Shown here piece after piece: positions 1 to 64,000 of a stretch of 64,000 nt of DNA (positions are counted from its first letter, which is position 1; each line of letters begins with the position of its first letter). Where the stretch lies: NCBI GenBank assembly GCA_002269645.1, contig NIVC01002902.1, positions 1 to 64,000 on the forward strand, read 5' to 3'. Below the pieces are notes generated by a model. The model had not been told where the DNA came from. It was given only the letters and a program-made list of their open reading frames with translations, and made no database searches. A program made the position numbers and the translations under genes. Source of the stretch: Macrostomum lignano. Lineage: Eukaryota.

Positions 1-61
1 ACACAACATAAGCACAAAAACTCCCACGGGGTCAATAAACAAAAATTACTATCTTAGGAAG

Positions 62-535
62 CTGGCAAGTAGGCAAACTTCACTCAGTGACTAACGCAGG
101 AATTCGGGTTGTATATTTTCATCTACTTTTGCTACACACAGAAGCAATCTCGCAGAGCAATAATATGGTCGGCTATTGTCCAACCACCGTAGCAAAGCAA
201 GTAGGCAAACTTTACTCAATGAGTAACGCAGGAATTCGGGGTTGTATATTTTTTATCTTATACTCTTGCTACACAGAAGCAAGCTCGCACCGCAACAATA
301 TGGTCGGCTATTGTCCGACCAAGATAGCAAAGCAAGTAGGCAACTTCACTCGATGACTAACACAGGAATTCGGGGTTTTATATTTTTCATCTACTCTTGC
401 TACACAGAAGCAAGCTCGCACCGCAACAATATGGTCGCTATTGTCCGACCAAGATAGCAAAGCAAGTAGGCAAACTTCACTCGATGACTAACACAGGAAT
501 TCGGGTTTTATATTTTTTATCTATACTCTTGCTAC
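62..535. repeat. About 132-bp tandem repeat, roughly 3.6 copies, with internal hairpins
   Basis: AAGTAGGCAA recurs at 67, 199, 334 and 464; GAATTC at 100, 232, 366 and 497; hairpin TGGTCGG-CTATTGT-CCGACCA at 301-321. Confidence 0.9.
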
Positions 536-544
536 ATGAGTCAT

Positions 545-645
545 GCATTCCATTCAGACCAAAACGCGAGACCAAAAACGCGAGAAGAAAATTTCGAAAA
601 ATAAAAAAGATAAAAATTGGTCTCGTGTTTGGTCTGAATGGATGC
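545..645. repeat. Imperfect inverted repeat of about 30 bp (stem-loop)
   Basis: 545-575 GCATTCCATTCAGACCAAAACGCGAGACCAA pairs with 617-645 TTGGTCTCGTGTTTGGTCTGAATGGATGC across an A-rich spacer. Confidence 0.8.
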
Positions 646-1112
646 GGGGTCTGACGTTTTGTCATAAAAATATATTAAATGAATGGCCACGAGCGCAAGG
701 TCTAGTAATTTTTCTCTACTAACTTTACCTTCTTACAAATTATCATTCCTACAATGCCTTCTTTCTCGAATTTGCACGAGAGGCTTACTGCCGCTAGAGC
801 AACTCTTAGAATTCGAGAGCGAAATTTGCGACAACACCATAGGAACTCAATGTTTAGAGATATTGCCATCAACATCTTTTTGGAGTATAACCCAAAATTC
901 GGCTAATGAAGAGCGCTTCTTTAATCAGCTAAAGGTTAGTTAAAATGTTTTACATTATAAGGTTTTAGTTTACAAAAATCATATACGAGCGCACCAAACC
1001 TTTCCTAGAACTACTATCTTCAAAAACGTCGCGTTCAAGAAGCAGAGAGGCGCTTGGTTGCTTATCGCCAAGATATGGAGCACCAACTAGCTGATATTCA
1101 ACCAGAGGATAA

Positions 1113-1322
1113 CCCGACTCAAGTACAGAACCATCCAGCTCAGCCGGGAATAATCAAGGGCTTTGTCCAATCTGCCAACACGAACCACGGCCACCAAACG
1201 TTACCATGGCATGTTGTCGAGCTGTAGTTTGTGAAATATGTTATCGCACTGGAATTCAAGAGGGCAACATGGTTAGGTGCCCAACATGCCGCGCTGATAT
1301 AGAACCATCTAATGCGCCATAA
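1113..1322 (+). CDS. RING-finger protein, C-terminal part (upstream part in another frame)
   Basis: My translation, not in the ORF track: LCPICQHEPRPPNVTMACCRAVVCEICYRTGIQEGNMVRCPTCRADIEPSNAP*. The upstream frame (QKRRVQEAERRLVAYRQDMEHQLAD...) joins by a -1 shift at a G run near 1146. Confidence 0.7.
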   Translation, partial: PDSSTEPSSSAGNNQGLCPICQHEPRPPNVTMACCRAVVCEICYRTGIQEGNMVRCPTCRADIEPSNAP

Positions 1323-2100
1323 TTATCAACATGATTTGATATCAAACATTTATTAAGGTAATAATTTAAACAAATATATCACCGCTTTGAGCAGGCCACA
1401 TTTAGCCCAATGGAGTTTGGCCTTTGGTGTCTGAAAGTCTTTCTGTTCCTGTGTTTATTTTTCTGTTTCTAAAAATAGACAAAAATGTGCCCCGTTACAG
1501 ATCCACGCAAGCTAAGAGAGTATACAATAGGTGAGCCCTAGAGTACAATGGAGAGGGTATTTTGATACTAGAAGCACCATTCCAACTTACTAAAAGACAA
1601 TCTACCTCTCATAAGACAGGCAGGTGCAGCCGGAATCGCAAAGACAGTCAATAATAAAAAAGCTGCCAATGAAGTAGGCGCAAAAGTAGCGAAAAATTAA
1701 GAAGACAAAGTATAATGATACACAGAAAATGCTAAAGTTGGATTATCTATAGAAATTTGCCCAAAAGAAAGCAAAAATGTTAAATTTTTCATAGAAAAAT
1801 GGAAGCTAACCCAAATGTACGAAATGCACTGCCACAAAAGTATTATGATTCTATTATAAATTTCTCTCAAATAAAAACACCCACTCGAAAGGCTCGACTA
1901 ATTGAAGAAATTGATAAAGCTTACGATGAATATAAAGCAGAAATATTAAAACACACCGATTGTAAATGCCCCCTATTTGTATTCATTCAGAGTATATCTT
2001 GCACATGTTGATAAATGGGCATTGATTTCAAGACAGCACATAAGGAATGATGAATTTTTCGTCATGCTTAAGTTGAACATTTTCAAACTCCCCATAACCC

Positions 2101-2799
2101 TTGAGAAGTACATTGAAACTGATGAATTATATTGTTAAATTTATTTTAAATAAAATGGAAAGAAAAAATCAAAACGATTCAAGTTTCTCTCCTGTGATCG
2201 TACAGGATCCGCTTCAAAAACATGATGCCCCACCACCAAGATTGACAAATTTAAAACAAACAAAATCGTACGATAAACTAATTAATCTCTATGGAGAACT
2301 TAATTTTAAATTCGGAAGTTGCAGTGTAACATGGAATAGTAAAACAAAGAAAAAAATACCGTCAGGAATGCCAAACAAAGCAGATAGGAATTCAACCTCC
2401 CCACCATTTCGACCAGAGGTAGACAACATGATTTGGATAGATACTAGAAACTCAAATATAACCGTAATCGATATTGATAATGCTGACCTATGCCCTGAGT
2501 TGAATGAACTGTGTATGACTCATTGTGATTGGGTTGTTCAGACAAACAAGGGACACCACTTTTACTTTAACAAAGTAGATGGATTGAAAGTAACGATTCA
2601 ACAAAGTGTGGGTTTTGATATTCCAGCTTTAGTATTTGCTCCACCAGGTTTCTATTATGTGGATGGTGAAATGAAGGAATACAAACGTACAAAGTGCGAG
2701 GGACTTATAGACATGCCAGATGTAATTCTTGATGAGATAAATAGATTAATAAAGCCACGGATAAAAATGAAATCCAAGAACAAGATAAACAGGCACTAA
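2101..2799 (+). CDS. AEP-superfamily primase-polymerase domain (N-terminal part of a primase-helicase)
   Basis: Motifs VIDID (DxD) and QTNKGHHFYF (catalytic His). Likely start is ATG 2155. The downstream helicase frame is open from 2745, so the two ORFs are probably one gene with a -1 indel near 2760. Confidence 0.8.
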   Translation: MRSTLKLMNYIVKFILNKMERKNQNDSSFSPVIVQDPLQKHDAPPPRLTNLKQTKSYDKLINLYGELNFKFGSCSVTWNSKTKKKIPSGMPNKADRNSTSPPFRPEVDNMIWIDTRNSNITVIDIDNADLCPELNELCMTHCDWVVQTNKGHHFYFNKVDGLKVTIQQSVGFDIPALVFAPPGFYYVDGEMKEYKRTKCEGLIDMPDVILDEINRLIKPRIKMKSKNKINRH

Positions 2800-2840
2800 A
2801 AAGCACCGTTCCATCACCCAGTTGTGAAGGAGTTTCAAAG

Positions 2841-4616
2841 TTGTTAAGTATAATACAACACAAAAACCAAGACTATGATTCTTGGTACAAGGTTGCACTT
2901 ATACTCCGCGACATAGACAGTGGTGATGAAATGTACAAAGTATTCACTGATTGGTCAAAAGTAAATTATGATAAGTTCGATTCCGAGGCATGTAAAAATG
3001 TGTGGAATAGCACCAATACCAGCTCTGCTGATGCACAGGACAGACTTACTATCGGTACGTTGAAGAAATGGGCTAGTGAAGAAAATTATTGTAAATATAA
3101 GGAATGGAAAAGCAAATATGATTACTATGGTAGGATTGAGTATCTTGATGATAATTTCACTGACGTTAACATAACCAACTTTGTTTATGAATATAAGAAG
3201 AATAATATAATTTACAATAGCGATGGTATTTACTATTTTGATGATGATAAGTGGAGAGAACTAAGTAGTATAAATGACATATTTCTTAAAATATCAGAAC
3301 TTGTTAGCAGTGAGTTAAACCACCGAAAGACTAGACTCGAAATTGCAATTAAGAAGGCGGCTGATGATAAAGAGAAGTTAAAAGCACTTGAAAAGAAACT
3401 ACAGAGTACAATAAAGAATATAAATTCAATACAAGGAGCCAACAAACTCAAACAGGTAACTACTTTGTTCAAAGAGAGGTTTACTAACAAAGAAATTGAA
3501 TTCGACATGAAATGGAATCTGCTAGGGTTTAACGATGGAGTATACGACCTTCTTACAGGCGAGTTTCGCGAGTATAGATATGACGATTACGTTACTAAAT
3601 CGGTGGGATATAATTACTCGGATGTACTTGGAGTGAGTGATTACCACTATGAGTTCATTGTTAATCTGCATAACCAAATTCATCCCGATCCAGAAAATAG
3701 AAAGAGTTGGGAATCCGTTATAGCTACAGCTCTAATGGGCAAAAATGTTGAAAACTTTATAATGTTTGATGGCGCTGGTGGAAATGGGAAGGGGGTTGAG
3801 GACAACCTACTTCTTAGAACTCTAGGATCTGATTATGCAGCACCACTGAGTCCTGATGTTTTGAATTTACCAATAAGAATAGACAGGCCACAACCAGCCC
3901 TAGCACAAATTAATAAAAAGAGGTTAGTTATCAGTCAAGAAGTAAGTGGTGTCTTGAACAATGCATCAATAAAATTACTAACTGGTGGTGGGGTTATCCA
4001 AGCTAGAAATTTATATTCAAGCCAGTGTAATGTCGTTTTACACGCAACCCTAATAGTCGAATGTAATAACAAGCCTGACTTTAGACAAAATATTGGAGAT
4101 GCAGAGAAGAGAATTATCAATATTAATTACCCGTGCAAATATACAACAGATAACGAAATCATTGATCCTGAGAAACACACTTACAAGGCCGATCCATATT
4201 TGAAAAGTGAGGAGTTTAAGACTAAATATAAGTTTGCTGAGATGAAACACCTACTAGAAATTTTCAAGCAAACAAAGGGTGAAATATATCTATCTCAAAA
4301 TGTAATTGAAAACACTAATGAATTCATACAGAATAGTAATTGGTTTGCTCACTTCTTTGAAGAGAATTATGAATTTTTAGAAACTGAGGAAAAAACATTT
4401 ATGCTTGTTAGAGAAATTTACACTGCGGCAACAGAGAGTGAATACTATAGGACTCTAGCCCAACGTGAGAAACGTGAATTCCAACAACAATACATAACAG
4501 ATTTCTTCAAGAATCACAATGACTATTGTAAGTATTATAAGGATAGATATAGGCGTAGGATAGATGGTAAACAGCAAGAAACTAAAAATGTTCTGTTTTA
4601 CTGTGTAAAAAAATAA
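2841..4616 (+). CDS. PriCT-2 + D5-like SF3 helicase (C-terminal part of the primase-helicase)
   Basis: PriCT-2-like YDSWYKVALIL...FTDWSK...W; D5_N-like LLGFNDGVYDL; Walker A GAGGNGKG; Walker B region LVISQE; motif C IVECN. Confidence 0.92.
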   Translation: MLSIIQHKNQDYDSWYKVALILRDIDSGDEMYKVFTDWSKVNYDKFDSEACKNVWNSTNTSSADAQDRLTIGTLKKWASEENYCKYKEWKSKYDYYGRIEYLDDNFTDVNITNFVYEYKKNNIIYNSDGIYYFDDDKWRELSSINDIFLKISELVSSELNHRKTRLEIAIKKAADDKEKLKALEKKLQSTIKNINSIQGANKLKQVTTLFKERFTNKEIEFDMKWNLLGFNDGVYDLLTGEFREYRYDDYVTKSVGYNYSDVLGVSDYHYEFIVNLHNQIHPDPENRKSWESVIATALMGKNVENFIMFDGAGGNGKGVEDNLLLRTLGSDYAAPLSPDVLNLPIRIDRPQPALAQINKKRLVISQEVSGVLNNASIKLLTGGGVIQARNLYSSQCNVVLHATLIVECNNKPDFRQNIGDAEKRIININYPCKYTTDNEIIDPEKHTYKADPYLKSEEFKTKYKFAEMKHLLEIFKQTKGEIYLSQNVIENTNEFIQNSNWFAHFFEENYEFLETEEKTFMLVREIYTAATESEYYRTLAQREKREFQQQYITDFFKNHNDYCKYYKDRYRRRIDGKQQETKNVLFYCVKK

Positions 4617-4637
4617 ACGAAGATGTTATCAATGCGA

Positions 4638-6973
4638 TTACATTGGCTGATGAGGAATAGATCTGATAGGATCCAAATAATATCTTTTATCATCTAACGG
4701 ACTCATTGTTTGTTTCATAATCTCACGAATATATATTTTATTTTTTCAGATACAGTCATACTTACTCTACCTCTTTGAATATCTTTGTAATCTGTCAATA
4801 GTATGTTTTTAAATGTTTCAAACTTTATATTTGTACTGCTTTTATCAACCCCCTTGATCGTAACACACTCCCCTGAAACTGTAGTGAAAGCATACTCCTT
4901 TGACCGCAGGAATACAGCTTCGGAAATTATTGAGCCATTCATTTCATCTTTCAACTTTCCAATGACTTTCTTGTTCGTCTCGGAGTATAGTGGATGCTCT
5001 CTTGGATAATCCGATGTGTCTAAGTGTTCTTTAATTTTTTCAAGATCCTCATAAACATCCTGAGTAATCACTGAGAATATCAGCGAATCACAATCAGAAT
5101 AGTGCAATTGACAGCTGTTCCAATTCTTCTCAATAACATTGTAATAGCAATCGTACATGAACATTTTTGCATAATCCAGAATAGCCATTCCTAAATAAAT
5201 TGGCTTGTCACACGCAATTGTCTTTTTGTACATTTGGATACCAACCGCATCCTCACTAAACATAATGAAATCTTTGAAATTTGGTTTGGAAAAATAACGC
5301 CTTGCAGTTTTTTCTTCAGCTACAAGATGAAAGTTCGACCTATTCTTTACATTTTCGATTGTTTTACCGTAGAATGAGTTGTTTAGTAGTTTCCACAGGT
5401 CTTTCTCAAATTTAGTTTTTGCTTCCATTCTCCGCCTGGTATTAAATTCGATGTATTTACTCAACCAGTTTGACTCTTTGAATGAAAGAATTCTATAAAC
5501 TCTCGCAACTCGCATGCCCATCTTCTCATAAAACTCAAGTAGTCTGTGATGTAAAACATATTTCTCCTTGTTGTAAAATGTCAACATCAACTTGGATTGA
5601 ACAAACTTTTTCTTTTCGACTTCGAGGTATTGCTTCTGTATGTCAGATAAATCCTCAAACCTAGTTGTTCGTTTCTCAGGAGCCAGTGGATATTTACTTG
5701 TAGCTTTCTTACATTCCTCTGTATATTGAAGGTCAACTTCAAGAAAACAACCCCTGCCATTAGGAATATTCTTGTGATACTCTAGATCATTTTCAAACTT
5801 GAAATCTCCCACAGGTAGATTTTTCATCATTGCTTCACCATATAAATTATTCTTGTCCAAGTATAGCATGTACGACGATTCAGAATTGCTGTCATAACTT
5901 TCTAAATACTTGTTATTCATTTTTTTATATCGATCTCCAAGAACTCCAGAGAAACCGCCGCGAATACCACTTTCTACCATGGATATCATTTCTTTATCAC
6001 CAAGTAATTCCAATTCCACATTAGTATATTTCAACCCACATGCCCACGATAATCCAGAAAGGGAAAAGCAATACGCAGGATCTATCTTGAAATATTTCAA
6101 AAATGTTGATCGAAACTTCTCAAAAGCATTGACAAATGAGTAAATCTTTCTAATTACTGCTGTTGTATCACTGGGTGGCAAATATTTTATTTCTTCTTTA
6201 GAGAGTGTAAATGGTGGTTCCAAAAACCTAGATCCATCTAAAAACACAACACCACTGGTATAATTCCCCAACTTAATTGCAACATGGTCTTCCGATGTTT
6301 TAGAAATAAAATCCAATATATATTTTTTATTATTCATTCGTGTTAATGGAGCTATCAAATAGTTTAGATCTTTTCCAGATTCATTCAGGAGAAACAACGG
6401 TACTGTTTGATTCGCCTTGCCCTCTTTGGTATTACATGATTGACATGCTGCGCCGCGATATTTACCATTGTAGTGATTATGCTCTCGAATTTTTTTACTA
6501 TCTACAAATGGCCTTGAGCAGAGAAAACATTGTTCTGCCGCTTTGTAATCAGTCTCTTCGACATCACTTAATCTTGGATGTTTATATCTATCCATTTCAT
6601 TTTTTATATGCTTAAACTTTTTTATTACGGTTTCAACGAATGATTCCACTGTAGTATTTGAAATAATATTTGATTTTATAATGTCCTCATAGTCGGAACT
6701 AGTAAAAAGTGTCCATTGTGATAGCTCTAGTGATTTATCATCCATCGTTACATAATCTAATATTGCATAAAACACAAATGGTTTTCTTACACTCATGTGG
6801 TAGTTTTTAAACTTTAATATCCTCTTATCAATCTTTGGAACTTCAATTGACACTTTGAAGTCATTACATATTGCTTTATGATTATCCAGTGCATCCTGGG
6901 AGTATTTGACTTGAAGACACTTTCGACAAAGAAAAACCCTGTTGTAATTTTGGGACGTGAGGAATAAACACAA
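4638..6973 (-). CDS. Protein-primed family B DNA polymerase (pPolB2-like) with HNH/endonuclease VII insert, main body and C-terminus
   Basis: Motif A YLDKNNLYGEAM, motif B KLLNNSFYGK, motif C YSDCDS; EndoVII-like CFLC...EHNHYNGKYRGAACQSCN. The ORF stops at 4715, but the conserved tail KQTMSPLDDKRYYLDPIRSIPH continues in the -1 frame to a stop at 4640-4638. Confidence 0.9.
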
Positions 6974-6981
6974 GTCTGTTA

Positions 6982-7713
6982 TTAAACAATAATGATTTTT
7001 GACAAGTACGCTCGTAGTAAATCAATAACATTGGGGTTGTCGTAATCTTCTGTCAGACGAATAGAATATATTGACTCTTTAGTATTTATATCCCTTAATC
7101 CAAACACATTTATATGAAGACTGTTCAACTTTTCAATGTCAGAGATATCTCGAATGTCCACTGGAAATTTAACGTCTCCTAAGTTTATTTCATTTATATA
7201 CTGTGTATACTTCCCAACTCTATATCTATGTTCCTTCACAGGATGGAGCTTTGCTAAAATAGACCAGAGAAAGCACCTATTGTCTTTAGTGTTCTTGACA
7301 TTTACTAATGCGTTTGATTTAATTGGAATTGAAATATAAGTTCCTCCTTTCAACTGATTAATGCCAACAACTTTCAACACAATCTTTACTAACTTAACAA
7401 AATAATATCCCGATCCCCTTTCATTAAAACTATCCTTCCATTCATCAAATTCATCCAGAACATCCCTTATTGTACTTTCAATACTATCTTCAACTTGAAG
7501 CAGATTTAACAAAGTTCGATACTTTGAATGATATTGGAACTCAATCCAACTGTCGGTAGTTCCTTTATAAAATTCTGCGACAAAGGAAATTCTGTATTTT
7601 ATTGAATCTCTAGCCATCAAATGTTTAGAAAGAATTGGGGAGATCAAACCGTGAATTTCTTCAACGGTGTCGAGATCATATTCATAAGAGGCCGCTGGTA
7701 TTTTCCTTTCCAT
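6982..7713 (-). CDS. N-terminal part of the same pPolB
   Basis: ERGSGY...GGTYISIP...NVKNTKDNRCFLWSILAKLHP...FPV...INVFG, typical of this PolB family. Joins the main ORF through KNHYCLITDL by a -1 shift at an A run near 6998. Confidence 0.85.
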   Translation of the reverse strand: MERKIPAASYEYDLDTVEEIHGLISPILSKHLMARDSIKYRISFVAEFYKGTTDSWIEFQYHSKYRTLLNLLQVEDSIESTIRDVLDEFDEWKDSFNERGSGYYFVKLVKIVLKVVGINQLKGGTYISIPIKSNALVNVKNTKDNRCFLWSILAKLHPVKEHRYRVGKYTQYINEINLGDVKFPVDIRDISDIEKLNSLHINVFGLRDINTKESIYSIRLTEDYDNPNVIDLLRAYLSKIIIV

Positions 7714-7738
7714 TTTTAAGAAAAAAAATTAAACAGAC

Positions 7739-8509
7739 TCAAGCATAGGGGGGTGCAGTTGGAGCATTTGATTGAAGATTGAGTGTTGCCGAGTACTCTT
7801 TTGGCTTATCGGCTAGACCCAATTTTTCTCTCAGATCTTTCTCCAGCAGTTCCTTTTTAATTTTTTCCTTCGCTGAATGACCAAGTCTACTCTCTTTGAG
7901 AATTTTATCAACGACTTCCGAATGGTTAACTTCTTCAGGCGCAACACCGGCGTCTAACAATTGATCTCTTTTCTCTCTGTATTCTGAATAAATTGCAGTA
8001 GCTGCTTGAACCTCTTCAAGAGTTAATCTATAATCATCAACTGCTTTTTGGGAGTAAATATATAATCTCTCTCTGTATTTATTGGCCAGATCTCTGAGAA
8101 CAATGTATTTTGCCTTCTGCTTTTGGCAATGAATTTTCACAGTTGCAAACAACGACGTGGATTTTACAGCTTCAAAACCACTCATTGCCCCGATTACTAC
8201 TCCAATAACTAAGGGATTCAATGTCAGTATCGATGTTGCTATGCCAATTCCTGTAGCAGCCAAGAGACTTACATTTCCTGTCACAATGTTGATCCAATTT
8301 ATCCTGCTACTTTGTCGTTTGTACTTTTTTACCTTTTTGCTATAAATTGTAAGATCTTTCGTAATGCATTCAATACTGCCTTTGATTTCACCCTTTCTCT
8401 GATTGAAATAGTCCCGCTCCCTAAAATCTGCTTCATGCAGCTCAACCACAGGATAGATGTGTTCATTTTTATCATTCATTTTTATATGGCGATTATGCCT
8501 AATTGTCAA
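7739..8509 (-). CDS. Viral membrane protein (coiled coil - hydrophobic hairpin - coiled coil) with C-terminal PTAP motif
   Basis: Hydrophobic stretch IVTGNVSLLAATGIGIATSILTLNPLVIGVVIGAMSG; ends NAPTAPPYA*. Likely start is ATG 8479 (MNDKNEHIYP). Confidence 0.75.
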   Translation of the reverse strand: MTIRHNRHIKMNDKNEHIYPVVELHEADFRERDYFNQRKGEIKGSIECITKDLTIYSKKVKKYKRQSSRINWINIVTGNVSLLAATGIGIATSILTLNPLVIGVVIGAMSGFEAVKSTSLFATVKIHCQKQKAKYIVLRDLANKYRERLYIYSQKAVDDYRLTLEEVQAATAIYSEYREKRDQLLDAGVAPEEVNHSEVVDKILKESRLGHSAKEKIKKELLEKDLREKLGLADKPKEYSATLNLQSNAPTAPPYA

Positions 8510-8995
8510 TTATGTCTATACCTGACTGAATATCTAAAGCATTTCCTAGAAATAATGGTTTACTGAAGGCCATTTTATATATATAAAATTTACTATCGTT
8601 GAATTGGATGACACTTTCATATTGTATATACCTGAAATTGCATTAAATTGACCCGTGAATCCAACTTTTCTCATGGTTTTAGAGCTGGAATCGTGAAAAT
8701 TGCACTTTTTTAAAAAAATAGAAAATCACAAAAAATCGCTGTTTTCAGACCATTTTCACCTGTTTTTAGTCATTTTTCAGTTATTTTTAGTGATTTTCAA
8801 AATGAGTGAGGGCATGAGGGCGAGGGCACCCCCCCTTTTTAAAAGTATAAAAATCCGGAAATTCTGTCTTCTGAGAAATATACCACAGGCCAATGCCCCC
8901 CACATGCCCTCACCCTCAACACCCTCAGTCACAGATATATGTATATTTATATATTTTTATATTTATCACACCCCACTTGAACCCATGACCTCCTG

Positions 8996-9099
8996 GTAGT
9001 AGTAGTATGTTATAAGGGGTTGAGTCATCCAGCGAGCTGGCGCGCAATGCGCCCGAGCAATAAGTGTGGCGCAACCCCTTATAACATACTACTACTACT
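8996..9099. repeat. Terminal 27-bp perfect inverted repeat with (AGT)n/(ACT)n ends
   Basis: 8996-9022 GTAGTAGTAGTATGTTATAAGGGGTTG is the exact reverse complement of 9072-9098. Confidence 0.92.
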
Positions 9100-10859
9100 G
9101 AGCTGCCAGCGGGAGGCCGAGAGGCTTCGAGCCGCCGCTGCGTGGAAGAAATCCAGGCCCGCTTTGCTGACTTGTCTGTGAGTAACCAATACCTCTCAAC
9201 AGCATCAGCCGGTGTTTCGCCATCCTTGTTCTTCAAGCTGAACATTTCGGCTCCGATTTGGTCAAAAATGAACTGAAGAGAGTCGACTGGCTGATGCTCA
9301 GCGGCCAAATGGACGGCCGTGTCACCGTCTTTGTCAGGAACTGTGAGACAGTCGCTGCCGAGCTCCTTCACCAGCCACTTCAGCATTGAATTGTCAGACT
9401 TCTCAGCAGCAAAGTGAAATGCTGTTCTATCCAACAATCCCTTCAGCCGAAAGCAGTCAGTTCCGATCTGTCTCTTGATCCACTCCAGCGACTCGATGCC
9501 CTGATGCTTAGCGGCCAAATGGACGGCCGTGTCACCGCCGTTGTCAGGAACTGTGAGACAGTCGCTGCCGAGCTCCTTTACCAGCCACTTCAAATTTGAA
9601 CTGTCAGACTTCTTAGCAGCAATGTGAAATGCTGTTCAATCCCTCCATCCCTTCAGCCGAAAGCAGTCAGTTCCGATCTGTCTCTTGATCCACTCCAACG
9701 ACTCGATGCCCTGATGCTGAGCGGCCCAATGGACGGCCGTGTCACTGAGTTTGTCAGGAACTGTGAGACAGTCGCTGCCGACCTCCATTACCAGCCACTT
9801 CAGATTTGAATTGTCAGACTTCTTAGCAGCAATGTGAAATGCTGTTCTATCCTTCCACCCTCCCTTCAGCCGAAAGCAGTCAGTTCCGATCTGTCTCTTG
9901 ATCCACTCCAGCGACTCGATGCCCTGATGCTGAGCGGCCAAATGGACGGCCGTGTCACCGAGACTGTCAGGAACTGTGAGACAGTCGCTGCCGAGCTCCT
10001 TCACCAGCCACTTCAGATTTGAATTGTCAGACTTATGAGCAGCAAAGTGAAATGCTGTTCTATCCCTAAATCCCTTCAGCCGAAAGCAGTCAGTTCCGAT
10101 CTGTCTCTTGATCCACTTCAGCGACTCGATGCCCTGATGCTGAGCGGCAAAATGGACGGCCGTGTCACTGAGTTTGTCAGGAACTGTGAGACAGTCGCTG
10201 CCGAGCTCCTTCACCAGCCACTTCAGATTTGAATTGTCAGACTTCTCAGCAGCAAAGTGAAATGCTGTTCTTTCCAACAATCCTCCCTTCAGCCGAAAGC
10301 AGTCAGTTCCGATCTGTCTCTTGATCCACTCCAGCGACTCGATGCCCTGATGCTGAGCGGCAAAATGGACGGCCGTGCCACCGAGTTTGTCAGGAACTGT
10401 GAGACAGTCGCTGCCGAGCTCCTTCACCAGCCACTTCAGACAAGAGTTGCTTTTTCTGTTCACTGCGGCAAAGTGAGCGACTGTCTTTCCATACTTATTG
10501 GACATTCCCAAGCAGCTCCTGCCTCCCTTCTCTTTAATCAGCTCCATCCAAGACTCGTCCTGATGCTTGGCAGCCAAGTGCACTGGAGTCTCACCATCAT
10601 CCCTATAATTTCCAATTGTCAGACAGTCGGGTCCGAATCTGTCAATCAGCAGCTCCAGGCACGACGAACTCACCGGCTTGCAGGTCACGTGATGGGCCAG
10701 CGGCATTTTGCGAAGCTCTTCAAGGGGAAAGTCTTGCTTGTCGAACCCGCCCACCTCCAGCTCAATGTTGCTGCCGACCTCACCGCACAGTCGCTGCAGC
10801 TCCTCGCTGTCTCCAGCCTCCAGCGCCGCTCTCAGCTTCTGCTCTATCTGTGTTGCCAT
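9100..10859 (-). pseudogene. Ankyrin-repeat gene with tandem two-repeat units, one in-frame stop, 3'-truncated by the viral terminus
   Basis: ORFs 9636-10859 and 8925-9593 are in the same frame, separated by TGA at 9638-9636 where other units have AGA (Arg). TAxHxAA repeats lie in near-identical 207-210 nt units. Homology to the paralog at 25.6 kb stops at about 9098. Confidence 0.85.
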
Positions 10860-11378
10860 GGCTACACAGCTTCTCCTAACAGCGCTTCTCTACCGATCTG
10901 CTGTCTGCCGCAGCTGTTCCACACGGCTTCAAACTGAGTGCTTTGCTCTTCTTCAAGCGAATTTGCCTGTCAGCTCAGCAGCAGCAGCAAAAGTGCCGCT
11001 GTCACGGACTGAAATCTCTGAGCTCTCCCTGTGCAGAGAAATTTGTTTAAATGGAGTGAGGCCGATTCTCTTCTCTGACCCAGCGGCTGTGTTTGAGGCC
11101 TGATTGGGTGCCAGGGGGCCCGGCAGCTGCTCTGCTCAGCGGGGTGAGAGATGCAGGAGCAGTGAGATGCTGCGAGCTCTGCTGAGTTAAACAATGAGAG
11201 CTGACTGTGGCTGCGTGCTCGGCATAGCAAGTGAATTGCCAGTGGGCAGAGGTGAAGGGGCGGCAGCTGAGACACGAGGGGAGAGAGATGGAGAGGGGAG
11301 GGAGGGCAGGGCTGAGGCCTGGAAACCAAGCGGAGATCTCTGACGATTTTCAATTTGGTTTGCAATTTTATGGCAAAA

Positions 11379-11945
11379 GTGAAACTCCTCCTCCGGAGGA
11401 GAAAGGGGAAGAACTCCCATCACCGGAATTATATTCTCTGAAATCCATTGGCCGAAATTCCATGACTTGAATTCCATCTTCCAAATAATTTCCAAATCCT
11501 CTGTAAAGCCTCTCAAATACCATATCTTCTTTCTGATCTCATTTCTCATATCTCCTATACGCTCTCCCTCTCCTTTTTTATCTCCCATCTTTCTTCCCTC
11601 TTTTCTACCATCGCCTGTTTCCACTTATCTTGTTTCTCTCCTCTCCATTCTCTCTTCTCTTCTCTCCTTTTTCTTCTCATCTCCCCCTCTTTTCTAATCT
11701 CTAATCTCTTTCCTTAGTTTCTCACTCATCTCATTTCTTATCGCATCTCTTATATCTGCCCTCTCTACTCTCATCTCTACTGTCTCATCTCTCATCTCTG
11801 CGCCCTGTGCTCTCATTTTTAGCATCTTTTTCTCTTCTCTACTCTTTCATCTCTCTCGTCTCTGATCTTTCCTCTCTCTCACTTCTCTTGGTTCTCTCTC
11901 CTTTATTTTTTCTCCTCTCGCTTATAACTCCTCTCCCTCTTCTGC
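11379..11945 (-). mobile_element. Dispersed repeat (possible non-autonomous Helitron-like), hairpin end plus CT-rich tract
   Basis: GTG(A/G)AACTCCTCCT(C/T)CGGAGGAGAAAGGGGAAGAACTCCCATCACCGGAATT occurs at 11379 and 42125, each followed by a CT-rich tract. The CTCCTCC/GGAGGAG hairpin is near the end. Confidence 0.5.
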
Positions 11946-12852
11946 ACAACTAATGGAAGCCATTATTCTCAATGCTGTTTTTGACTAAACGCTTTAGAAA
12001 ATTTTATGGTTTTCAAATTATATCAGAAGGTGGACTCAATATATAGATAGCCAGTCGATGCATACAATGCAACTAAATTTGAGCTTTGAGGCAAAATTTG
12101 TGATTGGGTGCGCCATATTTCATCTGAGTCAAATTGAACCTAAGATTTTAACCCACAGGATTTATCTTTTGTTAACTGCAATCGAGCGAAGCGAAAAGAT
12201 TGTCCTTCATTCGCACATTTAGAATTTAAAAGGCCACATCTTCTTGTAATTCCACTCGTACTTGCATGGAATCCCATTTTATAGCAACAGGGGTTTAGTT
12301 TAGATTCCGACACATTTTGGTGTGATGTATCTATAGATTACTGAATATGACAAAAATCAAACCAAAATACGAGTAGTTTGTTACTTGCTTGCCACTGCAA
12401 AACATTTCGCACATTTGGAAAAGTTTGGAGAATGTGTGAAGAAATCGCACAGTGGGGAAGCCTTGTCTTCTTTTGCTCACTGCGATAGGTTGGCAAAATG
12501 AGCAAGGCAAGTTTTTATCTTTTGTAAAGAGACAAACACAGTAAGAATTGACTCAGCTCTGTGGGAGGTTAACCAAAATTCGGCTGCAAATGTGCCATAC
12601 TAGCGTGTGTCCCAAGGCAACGAAAAACTTGACTGCTAAAATTTTATAACCCTTTTAGATTAAACTGACAGACTAAGTTTCGCAACAAAAAACTTTGTCA
12701 ACTTTCACATCGCAAGTACTCTCTCCCCACTATAGAGACGTGCAAGGCTGGACAAAAACATTATTTATTTAACCAGGGACTTCTAGAAATAGCATATGAT
12801 ACTATTTTAGGAGTCTCTGATTTAACAATCTAATAGGCCCTACGCTAGAAAC

Positions 12853-13446
12853 TTGAATCCACGCTCAAGTTCAAATCAACCTAATGAGAGCCTCACAGCT
12901 TGCATGGAGAACGGGAACCTGGTCTTTAAGAAGCAGCCACCCAGCTTGGGGAAAATCTCTGTCGGCCAGTGGATTGCAGGGAACTCTAAGATTTTGCTTC
13001 GACTAGTTGATGATGGGTCGCTGATTCACGTTAATGAGGATGGATCTGTCAATGTTGACGAACTAAAAGGCTATCTGGAGTACTCACAGAAGATCGGCGA
13101 GCTCTTAGACGCTAACTACAGCCCAAGTGTCGTGTGGGAATTCGATGAGGATTACAGAAAGTTGATCGCAGACTCGGATTCGCATCGATGGGGCTGCGAG
13201 CCTCCACAGCTGTACCACCGACACCTTAACGCACCAAGAAACTTAAAAGTCACCCTAAGCAGACCAGCATCCAACCAGTCGCAAGCTCCCATCTGCCTAA
13301 GCTACAACTCCCCTGCCGGCTGCCAGCGGTCCTCCTGTAGGTACCGTCACGTCTGCAAGCTGCGCGACTGCGGCCGGCCGCACCCCGCACACCAGCACCG
13401 TCCGGCCAGCGTCGGCGGCGACGCTGTGGAGGGAGCAAAAAACTAG
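12853..13446 (+). CDS. Ngaro ORF1 (gag-like) with Cys/His zinc-binding motif
   Basis: CLSYNSPAGCQRSSCRYRHVCKLRDCGRPHPAHQH, located upstream of RT. Confidence 0.75.
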   Translation: MNPRSSSNQPNESLTACMENGNLVFKKQPPSLGKISVGQWIAGNSKILLRLVDDGSLIHVNEDGSVNVDELKGYLEYSQKIGELLDANYSPSVVWEFDEDYRKLIADSDSHRWGCEPPQLYHRHLNAPRNLKVTLSRPASNQSQAPICLSYNSPAGCQRSSCRYRHVCKLRDCGRPHPAHQHRPASVGGDAVEGAKN

Positions 13447-13499
13447 ATCTTTTTTATAGCCGCCCTGCTTTTAACCCCCGTTCGCCGTCACCTTTTATC

Positions 13500-14840
13500 T
13501 TGCCTCCATCTGCTAATTGCCCTGCTCGCACCCTGCTCTCTCCACCGCGCCGCGCTCTGTCGTCCGACATGAACCTTGCCGCCTGGGAGCCGCTGCTTCT
13601 GGGTGACCAAGACGAAGATTTTCTTCGCAGCGGCCTTAGCTACGGCTTTCGGCTCATCAATAGATCGCCGCCTTTTCTTGCCCGCTCCGCCAACTACCGT
13701 TCGGCCTTGGACCAAGCCAAGCAGGTTGGTGAACAGCTCGCCGAGGAGCTCCGTCTCGGCCGCTTGCAGCTCGCCAATGGCCCTGTCATGGTGAACGCCA
13801 TCGGGGCGATTCCAAAGTCTGACGGCAGTGTCCGGGTCATTCATGACCTTTCTAGACCTTCGGGGTCCTCCGTCAACGACAGCTATGAGCAGGAAAAGGG
13901 GCTGCGCTTCGCCTCTGTCCAAGACCTGACCCGCTATCTTCGCCCAAACTCGTTTATCGGCAAAATCGACCTCAAGCAGGCCTATCGTTCCGTCGGTATT
14001 CACCCTGACGACCAGGTGCTCACGGGCCTCAGCTGGCGGTTCTCTGCCGACAGCGATGACTCGGTGCTCGTTGACACTCGGTTGCCCTTTGGTGCTCGAG
14101 CGTCATGTGAGATTTTCCATCGCTTATCGGCCTGCATCAAGCGCCACATGTTCAGCATTGGCTTCACAGCTACCGTCAACTACTTGGACGACTGGGCAGT
14201 CGCCGGTGATACTGAAGAAGCGGCTCAGGAGGCCTTCAATTATCTGGTTGATCTGCTGCAGAACTTAGGCTTCGACATCAACTGGCAGAAGACCGTGGCT
14301 CCAGCTCAACACGTTGTGTTTCTCGGCGTGCTGGTTGACACTGTGAACGGCACCCTGTCACTTCCAAGCAACAAGAAAGACGACATTCGGAAACTGCTGA
14401 ACGATTGCCTGTCACGTGACGTTGTTAAACTGAAGCAGCTCGAAAAACTGGCCGGTAAGTTGTGCTGGCTCAGCCAGATCAACAGGCTGTTGCGTCCTTT
14501 CCTGCGCCCGCTCTTCGACATCCTCAGCTGCAGAATGGACACCCGGCTGCCATCTGAGCTTCGCAACCTCTTCCTCTGGTGGCTGCGCGTCGTGAGTTCT
14601 CTGCCGCCGACGGTCATTCGCCCCGTTTTCGTCAACTTGTGGCCATCGAATCTGATAGCAGTTGCGAGGGTGCTGCTGGCATCGTCTTTGGCAGCGAATT
14701 CAGTGACTGGACGTACTTCAGCTGGGAGAAGGACTTTGAGAGCAAGTTCCGCGACCTTCACATCAACCACAAAGAGGCGCTGGCTCCGCTGCTTACCATC
14801 CTGCGCTTCCGCGAGCAGCTTAGGAACAGCCGCGTGGTGA
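13500..14840 (+). CDS. Reverse transcriptase (DIRS/Ngaro type)
   Basis: VRVIHDLS, KIDLKQAYRSV, LPFGARAS, YLDD, FLGVLVDT. Confidence 0.93.
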   Translation: MPPSANCPARTLLSPPRRALSSDMNLAAWEPLLLGDQDEDFLRSGLSYGFRLINRSPPFLARSANYRSALDQAKQVGEQLAEELRLGRLQLANGPVMVNAIGAIPKSDGSVRVIHDLSRPSGSSVNDSYEQEKGLRFASVQDLTRYLRPNSFIGKIDLKQAYRSVGIHPDDQVLTGLSWRFSADSDDSVLVDTRLPFGARASCEIFHRLSACIKRHMFSIGFTATVNYLDDWAVAGDTEEAAQEAFNYLVDLLQNLGFDINWQKTVAPAQHVVFLGVLVDTVNGTLSLPSNKKDDIRKLLNDCLSRDVVKLKQLEKLAGKLCWLSQINRLLRPFLRPLFDILSCRMDTRLPSELRNLFLWWLRVVSSLPPTVIRPVFVNLWPSNLIAVARVLLASSLAANSVTGRTSAGRRTLRASSATFTSTTKRRWLRCLPSCASASSLGTAAW

Positions 14841-15202
14841 TTTACTCGGACAGCACTGCTGCCGTCGGCATGGTCAATAAGCTGTCCTGTCGGCATCCTC
14901 TGCTCATTCGCATCTATCAGACCGTTGCTCTCGTGTGCCTCACGTCGGGAATTCAGCTCCAGGCGTTCCACCTTCCTGGTCAGATGCAGCTGCTGAGCGA
15001 CTCCGCTTCTAGAATGGGGGGCTCGAGCAGAGAGCTCATTAATTTTTGCTGCCGTCTTTACGGCTCTTTATGCATTTGTCCTTTCGAATTTGCTTCCCAC
15101 ACCATTTCTGCCGTGTCTCGCACCGCTCTTCATTCGCAGGTCGCAGCCGCGCTCCGCTCCGCTCCACCGTGTCTGTGTCCGCTCTGTGCCGCCTGTCACT
15201 AG
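14579..15202 (+). CDS. RNase H domain of the same pol (offset by -1)
   Basis: IESDSS, HINHKEALA, VIYSDSTAAV, LSDSASR. Confidence 0.85.
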   Translation: MAARREFSAADGHSPRFRQLVAIESDSSCEGAAGIVFGSEFSDWTYFSWEKDFESKFRDLHINHKEALAPLLTILRFREQLRNSRVVIYSDSTAAVGMVNKLSCRHPLLIRIYQTVALVCLTSGIQLQAFHLPGQMQLLSDSASRMGGSSRELINFCCRLYGSLCICPFEFASHTISAVSRTALHSQVAAALRSAPPCLCPLCAACH

Positions 15203-16133
15203 CGCCTAGTTCCAGGAAGTCCTATGCGAGCCGCTTACAAGTCTGGAACGAATTCTGCCGGCAGCGTCGAGTTCCCGCGACCGCCGCCTCCGAGTCTGAT
15301 GTCTGCCAATTTGTCTCGTTCCTGTTACAACGTGGACCGGCGTCCTACTCCAGTGTGCAGTCAAGCCTCAGCGCGGTGTCTTACCTACATAGGGCTTCCG
15401 CGTCACCAGACCCGACCAAGGGCAGCGCTCGCCTGGCTCTCGTGTGTCGCGGGCTCGGCGTCTTCTGAGCCGGCAGCCTCGGCGTGCGACGCCGCTGAAG
15501 CCCAGCCACCTCCGCCTGCTTTGCAGCTCCACCGAGCTACGTCATTCGCTGCCGCCCCGTCTGCTGGCCGCCTTCAAGGCAGCATTGCTGGTGGCCTGGT
15601 GGGGAGTCCTTAGGCTCGGCGAGCTCTTACCATCCACCGCTGCGGACGCTCTTCCCCGGAGCTGCCTATCAGCGTGCCCCGGTGGTCTGCGGCTGGTGCT
15701 CAACAGGTCAAAGACAAACCAATTCAAGGAGCGGCAACTGGAATTATTTCTGCCGCAGGCCTCTGAATGCCTGCTTATCTGTCCCGCTTCCGCACTAGCA
15801 ACTCATCTGCGCGAGAATCAAATCTACGGACCGCAGCAGCCCCTGTTTTCTGTCCTAGGCAGCCGCGGCCGGACTCTCTTGTCTGCCGCTATGTTCATCC
15901 GGCTCCTAAAGCGGGGCATGTCTATGTGCGGCTTTGGCGAGTGCGGCTTCTCGGGTCACAGTCTGCGTAGAGGCGGGGCCACCGCTGCCTTTCAGTCAGG
16001 CCTCTCAATCGCCGACATCCGTTGCATGGGCGACTGGCGTTCAGACTGCGTCTTTCGGTATTTCTCTGATGAGGCGTCATTTGCCCGCCGTCGGGCAGCA
16101 GCTCGGCAGGTCGCTGCCTGCCTGGCCTCTTGA
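15046..16133 (+). CDS. Tyrosine recombinase (N-terminal part 15046-15468 and catalytic part 15444-16133, offset by -1)
   Basis: Catalytic set is complete: LRLGEL (R), RSKTNQ (K), GHSLRRG (HxxR), GDW (W), FRY (Y). Confidence 0.9.
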
Positions 16134-16263
16134 CTGCTTACTCGCTCGTTTTATTGACCCTTTGGCGTTTTACCTTGGCGTTCGTGGCTTCGCTTACTTT
16201 TGCTGCCTCCTTGCTTTTATCTTCCTGTTCTCCCCCTTTTTTCTCCTCCTTTTTTTCGGGGTT

Positions 16264-16721
16264 GGGGTCGCTTTCCCCACCTCTCGCGCTGCTTCGGGCC
16301 ATAAGCCTTTGCCTGCCTGCTGTTCGTCTCTTTCGCTGTTGGGGTGTGATTGGTTAATGCCTCCATTTCTCTTAGGCTCTTTTGTGAGCCTGGAGTGAAA
16401 TGGGTGTTAGCCATCCACCCCTCGCGCTGTACATTGTGCCGCCTTTGTGCTCCGTCCTCTCTACCCCCCCGTGGGGTGGGGGGGGGGTTTGCTCACCCGC
16501 TTATTTATTTGCACGCCGCCCTCTGTGCCCCGTCGCTCGCTTTGGCTTTGCAGCTCAAATTTTTTTTAAGCACATTCTTTTTCTTTTAATCTCGTTTGCT
16601 TGCAAAATAAACTTATCGTTACTACGGGGTCTCTTTCCCCACCTCTCGCGCTGCTTCGGGCCATAAGCCTTTGCCTGCCTGCTGTTCGTCTCTTTCGCTG
16701 TTGGGGTGTGATTGGTTAATG
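16264..16721 (+). repeat. 96-bp split direct repeats (B1 16264-16359, B2 16626-16721)
   Basis: GGGGTC(G/T)CTTTCCCCACCTCTCGCGCTGC...GATTGGTTAATG is duplicated; AATAAA lies between the copies. Confidence 0.9.
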
Positions 16722-16899
16722 GCCGCTCAGTCCATCTGCTTATTCTAGCAGTTATATTTAGCATAAATAGTCTGGCTTGACTCAGCATTTTGACTGAAAC
16801 ACACATATTTTGTTTTGCAACAATGGACATTTCCACAGACGTTAAAAGAGAACAGAAATTTTACCATTAAACATGCTTCGATCGATTTGACTGGCTGAC

Positions 16900-17087
16900 A
16901 AGGCTCGGGCAACGGCTCCCAAGGCTCGGGCAACGGCGCCCAAGGCTCGGGCAACGGCTTCCAAGGCTGGGGTAACGGCGCCCAAGGCTCGGGCAACGGC
17001 GCCCAAGACTCTGGCAACGGCGCCCAAGACTCTGGCAACGGCGCCCAATACTCTGGCAACGGCGCCCAAGGCTCGGTCAACGGCGCC
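16900..17087. repeat. 21-bp minisatellite (GGCAACGGCGCCCAAGGCTCG)
   Basis: About 9 direct copies. Confidence 0.9.
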
Positions 17088-17460
17088 AGCATCGTGTCAG
17101 CCTCGCGAGGCCGGTTATCCCCGAAAGCTAAAAATGGCGCAAGTCAAGAAGGCAAGAAGGCAAGAGGTGAGAAGAGCTACGAGTGCCCATACGGTCAAAA
17201 TAATCTCTGTATTGTGCGAAACTCAAGATTCGCGCAACACGTGAAAGTCACCGCCGAGTCTACGAAAATAAGATGGCGCAATTCAACAACTCCAAAGCCG
17301 TTGCAAAGCACGTGCGCTGGGTTATAAAATACTCCGGCCAGAAGTCAAAGCAGCGGCCACAAGCAGGTAAGCCAATCTGTTTATAAGCATCATACGCATT
17401 AAATTTAGTGTGTCCATCAAGATCAACATCAAATTTCCCTCTAATTCCTTTTCGATTCCT

Positions 17461-18040
17461 ATCCCCAATATCCTGCAGTTCTCATCCCCAATACTCGTAT
17501 CCTGCAGTTCTCATCCCCAATATCCTGCAGTTCTCATCCCCAATATCCTGCAGTTCTCATCCCCAATATCCTGCAGTTCTCATCCCCAATATCCTGCAGT
17601 TCTCATCCCTAATATCCTGCAGTTCTCATCCCCATTCTCCTGCAGTTCTCATCTCCAATATCCTGCAGTTCTCATCCCCAATATCCTGCAGTTCTCATCC
17701 CCAATATCCTGCAGTTCTCATCCCAATATCCTGCAGTTCTCATCCCTAATATCCTGCAGTTCTCATCCCAATATCCTGCAGTTCTCATCTCCAATATCCT
17801 GCAGTTCTCATCCCCAATATCCTGCAGTTCTCATCCCAATATCCTGCAGTTCTCATCCCAATATCCTGCAGTTCTCATCCCCAATATCCTGCAGTTCTCA
17901 TCCCAATATCCTGCAGTTCTCATCCCCAATATCCTGCAGTTCTCATCCTCAATATCCTGCAGTTCTCATCCCCAATATCCTGCAGTTCTCATCCCAATAT
18001 CCTGCAGTTCTCATCCCCAATATCCTGCAGTTCTCATCCA
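17461..18040. repeat. 21-22-bp minisatellite (CCCAATATCCTGCAGTTCTCAT)
   Basis: Tandem copies read directly from the sequence. Confidence 0.92.
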
Positions 18041-18149
18041 CATTCTCATGCAACTTTGATCTCTGTCTCTCTGAGAGCTTACCATCGGCATCTTTTTACT
18101 GTCAGCATATTTGTTTTAATTTAGCAGTGGGATTAGCGAAAAAGTGCGC

Positions 18150-18808
18150 GTCAGCAGCGCTCAAGATGTGCCAGCCAGCACCATCCGCTCAAGATGTGGC
18201 AGTCAGCACCGCTCAAGATGTGGCAGCCAGCACCGCTCAAGATGTGCCAGCCAGCACCGCTCAAGATGTGCCAGCCAGCACCATCCGCTCAAGATGTGCC
18301 AGCCAGCACCGCTCAAGATGTGGCAGCCAGCACCGCTCAAGATGTGGCAGTCAGCACCGCTCAAGATGTGCCAGCCAGCACCATCCGCTCAAGATGTGGC
18401 AGCCAGCACCATCCGCTCAAGATGTGGCAGCCAGCACCGCTCAAGATGTGGCAGCCAGCACCGCTCAAGATGTGGCAGTCAGCACCGCTCAAGATGTGCC
18501 AGCCAGCACCATCCGCTCAAGATGTGGCAGTCAGCACCGCTCAAGATGTGGCAGTCAGCACCGCTCAAGATGTGCCAGCCAGCACCATCCGCTCAAGATG
18601 TGGCAGCCAGCACCGCTCAAGATGTGGCAGTCAGCACCGCTCAAGATGTGCCAGCCAGCACCGCTCAAGATGTGCCAGCCAGCACCGCTCAAGATGTGCC
18701 AGCCAGCACCATCCGCTCAAGATGTGGCAGTCAGCACCGCTCAAGATGTGCCAGCCAGCACCGCTCAAGATGTGGCAGCCAGCACCGCTCAAGATGTGGC
18801 AGCCAGCA
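18150..18808. repeat. 24/27-bp minisatellite (AGCACCGCTCAAGATGTGGCAGCC)
   Basis: Tandem copies; translates as STAQDVAA-type repeats. Confidence 0.9.
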
Positions 18809-18976
18809 GCTCCATAAACGCTAGTGGAAATGTTTGCCCATTTTGTCAACTAATTATCCCGGGCACTGCCGACAACTTTTGAAAGCATAAGGCACGTCAA
18901 CACGCCGACAAACGCAAAGTGCAACCTGCTGACGTGAGCGATGTGCAGAATCTTATTGAACGAGCGCAAAAGGTAG

Positions 18977-19818
18977 TGTCATGAATGTGTTATGACAGTG
19001 TGCTCTTTGCTTAGTTGCTGCACCGGGCCAGTGGGCCGTCCTCTCCCCCTCCCCCCTCCTTAGATATTTTCTGACTCACCCACCTGCACTTCTGCGCGTG
19101 CGTACCCCTCCCCTCCCTGCCTAGACCTTTTCTGTTGAGTCAACCCCCCCCCCCCCATGCTCTGCGTGCGACCCCCCCCCCTGTGCGACCCGCCCCATTA
19201 TTTTGTTAGCTTTGCTGCCCCGCCCCTGTTTGTGATTGGCTGCCAGTCCCAGTCTGCCGTGCTGCGCCCCGGCGATTGGCTGGTACAGCTCATGCGTTGC
19301 CTTGGCTGATGTCTAAGCCCCCTTTTCTGCCTTTATCCCGCGCCCTCGACCCCCAGTTTGCTGCCTATTTATTCGGCCCCCCTTGAGACCCCATTCTCGT
19401 CGTCTTCGTGGCTCCTCGGCGATTGTGCCAGCGTTGGTTGCTGAATTGCTATTCCTCGCAGAATTGCTAGACAAATATATAAGTAAAGAATATCGAGATC
19501 ACCACTGCTCTGACGGCGCTGTTTCTTGTACGACTGAAATCGCGGCTGGTAAGCCTTCCAATTTGCACGTCATTTGGGTCTGCATCTGTACTAGGCACCT
19601 TAGAGGGATTAACTGCGTCGTACGCCGGTCCCACCCCAAGCAGCTCTGCGTCGTACGCGAGTCTGTAGGCTGTCGAGCGTCGTACGCTCGAGCAGCCTAG
19701 TCCCGACGGACACCGCGTCGTACGCGTGTCAGTGGAGGACCGCAGCCAGGGTCAGTACACGAACCCGGGTCTGGGAAAGGGGCACGAAAGGACCGAGCCC
19801 TTGAGCCCCATCATCACA
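18977..19818. mobile_element. Solo LTR (842 bp) with 4-bp target-site duplication
   Basis: Starts TGTCATGA, ends TCATCACA; GTAG on both flanks (18973-76 and 19819-22); four internal GCGTCGTACGC motifs. Confidence 0.8.
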
Positions 19819-20642
19819 GTAGGATAATTTTTGCACAGGTTTTTATATCTTTGCGCATTTATTTTTGCTGTCCGCTCACGAAATTTCACTCACTCACCCA
19901 AAATTCTTAGAAACATGATAAAATTAACCTGAATAATCCAGAATTTACTGTGTATTACAAAAGGCCTATTATAAAGTTCCTGACTTCTCGTAAGTGTAGG
20001 TCCATCCATATGAATTATGACTGATGGGTGAAACCAAAGTCAATTCTCTTGAGGAAGTCATTCATGAATCAAAGAGAGAGTTGGTAAGCAAAACATTAAA
20101 CTAATTTAATTGTTTTCTTAATTGTAAATAACTTGAATGAAGCAATTTTGTCGTCACATGCTGACAAGCTAAGAAGAGAAAAGATTAGAACAGAGATGTG
20201 TAAAAAGAGTTCTTGAAATCGGGTATTATATAAACGTAAAACTCATCTACTTAAAGTAAATTTACTTATTGTACATTATGGTCATACCCCAAACACTCCA
20301 ACAGATTGCTCAACAGCTGACTGTCAAGGTGTTTGGGGTGCTGAAAGAGACAGTAAGCAGCCTCCAAAGGGTGGCCGTTTTTCTTATGGCCAACAATTTG
20401 AGCCAGATAACAGCCATTGGCCTCCTTGGACTGCTACCGAGTCTGCTACTCAAATTGGACGAAGTATGATTGCAAGCGGAACACATTGTACAAGGCTAGT
20501 TTGAATGTAAGGCTAAGTTGACTTCTTACCCCAGACTTGTTACTCAGTACCTTCTTACTTCCTATATATCACACTTAGTGCATCACTCCAAAAGTTCACT
20601 TGCAAATCTTCTATACACTAATTCCGTAACAGCTATACCAAT

Positions 20643-20760
20643 ACCAGCAGCAGCGCCTCCGTCACCGCCGCGGGCACCAGCAGCGCCTTCGTCACCGCCA
20701 CGGGCACCAGCAGCGCCTCCATCAAGGCCGCGGGCCGCAACGGCGCCTCCGCCACGACCA
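20643..20760. repeat. 27-bp GC-rich tandem repeat, about 4 copies
   Basis: CCAGCAGCAGCGCCTCCGTCACCGCCG-type units. Confidence 0.75.
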
Positions 20761-21267
20761 GCGTCGGGCGGCATCGATCAAGGCGCCGCTGCACTGACGA
20801 CGACGCTGCTGCCAAAGACGAATGCCAGCCAGCTAAGCATAATAAAAAAGCAATTTGAATGCCTGGCGACCTTGTATTCGCATATTGGCAATGCGGGAAA
20901 TTGTGGTGGCCTTGTGGTGGTCTGCCTGCCACCGAAAGGTCCAAGTGCAACGACCGACACCTGCGTGCACGTTCAGATTTTTGACGATCCTCCTACATGT
21001 GATTGGGTCAGCACGGTGCACCAATTGGAAGACCATCAGCATAACGATAACGAAAAATCTCCAGAGTTTTGTCATGCTCTGGTGATGATGAAGAAAGCAT
21101 CCAAAATGACCAGCAAACAGCACCTGAAGCGATTATTAATTATGTGAAAACAGAAGACTAAAGATAAATAAGCATCGTTCTTGCGTTTTCTGCATATATT
21201 TACTTGTGTTAATTTAATGATTCGACTTCCTATAAAAAGCATTAGGTCGTATGTAAGTATTTATTCC

Positions 21268-23014
21268 CCCTATGAAAATTGGCCCGAATTTTCACCCTTC
21301 TCTTCGCCCGAAATCGTCAGCCCTTTGCGGGTGTAAAAATTTTCGGGCTACTGGCCCGGAATCGTTACGAAAAGTTAGTTTTTCGAGCAAGCAAAGTTCG
21401 GCAAGCAAACTTCCCGCAAGCAAACGTCGTACTCCCCAGTCAACTGATTGTATAATCGTACTTTTTTTAAATAATAAACAATGTATTGTTGAATCCTTAA
21501 ACCTGGGATTTTTTTATCCCTAATAGCACAAAAAACCTGCCGGGAACTCAGTTGACTGCGACTGAAAATACTATACATGTACCACTTTAATTGTTTCTAG
21601 TTGATTTGGTACGTTACAAGTTTATTTAAAGTGTATAAAAATTGACGTCCCAATAAATTGTACGCATGGGCTTCATGTGTAGGCTTTAATCTCCCTTTTC
21701 GCACCTAGTTTCCTACTTGTGTAGCTATATTTAAATCCTTAACCACTTCGCGCCCAAGCTTGGTTCTGTAAGATGGCTTAAAAGCCCAAAGGCCTGCAGA
21801 GCAGTCCATAGACAAATTTGTCTTTTTTGCTGAATCGAGTGCACACCCTAGAAGCCCAGACGTAAAGTATATCACATAGTTTTTCAGCTAGCTCCTGTTC
21901 AAACCTTCCTACCCACAAATGGCTTTTACGCGGCCGAATAGGACAGCTAAAAGTGACGCCTTGCGTAGACTGGGACTCGATTCCGATTCGGAAGACGCTT
22001 TATCAAGCAATGACTCGACGGTTTTTGAGTCAGAAACAGAGTCGGAAGGCATGGATCCAGAAATTGATCAGAGCCAAGATGAGGCGACCGCGGAATGGGT
22101 TGAAGTAACCCCTGGAAATGACAACTCGTTTGACCACGACGGGGTGCCGGTATTCCGAGGGTTTTCGACCATCAATCTAAGCACTGGTCTACCAGAAAAT
22201 CCAGACGAAAGTATGAAATAATTTTTATCAATCTTCCTGACTGAAGAGTTTCTCACCACCGTCTTGTCACATGGACCAATGAGCGAATGTGGTTGGCAGT
22301 CAGGGAGTTCCAGCAGGAGAGTGCAGAAAATGGCGAGGATCAGAGCGAGAGTTGTTGTTGAGCTTAGCCGCGAAGTGCTGGGCGAAGGATACCACATATA
22401 CACGGACGACTCCCTGCAACGGAAGCCCAGACTCGCCCAAGCAAACGATTCCGAATTTGAAACCTGACGTTCCAGCTAAGAAGACAGTATTTTGCTGCGG
22501 CCAATGTCCCGGAAATCCTGGTCTCTGTCCAGATCCATGCTAATTCATCCACGCTTTATTTCCCCTTTAACATTTCTCATTTGAGTGAAAACACAATAGA
22601 AATGCACAATGGACGTCTTTAAATCAGTCATGGCCTGCACAGCAGGCCATACTGGGCACTTGCTTTAGTGATTGGGAGATGGTTTTTGATGCCATAGACA
22701 TTTTTCAATCTCTGGGTTTCTGGGCCGTTTCGGTATGGCCTGCAGTGCAGGCCTTTGGCTTCCAAATGGTTAATCAGCATCGTCACGTCAAAAGTCCCTC
22801 AATCCAGAACACGCTTTTAGAAAAAACGGGCTAGAGACCCGAACGTCTGGGTTTCTTCTTTCCCCGCTTTTTGGGCCCGATTTAGTTTCAACCGTTTTGT
22901 CGGCGTTCTTTTCGGGTGAATTGACCACTTTTTAGTTTTCACCCGAAAAATTAAAAGTTCCGGGCCCAATTTCGTGTGTTTCTGGGCGAAAATTCGGGCC
23001 AATTTTTCATAGAG
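21268..23014. mobile_element. MITE-like DNA transposon carrying a nested piggyBac
   Basis: Terminal inverted repeats CCCTATGAAAATTGGCCCGAATTTTC (21268) and GAAAATTCGGGCCAATTTTTCATAGAG (ends 23014). No clear TSD. Confidence 0.6.
21743..22769 (+). mobile_element. Internally deleted piggyBac element
   Basis: TTAA on both sides (21739-42 and 22770-73); ends CCACTT / AAATGG; subterminal inverted AAGCC(C)AAAGGCCTGCA. Transposase remnants: acidic N-terminus (21919-22221), GYHIYTDD, and C-terminal CCGQCPGNPGLCPDPC. Confidence 0.8.
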
Positions 23015-23321
23015 TTTACACTCCTAATTACATTTTTGCATGTTATTAGGGGTTCAATTTTTTATTCAATCAATTTCGCTGCTTTTTACTTACACGACGT
23101 ACTATTTTATTATTTTTATGCATTTTCCGAAATCAGTGAACGAATTATTTTCTGTGTATACTGAAATGCATCTTAATGCAATGTCCATATCAATAGCGAA
23201 CTACCTTACTTATTGTCAATACTTAGTAGCTCGTAGTAATGAACGATTCACTACTACTGACCAAGAGTTTTAGATAATTTATATGATTAATCATCATTGT
23301 GCAGTACTTTGCAATCCGAAT

Positions 23322-24570
23322 CATGCATATAGACATACCAACCAGACACAAATAGACACAAACGGACACACAGACATACCAACCAGACACAAATAGACAC
23401 AAACGGACACACAGACATACCAAACAGAAACAAATAGACACAAACGGACACACAGACATACCAAACAGAAACAAAAAGACACAAACGGACACACAGACAT
23501 ACAGAAACTTACGAACAGACACAAACAGACACAGACATACAGAAACATACAAACAGACACAGACAGACACACACACATACAGAAACATACAAACAGACAC
23601 AGACAGACACACACACATACAGAAACATACAAACAGACACAGACAGACACACACAAATACAGAAACATACAAACAGACACAAACAGACACACAAATACAG
23701 AAACATACAAACAGACACAAACAGACACAGACATACAGAAACATACAAACAGACACAAACAGACACAGACATACAGAAACATACAAACAGTCACAGACAG
23801 ACACAGACATACAGAAACATACAAACAGTCACAGACAGACACAGACATACAGAAACATGCAAACAGACACAAACAGACACAGACATACAGAAACATACAA
23901 ACAGACACAAATAGACACACACACATACAGAAACATACAAACAGACACAAACAGACACAGACATACAGAAACATACAAACAGTCACAGACAGACACAGAC
24001 ATACAGAAACATACAAACAGACACAAACAGACACAGGCATACAGAAACATACAAACAGACACAAACAGACACAGACATACAGAAACATACAAACAGACAC
24101 AAACATAAAGAAACATACAAACAGACACAAACAGACACAGACATACAGAAACTTACAAACAGACACAAACATAAAGAAACATACAAACAGACACAAGCAG
24201 ACACAGACATACAGAAACATACAAACAGACACAAACAGACACAGACATACAGAAACATACAAACAGTCACAGACAGACACACACATACAGAAACATACAA
24301 ACAGACACAAACAGACACAGGCATACAGAAACATACAAACAGACACAAACAGACACAGACATACAGAAACATACAAACAGACACAAACAGACACAGACAT
24401 ATAGAAACATGCAAACAGACACAAACAGACACAGACATACAAAAACTTACAAACAGACACAAACATAAAGAAACATACAAACAGACACAAGCAGACACAG
24501 ACAGACACAGACATACAGAAACATACAAACAGACACAAACAGACACAGACAGACATGGACAGATACACAC
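23322..24570. repeat. CA-rich minisatellite (ACAGACACAAACAGACACAGACATACAGAAACATACAA)
   Basis: Long tandem array; the ORFs over it are artefacts. Confidence 0.92.
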
Positions 24571-24884
24571 ATAGAGCTAGGCATGCGTACATCGAAAGTT
24601 ATTCCGATGAAAAGGGAGAGGAATAAACGGAGAGTGAAAGGAGAATGAAGGCCCAAAAAAAATTAAACCCAACCCGATGGGAAATCTGGAGGGATGTTGG
24701 AGCCTCACTTTTTGGCGGTAGCCTCTAATTACTTTTTGGTTGCACTAAACCAACGGGAGGCTAGAGGCTAGGTTAGAGGCTCGACTCTTGGACGGCGCAG
24801 CCTCTAAAAATGACCCAGTTAGAGGCTCGCTGTTTGAGGCTCGTATTGGAGGCTGGATTAGAGGCTGGCGATTCGATGCTTAAT

Positions 24885-25412
24885 TAGAGGCTTAATTAGA
24901 GGCTCAATTAGAGGCTCAATTAGAGGCTCAATTAGAGGCTCAATTAGAGGCTCAATTAGAGGCTCAATTAGAGGAGGTTGGTGGCGCCATGGAGAGGTTG
25001 GGGCGCCATGAGGAGGTTGGGGGCTCCATGGGGAGGTTGGGGCGCCATGAGGAGGTTGGGGGCGCCATGGGGCGGTTGGGGGCGCCATGGGGAGGTTGGG
25101 GGCGCCATGAGGAGGTTGGGGGCGCCATGGGGCGGTTGGGGGCGCCATGGGGAGGTTGGGGGCGCCATGGGGAGATTGGAGGCGCCATGGGGAGGTTGGG
25201 GCGCCATGAGAAGATTGGGGGCGCCATGGGGAGGTTGGGGGCGCCATTGGGAGGTTGGGGGCGCCATGGGGCGGTTGGGGGCGCCATGAAGAGGTTGGAG
25301 GCGCCAAGGGAAGGTTGGGGGCGCCATGGGGAGGTTGGGGCGCCATGAGGAGATTGGGGGCACCATGGGGAGGTTGGGGGCGCCATGGGGAGATTAGGGG
25401 CGCCATGAGGAG
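24885..25412. repeat. Adjacent 12-bp (AATTAGAGGCTC) and 20-21-bp (GGGGCGCCATGGGGAGGTTG) tandem arrays
   Basis: Tandem copies read directly from the sequence. Confidence 0.9.
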
Positions 25413-25552
25413 CTGCACTGACATTCATGACGCCCTCGCTTGACTGCGGCGCTGCTGAGAATTTCAGGGCGCCGATCATCAAAGCGCAATGAAATTTCGC
25501 CAAACAATATTTTCAGTATTTTCAGTGTCAGGCAGCAGTTCTCAGTCAGGAC

Positions 25553-26600
25553 TCACCCAGCTGAGGCGGCAGTCGGCGCTGATCTGCCAGCGGGAGGCCG
25601 AGAGGCTTCGAGCCGCCGCTGCGTGGAGGAAATCCAGGCCCGCTTTGCTGACCGGTCTGTGACAAACAGCCGACTCTCAACAGCATCAGCCGGTGTTTCG
25701 CCATCCTTGTTCTTCAAGCTGAACATTTCGGCTCCGATTTGGTCAAAAATGAACTGAAGAGAGTCGACTGGCTGATGCTGAGCGGCCAAATGGACGGCCG
25801 TGTCACCGAATAAATTTTCAGGAACTGTGGGACAGTCGCTGCCGAGCTCCTTCACCAGCCACTTCAGATTTGAATTGTCAGACTTCTGAGCAGTAAAGTG
25901 AAATGCTGTTATATCCAAAAATCCCTTCAGCCGAAAGCAGTCAGTTCCGATCTGTCTCTTGATCCACTCCAGCGACTCGATGCCCTGATGCTGAGCAGCA
26001 AAATGGACGGCCGTGTCACCGTATTTGTCAGAAACTGTTAGACAGTCGCTGCCGAGCTCCTTCACCAGCCACTTCAGACAAGAGTTGTTTTTTTGTTCAT
26101 AGCGGCAAAGTGAGCGACTGACTGTTCCCATCTACTGAAAATTCTCAAGCAGCCTCTGCCTCCCTTCTCTTTAACTCCCTAGCTTCATCCATGACTCGTC
26201 CTGATGCTGGGCAGCCAAGTGCACTGGAGTCTCGCCCCTCTCATTTCCATGTGTCAGACAGTCGGTTCCGAATCTGTCAATCAGCGACTCCAGGCACGAC
26301 GAGCTCACCGGCTTGCAGGCATGAGCATTCTCGGGCGCCATGAAGTGCCAGGTGCCTTTTGGCTGGTTGCCTGCGCTCAGACTGCAGGTTTTGACGGGTT
26401 CACCAACGTCGCCTCATCATTTCTCACCGAGTCTCCTCAGGCAGTCCGACCGCAGTCGGCCCATGCGGCTGGACGCTCTGTCGAGCTTGTGGGCGGGGAC
26501 GCGGAGCTGCAGCGCTGTAGGAAGAGTTTTACGAGTGAGCCCGTTAAACATGTCTGGGTCGCCAAGGCGGCACTTAAACTCTGCTAATGCTTCGTGTATA
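25553..26600 (-). pseudogene. Paralog of the 9.1-10.9 kb ankyrin gene, shorter array, frameshifted
   Basis: High nucleotide identity to 9100-9450 and 10430-10690; different N-terminal segment; probable splice donor GTGAGT near 25557. Confidence 0.75.
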
Positions 26601-26614
26601 AGAAGCCCACCTAA

Positions 26615-26780
26615 ATTCCACCTGAGCACACCCAGATCCCACCTGAGCACACCCAGATCCCACCTGAGCACACCCAGATCCCACCTGAGCACATCCAGAT
26701 CCCAAATGAGCACACACAGATCCCATCTGAGCACACTCAGATCCCACCTGAGCACATAAATCCCACCTGAGCACACCCAC
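26615..26780. repeat. 21-bp minisatellite (CACCTGAGCACACCCAGATCC)
   Basis: About 8 copies. Confidence 0.9.
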
Positions 26781-26887
26781 ATCCTACCCACATCCCATGT
26801 TCAGGTAAGATTTATTATCATATGAGCTAGTCAGATGTCTGATAGAAGTAGTAGTAGGATCAAACGCAGAGGACTCAAAGAGGTGGG

Positions 26888-27646
26888 TTGACAACAACGG
26901 GCTACAAGCAGGTTGGCTTCTCCCCTTCCGTGCCTCCTGAGCACGTCTCCGAGGAGTCCTTGACTTCGCTGTCCGAGGGTGATGGACACTGCCTTAAGTC
27001 CATAGAGGAAGGCTGTACATGTCAGATACAATTAGTAATGCTTGCACCTGCAACCAATGCTCCGCTCCAGACTGTCTCACAGCTGGTCATTCAAGGTGAC
27101 TTTGACTAGGTGCAGCGGCTGGCAACGAGTCAGCCCGTGACGACAACCGACCAAGCCAACCGGACCGTTCTCATGCTAGCAGCCGACTCGCCAAGTATTC
27201 CAGCTCAGGCTGAAAAGTGCATTTTGTACTTAATTAAACTTGGCGCCGATCCCAAAGCGATTGACGAGTCGGGCGACACGGCTGCGCATTTGGCAGCCCG
27301 ACAGGACAACGTGCGGCTTCTGGCGCTGATGCCTTTCAATGCTAAGTGGCTGCAGAACAGCCAAGGCCTGACACCGCTGATGGAGGCGGCTCAAACCGGA
27401 AGCTGGAGCTGCGCCAAGCACCTGCTGCATCTGCTGCGGCAGTGGAGTCACATTGAGTGGACAGAGACCGACAAGAAGGAAGCTGGGAGTTCGGACTCGC
27501 CTAAGCAGAATGGCGGCAAAGGACCCGAGAAGCCGAAGAACGAACGAAAACGCCTGCTTGGCCTGAAGGACCTCAACGGTCTGATAGCTGTAGAAATTGC
27601 GACGCGCAATGGGCATGAAGAGCTGGCTGGGTACATTGAGAGGTGA
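26888..27646 (+). pseudogene. Ankyrin-repeat exon with in-frame TAG (27107-27109)
   Basis: ORFs 26888-27109 and 27110-27646 share a frame; repeats RTVLMLAA, DTAAHLAA, LTPLMEAA; ends at donor AG|GTGAGT near 27642. Confidence 0.65.
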
Positions 27647-28838
27647 GTAGCTTGAGTAGCAGGCTCTTGAAACTGTACTATTAATGGTATTTAGTTCTGT
27701 TGACTTAAATCGAGCTGCATAATGCATGGCAGCCAATAAAAACGTTTTCATCCTACGGATCCTGCAGAATCATGCAGAAAAGTAGAAGTTTACATTCAAA
27801 TTGTCTTAAATTGTAGGGAGATGCGCTTGGTGGTGACTATCGGTGGTCTAATTTTGGGCCTGACATCTAAGGTAAGCCGAAAAATGATTGAAAAAACGAT
27901 AAAAAATTTTTAATTAAACAACGTGCCACTATTTAAATCGGAAACTTTCGAACTAGATTAAGAATCCAGCCTTGCAGGCGCGCTTACGAGGCGAACTTGT
28001 AGCGATCGTAATGCTTTCGGTTAAGTCAACTATATTGCTACTTGTTGAATAGCGGGCACTGCTTCTGTAAGATAACGGCATTATGCTACACTCGCACGTT
28101 TATGATCGCAAACATGTTGATTTACAGTCACCCGCAAACGTTCTGCTTTAAATACTCTGACAGTAGTGTGTAATGTTAGTTTCCTACTGATAACGCAGTG
28201 GTCTTGACATTTGAGGAGAGTTCAGAAAAGTCAAAGCAACGTCGCAAAACAACTGGATATAAATCGTTTATTTTTTATTGTAAGTCGACTTTTCAGTACC
28301 AATAAGTGCGTGGGATACTTACGGCGACTCTTAGGGCTCTTGGTAAGGGATTAAAAATCTTAATCAAGAAGGTAAAAAAATCTAAAGCTACAAGATTAGG
28401 ACAAAAGGGAAAATGAAAACAAGAGAACAAGGATCTTCATTGATCGCATTCATTTAAACAGGTTGTATAATATCTAGCTAACTCTTAAGTGCATTAAAAC
28501 AAATACACAGAGTGTAATAAAATTATAGTTAATAGCTCGTAGAAGTGTGTATACACAATAAGTCTATAAATTAATAAAACATATTTTAACTTCCTAATTT
28601 TTTAAGTAGATAAATTGGTAGAGCTCTGTGAATTGTGACGAGTTCCGTCAGCGCACTACTTTTGGGTTTCTTTTGTTCACTTTTATTACATCATCTTCGA
28701 AATCGTTAACGAAATCTATGATGTCTAAAATGTGGTGGAAAATTGTCGACCTTATTGATTTACCTACTTGCAGTAGTAGGTTTAGGTTTAATCATCATCA
28801 TCATAAAACAAGTGATTGTTAGCAGCATTGAAATCTTC

Positions 28839-31800
28839 TCAAATCAAATGTTGATACCTTGAAAGAATTCTCAGCTCCACTTCATCAGCGTCGTCACGTT
28901 GAGAGATTTCCTTGAGCCAGTTAACAGCTTGGAAGTCGCCTGGTGTCAGTTCCAGTCGCAGGCACTGCAACAGGGCCTCAAAGTTCATATAGTAAAAGTT
29001 CTCAAAGTTTTCCATCGGCAACGGGAAGCATTCAGAAATGAAGTCGTAAAAATCACTTTTCACTCGAAACTGAAATTTATGTCGCTGTCCGAATTTGAAG
29101 CAAAACTTCCACGCCGAATCCTGGGTTTCTAAATGCCTCCACACGATGCTTTCAGTTGCCTCAGCAGCTGGCCTGTCACTGGGCCATGCAAGACAATGGC
29201 AAACCTGGTGAGCTCGGCAGTCCGTCAGAAACTCCACGGCGGTGCTCAGGTCGTCAAACATAAGGCAGCTCAAAGCTTTGAGACTCTCCCGGGCTGATCG
29301 AGCGCAATATGGCAACCTTTCTAACTGCTCAAACAGAGTAGCATGAGCCTCGCCACCTTCATAGTTAACTTCAAAGAGACTAAGTAAAGATTCCCTTACT
29401 AAATTATACACTTTATGATACGCAGGCTCGTTCGACTTTTGATCCGGGTTCCACAAAAGAATAGGTAGTATGAGGAACGGATGAAAGTAAAACATGCCTT
29501 CAGCACTGACGGGTTTCAGATATTCATTGAAGCTCATCAGCCGCTGGGGCAAGTGGTCGATCACGTCTCGAAGAACTTGCACGATCTCTTCAGAACTGCT
29601 GCGATCGGCACCCTTCAGATACAAAGCTGCATCGCTCAAGAAGAAATGCTCCATTATTCGGCCATCTGTATTGTCAGCGGAACGACTCGTCTCGACACTG
29701 TCCAACAGCATCTGCACCGATCGACGGATGAGTGTCATAAGGTTCTCCGGCTTCCACTGCTCTTCTGGTGTCTCTTCAAGCATTCGGAACGTGACCGTCT
29801 TTGCGTGATACGCCTTCAGACCGTGAACTCTGCGACCGATCACCTTCTTGACCAGAAACTTGAGCGTGATGAACAGCTCGCCCTGCAGATTCGTGAGACT
29901 CCGTAGCAGGCGTCTCTCTAAGAAGGTGGTGCTCACTCGGAGCTGCTTGCCGGCTTGTCCAGGAGGTGCCGCGTGAACCACGTGACAGGGCAAGGCTTCG
30001 AGCTCGCTTGTGAGAGACTGCAGCACCGTTTGTGGGATGCTGGATTTGGCCAGTCGATGAGGCTGCAGCGGCCCGATTGGAGGATAGCAGCAGAGGCGAC
30101 AGGCGCTCACGCGGTCCACAGCGGGTCGGAGAGTCGAACCGTTCTCTGGCCGGGCTGGGTTTGACGCTAAAGTTGGGAAGCAGAATTACGAGTATAATAT
30201 AAAGTCCTTTCTAGATGACCAAAATACTAAATTTAAGCTCATAATCATTGAACCCTCACCAAATCCTTCACATTCTATATGCCCGTTGTAGTAACTTGTT
30301 GTTTGTCGACTGTTAGCATTCGGGCATTGGCAGAAGCGTCTCACATGATACAATCGGCCAGGCATTAGCTGAACTACGTCAATGTCGGATTCAAAATCAG
30401 TTCTACCGTCCATACGTGTTAGACTGTTGCCCCAGCCCTCGGAGTAGCTTCCCACTACGAAGACCTCATTGTCATTCAGTCGGTTTCTTAGAATTGTTTC
30501 CAGTACGTCGGCCATTGCACTCTGCATTGCGGCTCTGGTTTCGGAAAATCCCGACTTGGTTAGTGCTGCGTGTAGCTGCAGACTGAGTTCTGTGTCTTCG
30601 GGTTGTGGTCTGAAGTTTAGTCAAGTTAGACATTTCTCCTTAGTATTCTTCTTGTACATGTGATAAAAATTACAGCTCAAATACCTGTTTCATAAAATGG
30701 AACAAAACTTACCCATACTTAGTAAGGTTTTCAAACTGTTCAAAACGTTTACTAGATAAGTTCGCTTCTGGCTGAAGAACAGGTGGAATATCAGTACTGT
30801 CTTTTATTACTTCAGAGTCTGCAGCGCAATAATCGAAATTTTCTTGAGCCCTTCTGAGTCGTCTAGCTACAGGCAGATGGTTTTGAGCGAGGGACAACTC
30901 CAAAGGCGTCTTTCCATCAAGTGCGTGTGGCCTGACCGTGCATCTGGCTTCAAGCAGCAGCTCAACTACTCGATCATGACCTGACTTTGCGGCAATGTGC
31001 AGCGGCGACTTGCCACTCTTGGTTCGAATATCGGAATTTGCTTTAGAGCTCAGAAGCAAGTTGGTAATGTCAGTGTGACCCTGTTGGCTAGATATCAAAA
31101 GAGGCGAATATCCCTCTCCGACTTCTTGAAGATCTACTTCGGCTTGGCCTGTCAGGAGGGAAGACACAACTCCTACGTGACCCCAGTGCACTGCCAAGTG
31201 GAGCGGCGACTGTCCAGTATCCCTCTGGACGTCGACATTGGCCTGGGCTCCGATAAGCAAGTCAACAGTTTCCTGGTGGTTCTCTTGCGCTGCAATGTGC
31301 AAATGTGCTAGAGAAAATTTCCAGAGGACATTCACATCTGCTTGCGACTTTATCAGAGCTTTGACGACTTCGCTATGGCCAAACTGTGCGGCCATGTATA
31401 AAGGCGAGAAGCCTCTTTCGTCTTGCAGTTCAACATCGGCCTCTGCCTTCAATAACTCATTGACAACTTTTTCGTGTCCTTTTTGGCAGGCAATGTATAA
31501 AGGTGACTGACCGGTAAGCACTCGTGTATTAATGTTTGCTTGTGCTTTTATGAGTGTCTTAACAGATTCTTGGAGACCATCTTGCGAGGCAATGTAGAGT
31601 GGTGTTGCCTGCTCCACAACTCCGAGATTTAGGTCAGCTTGAGCCGTAATAAGCAAATTAAGCACGTTGATGTGATTTTCTTGCGTTGCCATGTAAGCGG
31701 CAGTAGCTCCTGACCGAGATCGAAAATTTACATCGGCGTGAGCTGAAACCAATGCTTGCAATAACTTGCAATCGCCATGCTTTGAGACTAAATGGATTGG

Positions 31801-33015
31801 AGCGAACCCCTGATCGTCCAGAATATCTAGATTTGAGCGTGCTCTAATTAGGAGGCTGCTCAATTCGCAAGAGGCTCTGTCTAGCGCAGCATGAAGAGCA
31901 GTTTCTCCTGATAATCCTGGAGTATTCGGATCTGCTTGCGAATCGATAAGAAGCTCAATAATGTGACGGCTTTCAGCTTGAGTGGCAAGAATGAGAGGTG
32001 TCATTGACTGTTCAGTCCGACAATCCAAGTTTGCCATTGCCTTAATTAATATCTGTACCACCTGTCTATGACCATTCACGGTTGCTGCATGCAAAGGTGA
32101 TTTTTGGTCACAAGTTTGTGCGTCCGGATCAGCTTGCGCGTTGAGCAGAAAGGTCAAAAGTTTTTGATTGCCCTTTTCTGCCGAAATGAAAAGCGCGGAC
32201 CTACCATTTCGAGTCTGTAAATTGACGTCAGCTTGCGCTAGTACAAGTGCTTTGGCTATGTGATACTGACCAGCTTTTGCCGCAATAAAGAGCGCTGTTG
32301 TCTCGTCTTTAGAGAGAAGATCGACATCAGCTTGAGCTGCAATCAGCATCTGAAGCACTTTCAAATAACCCTCTTGTGACGCCATGAAAATCGGTGACCA
32401 GCCCTCGTCGTCAGGCAAATTCACATCTGCATGTGCGTCCAGCAGCTGTCTGACAATTCCACGGTGATTGAACTGTACAGCAGCAAGCAGGGGTGTCTCA
32501 CCAGACTCTGTTTGCAGGTTCACATCGACACCGGCCTTGATTAATTTCCTAACGAATTCGACTGAGCCATCCTGGCAGGCGATGTACAGCGGCGAACAAC
32601 CGTTGCTTTGTCTGAGATTCAAGTCGGCTTGAGACCGAGCCAGATGGTACACAACATCGGGCCAATTGTCTTGAGCGGCAATGTGCATCGGGCTCGCCCC
32701 TTGAAACTGCTGGATATCCAAATCGGCCTGAGCCCTGATTAGCAGATCCACCACTTTGAGGTGGCCATTCTGCACCGCAAAGAATAACGGCGATTCGTTC
32801 CTGCTTGTCAACAAGTTGACATCCGCCTGCGCTTTGATGAGCCTGTCAACGACTGCGTAGCGACCGAGATAGCAGGCTAGGTGCAGTGGAGTTGTACGGC
32901 CTGAGCAATATCTGATCTCCTCATTTAGCTCTATTAGCTTCTGTGAAAGGTGCTTATCAACTATCTGCAAATTCTCCGTCTTGATTGCGTCCAGAAATTC
33001 TTTTTTACCTTGCAT
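28839..33015 (-). CDS. Ankyrin-repeat (about 21) - Mab-21/cGAS-like nucleotidyltransferase fusion (cGLR-like), 1326 aa, copy A
   Basis: Exons 33015-30713, 30609-30260 and 30166-28839; GT-AG introns of 103 nt (phase 2) and 93 nt (phase 1) join three track ORFs in frame (3981 nt). NTase motif GSYSEG...SDIDV, third Asp in AVDRVSA, Mab-21 helices LRVSTTFLERRLL and LKAYHAKTVTF. Confidence 0.9.
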
Positions 33016-33436
33016 GTCAGCGTTTTTTGCAAATTATTAGCAAAGTAAGACCCTCTTTGAGAATTGCGATGGCTAAAGAGCTGTAGACAGTAAGCGAGCC
33101 ATGATAGTCTATTTGTACTGCATCGCTGCAAGTAATGCACTGGACTAGTTGAATTTTTAAAAAGCGCTCTGGTAAATGCACACGAATGCCAGTAGTTTTT
33201 TTTCTCCCTGCAATTTCTGTCTTTTTGGCGTACACTTCTGTACGCAGAAACGCGAGTGGCCTAAGATAGAGAGAAAAATGTACGGCGGGAGTACCTTGTT
33301 CGCGGCATTATAATTATGAAGCACTAATAGTACCATTATTTCAGGCTTAGCTCTGGAGGCCACACTTCTTTCATAGATGCTTGGCGCAGATCAAGTTGAG
33401 GAATTTAGAAGCAAATTTTAAGAAAAGGCAAACAAT
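33016..33436. promoter_or_regulatory. Putative bidirectional promoter between the two ANK-cGLR genes
   Basis: 421 bp separate two divergent ATGs. Position-based inference only. Confidence 0.55.
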
Positions 33437-36400
33437 ATGGAGATTGAGTACGAGTATCTCCAGGCCGTACTATCAGGAAATCTAGTAGTTGTCGATGCCT
33501 TTATAACTGCTGGAGTTCCCGTGGACAAAATGTTCTACATCGGCAACAACTCTGGAGCCGCCCTTCATTTGGCCTCGTCAACTGGTCAAGTTGCAGTGGT
33601 CGACCGGCTTCTGAGAGCTCAAGCCGATATCAATCGACGTCAAGAAGCCGGCGCCACGCCGCTGTTCCTGGCCGCCGAGTTTGGGCACGCGAACGTCGCC
33701 AAGCTGCTGCTTCAAAACGGTGCAAATGCCGACCTGCCGCGCTGGGACTCAGGCGACGCGCCGCTGCATATCGCATGCGACAAGGGCCACACGGCGGTAG
33801 TAGATCGACTCATTGCCGCTGGAGCCGACCTCAATCCTGTACAGGAGGCAGGCTGCACCCCCATCTACATGGCAGCGCAAAATGGCCACTCCAAGATTGT
33901 CGCTCGGCTGCTCAGAGCCGGAGTCGACCTTGACTGGCGTTGTCTAACCAACGGGAATTCTGCTCTGCTCGCAGCCACTCAGGAAGGTCACGCTCGCGTT
34001 GTCGCTAGCCTTATTCAAGCGGCAGCCAACGTGAATCTTACTAACAAAAAAGGTGAAACAGCGTTGCACTTTGCTGCTCAAAATGGACAACTCAAGATTA
34101 CTCAGCTACTTCTCAAGAGCCGCGCCGATGCCAACGTCAAAGCAAGCAACGGCTGCGAACCGATTCACACCGCGGCTCAGAACGGAAATCTGGCAATAGT
34201 GCAAGCCCTGATCGCAGCCCAGGCGGACGTCAACACTGTCGAGGTGGATGGTGCGTCTCCAGTTTACATCGCCTCACAGAATGGCCATCAAAGAGTTATC
34301 AAAACTCTGATTGAATCGCAGGCTAACATTGATCATCAGCGCAATGACGGCGTGTCAACGATTTACATTGCCGCTCAAGAGGGTCACAGCGAAGTGGCCA
34401 GGCTGCTAGTGCGCTCTGGAGCAGCAAAAGTGGATGCACAAACTAGGACAGGAGAGACTCCACTGCACATTACTGCTCAGCGAGGCGACCAAGCGACTCT
34501 ATACGAGCTTCTTCAAGCAGCTCAAGGCAGTCCAGTGAATTCGAAGCAGAACGATGGTTGCTCGCCGATTTTTCTGGCAGCGCAGTTCGGTCATTGGAAA
34601 GCCATTGAGCGTCTTATTCACGCTGGTGCCGATGTCAACACGACAAGAGCGACTACAGGACAGACACCTCTGCACGCCGCAGCTGAGAATGGACATCCAG
34701 AAGCGACTAAATCGCTGGTCCGATGCTTTGCTGATGTCACTGCAACAGACAGGGATGGCCAGACACCTTTAAACTTGGCTAGAAAATTTAAGCACAAAAC
34801 AGTTGCTGAACTTCTTGAGAAGGCCCTATCTGACAGGGATAATTCAGAAGATGCTGGGACTGTGAAAGACGAGCCGATGCCGTCACAAGTTGATAAAAGC
34901 AGCTCCAGCTTGAGGTAATATAACTTCAATAAAGCCGCACAGTAAATATCCTTTACTCTGAAAATTCACATTAAGTTTCACTTTCAATTTCTCGTACGTA
35001 TTTCAGCGAAGAAGAATTCAGTCAGCAACTGCACAGTTCCCTCCAGCAGGCTGGCTTTGAGCAGACCCGAGCTGCCCTTCAGAGCTCGTGTGCAGACGTC
35101 CTGCAGCGCATACTAAGACAACGCCTACGCAGCGAAGAAGTTTTTGTTGTTGGCAGCTACTCGGAAGGCTGGGGAAACAGCCTCAGCCATTTGGATGGCA
35201 GAACGGACCCAGAATCCGACATAGACGTGATGCAGCTCATACCAGGAAGGATTTATCACCTGAAAGATGTCTGCAGGTGCACTGATCCTGACTCTGAACT
35301 AGTTGTGGAATATGACAACGGTCATATAATCTGTAAAGGATATGGTAAGCATATTTTTATTTCTCTAATCTCGAAACTCTAAAGCTCGAAGTTATAATAG
35401 TCTTCAGTAATTTACCAACCTCAATCAGCTTCCAGCCCAGCCCGGCCAGAGAACGGTTCGACTCTCCGACCCGCCGTGGACCGCGTGAGCGCCTGTCGCC
35501 TCTGCTGCTATCCTCCAATCGGGCCGCTGCAGCCTCATCGACTGGCCAAATCCAGCATCCCACAACCGGTGCTACAGTCTCTCACAAGCGAGCTCGAAGC
35601 CTTGCCCTGTCACGTGGTTCACGCGGCACCTCCTGGACAAGCCGGCAAGCAGCTCCGAGTGAGCACCACCTTCTTAGAGAGACGCCTGCTACGGAGTCTC
35701 ACGAATCTGCAGGGCGAGCTGTTCATCACGCTCAAGTTTCTGGTCAAGAAGGTGATCGGTCGCAGAGTTCACGGTCTGAAGGCGTATCACGCAAAGACGG
35801 TCACGTTCCGAATGCTTGAAGAGACACCAGAAGAGCAGTGGAAGCCGGAGAACCTTATGACACTCATCCGTCGATCGGTGCAGATGCTGTTGGACAGTGT
35901 CGAGACGAGTCGTTCCGCTGACAATACAGATGGCCGAATAATGGAGCATTTCTTCTTGAGCGATGCAGCTTTGTATCTGAAGGGTGCCGATCGCAGCAGT
36001 TTTGAAGAGATCGTGCAAGTTCTTCGAGACGTGATCGACCACTTGCCCCAGCTTCTGATGAGCTTCAAAAACAGCCTGTACCAAATTGGGTCAAACAATT
36101 TGTTTCATTTTCACCCATTTCTTATTCTCCCAGAGATCGATCCAAAGTTTTCAACAGGGCTGCACTTCCGCGATTATTACAGCATCTATGACATCGTAAG
36201 AGATTCGTTTGAATCTCTGGTCGTGCCTGACTTTAGCCGTGAATTCGAAGCCTCCCTGGTGAAGAAGATTGGCAGGTTGCCAGACTGTGCTAGATCAGCT
36301 CGCGAGAGCCTCAGGGCCCTGGTCTGCCTGAAATTTAACGATACAGTTGCCGCCTCTGATGTTTTGTTGGACTGCAACGGTCACATAGTAAGCAGAGGCA

Positions 36401-36864
36401 TTAAGGAATTTGCTTCTAGACCCGCAGAAGGGTCAGGGGAGTCGGCAGTATTCAACCAGCTATGCAACAGCGACCTAGCCTGGAGATTCAGCTTCATGTT
36501 CCTAAACCGGCCGGATCTATCCAGCCTCTTACCGGATCATCTGGCCACCTGGTTTCCCCTGCGAATGGAGAACTACGACGCGTACTACTATATAAGCTTT
36601 GATTGCCTGCTGCTTTGTCTGAGTTGCGAGCTGCGAGTCAAAAGCGCCGAGGCTCAGAACGCTTGGCTTCTGGGTTTGCTTCTGCGCGACGAAGCAGACA
36701 TTCAGGAACTGCTCACTGCCATGCGATACTGCTCAGATCACAGTCTGGCTCTATCGGTGATTAGAAAATTTCAAACAAGCATTCAAAGCCACGAGCTAAC
36801 GTCTAAAGAACTGATAAGATTTCAACAGGAGCGTCTTCTAGCTGATTTACCACAGGCCTTCTAG
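33437..36864 (+). CDS. Ankyrin-repeat (about 13) - Mab-21/cGAS-like nucleotidyltransferase fusion (cGLR-like), 1083 aa, copy B
   Basis: Exons 33437-34914, 35007-35344 and 35429-36864; GT-AG introns of 92 nt (phase 2) and 84 nt (phase 1); 3252 nt in frame. Same GSYSEG...SDIDV and AVDRVSA motifs as copy A. Confidence 0.9.
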
Positions 36865-36971
36865 AAGTTTGATAATTTGCTTTTTTACTTTCTACAACAT
36901 CTTGCGCAACGCTTTGTACTTCGGTTAGTAGTTCGTAACAAACATAATGCCCGAAGTTAAATTTGTGTCCC

Positions 36972-37290
36972 ATAATAATACAATAATAATAATTGATTAC
37001 ACTTGTCCTCGTGGCCAGATTTGCAACCGACAGCTCAGCCGCAGCTATTTCGCGGCGCATCTGAAGGCTGCGTACAGCTGTTCAGTCCAAGGACTGGGGG
37101 GTGGCCAGTCCACACACCCTCAATTACCCCAGCTTATGCTGGCACCCATTTTACAGCTGGGGAACTGAAGCAATGCAGAGTTGAGTGTCTTGCTCAAATG
37201 GAACACCAATTGCTACGACTGGGTCAAAAATCGAACCCCGACCTTTCATTCGTGAGTCCGATGCTCCAACCACTAGGCTAAAACCCACGC
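36972..37290 (-). mobile_element. tRNA-derived SINE with CORE-like central domain and (ATT)n tail
   Basis: Reverse-complement homolog of 55835-56100; A box TAGCCTAGTGG and B box GGTTCGATT on the minus strand. Confidence 0.8.
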
Positions 37291-38787
37291 CTCCTCGTGC
37301 CGCATGAATATTTTTAGATTCAAATACCATCTACTACATCATGCTTCTCTAAAATACAAAAGAAAATTTATTTCAACTGAATCAACTGAAACAAGGAGGA
37401 GCTTTCTAAGAAATGGCAGTCGTAACAGTGCTGCTCCTGCTGCCGCTTCTCTAGATATAAAAAGTCCAACAAGAAAGAAGCAGCCCTTGCCTTTATCTAG
37501 TTTTCTTTTTTTTTTATTCTGTCTCTCAGACTCCCTGCAGCGGCGTTGCAGAGCAGTGAAGGGACAGGCGGAGGCTTCTTGAGAGAAACTAAATCGGACT
37601 TCCATCAGAGAGAGCCTCGTCCTCAATTTTCTTGTCCTTCAGGACCAGTTTTAATCAATCAAGCAGAACAGCTGCCCCCCGATGCACCCTCACCCACTGC
37701 TGCAGCATAAGTGAGGAGCGTTGAGAGCTGAGCTGAGAATGCGGTGTGAGCACACGCGATGGTCAGTGCAGTCAAGCCCTAGCCTCAACTCCAGCAGCCA
37801 GATGCAAGTGCAGCTGCCGCATCATAATCCATCATCATTTTGTTAATGCGACAACAGCAACCCCAGCTAATCCCCCCAGCCGAACACCAAAGCCCCAGTA
37901 AAGGAAAGAAAGTGCGCTATTTGGCTTCATTTTGGTTCAAACAAATCAGCGCCAATGTGCAGTGTTAGTTTGGCTGAGCTGCGAGTGGAGCTCTGTATCT
38001 GGGGATGGGGATCAGTATGATGCTGCTGAGGTCTTAGCGGTCCTGTACTCTGTGTGTTTTATTCTTATAGGACACATTATCAATGATACTTGCTTTCTTG
38101 ATGTGAGTTTCCTGTCTCAAAGCAAGTTATATAATTCTTCTGTTTCATGGTATAATATTTGTCTGAAATTTTTCTTCATTTCCTTTGGCACTTCTTGTCC
38201 GCTCTCCTCATCATTCTTCTCCTTATCCTCCATCTCCTCCTCCTTCTCCTTCCCCTCCTTCTCCCCCACTCTGGCAACACTCTGGTAATCCGTTTTGAAT
38301 GACATTCCATAATGATTTTTCCCATGCAATAGCAATTTAAAAAAAACCTCAATAAAGGAATTTAAAAACTTTGGCCCTACAAGACTGAAAATTTCTTCAA
38401 AGCCTCACTCAGGTTACAACGGTGCCACAGAGAAGAGCAGTCCACAACAGCAGCGCTCAAAATACACACACTAAAGACCCGAGAAGTGTGACTGCTGCAA
38501 ACTCTGACTGAGCAGCAAATGGGGCAAAGCTGTTGCAGGGCTGCGCTTTTCACGCGCTCAGGTGCTGCTGCAGCCACACAGCTGCTGGGGTGGGGCGACG
38601 AAGCAGCAGGGCTTACGCAGTGGGCTCGTCTTCTGAGAGAGCGACTTCTCGCTTGAAGGAGTAACTGATAGAGAGTAAAACGTGCCTTATTGAACACGTG
38701 TCAGAACTCCTGTTACACAGATTGTGTCGGAGTAGAATTCTAGGATGTGGCTGTAGGTGGATAAGTATTCAGAACGATAGATACGAG

Positions 38788-39071
<284 letters not shown>

Positions 39072-39292
39072 TACACGTATCTACATATAGTCAACAAGCT
39101 GTTGAAACCCGCGGATTTTGAACCCGGGGAATTTCAATCCCTGGAACTATTTTTGCATGTACTTGTATGTCGTATTCTAAAATCTGGGGTCAAACTCAAA
39201 CAAAAACTTGTTAATAGTTAGGTTAGAATTAAACATAAAATAGAGTACATTCGTGAAAAATTAGGATTTGAGGCAAACATTTATATTGTTGG

Positions 39293-40470
39293 CTGGGGTG
39301 CTGCGAACAGGCAAACTCTGGCCTCTGCCTCTCCTTATGTCCCTTGGATCCTTAGAAACTTCGATCTTCTCTTCTGTTTCCTCTCCTCTCTCTCGTCTCT
39401 GTCTCTTCTCTCTCTCCTCTATCCCCTATTCTCTCGTCTATTCCCTCTCCCCTCTATTCTTTTATCCCTCCTCTCCTCCCTCCTCTCTACTCTGTACTCT
39501 CTCCTCTCTCTCCTTCTCCTCTCATCTCTTCTCTTCTTTCCTCTCTCCTCTCTCCTCTCTTCTATCGTCTCTTCCCTCACCTCTCTTCTCTCTCGTCTTT
39601 GCTCTCTTATCTATCTCTTCTTTCTCTTATTTTATCTTTTCTCTCTTCTCTCTTCTCATTCTTTCTGCATGTTCTCTCCTCTCTCTTTCCCTCTCTCTCT
39701 CCTCTCTCTCTCCCTCTCTCTCCTCTCATCTCTCTGCTCTCTCCTGTCCCATCTCTCTTTCTCCTCTAATCTCTCCCCTGTTTCCTCTACTCTCTCGTCC
39801 TTTCTCCTCTTTCCCCTGTCCTCTCGGTTCTCTCCCCTCCCCTCCTCTCTCCTCACTCACTTCTCTCTCCCTTGTCTCCCCTCTCATCTCTTATTTCTAT
39901 CCTTTTTTCTCTCCACTCTCCTCCCATCTCTCGTCTGTTCACTCTCGTCTCTGGTCTCTCATCTCCCCTCTCTCATCTGCCATCTTTACTCTCTTATACT
40001 CGTATGTTTTCTCACCTCTCTCATCTGTACTCTTCTCTTTCCCCTCTTTTGACTCCTCTCTTTCCTTTCTCCTTTTTTCCTTCTCTTCTCTTCCCTCTTC
40101 TATTCTTTCCCTCTCTTGTCTTCTCTCTTCTCTCTTCACTCTCCTCTCTCCTCTCATATATCGCGTTCACTCTCATCTTTGCTCTCTACCCCCTCTCTCT
40201 TCTGTCATCTTTACTCTCCACTCTCCTGTGTACTCTTCTCTTTCCCCTCTACTGAATCCTCTCTTCTTACTCCTCTTCTCTTCCCTCTTCTATACTCTCT
40301 CCCCTCTATTCTCTTCTCTTGTCTCTGCACTCTGCTCTCTCTTCCTTCATCTCTCATCTCTACTCTCTCATCTTTCCTTTCATCTCTCTCATCTCCACAA
40401 TCTCATCTATTTCCTCTCTCCTCTTCTTCCCTTTACTCCATCATCTCTCCTTTCTCCTCTCTTCTTTCTC

Positions 40471-40568
<98 letters not shown>

Positions 40569-40954
40569 TCTTATCTCATCTCTTCTCACTCCTCTCTACC
40601 TCTCTCCCCTCCTATCTCCTCTCTGTTCTCTATTCTCTTCTCACTCTTCTCTACTCTCCTCTCTCATCGATCCTCTGTCTCATCTCTCCCCTCTTCTCTC
40701 TTCCTCTTCTCTCCTCTACTCTTTCCTCTCCCTCCTGTCTCCCCTCCTCTCGCTTCCTCCTCCCATATTCTCTGCTCTCTCCTCGTCCTCACCCCACTCG
40801 TCTCTCCTGTTATCTTATATATTTTCTCTTACCCCCCTCTCGCCCTTCCTCTCTTTCTAATAGTCTATTCCTTTTCTTTTTCACTCTCATCTGGCCCGCA
40901 GCCATGAGTTGGATTCTTTATCTGGCCTTTGAGTAAAAAATCTACCGATCCCTG
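39293..40954 (-). mobile_element. hAT-like MITE with a 1.5-kb internal CT-rich tract
   Basis: End 40893-40954 is homologous to the reverse complement of 62549-62610; the other end GGGGTGCTGCGAAC resembles GGGGTCTGCAAAC. Confidence 0.6.
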
Positions 40955-42124
40955 CTTCGAAAGCCAGTTTGTGGGACGGTACTATCATGGTTATCATTTC
41001 TCATGCTTTAATCACGTCACCTTTCTGGCCAATTAGCAGCCCTGAGAGGAATTTGTGTATCTCCAGCTCCACCACCCAGTCTGCACTCTGCAGCAGTCTA
41101 ACAACCAAGGAAATACGCATTTCTTAGGAGTCATTTAAATTTTAAAGTTACCCTATGCGAAACTTAATGTTAAAAGCTTCATGGTGTAACTAATTGAGTA
41201 GTATTGCATTGTAATAAGTTATTCATTAATTTTTCGCTATTTTTACAAACCATCCCGCATCGCCTTGATTTGCCTGTTTGCCATCTACTGTTAAACTGCT
41301 GCAGACTTGTGTCTATACAGAGGACAGTGGTTTGAATCTCTCACTGAAACTGTCTCTCCTCTCCACGCCTCTCCACTCGCGCGGGGGTGCAGAGAAGGCT
41401 ATTAAAAAGTTATTCCAAAACACTGTACATTCGCTATGTACATTGAGCTCTATCGCCTGACCCTTCGTCTGGCTCTGGGGGAATGAGTGAGTGAGTGGCA
41501 CAAACACATAAAAAGCAGACAAACTTCACATGCTTACAGTTTCTTTTTCGGTTGAGTTACAGAGTTGAAACTTTATATTTAGATAGAGAATGAGTCAATG
41601 AAGAATTGTGTCAAGTTTGAAGTCAATCGCTTTACGTGGAGCAAACTTATGGCAGCTGAAAGTTAGCCAATTTTGAAACCCTTTTACACATCTGGGCCCA
41701 GATCGGTATCGGGAAAGAGAGGCAGGCGGGCGGAGGTTGGGGTGGTTGCTACGCTGAAAAAAACAGCCTAACTTTAAAAGTGCACAGCACCGCTCAGGAT
41801 TAACTTTGAGACTCGAAATTTTACATGATTGTGCCAAAATAGTTTAAGATTATCTGTGTCAAATTTGAAGAGAATCGGTAAAAGTGGAACGGCGCTATGG
41901 AGGATTTAGTGAAAAAATCGCGCATTTTGAGCAGTTTTTTGTACTTTTAGGTAGGAAGACTTGAGTCTAGGAAATTTAAAGGTAGCCTAAGACATTCTCC
42001 GTAGTAAGTTTAGGGTGGGTATAAAGTTTGGTGTCATTTGGTTGAGCGGTTTGGGAGTCCATAGCGATCAAAATTGTCCACACACAGACAGACAGACAGA
42101 GTTTTGATTTTTATAGGTAGACGA

Positions 42125-43750
42125 GTGGAACTCCTCCTTCGGAGGAGAAAGGGGAAGAACTCCCATCACCGGAATTCCATTCCCTGAATTATCCATCAAC
42201 TGAAATTCCATGTCTTGAATCCCATCTTCCAAATCGTCTCCAAATTCTTTACAAACCTTTTAAAGACCATAGCTCAAAGACTCTCACGTCTCTCATATCT
42301 CCTCTCTCTTCTATTCGCTATTATCGTGACTCTCTTCTCTCTCCTCTCTCTCATCTCATCTCTACCCCTACTCCCTTATTTATCTCTTCTCCCTCGTCTT
42401 TCGTTTGTACCCTCTCCTGTCTCTTGTCTCCTCTCTTCTCTCATATCTCTCCCTCTTCTCTCCTCTCTCATATGTCATCTCTCCTTACTTATCTATCGTC
42501 TCTCTTAACCCTCTCTCTCTTCTCTTTTCTCTCCTATCTGCTTCTCATTTCTCATATCTCATATACACTCTACTTTCTTGTCTCCCATCTTTCTTTCCTC
42601 CTTACCACTATCCCCTGTCTCTTCTCTTCTCTCTTTTCTATCCTCTCCATTCTCTCTTCTCTCCTCTCCTTTCTCCTTTCATCTTCTCCCCTCTCTTCTC
42701 TAATCTCTAATCTCTTCTCTCTTATGTTCTCGCTCATCTCTTTTCTCATCGCATCTCTCATCTCTCCTCTCCTCACTACTTTCCTTCTCTTAACTCTCTT
42801 ATCTCTGATCTTTCATTTCTTTCCTCTCTCCTCTCTCTCTTCTCCTCTCGCTTCTCTCTCTCCTCTCTCTCCTCTCATCTATACTACCTTATTTATATCT
42901 TCTCCCTGGTCTTTCGTCTCTACTCTCTCCTGTCTCATTTCTCCCCTCTTTTCTCCTCTCTTCTCTCTCCCCTCCTCTCTCATCTCTCATCCCTCATCTC
43001 ACTCCTTCTTTCTCCTCTACTCTCCCCTCTTTTATCCCCCTTCTCTTCTCTCCTCTCATCTCTCCTGTCTCCCTCTGCTATCTCATATCCCCTCTCTCAT
43101 TTCCTCTCTCCTCTTCTCTTCTTTCTCCCTTTTCATTCTCGCCTTACTCCCCTCTTCTCTCTCATCTCTAATCTCTCCTCTCTCATATCTAATCTCTTTT
43201 CTATCATCTCTATTCTCTTTTCTCTCTTCTCTGACTGAGTGAAGGTGCAAAGTCCATCGAAATCCTCTCCGTAAAACAGAAATACTTCTAAGTCCTCTTC
43301 GTTGAACAAAACTCCACCAAAAACCTCTTCATTGAACAGAACAGAACACAACACAATCAAAAGCCTCTCCGTGAAGCTGACAACCACTGAAGTCCTCTCC
43401 GTGAAACTGAAAACCATCGAAATCCTCTCAGTGAAACAGAAATCTATAAAATTTTTCTTTGGGAAACTGAAAGCCATCGAAATCGTCTCCGTGAAACAGA
43501 ACTTCATCAAATTCTTTTCATGAAACTGAATTCCATCAAAATCCTCTCCTTTCAACGTCAATCTATCAATATAATCTTCGTCAAGGTGCGATTAATCAAT
43601 TTTTAATCATAAAAATACCCGACATCTCCATGAAATTGCAGTCCATCAAAACTGCTCAATAGAGATCCAAAAGATGCTTTCCATACTTAAAAGTATTCAA
43701 GTTAAAGGCGTCAGTGGTTAGGGTTGGAGTTAGGGTTAGGGTTAGGGCTA
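42125..43750 (-). mobile_element. Second copy of the 11.4-kb repeat family: CT tract, 30-bp tandem repeat (43250-43540) and short (TTAGGG)n (43717-43748)
   Basis: Shared head sequence with 11379. The distal boundary is uncertain. Confidence 0.45.
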
Positions 43751-45499
43751 CCATAATTTCATCGTTCTTTCATTTCATTGCTATCTGTAGCCTCTACTGG
43801 GCATTCACTGTGTACACTGAGCCCTATCGCCGCCACCCCCAACACGGGGTGTTTTAATTGAATTGTACGCCAGAACACGTCTCAGAAAGTTAAAAGAATG
43901 ATTTTTTTCTTGAATGCTGTGCTTCTTGTTTTCATGTTTAAAGCAAGAAACTTATATCCCCGAACTCAGCGTTGCAAGCTCTTTCCAGCAATATAAGTCT
44001 CTCCTCTCAAAGTTTAAAAATCGAGGAACAGTTAGCGTTTGAAATTTCCCAATTTCCCGACTGCTTGCCTGAGAGGCTCGAAAGTTTGTTCATTGAATTT
44101 CACTGCCCAGCTAATACACAGGGCCGATAATAAAACCAATTGAATCTCGACACAGTATATCTGTTTACACTGTATAACTGCTATGTACACTCAGCCCAAG
44201 CCCAACCCCCCAGTCTGGGGGAATCATTAAATTGAACTTAACCCCCCAACACGCGGGGGGGGTTTATTTGCATTGAACGCAGAACACGCGCACCCACCAC
44301 CCCTCAATACACAGCGGCCCGCGGGCGGAGGTTGGGGTGGCTATTTTTACAAACTGGCTGCAGCCCCAGGCAGAGTGGCCAAAGAAGGTTATTGGGGGTT
44401 AAAAAAGCAGTTTTCTGCTTTTTTAGGGATGTTAAAATGTGAAAATTAAAAATTAAAATAGCCTAAAGCCTGCTCCGGAAAATTTGCAGTTTTCCCATAT
44501 AAGTTTCAACGCTGACTTGGCAGAATTGTAGGAGTTCACTTACTACATACAGACAGACAAACATCGCGTCAGTTTTAGTATTAGGAGATAGCTACTTAAT
44601 GCATACATAGGTGGAAGCCACACTGAAAAGTGCAGCTACTTTGGATTCCGCAAGCCTCTTTGCAGCTGCTGTGTGATTGGACAGGAACCGCGAGTCCCGG
44701 ACTGGAGGAAACTGGATTGGAAGGCGCGGGCATGGCATAGAAGCGGAGCAGACAGACGGGATAAAAGTGATCCCATCGCGGACGCCACGCCTCCCATTTC
44801 CAACTGCCTGAGCTGGCGTCACAGATCCCACTCCCAGCCGAGATCCCCAATGCCGAGAATGCGATTCCGGAGCTGCCCCAGTCTGACCTCACCTTGAAAG
44901 CGGCGCTGAGCGGCAGCTCCGGCGGAGCCAAGCAAAATAAGAGGCGAAGACAGAAATTCGGCATTGCGGATCTGTCTTTCTTTGCATTTGCTTTTTCTGC
45001 CGCAGCCTCACGACCCTGCCGCCAGTGACAATTTCCGCGGCGGCTCGGCTGCTTTCTACCTGATCCCTTCTCCCCGCCCCTCTACCTGCTGTTTCAGGAG
45101 GGTAGAAAGTGCAGCGCAGCAAGGAGAGACCGGCTGAAGGGAGTAGAAGAGAGCTCAATACGTGTCTCCGAGGCTGAGACTTTAGAAAGTCTTCAAGGAT
45201 TTCTGCTCTCGATAAGCCTCTGTCAAGAAGCTGTCGAGTGTAGCATCGTGTAAGTGGCTCTCGTCCAATTTGTTTGGCAAAGTGCGCAGCAAATGAATAT
45301 GCTTGGCAAGCCTGCCCACATTTCACTCTTTTTTGAGATTTTAGCATACAGACTTTTCTTAGATATAAACAGCTGCAACTCGTAGGTAGGGAATACAGGA
45401 TTAAGTGTAAGTCGTAGACTATTGTTAAGCGTAGAAATGCAGAAGTCATTGATGCTCGAAATATATCATCTGTAGGTCCTGTTCACCATAGGTAAATAG

Positions 45500-46022
45500 A
45501 GACATTCCCTGATCATAATAGACGTATTTTGTGGTTATTATTAGGCGTCCTTAGTTATTACATACAACCTTCATCACTAAGCGTCCTTAGATATTGCATA
45601 CATCCTTGATCATTAAGCGTCCTTAGTTATTACATACTTGTACATCCTTGATTATTAGGCGTCCTTAGTTATTAAATACAATCCTGATCATTAGGCGTCC
45701 TTAATATTACATACATCCTTGATTAGTAGGCATCATTGGATATTACATACATCCTTGATCACTAAGCATTATTTGTTAGTGTACACATCCTTGATCATAA
45801 GAATCCTTGGTTATTACATACATCCTTGATCATTAAGCATTATTTGTTAGTGTACACATCCTTGATCATAAGAATCCTTGGTTATTACATACATCATTGA
45901 CCATTAAGCATTATTTGTTAGTGTACACATCCTTGATCATTAGGCATTATTTGTTAATACATACGCCCTTAATCATTAAGCGTCATTAGTAAGTACATAC
46001 ATCCTTGATCATTAAGCATTCT
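45500..46022. repeat. About 37-bp degenerate tandem repeat (CCTTGATCATTAAGCGTCCTTAGTTATTACATACAT)
   Basis: Repeated CCTTGATCA cores. Confidence 0.85.
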
Positions 46023-46471
46023 TGGCCCCATAGCCCATATCAGTCATACTGCCCTATAGACTAACACACAGGGCAATCCATCCACTTCTGTAATAACAGA
46101 CTCCCTAGTTAAAAGTTACACTTTTCCCCATCCGGTGCTTGCGGCAGTCGAGGCCGCCATCAGGAAAGTGGGCGGGGCCTCGCTAATTTGATCTTCGCTA
46201 TGCGCAGTGCTCCGTGGTATCGAACTTCATCCTCCCTCTCTCTCTATTTGTAAGTGGGGCCAGAAACTGTGCCAAAGCGAGCGATTCTTTCTCTCCAAAT
46301 TTTCCCTCCGAAGTTCCAGATTTCAGACACTTACGCAGTCCCTCTAGATAGCTGGGAATGTTCAAACCGGATTCCCACAGACTCGTCCCGACTTGGCCCA
46401 CGGGAAATTTTTCAAAGAAAAGAGAAATAAACTTGCTTCTAGACGAAGCAGCAGTTGTCATTAGGAAGACA

Positions 46472-46503
<32 letters not shown>

Positions 46504-46894
46504 ACAACATAATCTTGGTGCGAACTGGGATCCGTGTTTCTCACACCCCCTTAGCATCAAGATGAGGCTGGGAAGCTGATTTCCTGGATAAGAAGATGAC
46601 GGAAATCTGACTCTCTCACTAAAGAAGGGATTGCGGCGCTAAAGAGGCTGAAGAGGCTTTCAGCTCCAAAAGATGCGTTATTGACAACATATCGGAATAT
46701 ATCTAATAAAGGGAAAAGTTCATATTCTCTTACTTTATGCTAAGAATAGCCTATTTGAAACGGTAGAACTTATTGCCTTAATACTTTGCATCCGTGAATT
46801 TAATCGTCTACTGTGTGTGAATCCATTGCCGTGTGAATCAAGGCCGTCAAGAAGGAAGTGAGCAAATCATTGCCCGTTTTGCTGACCACTTAGT

Positions 46895-48056
46895 GTCAGA
46901 CAGACACCACACTAAGACAGACAGACACTAAGACAGACTGACACTAAGACAGATTGACACTAAAACTGACTGACACTAAGACAGCCTGACACTAAGACAG
47001 ATTGAGATTAAGACAGACTGACACTAAGGCAGATTGACACTAAGGCAGATTGACGCTAAAACAGACTGACACTAAGAAGGACTGGCACTAAGACAGACTG
47101 ACATTAAGACAGACTGACTCTAAGACAGACTGACACTAAGACAGACTGACACTAAGACAGACTGACATTAAGACAGACTGACACTAAGACAGATTGACAC
47201 TAAGACATACTGACATTAAGACGGACTGACACTAAGGCAGAATGACACTAAGACATACTGACATTAAGACAGACTGACACTAAGGCAGATTGACGCTAAA
47301 ACATTCTGAAACTAAGACAGACTGGCACTAAGGCAGATTGACGCTAAAACATTCTGAAACTAAGACAGACTGGCACTAAGACAGATTGACATTAAGACAG
47401 ACTGACTCTAAGACAGACTGACACTAAGACAGACTGACACTAAGACAGACTGACATTAAGACAGACTGACACTAAGACAGATTGACACTAAGACAGACTG
47501 ACATTAAGACAGACTGACACTAAGACAGATTGACACTAAGACAGATTGACATTAAGACAGACTGACACTAAGGCAGAATGACACTAAGACAGATTGACAT
47601 TAAGACGGACTGACACTAAGGCAGAATGACACTAAGACATACTGACATTAAGACAGACTGACACTAAGGCAGAATGACACTAAGACATACTGACATTAAA
47701 TTAAGACGGACTGACACTAAGGAAGAATGACACTAAGACATACTGACATTAAGACAGACTGACACTAAGACAGATTGACACTAAGACAGACTGACACTAA
47801 GACAGATTGACACTAAGACAGATTGACATTAAGACAGACTGACACTAAGGCAGATTGACGCTAAAACATTCTGAAACTAAGACAGACTGGCACTAAGACA
47901 GACTGACATTAAGACAGACTGACACTAAGACAGATTGACATTAGGACAGACTGACACTTAAACAGACTGACATTAGGACAGACTGACACTAAGACAGATT
48001 TACATTAAGACAGACAGACAAAAAGACAGACCGACACTGAAACAGACATACTGACA
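46895..48056. repeat. 16-bp minisatellite (ACAGACTGACACTAAG)
   Basis: Long tandem array. Confidence 0.93.
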
Positions 48057-48751
48057 GGTACTATAACTTACAGTATATAATTACCATTATAAAAAAGTAA
48101 AATTGTTTTTGTGCATTCACTATAGAAAATGGTTATTAGCAATAGTTACGGTTTTTCGATAGAGTTTCCACTTTAAGCGCTAAACCTCAACCATTAGTAG
48201 GCACTAAATGCAACTCAGTCTTCACGCCTTTGATCGCGTCCATCTGTTGTCCGCTTCCATCGTCTCTTGCCGATGACGATCCCCCGACGATCCCCAGCTG
48301 TCCCCATTTAATTATCCTCATTTGTGCAGCTGAGCTCCGCCCCGCACAAACTGCCACGCTTAGAAGAGTGACAGGCATTAGACGCGCTGGCGATCTGATA
48401 GCCGCCATTATCCGTGCCAGCTTCTTTGAACGCGGATGTGGAATATTTTAGAGCTGAGCATTTTGATGCTGAGAATAGTGCGCGGTGTGAGCCGGAGGGT
48501 GAGCAGTCTGTATGCTAATGCTAAGCTCATGCCATTCTGACTGAGGCTGGGCATGAGATAAGGTGAGGACTGAGATAACAGAGGGACAGATAAAAAAGAG
48601 AGTGAATTGGCGGGTGGGGGAGTTGGTGGAGTTGTAGTTCCACCCGTCCATGAAATTGAGTTGGATATCGGATTTCGTGTGGCTAAATTGGGGCGCGTTG
48701 GCGTACTACGGGTCCAGTTTTTTGTGGTAACTAGTGTAGGTGGATGTAGAC

Positions 48752-48965
<214 letters not shown>

Positions 48966-49068
48966 AAAACAGTGTCTATCTTCGAATGTTTCTTTGATAA
49001 TCCACTCACCACATCACAGGTTGCAAGCAGCAAGCCGGACAGGCGGTGTCTCAAAGTCGAGAGTCTGC

Positions 49069-57224
<8,156 letters not shown>

Positions 57225-59123
57225 GTATAACTGTCGACAACTTGATTTGCACTTTTTAATGGTTAAAAGTCAGAAGTGGCTGAGAATTTACCTGACAATT
57301 TCTTCACTATAGAACTACGCTCACACTGAAGGTTTGAGTAGTAGAATACACGGTGTCGTCTTTTAATTACTACGACGCTATTTTTGAAATCCGGAATAAA
57401 TAGCCGCTAACGCAAACGCAACTTCGGACGTCACTTTGAGAGAATTGTAAATTTTTTAAATTGTTACAATTAAACTAAAACAAAAAGCCTAGACAATAAG
57501 TGGAACTACGAGTATCTCATTGTTGTTTGGATAAATACTTTCCACTGTAATTTTAATTAAACAAGCTATAACGATCATATAATATTCTTTGAAGAAGCAT
57601 ATTCATTATTTTACCTTTTTGCTGGTATCTACCGCACTACGTTTGTGGACTACAAAGAATCTTAATACGTTTGCTCTGTCATTTGACTTACTCATGTATT
57701 GCGATTTTTCTATAAATTATAACTGCATCATGAACATGACTTTATTCAAAATCATTGATTTTCTAATCCAATGGTGTCAGTCACAATTTACAAGCGTATA
57801 TATTGTATACACAACATAAGTTTTCTTGCATAATTTTTGGTTTATTCTAAATATTATCATAGCCAACATTAAAATTTTTATATCTTTGAAGCTACGGGCC
57901 TTGCTCTTAGAGGTCTGAGGCCTGCTGCACTATTTTCCAGTCACTTCGGTACAAATGTCCTGAGTGGCGGCAAGGTCTGAGTGAGAGTCACCGGAAGTTC
58001 CGGTGTTACGAATAACCTCGGTTGGCGCTCCAGCAGCCTCAAGGGACGCGTCGGGAGTAAATGAATACTCTATGAGTCGCTAAAAGACGAATGGGGACTA
58101 GAGGTGAGAAGCTTCTGGGGCCGTAACACCAAACCCAACAGCCAGTCAAAAGAATAGAGATCGGGGGTAGCTTAGGCCCTTTCCGCCCTCTCCGCTAGCA
58201 ACCGAGAAGCTCACCGGCTAAGAGCCAGAAGCTGAACCGTAGGTCCATCAGCGTGGTACTACACTGGGCCCCTAAGGGAGACAAGAAGGATGTCTCCGGA
58301 ACCTGCGGACTGGCCGCATACAAGTACCCTGTTAAGGTCAGAGGGTGATACCACCTGTTCCTCAGAGCCGTGGCCAGAAGTACCTGATACGAACATGTTC
58401 ACATCCGGGCCCATCCGTACCCAAAAATGGCCAAGACAGAAGCCAAGACCATTGGATGGGTCGGCTTGTGAGTGAGCTTAGAAAGAGTTCTCCTAGCATT
58501 CCTGCAACGCAGTAGAGGAAGTTCAGTTGTGTAGGATCTTTGCAGACATTAGCTCGCAAGCCTGGTCTGTCTCATGCAACACAGACGTGCTGAGCCCTCC
58601 ATTGCATGGAATTGATATGAGTGACAAGGCTACTGCAAACCCAACAAGTCAAAATATACATGAAAAATTGTCTTCAAGTGTATCTTCATTCTTATTCAAC
58701 GTCCGCCACTCGAAGAGGCCTGTCACTGTAGAAGCCAAAGGGCTCGGTCGACCGCGCGGCGTCGCTCTTCGTCCCGATGTTCTAATGGATTCATTACCAC
58801 CCGGAGATCCAATCTTCTTATTTTCGTCTTTATCATATTAATATCAATGTTTACATCGTCAATAGGCCAGGTTATAAAAATGACTCGACCATTCCCCAAC
58901 TTTGCCACTTTGTATTGAGCGCCTGCATCAGAGAACAGGGTGTAGTGCGGTGCCTTTGATGTCGGTTGCGGTGACAGTGAAGGTGCACAGCTAGGGAGCC
59001 AGCTTAAATTCAGGAGACTTCTCGACAGCTACGGAATTTGCCTGGTTTTCCGTGTCTCTACACAAGGGGTTCTCTATGGAACGACGTTGCGTTAATAAGC
59101 TTTTTAGTATTGATGCGGATAGT

Positions 59124-59370
59124 CAGTGGCGGATCCAGAGTTTCATTTTGGGGGAGGGGCGGTCCAAGTTTGGGGCGCCAACACGAGTGGAAGGGGCGCC
59201 AATTTTTAAGCTAGGGGGCGCAAAAATGTGCGTAGGGGGGCGAAAAATCAAGCTTAGGGGCGCAAAAAATGCGTATAGGGGGCGAAAAATCACGTTTAGG
59301 GGTCGCAAATTTAGGTTTTTGGGGGGCGCAATATGTTCGGTCAAGCTATTTTGGGGGGGCGGCCACACAG
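59124..59370 (+). mobile_element. MITE fragment (CAGTGGCGGATCC end, GGGGCG-rich repeats)
   Basis: Resembles common non-autonomous DNA transposon ends; only one terminus found. Confidence 0.4.
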
Positions 59371-60134
59371 CTATATTTACGGAATAGCGTAAAAATTGTC
59401 TGATAATTGTTCAACAAACCGACTTCCACCGATGCACCATGGTAATTCCGCCAAAGTCAGCCAATCCCACTCCGTAAAACCTCTGGTTCGTCGTTGAGGC
59501 GGGCTGGTGGCGCCAAAGACGTTATCGCTAAATACCACACAACAGCGTGAAGGGAGTGATACAACACCCAGCACCTCTCCCTGGTCAGGCTGGCAACCTG
59601 ATCATGGCTACAGCAAAAACGTTTCCGACATCCATTCACGTCACTAGCAAATGGGCATTTTTCTATTACGCCGACAAATTATGACGTTATACTTCGGCTT
59701 TGAAGGTCTAAGTCATATTTTTCATCCTTGTATTTGGTAATGTGCTTCAAATGTAAAATTAGGAAATAATTACATTTATTTTTTATTACTTTGTTCTCGA
59801 TTCGGGCAGATCATGAAAAGAAATCTGTAGAATCATTCATTTAACGTTTTGAAAATGTTTACTAGTACTTCTTTTCTTAAAAAAAAGTTCGTATCTCTAA
59901 GGCTCAACGCATGTACTAGTGCCTTTGGGCAGGTCCTTTATTTTTGTGACACACGAAAAAGCCACTTTAAAAAAGATTTACATAAAGGCATGGCTGCGAT
60001 AAACCAATTCATTGCTACTCATAGTACTCGTAAATCCAATGCTCGGCACGATAGGTTTAACAACGGGTTACGAGTTCCAAAGATCGATCTCTGAAATGGG
60101 CATCAGCTTGTTGTCACAGCGCAGCATCCGGGCA

Positions 60135-60872
60135 TCAGGCGAAGGGCGAGACGCACTCGCACAGAACGGCAGACACAGTCCATGTCTCGGGACAGTCGGA
60201 CAGACCAGCGGAACCATGGTAGCTGAATATAACGTTTTCGTCAAGCCCATTGTTGGGCTCACCGTAGGCCCACAGAGCAGCGTCCACGGTGCCATTGCAG
60301 CCGACCCAGTACCAGCCGCCCAGAGGCTCAGCACTGCCTGCTGGCTGGAGGCCTCCGAGCCAAATCGATTGTCCAGAGCTGTAGTTCGAGTAGATCGAGT
60401 CCACGTGGCTCATCTCCTGCTCGCTGGTCACGTCGGCCATGATGACCAGACCGCTCTCTGACTCGCACTTCTGCCTGCTCGGCCACCACGTCCCGATGCC
60501 AGAGTACAGCCTGTACTTCACTCCGCACAGGTCCATGCCGTAGCCAGACGGACACAGCGCGCCCGCCTCGAGTCCCGGCCGCTGCTTGACAAACACCCGG
60601 CCTCTCCTGGAGCAGCCGCAGCTCCTCACCGACTTGCTGCACTTGTCGAACACGAACAGCTGGCACGGACCGTCAGCCAGACTGAACGCCTGACAGCGCT
60701 GGTTTTGGGAGCACAGAGCGGCGCACTCGACTTTGCTGATTTCGCTTGAGTAGGTCTCAACAAACTCGCCATTGATGCAGAGATATCCGTTGATGAGAAC
60801 ATACAGCTGCTGGTTGTCACTGCCGAGCGTGAGGCCCAGAGCCAAGAACATTGTCAGGAGATTCATGCTCAT
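60135..60872 (-). CDS. Secreted PAN/apple + C-type lectin domain protein
   Basis: Signal peptide MSMNLLTMFLALGLTLG (ATG 60872; the track ORF extends to 60944); PAN-like CAALCSQNQRCQAF; CTLD WLGG...GEPNN...LCE; single exon. Confidence 0.85.
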   Translation of the reverse strand: MSMNLLTMFLALGLTLGSDNQQLYVLINGYLCINGEFVETYSSEISKVECAALCSQNQRCQAFSLADGPCQLFVFDKCSKSVRSCGCSRRGRVFVKQRPGLEAGALCPSGYGMDLCGVKYRLYSGIGTWWPSRQKCESESGLVIMADVTSEQEMSHVDSIYSNYSSGQSIWLGGLQPAGSAEPLGGWYWVGCNGTVDAALWAYGEPNNGLDENVIFSYHGSAGLSDCPETWTVSAVLCECVSPFA

Positions 60873-62049
60873 ATTGTCAACGCTGAAGAAACTACGGCGG
60901 TAAACTCGACAGACGGAGCTGCTTTCATGCGAGTTGCAACTCAAAAATTTATGGCTTCTTTGAGAGAGTTTCTTCTTAGAAGCGTTGCCTTATCAAGAGT
61001 TTCTTTTCTATCCGTAGCTCCTCGCCTCAATTGGCTCTCTGCTTTGGCAACCGCTGCACACAACTTTACTGATGCCAGCAGGTTTTTTCATTTGTAGGAC
61101 ATCAAATTAGAAATGATTGACGTGCTGCAGTTGTCATTCTTTTCCAATCTCCCCTGAGTCTCTGAAGCAGGTGTCCGTTCTCTCTAAGACAACGGTTTTG
61201 GACTTATGAAGCTACCAAAAGAAAATATTTAAACATTATCCTGTCAGTTAATAAACACTTCAATTTTGTTGAGAGGGTGAAAAATTGAGCCAACCTGTAG
61301 GAGAAAATAAAACTGGAGATGTTTAACACCTTTGATAGCTCATTACTCAAGGAAAAATTAGTCGATGTGAAATTATGAAGTGTAAGAGCTGAGGGCAAGA
61401 CTTGATATTAAGATATCCTAACCATCTTAAAGCTCTCAAGTGAGCCAGTTCCGATATTTTATATCTACGAGTAATTATCAATGAGATAAAATTGGCGAAT
61501 CGATAACATTGAGTGGCCTACCAGTGAGAGGAGGGAAAGCGAGCAAGGCCGACGCACGAAGCACAAGGAACAGACAGCCAGACTAAAGGGAGGGAGAGAG
61601 GGAGAGAGGGAGAGAGGGAGAGAGGGAGAGCCTCCAATCCCGAAGGCGCTGACACAGCAAAGCAACAAGCCAAACAAAAAAGCTAAAGAGTGTTAGTCGC
61701 CGATATTTCGAATATGAAATTCTTCATCAGGGCAAAAATGAATATAACTAATAAGGTGAGAAGCCGACAAATAAATATAAGCGAAAAGTGGGGAGAGATC
61801 GCTCATGTGCATACTGTATGTACATCAACTGTGAGTCAGAACTCTATAAAGTCAAAACAGGTTGGCTGAAGCGAGATTGCGCAATACAGTGGGCCCAAAT
61901 GCCTCTTAAAGGTTAAATAAATGAAAACAAATAATAAAGAACTAAATGAAGTGAGTCAACACAGACTAATAAAAGTAAATAAGTTAGTAAACAAGTAAGT
62001 AAATAAGTAGGCACAAGGCCAACGCACGGAGCAAAAGGAGCAGACAGCC

Positions 62050-62101
<52 letters not shown>

Positions 62102-62548
62102 AGAGGGAGAGGTAGAGAGAGACATTGCAAGGTACGAAAAGAGTAGGACTAGCCATTCAAAAAATATTACTTCTACCGTTATTTAATCAATTAAATTAGT
62201 TATATAATATAACTATATAATTAAATAATTATTCATATTGTGACCTGGAAAGACCAGCAGAGAAGCCAGCCAAAAGGAGGAATCATTCAGGGTCGAAGGC
62301 TTGTCAGTCGCCCGCTGTTTCTTCTTCGGTGACAAACGCGGACGCTCTCCGGACAAGGACTACTTAAGTAACGTAATCTTCTAGTGGTCCTTGATATTAC
62401 ACTTTTGTGTTTGTCCTTCTCCTGAAATTTCGATTGTCAGGGTGCAGAATGTCGTATAGAACAGGAGTTATTCCACCTTGTTTACCAGGGGTTCCAGCGG
62501 CGACCAACGGGCGCAGCTTTTTTTCACGCTTGCTCATTTCGCTTATGC

Positions 62549-62922
62549 CAGGGTTCGGAAAGCATTTTTACCTCAAGGGCCAGATAGAGAACCTAGAGCA
62601 TGACTGCGGTCCTAGAGATGAGAGAGGTGAAAAAAGAAAGAAGGGAGATAGGAGAAAGGAGAGGCGAGGGAATAAAGGAGTAAAGAGGAAACGAGAGGAG
62701 AGTAGAGATGAATTAGGTAAGGAGAGTAGAAAAAAAGGAGAGGGAGAGGATGAAGGAGAGAGAGGAGAGGAGACGAGAGGCGAGAAGAGAGAAGAGCGCT
62801 AAGAAGAGACAAAAATTGAGCAGGCCGGATTGCTATTGTGCAGTTTCAAAGGACCGCAAAGGCCGGATAGAGAAGCTTTGCAGGCCCCATGTGGCCTGCG
62901 GACTGGAGTTTGCAGACCCCTG
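62549..62922 (+). mobile_element. hAT-like MITE with internal GA-rich tract
   Basis: Ends CAGGGTTCGGAAAGC / GTTTGCAGACCCCTG; homologous to 39293-40954. Confidence 0.65.
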
Positions 62923-63166
62923 GCAAATCTGATGGAAATTAAAAAAAATAGTTTACAACCTGACTGGCGTAATGACCAATCAATTTTGAAGCGACAGTAA
63001 GACAAGACGGAGAGTTGTTGAAATAGAGTGGCTTGAGTTGAGTTTTTGTGTGTTGCGCAACTTGGGGTGCTGTGTACGAAGCAAGCGACCAATGTACAGC
63101 GTTTTAGCTGACCAACTGGCTTTTGCGTTGTTAACTTTTGTCGCCGAATTTGTAAATTCAAACAAA

Positions 63167-63405
63167 GGCTGGTGGCTGGTACTGGGTCGGCTGCTACGGC
63201 ACCGTGGACGCTGCTCTGTGGGTGAACAATGAGCCCACCGATTCGGTTAACAAAAACGTTATAATCAGATACCATGGTTTTGCTGGTCTGGCCGACTGTA
63301 CCGAGACATGCACCGCGTCTACCGTTCTGTGCCTGATGCCACGCTGTCACAGCTAGCTGATGTCAACTGCAGAAATCGATCTTTGGAATAACCAGTTGTT
63401 AGATC
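63167..63405 (+). pseudogene. Inverted 3' fragment of the C-type lectin gene including 3' UTR
   Basis: Translates GGWYWVGCYGTVDAALWVNNEPTDSVNKNVIIRYHGFAGLADCTETCTASTVLC, stop at 63354-63356. The UTR matches the reverse complement of 60058-60095. Confidence 0.75.
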
Positions 63406-64000
63406 TGAACAAGTGATTTACCTCTTGAATTTTAGCTCGATCTCGATCTATCGATATATATGAATTCCAATGTTTCGAATTACTCGTTGTGTTAGGACGC
63501 CACAAAACGTTCCCCTATTTTGTTTCATTTTTTTTACAAAAATTTATGACATGAGCTAAATCTTAATCTCTCTTAATTCTAGTAATAGCTTAGTCTTTCG
63601 CTCTGAGTACTGTTACGGGATCAAAGGCACCACGAGCAGGCACTGTTATGCACAGGCTGAGGTTGAATTGGATGCAGCCCAACCATAGAGTTAGATACAG
63701 GTGCAGGTCGTAAAACATTACAGCGGCAGTCAGGTTAATGGTTGATCAAGCTTGATGTTCCCAGCTGACATCGAGTGAAGATACGTCCAACAGCTTACTA
63801 ATCAGCTATACTGAGCTCGGTCTGCCAACGAAGACGTGCCTGAGAGCAATGCTTGTTTTTAAACCAGGGCGACACCGGAAACACAAAATAACAGCTTCCC
63901 GTGAGCTTTCAGCTTTTCGGCTCTCCATTTATCCGTCGCCATCTTCTGTCTCTAAATTGAATTTTCTGCCCTGAATTTCAAGCCGTCGCACAGTGAATCT

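Follow-up and report, generated by a model that had tools for sequence, protein, structure and literature searches.

The closest described systems are the ANK-cGLRs, an architecture named in the catalogue of Li et al. 2023 (PMC9980059, Fig. 1C), in which the ankyrin repeats were proposed to mediate ligand or protein interaction and in which paralogs from the flatworm Macrostomum lignano were classed as cGLRs, with Ank_2 domains recorded for M. lignano PAA entries (Table S2 therein). Table S3 of that study lists PAA86972.1, PAA45980.1, PAA57558.1, PAA93208.1 and PAA68676.1 as entries 89–93. Five M. lignano constructs containing only the nucleotidyltransferase (NTase) domain were there screened with poly I:C and dsDNA, and none of the five is found among the 15 enzymes labelled active, a blank label in Table S3 not being proof of inactivity (PMC9980059). 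In the accessible part of Table S5 of the same study, M. lignano does not occur. In the literature searched, no study devoted to cGAS, STING or Mab-21 in Macrostomum was found.

The window analyzed here, 64 000 nucleotides of M. lignano DNA (GCA_002269645.1 NIVC01002902.1:1-64000), was found to contain two divergent and intact genes, below called A and B, each having three exons and encoding an ankyrin array together with a cGAS-like NTase (Table 1). The locus is real, but because the family to which it belongs is large and already catalogued we regard it as an ordinary member of that family and not as a demonstrated receptor pair. This ANK-cGLR family comprises 87 clusters at 50 % identity, so far from M. 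lignano only. The NTase region of gene A was 39 % identical to PAA86972.1 (entry 89 in the list above; E 1e-76), and the best full-length database match to A or B reached 55 %, with gene B also having a fragmentary match at about 98 %. A and B are distinct paralogs that were previously unannotated or fragmentary, and their complete gene models are new here; neither their head-to-head arrangement nor the conversion tract presented below is described in Li et al. 2023.

Table 1. Coordinates of the features of genes A and B, counted from the first nucleotide of the window.
Feature	Coordinates	Strand	Content	Basis
Gene A	exons 33015..30713, 30609..30260, 30166..28839	-	1326 aa	
Gene A exon 1	30713..33015	-	start codon, N-terminal cap, 21 ankyrin repeats, residues 1-768	ORF, Pfam Ank_2, GT donor at 30712
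Gene A exon 2	30260..30609	-	linker helix and NTase N-lobe	splice sites, reading frame, motif positions
Gene A exon 3	28839..30166	-	third Asp, Mab-21 C-terminal helical lobe, family-specific C-terminal domain, stop	Pfam Mab-21_C, fold match to cGAS
Gene A active site	30447-30452; 30384-30386; 30378-30380; 30114-30116	-	G821/S822; D843; D845; D902	
Gene A C-terminal domain	~29510-28842	-		
Conversion tract, gene A arm	29527..30168	.	codons ~888-1097	inverted repeat, pS
Spacer, ATG to ATG	33016..33436	.	421 bp	candidate shared 5' regulatory region
Gene B	exons 33437..34914, 35007..35344, 35429..36864	+	1083 aa	
Gene B exon 1	33437..34914	+	start codon, 13 ankyrin repeats, residues 1-492	Pfam Ank_2, repeat count, UniProt fragment P0017
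Gene B exon 2	35007..35344	+	NTase N-lobe	motifs, reading frame
Gene B exon 3	35429..36864	+	D623, Mab-21 C-lobe, C-terminal family-specific domain, stop	Pfam Mab-21_C, AlphaFold model
Gene B active site	35152-35157; 35218-35220; 35224-35226; 35479-35481	+	G542/S543; D564; D566; D623	
Gene B C-terminal domain	~36085-36861	+		
Conversion tract, gene B arm	35427..36068	.	codons ~609-818	inverted repeat, pS

The original prediction had joined separate open reading frames into two genes with identical intron positions and phases, transcribed divergently from a 421-bp spacer. The spacer agreed with our coordinates and the splicing was clean, with GT-AG borders and phase 2 at 4/4 introns and with intron 2 at the identical codon in A and B (EGF–AS versus KGY–AS, the dash marking the intron); intron 1, located in the ANK–NTase linker of both genes and having equal phase, was however offset by 3 codons, in a gapped region of the alignment. 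In both genes conserved coding sequence fills exon 2 as far as the AG acceptor and no in-frame Met precedes the GS motif, so that translation of the NTase depends on the upstream ankyrin exon. Phase-2 splicing is predicted to join the ankyrin exon with the NTase exons into one polypeptide in A as well as in B. Many annotated M. lignano paralogs also have ankyrin repeats and NTase within a single gene model, and none of the six family loci inspected contained a paralog having both in a single uninterrupted ORF. Two further ORFs (39268-40860 and 42424-43242) were rejected, being artefacts of CT-rich low-complexity arrays.

The repeat numbers first proposed, about 21 against 13, were reproduced by a count based on the 33-residue period at which the TPLH-type motif recurs, with Pfam Ank_2 E-values of 7.5e-166 (A) and 7.2e-92 (B). 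The two arrays were only 30–33 % identical to each other, in keeping with the strong divergence ascribed to them.

With regards to the NTase domain, the motifs GSYSEGWG, SDIDV and PAVDRV are common to A and B. Within an alignment of 10 paralogs the corresponding G53, S54, D75 and D77 were invariant and D134 was at least 90 % conserved, and the complete GS / DxD / D active site was kept in 80 of the 87 family domains (92 %). The AlphaFold model of the NTase (pLDDT 84, pTM 0.86) had the order strand, GS helix, strand in agreement with pol-beta topology, and recovered the fold of an NTase with a Mab-21 helical C-lobe. Using this model as query in Foldseek, the top match was cGAS at 4.7e-07 (TM 0.58 normalised to target), followed by MAB21L1, MB21D2 and Sp-cGLR1, all at probability 1.0; the 37 matches having E ≤ 0.001 were without exception chains of these four proteins, also at probability 1.0. 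A search of the PDB with the C-terminal half of gene A as a single sequence had a dehydratase as its best match (E 0.035) and yielded nothing of relevance, and it was only with the family profile that cGAS chains were reached, at 3e-05. Pfam gave a similar picture, in that PF03281 (Mab-21 NTase) had no direct match to the A or B proteins and PF20266 (Mab-21_C) scored 23.6–24.4 bits against a gathering cut-off of 24.1, with the exon-3 ORFs at 24.4 (A) and 24.1 (B); PF20266 was matched by 10/10 of the aligned paralogs, at best with 7.6e-10. Beyond the strong family matches, the nearest relatives were reached by the family profile at E about 1e-11 to 1e-14 and carry Pfam Mab-21 and Mab-21_C above the gathering score. 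The single source-named protein among these outside relatives is from a bivalve. The proposed fusion of an ankyrin array to a Mab-21/cGAS-type domain with an acidic triad is supported by the motifs of both genes, the structure and profile matches to cGAS, the intact active sites across the family and the classification of M. lignano paralogs as cGLRs.

MiD51 was also found among the significant Foldseek matches to the NTase model, which together with the MAB21L1 matches could point to a non-catalytic Mab-21 scaffold similar to MAB21L1 or MiD49/51, with the NTase fold binding nucleotide or protein and the ankyrin repeats recruiting partners. Such a scaffold would also be compatible with the five screened paralogs having no active label and with the reported absence of STING in other flatworms. 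We consider it unlikely, since a GS motif and three acidic residues kept in 80 of 87 highly diverged domains would be hard to explain without catalysis, and since Li et al. 2023 (PMC9980059) note that Mab21L1-type proteins are not predicted to have a functional active site. An active NTase might alternatively perform other chemistry than synthesis of a STING-signalling cyclic dinucleotide, such as production of OAS-like linear 2'-5' oligonucleotides, RNA 3' tailing or protein nucleotidylylation. This is, in our judgement, rather improbable, because the significant fold and profile matches were all to cGAS, cGLR or Mab-21 proteins and none were to OAS or TUTases; what speaks in its favor are weak, sub-threshold Pfam matches of gene B to the poly(A)-polymerase palm and NTP_transf_2, the appearance of TUTase and OAS3 structures in the non-significant tail of the Foldseek list, an unusually long loop between GS and DxD, and the possible absence of a STING partner.

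Both proteins also have a family-specific C-terminal extension of about 230–260 aa, which had not been noticed originally. Its AlphaFold model, made for gene B, had a pLDDT of 81, and a fold search of it against the PDB gave nothing significant, the best match being the TRIF N-terminal domain (E 0.52) with TPR-like helical proteins beneath. Gene A is devoid of the final 35–60 aa or so found in its paralogs, and no reading frame continuing beyond its stop was found.

In each protein an ankyrin solenoid at the N-terminus is followed by a divergent cGAS/Mab-21-type NTase and then by a family-specific C-terminal alpha/beta domain. We find it fairly probable that A and B are two intact members of the ANK-cGLR family, each a putative ligand-gated nucleotide-signal synthase, with their head-to-head layout most simply being a by-product. 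Either protein would then serve as a cytosolic pattern-recognition enzyme, in which a ligand bound by the ankyrin domain, the C-terminal domain or both may relieve an inactive state, whereupon the NTase would synthesise a nucleotide second messenger. Li et al. 2023 (PMC9980059) report a higher positive charge for cGLRs that sense nucleic acids, and as the NTase domains studied here are near neutral in charge (pI 7.45 for A and 6.42 for B), free dsDNA or dsRNA is an improbable ligand. Several observations weigh against this reading, namely the missing active labels noted above, the borderline Pfam scores without a direct PF03281 match, the longer spacing from GS to DxD, and the reported loss of both cGAS and STING in the flatworms so far examined, Schistosoma (PMC4117786) and Schmidtea (PMC13563047), by analogy with which M. 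lignano may also lack a canonical receptor downstream of the NTase.

A feature absent from the original prediction was an inverted repeat of 642 nt with 99 % identity between its arms (conversion tract in Table 1). Synonymous divergence between A and B was pS 0.02 within this tract and about 0.75, i.e. saturated, beyond it, where the similarity of A to B was no greater than that of either gene to unlinked paralogs. Judged from this divergence, recent gene conversion over about 630 bp has homogenised exon 3, from the third catalytic Asp through the Mab-21 C-lobe, of what are anciently diverged paralogs placed head to head. A recent inverted duplication giving rise to A and B was rejected on the same grounds, with synonymous sites saturated outside of the tract and A being no nearer to B than to unlinked paralogs. 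An M. lignano fragment in UniProt (P0017) is about 98 % identical to gene B exon 1 within aligned blocks, and in this independent gene model the tract is also present, with about 97 % identity, joined to the ankyrin array of gene B. Because P0017 carries the tract, and with the repeat arms differing at a few sites, the inverted repeat was also rejected as an assembly artefact. That the genes would be pseudogenes, or that an artefact of assembly would have produced the repeat, seems highly improbable to us, even if gene A lacks the C-terminal tail of its paralogs and the searched databases contain no complete protein model for either gene; each gene has more than 1000 open codons and canonical splice sites, the handful of positions differing between the arms is accompanied by unique flanks, and the link between gene B's ankyrin array and the tract is found independently in P0017. 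Exon 2, moreover, had pN 0.28 and pS 0.75 between A and B (pN/pS about 0.37), and is by this comparison under purifying selection.

Plant NLR pairs, such as RGA4/RGA5 and RRS1/RPS4, are found in head-to-head arrangement, and the original prediction had compared A and B with these as a co-regulated receptor pair, possibly a heteromer. As in the plant pairs, A and B are related immune-type receptor genes diverging from a short common spacer. Paired receptors sharing a bidirectional promoter, forming a heteromer or dividing sensor and helper roles, with conversion keeping their catalytic or dimerising cores compatible, could account for ATGs separated by just 421 bp, for the adjacency of two deeply diverged paralogs, for a tract that homogenises precisely the C-lobe core, and for ankyrin arrays whose low identity and different lengths would suit different ligand specificities. 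At the nine other family loci examined, however, a complete divergent partner within 10 kb was found in no case (0/9), one of them (L003) having only a second copy in tandem along with a C-terminal fragment on the minus strand, and the idea of a paired receptor or heteromer consequently has no support from genome organisation. The search for further ANK-Mab-21 pairs thus came out negative for complete pairs at these nine loci with 10 kb flanks. Since A and B both keep all catalytic residues nothing points to a sensor/helper asymmetry, and in further difference from plant NLR pairs there is no integrated decoy and the pairing does not recur among the nine paralog loci; conversion between close inverted paralogs is also expected without functional coupling, and outside of the tract A and B are no closer than unlinked paralogs. 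We therefore regard paired receptors as quite improbable. The more elaborate proposal of a functional pair, with a bidirectional promoter, differing ankyrin specificities, a heterodimer formed through the converted C-lobe and signalling through an undiscovered receptor, strikes us as very doubtful; if true, the pair would sense combinatorially, and would do so in a phylum from which cGAS-STING is presumed lost. In the reading that we prefer, the head-to-head layout would instead be a by-product of local duplication and rearrangement in a fast-expanding family, in which inverted neighbours are prone to conversion.

The loss of cGAS-STING is part of the usual picture of flatworms, yet M. lignano has a very large cGLR expansion, typically fused to ankyrin repeats and with the active site conserved. 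To this the locus adds two complete gene models, a C-terminal domain without known fold and a pair of old inverted paralogs in which gene conversion is clearly seen, although it reveals no new kind of system. M. lignano is a tractable model, amenable to RNAi and transgenesis, and the family should therefore be a good place to seek non-nucleic-acid ligands of cGLRs and STING-independent signalling.

Comparing A and B with known systems, they share with vertebrate cGAS (PDB 6CT9, 4K97; Foldseek 4.7e-07 to 1e-06) a bilobed architecture of pol-beta NTase and Mab-21 helical C-lobe and, in the predicted model, a GS motif together with an acidic triad, of which two residues lie on strand 2 and the last on the adjoining strand. 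They differ from cGAS in having only about 15 % sequence identity to it, in lacking a basic N-terminus while having a pI near neutral, and in bearing the added ankyrin array and the extra C-terminal domain. The loop between GS and DxD is longer in A and B, by about 9 residues relative to cGAS or OAS, and the segment from DxD to the third Asp is shorter, with 57 residues against about 92 in cGAS. A conserved H-x4-C-x-C-x14-H is found in the N-lobe of A and B, whereas cGAS has its Zn thumb after the third Asp. MAB21L1, MiD49 and MiD51 also match the NTase model significantly in fold but are without a predicted functional active site, which A, B and 92 % of their paralogs retain. In the ANK-cGLRs known from the coral Stylophora pistillata and from further animals, a cGLR NTase likewise bears added ankyrin repeats (Li et al. 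2023, Fig. 1C, 4C), but these belong to another cGLR clade and phylum, and A and B are distinguished by their very long arrays (13–21 repeats) and by a massive expansion in one flatworm. Closest are the M. lignano cGLRs of Li et al. 2023, with which gene A has the GS-x-x-E-G/A-W-G, D-x-D and FHPF(L)ILP motifs as well as the C-terminal extension in common.

The six open reading frames at 28839-36864 resolve, on rechecking of the coordinates, into two three-exon genes with four GT-AG introns of 84-103 nt, all in phase 2. The locus is real and had been accurately described, with two spliced and divergent genes borne out in all essentials. The claim of identical intron positions and phases held for the phases and for intron 2, which splits the same codon position in genes A and B, whereas intron 1, located in the linker between the ankyrin (ANK) and nucleotidyltransferase (NTase) parts in both, is shifted by three codons where the alignment has gaps. 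The ankyrin arrays encoded by exon 1 comprise 21 repeats in gene A and 13 in gene B, in agreement with the proposed numbers, and are indeed highly divergent, at 30-33 % identity, about the consensus level for ankyrin repeats. That the ankyrin array is fused to the NTase also follows from exon 2, where in both genes the conserved coding sequence extends to the AG acceptor without any in-frame Met upstream of the GS motif, so that the NTase cannot be translated unless joined to the ankyrin exon. Among other loci of the family, intron 2, which separates the N-lobe from the third Asp, is kept as in A and B at L001, L003, L004, L005 and L009, and is missing at L002, L006 and L007, each giving one uninterrupted tblastn match; the family thus shows intron loss or gain.

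Coordinates of genes A and B and of other features in the window
Feature	Position	Strand	Details
Gene A, exons 1-3	33015..30713, 30609..30260, 30166..28839	-	1326 aa
Gene B, exons 1-3	33437..34914, 35007..35344, 35429..36864	+	1083 aa
Spacer between A and B start codons	33016..33436		421 bp
Inverted repeat, exon 3 of A vs exon 3 of B	29527-30168 vs 35427-36068		642 nt, 99 % identical
Ankyrin-repeat ORF without NTase partner	8925-10859	-
Ankyrin-repeat ORF without NTase partner	25553-26131	-
Ankyrin-repeat ORF without NTase partner	27110-27646	+
AT-rich block, closely packed long ORFs	1-8500		GC 0.34-0.39; especially 2101-4616 (+), 4715-6973 (-)
Reverse transcriptase ORF	13500-14840	+	RVT_1 6.6e-12, weak RVT_thumb
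(TAGA)n microsatellite and long CT-rich low-complexity arrays	38789-39071 and 39381-43232 (together)		~71 TAGA copies

A tblastn search with the NTase across the window gave genes A and B only, in a region where ankyrin genes or pieces of them abound. The AT-rich block resembles a virus-like or mobile DNA element that has integrated; it encodes a primase-helicase-like protein (weak Prim-Pol, PriCT_2 1.3e-11, D5_N 7e-13) and another protein with an Endonuclease VII domain. The reverse transcriptase frame, in GC-rich surroundings, is what remains of a retroelement. GC skew is strongly negative at 40-44 kb because of the CT-rich arrays, which also account for two spurious long ORFs (39268-40860 and 42424-43242).

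Direct Pfam evidence for a cGAS-like domain was thin, with Mab-21_C scoring 23.6-24.4 bits in A and B against a cut-off of 24.1 and zero PF03281 matches in the scan of window proteins, and a single-sequence search of the PDB gave nothing relevant. Stronger lines were provided by a family profile, matching cGAS chains in the PDB at 3e-05, and by the modelled fold and active-site layout. The AlphaFold model of exons 2-3 of gene A (pLDDT 84, pTM 0.86) gave 37 fold matches at E <= 0.001, solely to cGAS, MAB21L1, MB21D2 and Sp-cGLR1 (best match 4.7e-07; target-normalised TM 0.58). In this model strand 1 leads to the GS motif, D843 and D845 start strand 2, and D902 is found on a later strand (residues 132-141), a predicted layout that corresponds to the pol-beta arrangement. 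The proposed acidic triad is intact in both genes, and the G, S and three acidic residues are kept in 80 of the 87 family domains covering all six columns. The NTase of both genes is of the cGAS-like receptor (cGLR) type.

All 29 homologues from a word-indexed protein search came from the free-living flatworm Macrostomum lignano, as did every strong match with a source name when a profile was run against 1.84 billion cluster representatives, where fragmentary gene models inflate the tally of 87 clusters at E <= 1e-30. The weaker matches checked (E ~1e-11 to 1e-14) carry Pfam Mab-21 and Mab-21_C above gathering score, which by transitive sequence homology places the flatworm family within the Mab-21/cGLR superfamily. 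The sole source-named relative outside Macrostomum among the matches checked was a bivalve protein (P0123, Mercenaria mercenaria XP_053407825.1), in which Mab-21 is fused to a trypsin-like peptidase domain. Two further observations give hints of a link between cell-death effectors and the ANK-cGLR family. One annotated paralog model (P0094; L008 10001-18307, NIVC01000031.1) combines ANK, a caspase domain (Peptidase_C14) and a cGLR-like domain with a degenerate active site, in which N and T replace two of the three acidic residues, a combination that could be a merged gene model, and the paralog at L007 869-6728 adjoins LRAT and Peptidase_C14 genes.

A feature absent from the original prediction is the inverted repeat, which begins shortly ahead of the third catalytic Asp and extends across the Mab-21 C-lobe. 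Codon analysis gave a pS of 0.02 inside it (A codons ~888-1097) and a saturated pS of ~0.75 outside, where pN is 0.28 on the upstream and 0.42 on the downstream side. A and B are 59 % identical upstream and 40 % downstream, compared to 53-64 % and 37-45 %, respectively, with unlinked paralogs. Since their similarity outside the repeat does not exceed that to unlinked paralogs, A and B are old paralogs having undergone recent gene conversion; the same values rule out a recent inverted duplication. An assembly artefact is ruled out by P0017, an independent M. lignano gene model in which the tract, at ~97 % identity, is joined to the ankyrin array of gene B. In aligned blocks P0017 and gene B are ~98 % identical, which, with the origin of the 29 homologues, marks the window as DNA of M. 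lignano or a very close relative.

The suggestion that A and B act as functional paired receptors draws on their head-to-head layout, which is real, but must be regarded as speculative and quite improbable, since genome organisation lends it no support: none of nine other loci of the family, inspected together with 10 kb on either side, has a complete divergent partner, all catalytic residues are kept in both A and B, so that no sensor/helper asymmetry is visible, and nearby inverted paralogs can convert without functional coupling. Eight of these nine loci are single copy; L003 (NIVC01001606.1, 10001-29445) holds a ~13.9 kb tandem duplication carrying a whole ANK-cGLR gene, its two copies merged in the public annotation into one 871-aa model, and a minus-strand fragment of the C-terminal part only (4784-5823).

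Beyond the Mab-21 domain, A and B carry 223 and 259 further residues that had not been noted originally and that are conserved across the family. This C-terminal domain was modelled confidently as mixed alpha/beta (AlphaFold; pLDDT 81, pTM 0.82), with no significant match in a PDB fold search (best E 0.52). Gene A ends ~35-60 residues before its paralogs, missing the C-terminal helices of gene B and other members, and no reading frame continuing beyond its stop codon was found. At its 3' end (28839-28900) gene A passes into an AT-rich stretch that contains AATAAA/ATTAAA signals (28792 and 28687).

Both genes are under purifying selection and combine the fused architecture with a complete, family-conserved active site and a cGAS-like fold. 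Each protein would be a ligand-gated nucleotide-signal synthase, in which the ankyrin solenoid and/or the C-terminal domain may bind ligand or keep the enzyme inactive. The near-neutral pI of the NTase domains (7.45 in A, 6.42 in B; whole proteins acidic, 5.8 and 6.0) argues weakly for a ligand other than nucleic acid, since a more basic character was reported for cGLRs that sense nucleic acids (Li et al. 2023, PMC9980059).

That survey of ~3000 animal cGLRs recognised the ankyrin-cGLR fusion and listed M. lignano PAA accessions with Ank_2 domains (Table S2), and A and B are new members of this catalogued family and architecture. Its biochemical screen took in five M. lignano NTase constructs (Table S3 entries 89-93; gene A is 39 % identical to entry 89, E 1e-76), left blank in the column marking 15 selected active enzymes, which is not proof of inactivity; the authors stressed that many cGLRs probably require unknown ligands (PMC9980059). 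Loss of cGAS and STING has been reported in Schistosoma (PMC4117786) and Schmidtea (PMC13563047), and a literature search for M. lignano STING found no study. Useful details are added by the conversion tract and by a C-terminal domain lacking a structural match; the main interest lies at the family level, in a large and typically ankyrin-fused cGLR expansion within a phylum said to lack cGAS-STING. Between DxD and the third Asp, A and B share a family-conserved H-x4-C-x-C-x14-H motif (A residues 856-878, window ~30347-30279; H88, C93, C95 and H110 in C-terminal numbering), a putative zinc site judging from its residues, whereas in cGAS the Zn thumb is placed elsewhere.

Follow-up and report, generated by a model that had tools for sequence, protein, structure and literature searches.

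Recurrent gene conversion as the probable origin of a near-identical inverted repeat inside two divergent ANK–Mab21 genes of Macrostomum lignano

Two neighbouring ANK–Mab21 (cGLR-like) genes of Macrostomum lignano, A and B, carry within their third exons the arms of a near-identical inverted repeat, and these arms arose, very probably, through recurrent interlocus (ectopic, non-reciprocal) gene conversion between the two ancient paralogs. The genes lie head-to-head in the 64,000-nt stretch of contig NIVC01002902.1 that we analysed (the window), are divergently transcribed and have three exons each. Gene conversion was one of the two explanations offered by an earlier, sequence-only reading of this DNA, and it is now well supported by a step in dS, by concerted amino-acid states, by the presence of the same tract in tandem paralogs and by a GC3 footprint. 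The phenomenon as such is ordinary, conversion between adjacent paralogs in either orientation being well documented (PMC3966223); it is the gene family that is interesting.

Gene A is encoded on the minus strand. Its first exon (30713..33015, with the ATG at 33015 and a donor GT after 30713) contains a long ankyrin-repeat array in a 768-aa ORF, and its second (30260..30609) the NTase N-lobe, with a GS motif (VGSYSEGWGN), a DxD motif (SDIDV) and a sequence far diverged from that of B exon 2. Exon 3 (28839..30166, stop included) holds the repeated tract (30168-29527) followed by a diverged tail (29526-28839); the position of its acceptor AG is conserved family-wide, and the UniProt-derived model P0001 has the same junction. 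Gene B, on the plus strand, is built in the same way: an ankyrin-repeat array in exon 1 (33437..34914, ATG at 33437, 493-aa ORF), the NTase N-lobe with GS and DxD motifs in exon 2 (35007..35344), and an exon 3 (35429..36864, stop included) made of the tract (35427-36068) and a diverged tail (36069-36864), at a junction also used by model P0012. The 421 bp between the divergent start codons (33016..33436) may act as a shared bidirectional promoter. The identification of the locus as a head-to-head pair of three-exon genes joining ankyrin repeats to a cGAS-like Mab21 part is borne out.

The link to cGAS came only from the family profile and the fold search. Phmmer gave no match for the Mab21 part of B among PDB sequences. 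Pfam Mab-21 (PF03281) is not matched, and Pfam Mab-21_C (PF20266) is found right at the cut-off (24.4 bits in A and 24.1 in B, versus 24.1), with matches at E ≤ 0.01 in 13/20 family members and a best E of 1.5e-09. The family profile aligns with cGAS chains at E about 1e-3, and with a protein bearing PF03281 and PF20266 at an hhalign probability of 96.8%. The Mab21 part of B is predicted to adopt the Mab21/cGAS fold: for its AF2 model (pLDDT 82, pTM 0.84), the top 39 Foldseek matches in the PDB were all cGAS, MAB21L1, MB21D2 or Sp-cGLR1 (E down to 6e-7, probability 1.00, TM (target) 0.43-0.56). Family alignments show little or no variation at G50-S51, D72-I73-D74 and D124 (numbered along the Mab21 part of B), and alignment to a canonical Mab21 protein puts D124 at the LRPAxD strand of the latter; by their sequence position, the GS loop, the [D/E]x[D/E] and the third acidic residue are putative catalytic motifs. 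M. lignano, a member of a phylum reported as having mostly lost cGLRs, has a large ANK–Mab21 expansion: a cut-off of E ≤ 1e-30 gives 84 cluster representatives, of which we inspected the top ones.

A repeat search recovered a single inverted pair, 29527-30168 and 35427-36068, with arms of 642 nt that are 99% complementary and lie 5258 nt from each other. Compared base by base, the arms differ at 9 of 642 positions (98.6% identical), and blastn of the window returned these two copies of the tract and no others. The near-identity of a 633-nt repeat, as first described, is confirmed, with exactly 6 mismatches within 29527-30159 / 35436-36068 (at 29541, 29542, 29593, 30021, 30029 and 30120); the remaining three (30160, 30162 and 30165) fall within the first 9 nt of exon 3. 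Mismatches are concentrated near both tract ends, and the longest perfect run between the arms is 427 nt, versus at most 51 under a permutation null (20,000 permutations, 474 differences, 1647 aligned coding nt). Arm 1 (29527..30168, minus strand) extends in gene A from about the third codon of exon 3 to about codon 213, and codes for the strand on which the putative third catalytic Asp lies (AVDRVSA), for the remainder of the NTase core and for the Mab-21_C helices; it contains the Pfam Mab-21_C match, and hhalign aligns its residues to a canonical Mab21 protein. Arm 2 (35427..36068, plus strand) occupies the same reading frame and exon 3 position in gene B. The sequence-only reading spoke of the tract as the enzyme core, of which it is only a part: the N-lobe with its GS and DxD motifs is encoded by exon 2, outside the tract.

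The divergence that had been noted around the repeat is real and extends to exon 2, the introns, the ankyrin arrays and the tails. In windows of 60 nt, in which the tract edges are sharp, A and B are 55-73% identical in exon 2 and 35-70% in the tail; intron 2 reaches about 40-50% and the introns are unalignable, and the ANK arrays share 30-33% protein identity and no nucleotide similarity. At synonymous sites, the tract has a dS of 0.02 (three synonymous and three nonsynonymous differences in 206 codons) versus saturated flanks, where pS is 0.74 for exon 2 and 0.78 for the tail. Such an abrupt drop in divergence, which includes synonymous sites and goes beyond chance, is a hallmark of gene conversion. 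Moreover, ~30 other paralogs are at least as close to A and B as these are to one another, both in the N-lobe (60% aa identity between A and B) and in the tail (about 39%); A and B are ancient paralogs and not recent duplicates.

Copies of the two genes from another assembly point in the same direction. L, N, E and I (ELEALPC; TNLQGELFITLKF) are shared by window A and window B. In the other assembly, S, T, Q and V stand at these sites in the models of either type, P0001 (A-type) and P0011-13 (B-type), yet the N-lobes of these models are 99-100% identical to those of window A and window B, respectively. Among the other retrieved paralogs Q, V (I in one paralog) and T (I in one paralog) are near-universal, and S precedes PC in most; S, T, Q and V are the majority states of the family and the ancestral ones, and L, N, E and I are derived. 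Derived states shared by both genes within one genome copy are the signature of concerted evolution, seen here in amino-acid states and in gene models from an older, fragmented assembly. M. lignano contains three subgenomes, 1.4-2.4% apart (PMC10733133). Exact look-ups of window ORFs 23321-24592(-), 33437-34918(+) and 25553-26131(-) found no record, and homology searches found no near-identical annotated protein for the A ankyrin exon (best 40% identity) or for the neighbouring ANK ORF 27110-27646 (best 57% over the full query, and one match 72% identical over 36% of it). A search of the representative library yielded more M. lignano paralogs, but no further A- or B-type copy with a tail.

Homogenisation of this segment recurs elsewhere in the genome. 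Another contig, NIVC01001685.1 (L003), contains three paralogs in tandem on one strand, which share 95-97% identity over about 1.1 kb, in a segment that begins at the same exon-3 acceptor as the window tract; outside it, identity falls to 76% in the N-lobe exons and to 65-73% in the ANK regions. The distal end varies by cluster, the tract measuring 642 nt in the window versus about 1100 nt in L003. No shared high-identity tract was found in the controls L001, L002 and L004, which hold singleton or convergent paralogs. GC3 is raised only in the homogenised tracts: it is 65.6% in the window tract versus 48.5% and 53.5% in its flanks (p = 1e-4 and 5e-3), and 75.8% versus 61% in L003 (p = 3e-4), whereas in three singleton paralogs the core has 55.3% and the flanks 56.2% (p = 0.76). 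This contrast opposes two homogenised clusters to three singletons, and a raised GC3 is a supporting, non-defining feature of conversion.

The repair mechanism, together with the direction of transfer and the cause of the tract limits, is something that we infer. A break in one copy would be repaired from the other copy ~5.3 kb away, and the template would be the sole stretch in which A and B have enough nucleotide similarity, that is, the coding segment best conserved across the family. Extension of the heteroduplex would halt at the AT-rich, unalignable intron 2 on one side and, on the other, at the onset of divergence in the family-specific tail. Repeated events, ending at variable points, would leave the centre identical (427 nt perfect) and the mismatches clustered at both ends, and GC-biased repair would raise GC3 in the tract. 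The coincidence of a tract edge with an exon boundary also led us to consider cDNA-templated conversion, which was rejected because both genes retain intron 2 and the tract stops short of exon 2.

Arm identity could instead be the by-product of non-allelic homologous recombination, in which crossing-over from one arm to the other inverts the 5.26-kb head segment, comprising the promoter and the ANK arrays and N-lobes of both genes, with both head-tail linkage phases existing as a germline polymorphism, between subgenomes or somatically. We find this quite unlikely. The geometry is correct, the arms contain a 427-nt perfect run, and a simulated crossover within them leaves two open chimeric frames of 1047 and 1362 aa. 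There is also a precedent in the human CTRB1-CTRB2 locus, where opposite-strand paralogs share long identical internal stretches and a 16.6-kb inversion between them swaps promoter and exon 1 (PMC6145291). This exchange of 5' gene parts is the very outcome imagined in the sequence-only reading, but the CTRB1-CTRB2 inversion is a common polymorphism between genes 97% identical overall, whereas here the homology spans 642 bp and no inverted allele was seen. Against a flip, P0001, the sole other model that reaches a tail, consists of A N-lobe, tract and A tail, in parental linkage, and a flipped copy was nowhere seen. At 642 bp, the arms are also short compared with the repeats known to drive recurrent inversions. 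Furthermore, tandem paralogs on one strand, which cannot undergo inversion, have this segment homogenised as well; arm identity can therefore be explained without inversion. Crossover and conversion have intermediates in common, and gene conversion as an explanation is therefore compatible with occasional inversions; that the arms also serve as a substrate for homologous crossover, and that the 5.26-kb segment occurs in both orientations among subgenomes, in wild populations or in somatic cells, strikes us as decidedly improbable.

It is highly improbable that the tract is an artefact of assembly or polishing, in which cross-mapped reads from paralogs made the consensus artificially identical. 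The M. lignano genome is known to be difficult to assemble, with assemblies that are chimeric in part (PMC10733133), and older models of gene B end abruptly within the tract, which suggests that the repeat troubled assemblers. However, nine mismatches persist in the tract, its edges match an intron-exon boundary and its GC3 is raised; models from an independent assembly likewise have identical A and B tracts, yet with four different residues, and the GenBank Mlig_3_7 assembly contains an analogous tract (95-97%) in another cluster. Barely credible, in turn, is a recent duplication with subsequent, very rapid divergence of the flanks, or a strong nucleotide constraint on the tract imposed by an embedded RNA or a regulatory element. 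In favour of this reading, the tract is the family's most conserved protein segment, but its synonymous sites are almost identical next to flanks with saturated synonymous sites and unalignable introns. Singleton paralogs are 72-73% identical in nucleotides to the tract over the homologous segment, and since distant paralogs reach only ~72% there, the tract is not under nucleotide-level constraint; an Rfam scan of it gave no match.

A programmed, recombinase-driven invertible switch of the hsdS shufflon type, swapping receptor domains on demand, is extremely improbable: the geometry put forward for it stands, with inverted repeats inside two coding sequences and protein modules that a flip would recombine in frame, but positive evidence is nil, and it is disfavoured by long, homologous coding arms unlike short crossover sites, by a distal tract end that differs between clusters and so poorly fits a fixed crossover site, by end-clustered mismatches such as variable conversion endpoints predict, by the parental linkage of P0001, by the homogenisation of this segment between same-strand paralogs, and by a Pfam scan of 25 larger window ORFs (mostly ≥180 aa) that found ANK, Mab-21_C, Prim-Pol/D5_N/PriCT_2, Endonuclease_7 and RVT_1 but no integrase, invertase or transposase domain. 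Unlike the bacterial systems, the locus belongs to a eukaryote, and no alternative orientation of it was observed. We know of no such programmed switch in animals outside antigen-receptor loci.

Gene conversion places the locus beside the hsp16 and hsp70 inverted pairs of C. elegans, in which interlocus conversion acts between adjacent inverted paralogs (PMC3966223). As in these pairs, close paralogs in opposite orientation share a sharply bounded, near-identical tract amid diverged sequence, and the copies are more alike within one genome than between genomes. The difference is that, here, homogenisation is confined to an internal portion of a single exon, between synonymously saturated flanks; with ankyrin arrays and tails that differ between A and B, the outcome is a mosaic and not a near-identical gene pair. 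Drosophila Hsp70Aa/Ab is another inverted pair under concerted evolution. GC-biased gene conversion has reportedly been found in mammalian histone and Hsp70 genes, in work attributed to Galtier in 2003 and to Kudla et al. in 2004. As in those families, GC3 is raised specifically in the converting segments, here in two clusters versus three singleton controls. To our knowledge GC-biased conversion has not been described in flatworms, and the GC3 signal may be a usable footprint of it in one.

The locus is a clean textbook case of partial gene conversion, which explains why ancient paralogs look recent over 642 bp, and it calls for caution in this family with phylogenies, dS-based dating and read mapping. 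If both orientations did exist, two genes would give four combinations of ANK sensor and tail around a shared catalytic module, that is, a recombination-based diversification of an innate immune receptor family in which conversion keeps the hinge identical and the swap possible; a locus whose arms mediate inversions would serve as a model of how the modules of such a receptor are shuffled. ANK-fused cGAS-like receptors form, as here, a large, lineage-specific and highly variable family (Li et al. 2023, PMC9980059), with which the M. lignano proteins share an N-terminal ankyrin array and an NTase domain of predicted Mab21/cGAS fold, and from which they differ by an extra C-terminal extension of ~200 aa. 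Through gene conversion, the Mab21 part homologous to canonical cGAS/Mab21 is kept uniform between neighbours, while the ankyrin arrays and the C-terminal extensions diverge freely.

The inverted repeat in the window is, with high probability, the product of recurrent interlocus gene conversion between two head-to-head ANK–Mab21 paralogs, gene A and gene B. It is the one long inverted repeat there, with arms of 642 nt (29527-30168 and 35427-36068) spaced by 5258 nt, and the window holds no further copy of the arm sequence. The sequence-only reading had proposed such a repeat with about six mismatches in 633 nt, and our base-by-base count over that length gave 6; over the whole arms 9 of 642 nt differ (98.6% identity), and the remaining three lie at the very start of exon 3, in its first 9 nt. 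The arms match without interruption for at most 427 nt; redistributing the 474 differences at random along the 1647-nt coding alignment, 20,000 times over, gave identical runs of 51 at most. Beyond both arm ends, identity drops at once to background.

Both arms sit in three-exon genes that are divergently transcribed from start codons 421 bp apart: gene A on the minus strand (exon 1, an ankyrin array, 33015-30713; exon 2, 30609-30260; exon 3, 30166-28839) and gene B on the plus strand (exon 1, likewise an ankyrin array, 33437-34914; exon 2, 35007-35344; exon 3, 35429-36864). Their introns are GT-AG throughout, measure 84-103 nt and have a GC content of about 31%, and the position of the exon-3 acceptor is common to A, B and three paralogs of another contig. 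The repeated tract starts less than 10 nt from this acceptor and ends some 213 codons into exon 3.

By Nei-Gojobori estimates, A and B are old genes that carry a young tract: pS is 0.74 in exon 2 and 0.78 in the diverged tail of exon 3, and dS in the tract is 0.02, with three synonymous and three nonsynonymous differences over 206 codons. The ankyrin arrays are 30-33% identical and lack nucleotide similarity, and in N-lobes and tails A and B resemble each other no more than they resemble about 30 other paralogs. Constraint, at the protein or the nucleotide level, is ruled out as the cause of the identical synonymous sites, because the segment homologous to the tract in the singleton paralogs L001 and L002 is only 72-73% identical to it, and because the tract matches no Rfam family.

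A comparison with UniProt models that derive from a different M. lignano assembly, one A-type (P0001) and three B-type (P0011-13), multiple copies that exist because the species has three subgenomes (divergence 1.4-2.4%; PMC10733133), points to concerted evolution. Outside the tract, in the N-lobe, these models match window A and B at 99-100% identity. Within it, A and B of the window both have L, N, E and I (in ELEALPC and TNLQGELFITLKF), and P0001 and P0011-13 alike carry S, T, Q and V, the majority states in the other retrieved paralogs. Such sharing of derived states by A and B within one copy is what an exchange between the two genes, after the copies had diverged, classically leaves behind. 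The SSIPQ[T/P]V site is patchy, with T in window A, P0001 and P0011, and P in window B, P0012 and P0013.

The same segment has been homogenised in L003, a second, independent conversion cluster of the family, in which three ANK–Mab21 genes lie in tandem on one strand (NIVC01001685.1, reversed 81950-108028: 4839-5947, 14660-15768 and 22489-23545). The trio is 95-97% identical across the 5' ~1.1 kb of exon 3, from the exon-3 acceptor to an abrupt end, and outside it 76% identical in N-lobe exons and 65-73% in ankyrin regions. Since these genes are in direct orientation, homogenisation of this segment is habitual in the family and does not need the inverted layout, and the distal end, at about 1100 nt in L003 versus 642 nt in the window, is therefore not a fixed site. 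Tract GC3 is 65.6% in both window genes, against flanks of 48.5% in A (p = 1e-4) and 53.5% in B (p = 5e-3), and 75.8% versus 61% in L003 (p = 3e-4), whereas in three singleton paralogs the segment does not differ from its flanks (55.3% versus 56.2%, p = 0.76); in this small sample, the pattern fits long-term GC-biased gene conversion.

Several lines of evidence bear on what is being homogenised. Pfam finds strong ankyrin repeats; Mab-21_C sits at the cut-off for both A and B, and 13/20 family members match it at E ≤ 0.01. The family profile matches PDB cGAS chains (E about 1e-3) and, in a 1.8-billion-protein library, reaches proteins with Pfam Mab-21 and Mab-21_C; to one of these hhalign gives a probability of 96.8% over residues 115-262 of the Mab21 part of B, which correspond to the tract. 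Foldseek places an AF2 model (pLDDT 82, pTM 0.84) closest to cGAS, MAB21L1, MB21D2 and Sp-cGLR1, which make up its 39 best matches. The GS loop and DxD motif, both encoded by exon 2, and the third Asp, D124, at the tract start, are invariant or nearly so. On this evidence, A and B are ANK-fused cGAS-like (Mab21-fold) proteins, an architecture already known for some cGLRs (PMC9980059), and their enzymatic function is putative. The tract had been taken to be the enzyme core, which is too wide a description: it spans the C-terminal half of the NTase core and the Mab-21_C domain, and the GS and DxD motifs lie in exon 2.

It is possible, though unlikely, that the arms also undergo rare or polymorphic NAHR inversion; CTRB1-CTRB2 is a human precedent for a comparable inversion (PMC6145291), of the kind that we simulated at the A and B arms. 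Collapse of the two tracts into one consensus during assembly is argued against by the mismatches that persist within the tract, its edges at biologically meaningful positions and its elevated GC3, by an independent assembly in which A and B tracts are also identical but with four other residues, and by the analogous tract in Mlig_3_7 (95-97%). Of the two alternatives first offered for the repeat, gene conversion has gained the dS step, the concerted residues, L003 and GC3. The other, a programmed shufflon-like switch exchanging heads or tails through the arms, is very unlikely: its one asset is an in-frame geometry, the simulated crossover keeping both frames open (B-head/A-tail, 1047 aa; A-head/B-tail, 1362 aa), but the window ORFs scanned contain no recombinase domain, the tract resembles homology-limited conversion, with mismatches gathered at its ends and an edge at the diverged intron, and the sole other model with a tail shows parental linkage.

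A GC-poor block (2101-7713, 34-39%) with ORFs matching Prim-Pol (weakly), PriCT_2 + D5_N (primase-helicase; 2841-4616, plus strand) and Endonuclease VII (4715-6973, minus strand) resembles a mobile element, virus-like or of Polinton/Maverick type, that has inserted into the flatworm genome. The ORF at 13500-14840 (plus strand), with RVT_1 reverse transcriptase and a weak RVT_thumb, is a retroelement remnant in a GC-rich stretch from 14 to 20 kb (50-59%). Small ankyrin-repeat genes without a Mab21 fusion (8925-10859 and 25553-26319) are duplicated in direct orientation (9098-9592 vs 25579-26076, 93%; 10134-10684 vs 25772-26319, 89%), with internal repeats of ~210 bp at 9291-10491. Satellite and microsatellite DNA surrounds the locus (23339-24555, 24971-25412, 38789-39071, 39381-40734, 46909-48047 and 52845-54190), comprising a 38-bp unit ×32, a 20/139-bp unit, (TAGA)n, a (CT)-rich 1.3 kb and a 16-bp unit ×71; a tandem array of ~1.3 kb lies at about 53 kb, and many long "ORFs" of these regions are translated repeats.

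The family is rich in ectopic-recombination substrates. Two further loci hold inverted repeats (L005, 4791-5828 vs 29285-28247 and vs 15016-13983; L006, 895-2735 vs 15265-13424) that pair full genes with truncated core + tail fragments on the minus strand, 8-23 kb apart (92-97%, 1.0-1.9 kb), and L005 contains a tandem segmental duplication of ~14 kb. In P0001, an A-type gene is followed by the antisense of window 27751-27230 and by a second A-type ANK + N-lobe + tract (compare window 27230-33015), which implies that a second A-like copy, missing from the window, follows downstream in tandem; the explanation is either a copy number that differs between subgenomes or assemblies, or a mis-join. 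All 33 homologs found (33/33) belong to Macrostomum lignano, where the ANK–Mab21 expansion reaches 84 cluster representatives at E ≤ 1e-30; of these, the top ones were inspected. All members carry a C-terminal extension, about 200 aa long, that has no Pfam match. Conversion is a well-known kind of phenomenon, and this large flatworm expansion of ANK-cGLR-like genes deserves more attention than the repeat.
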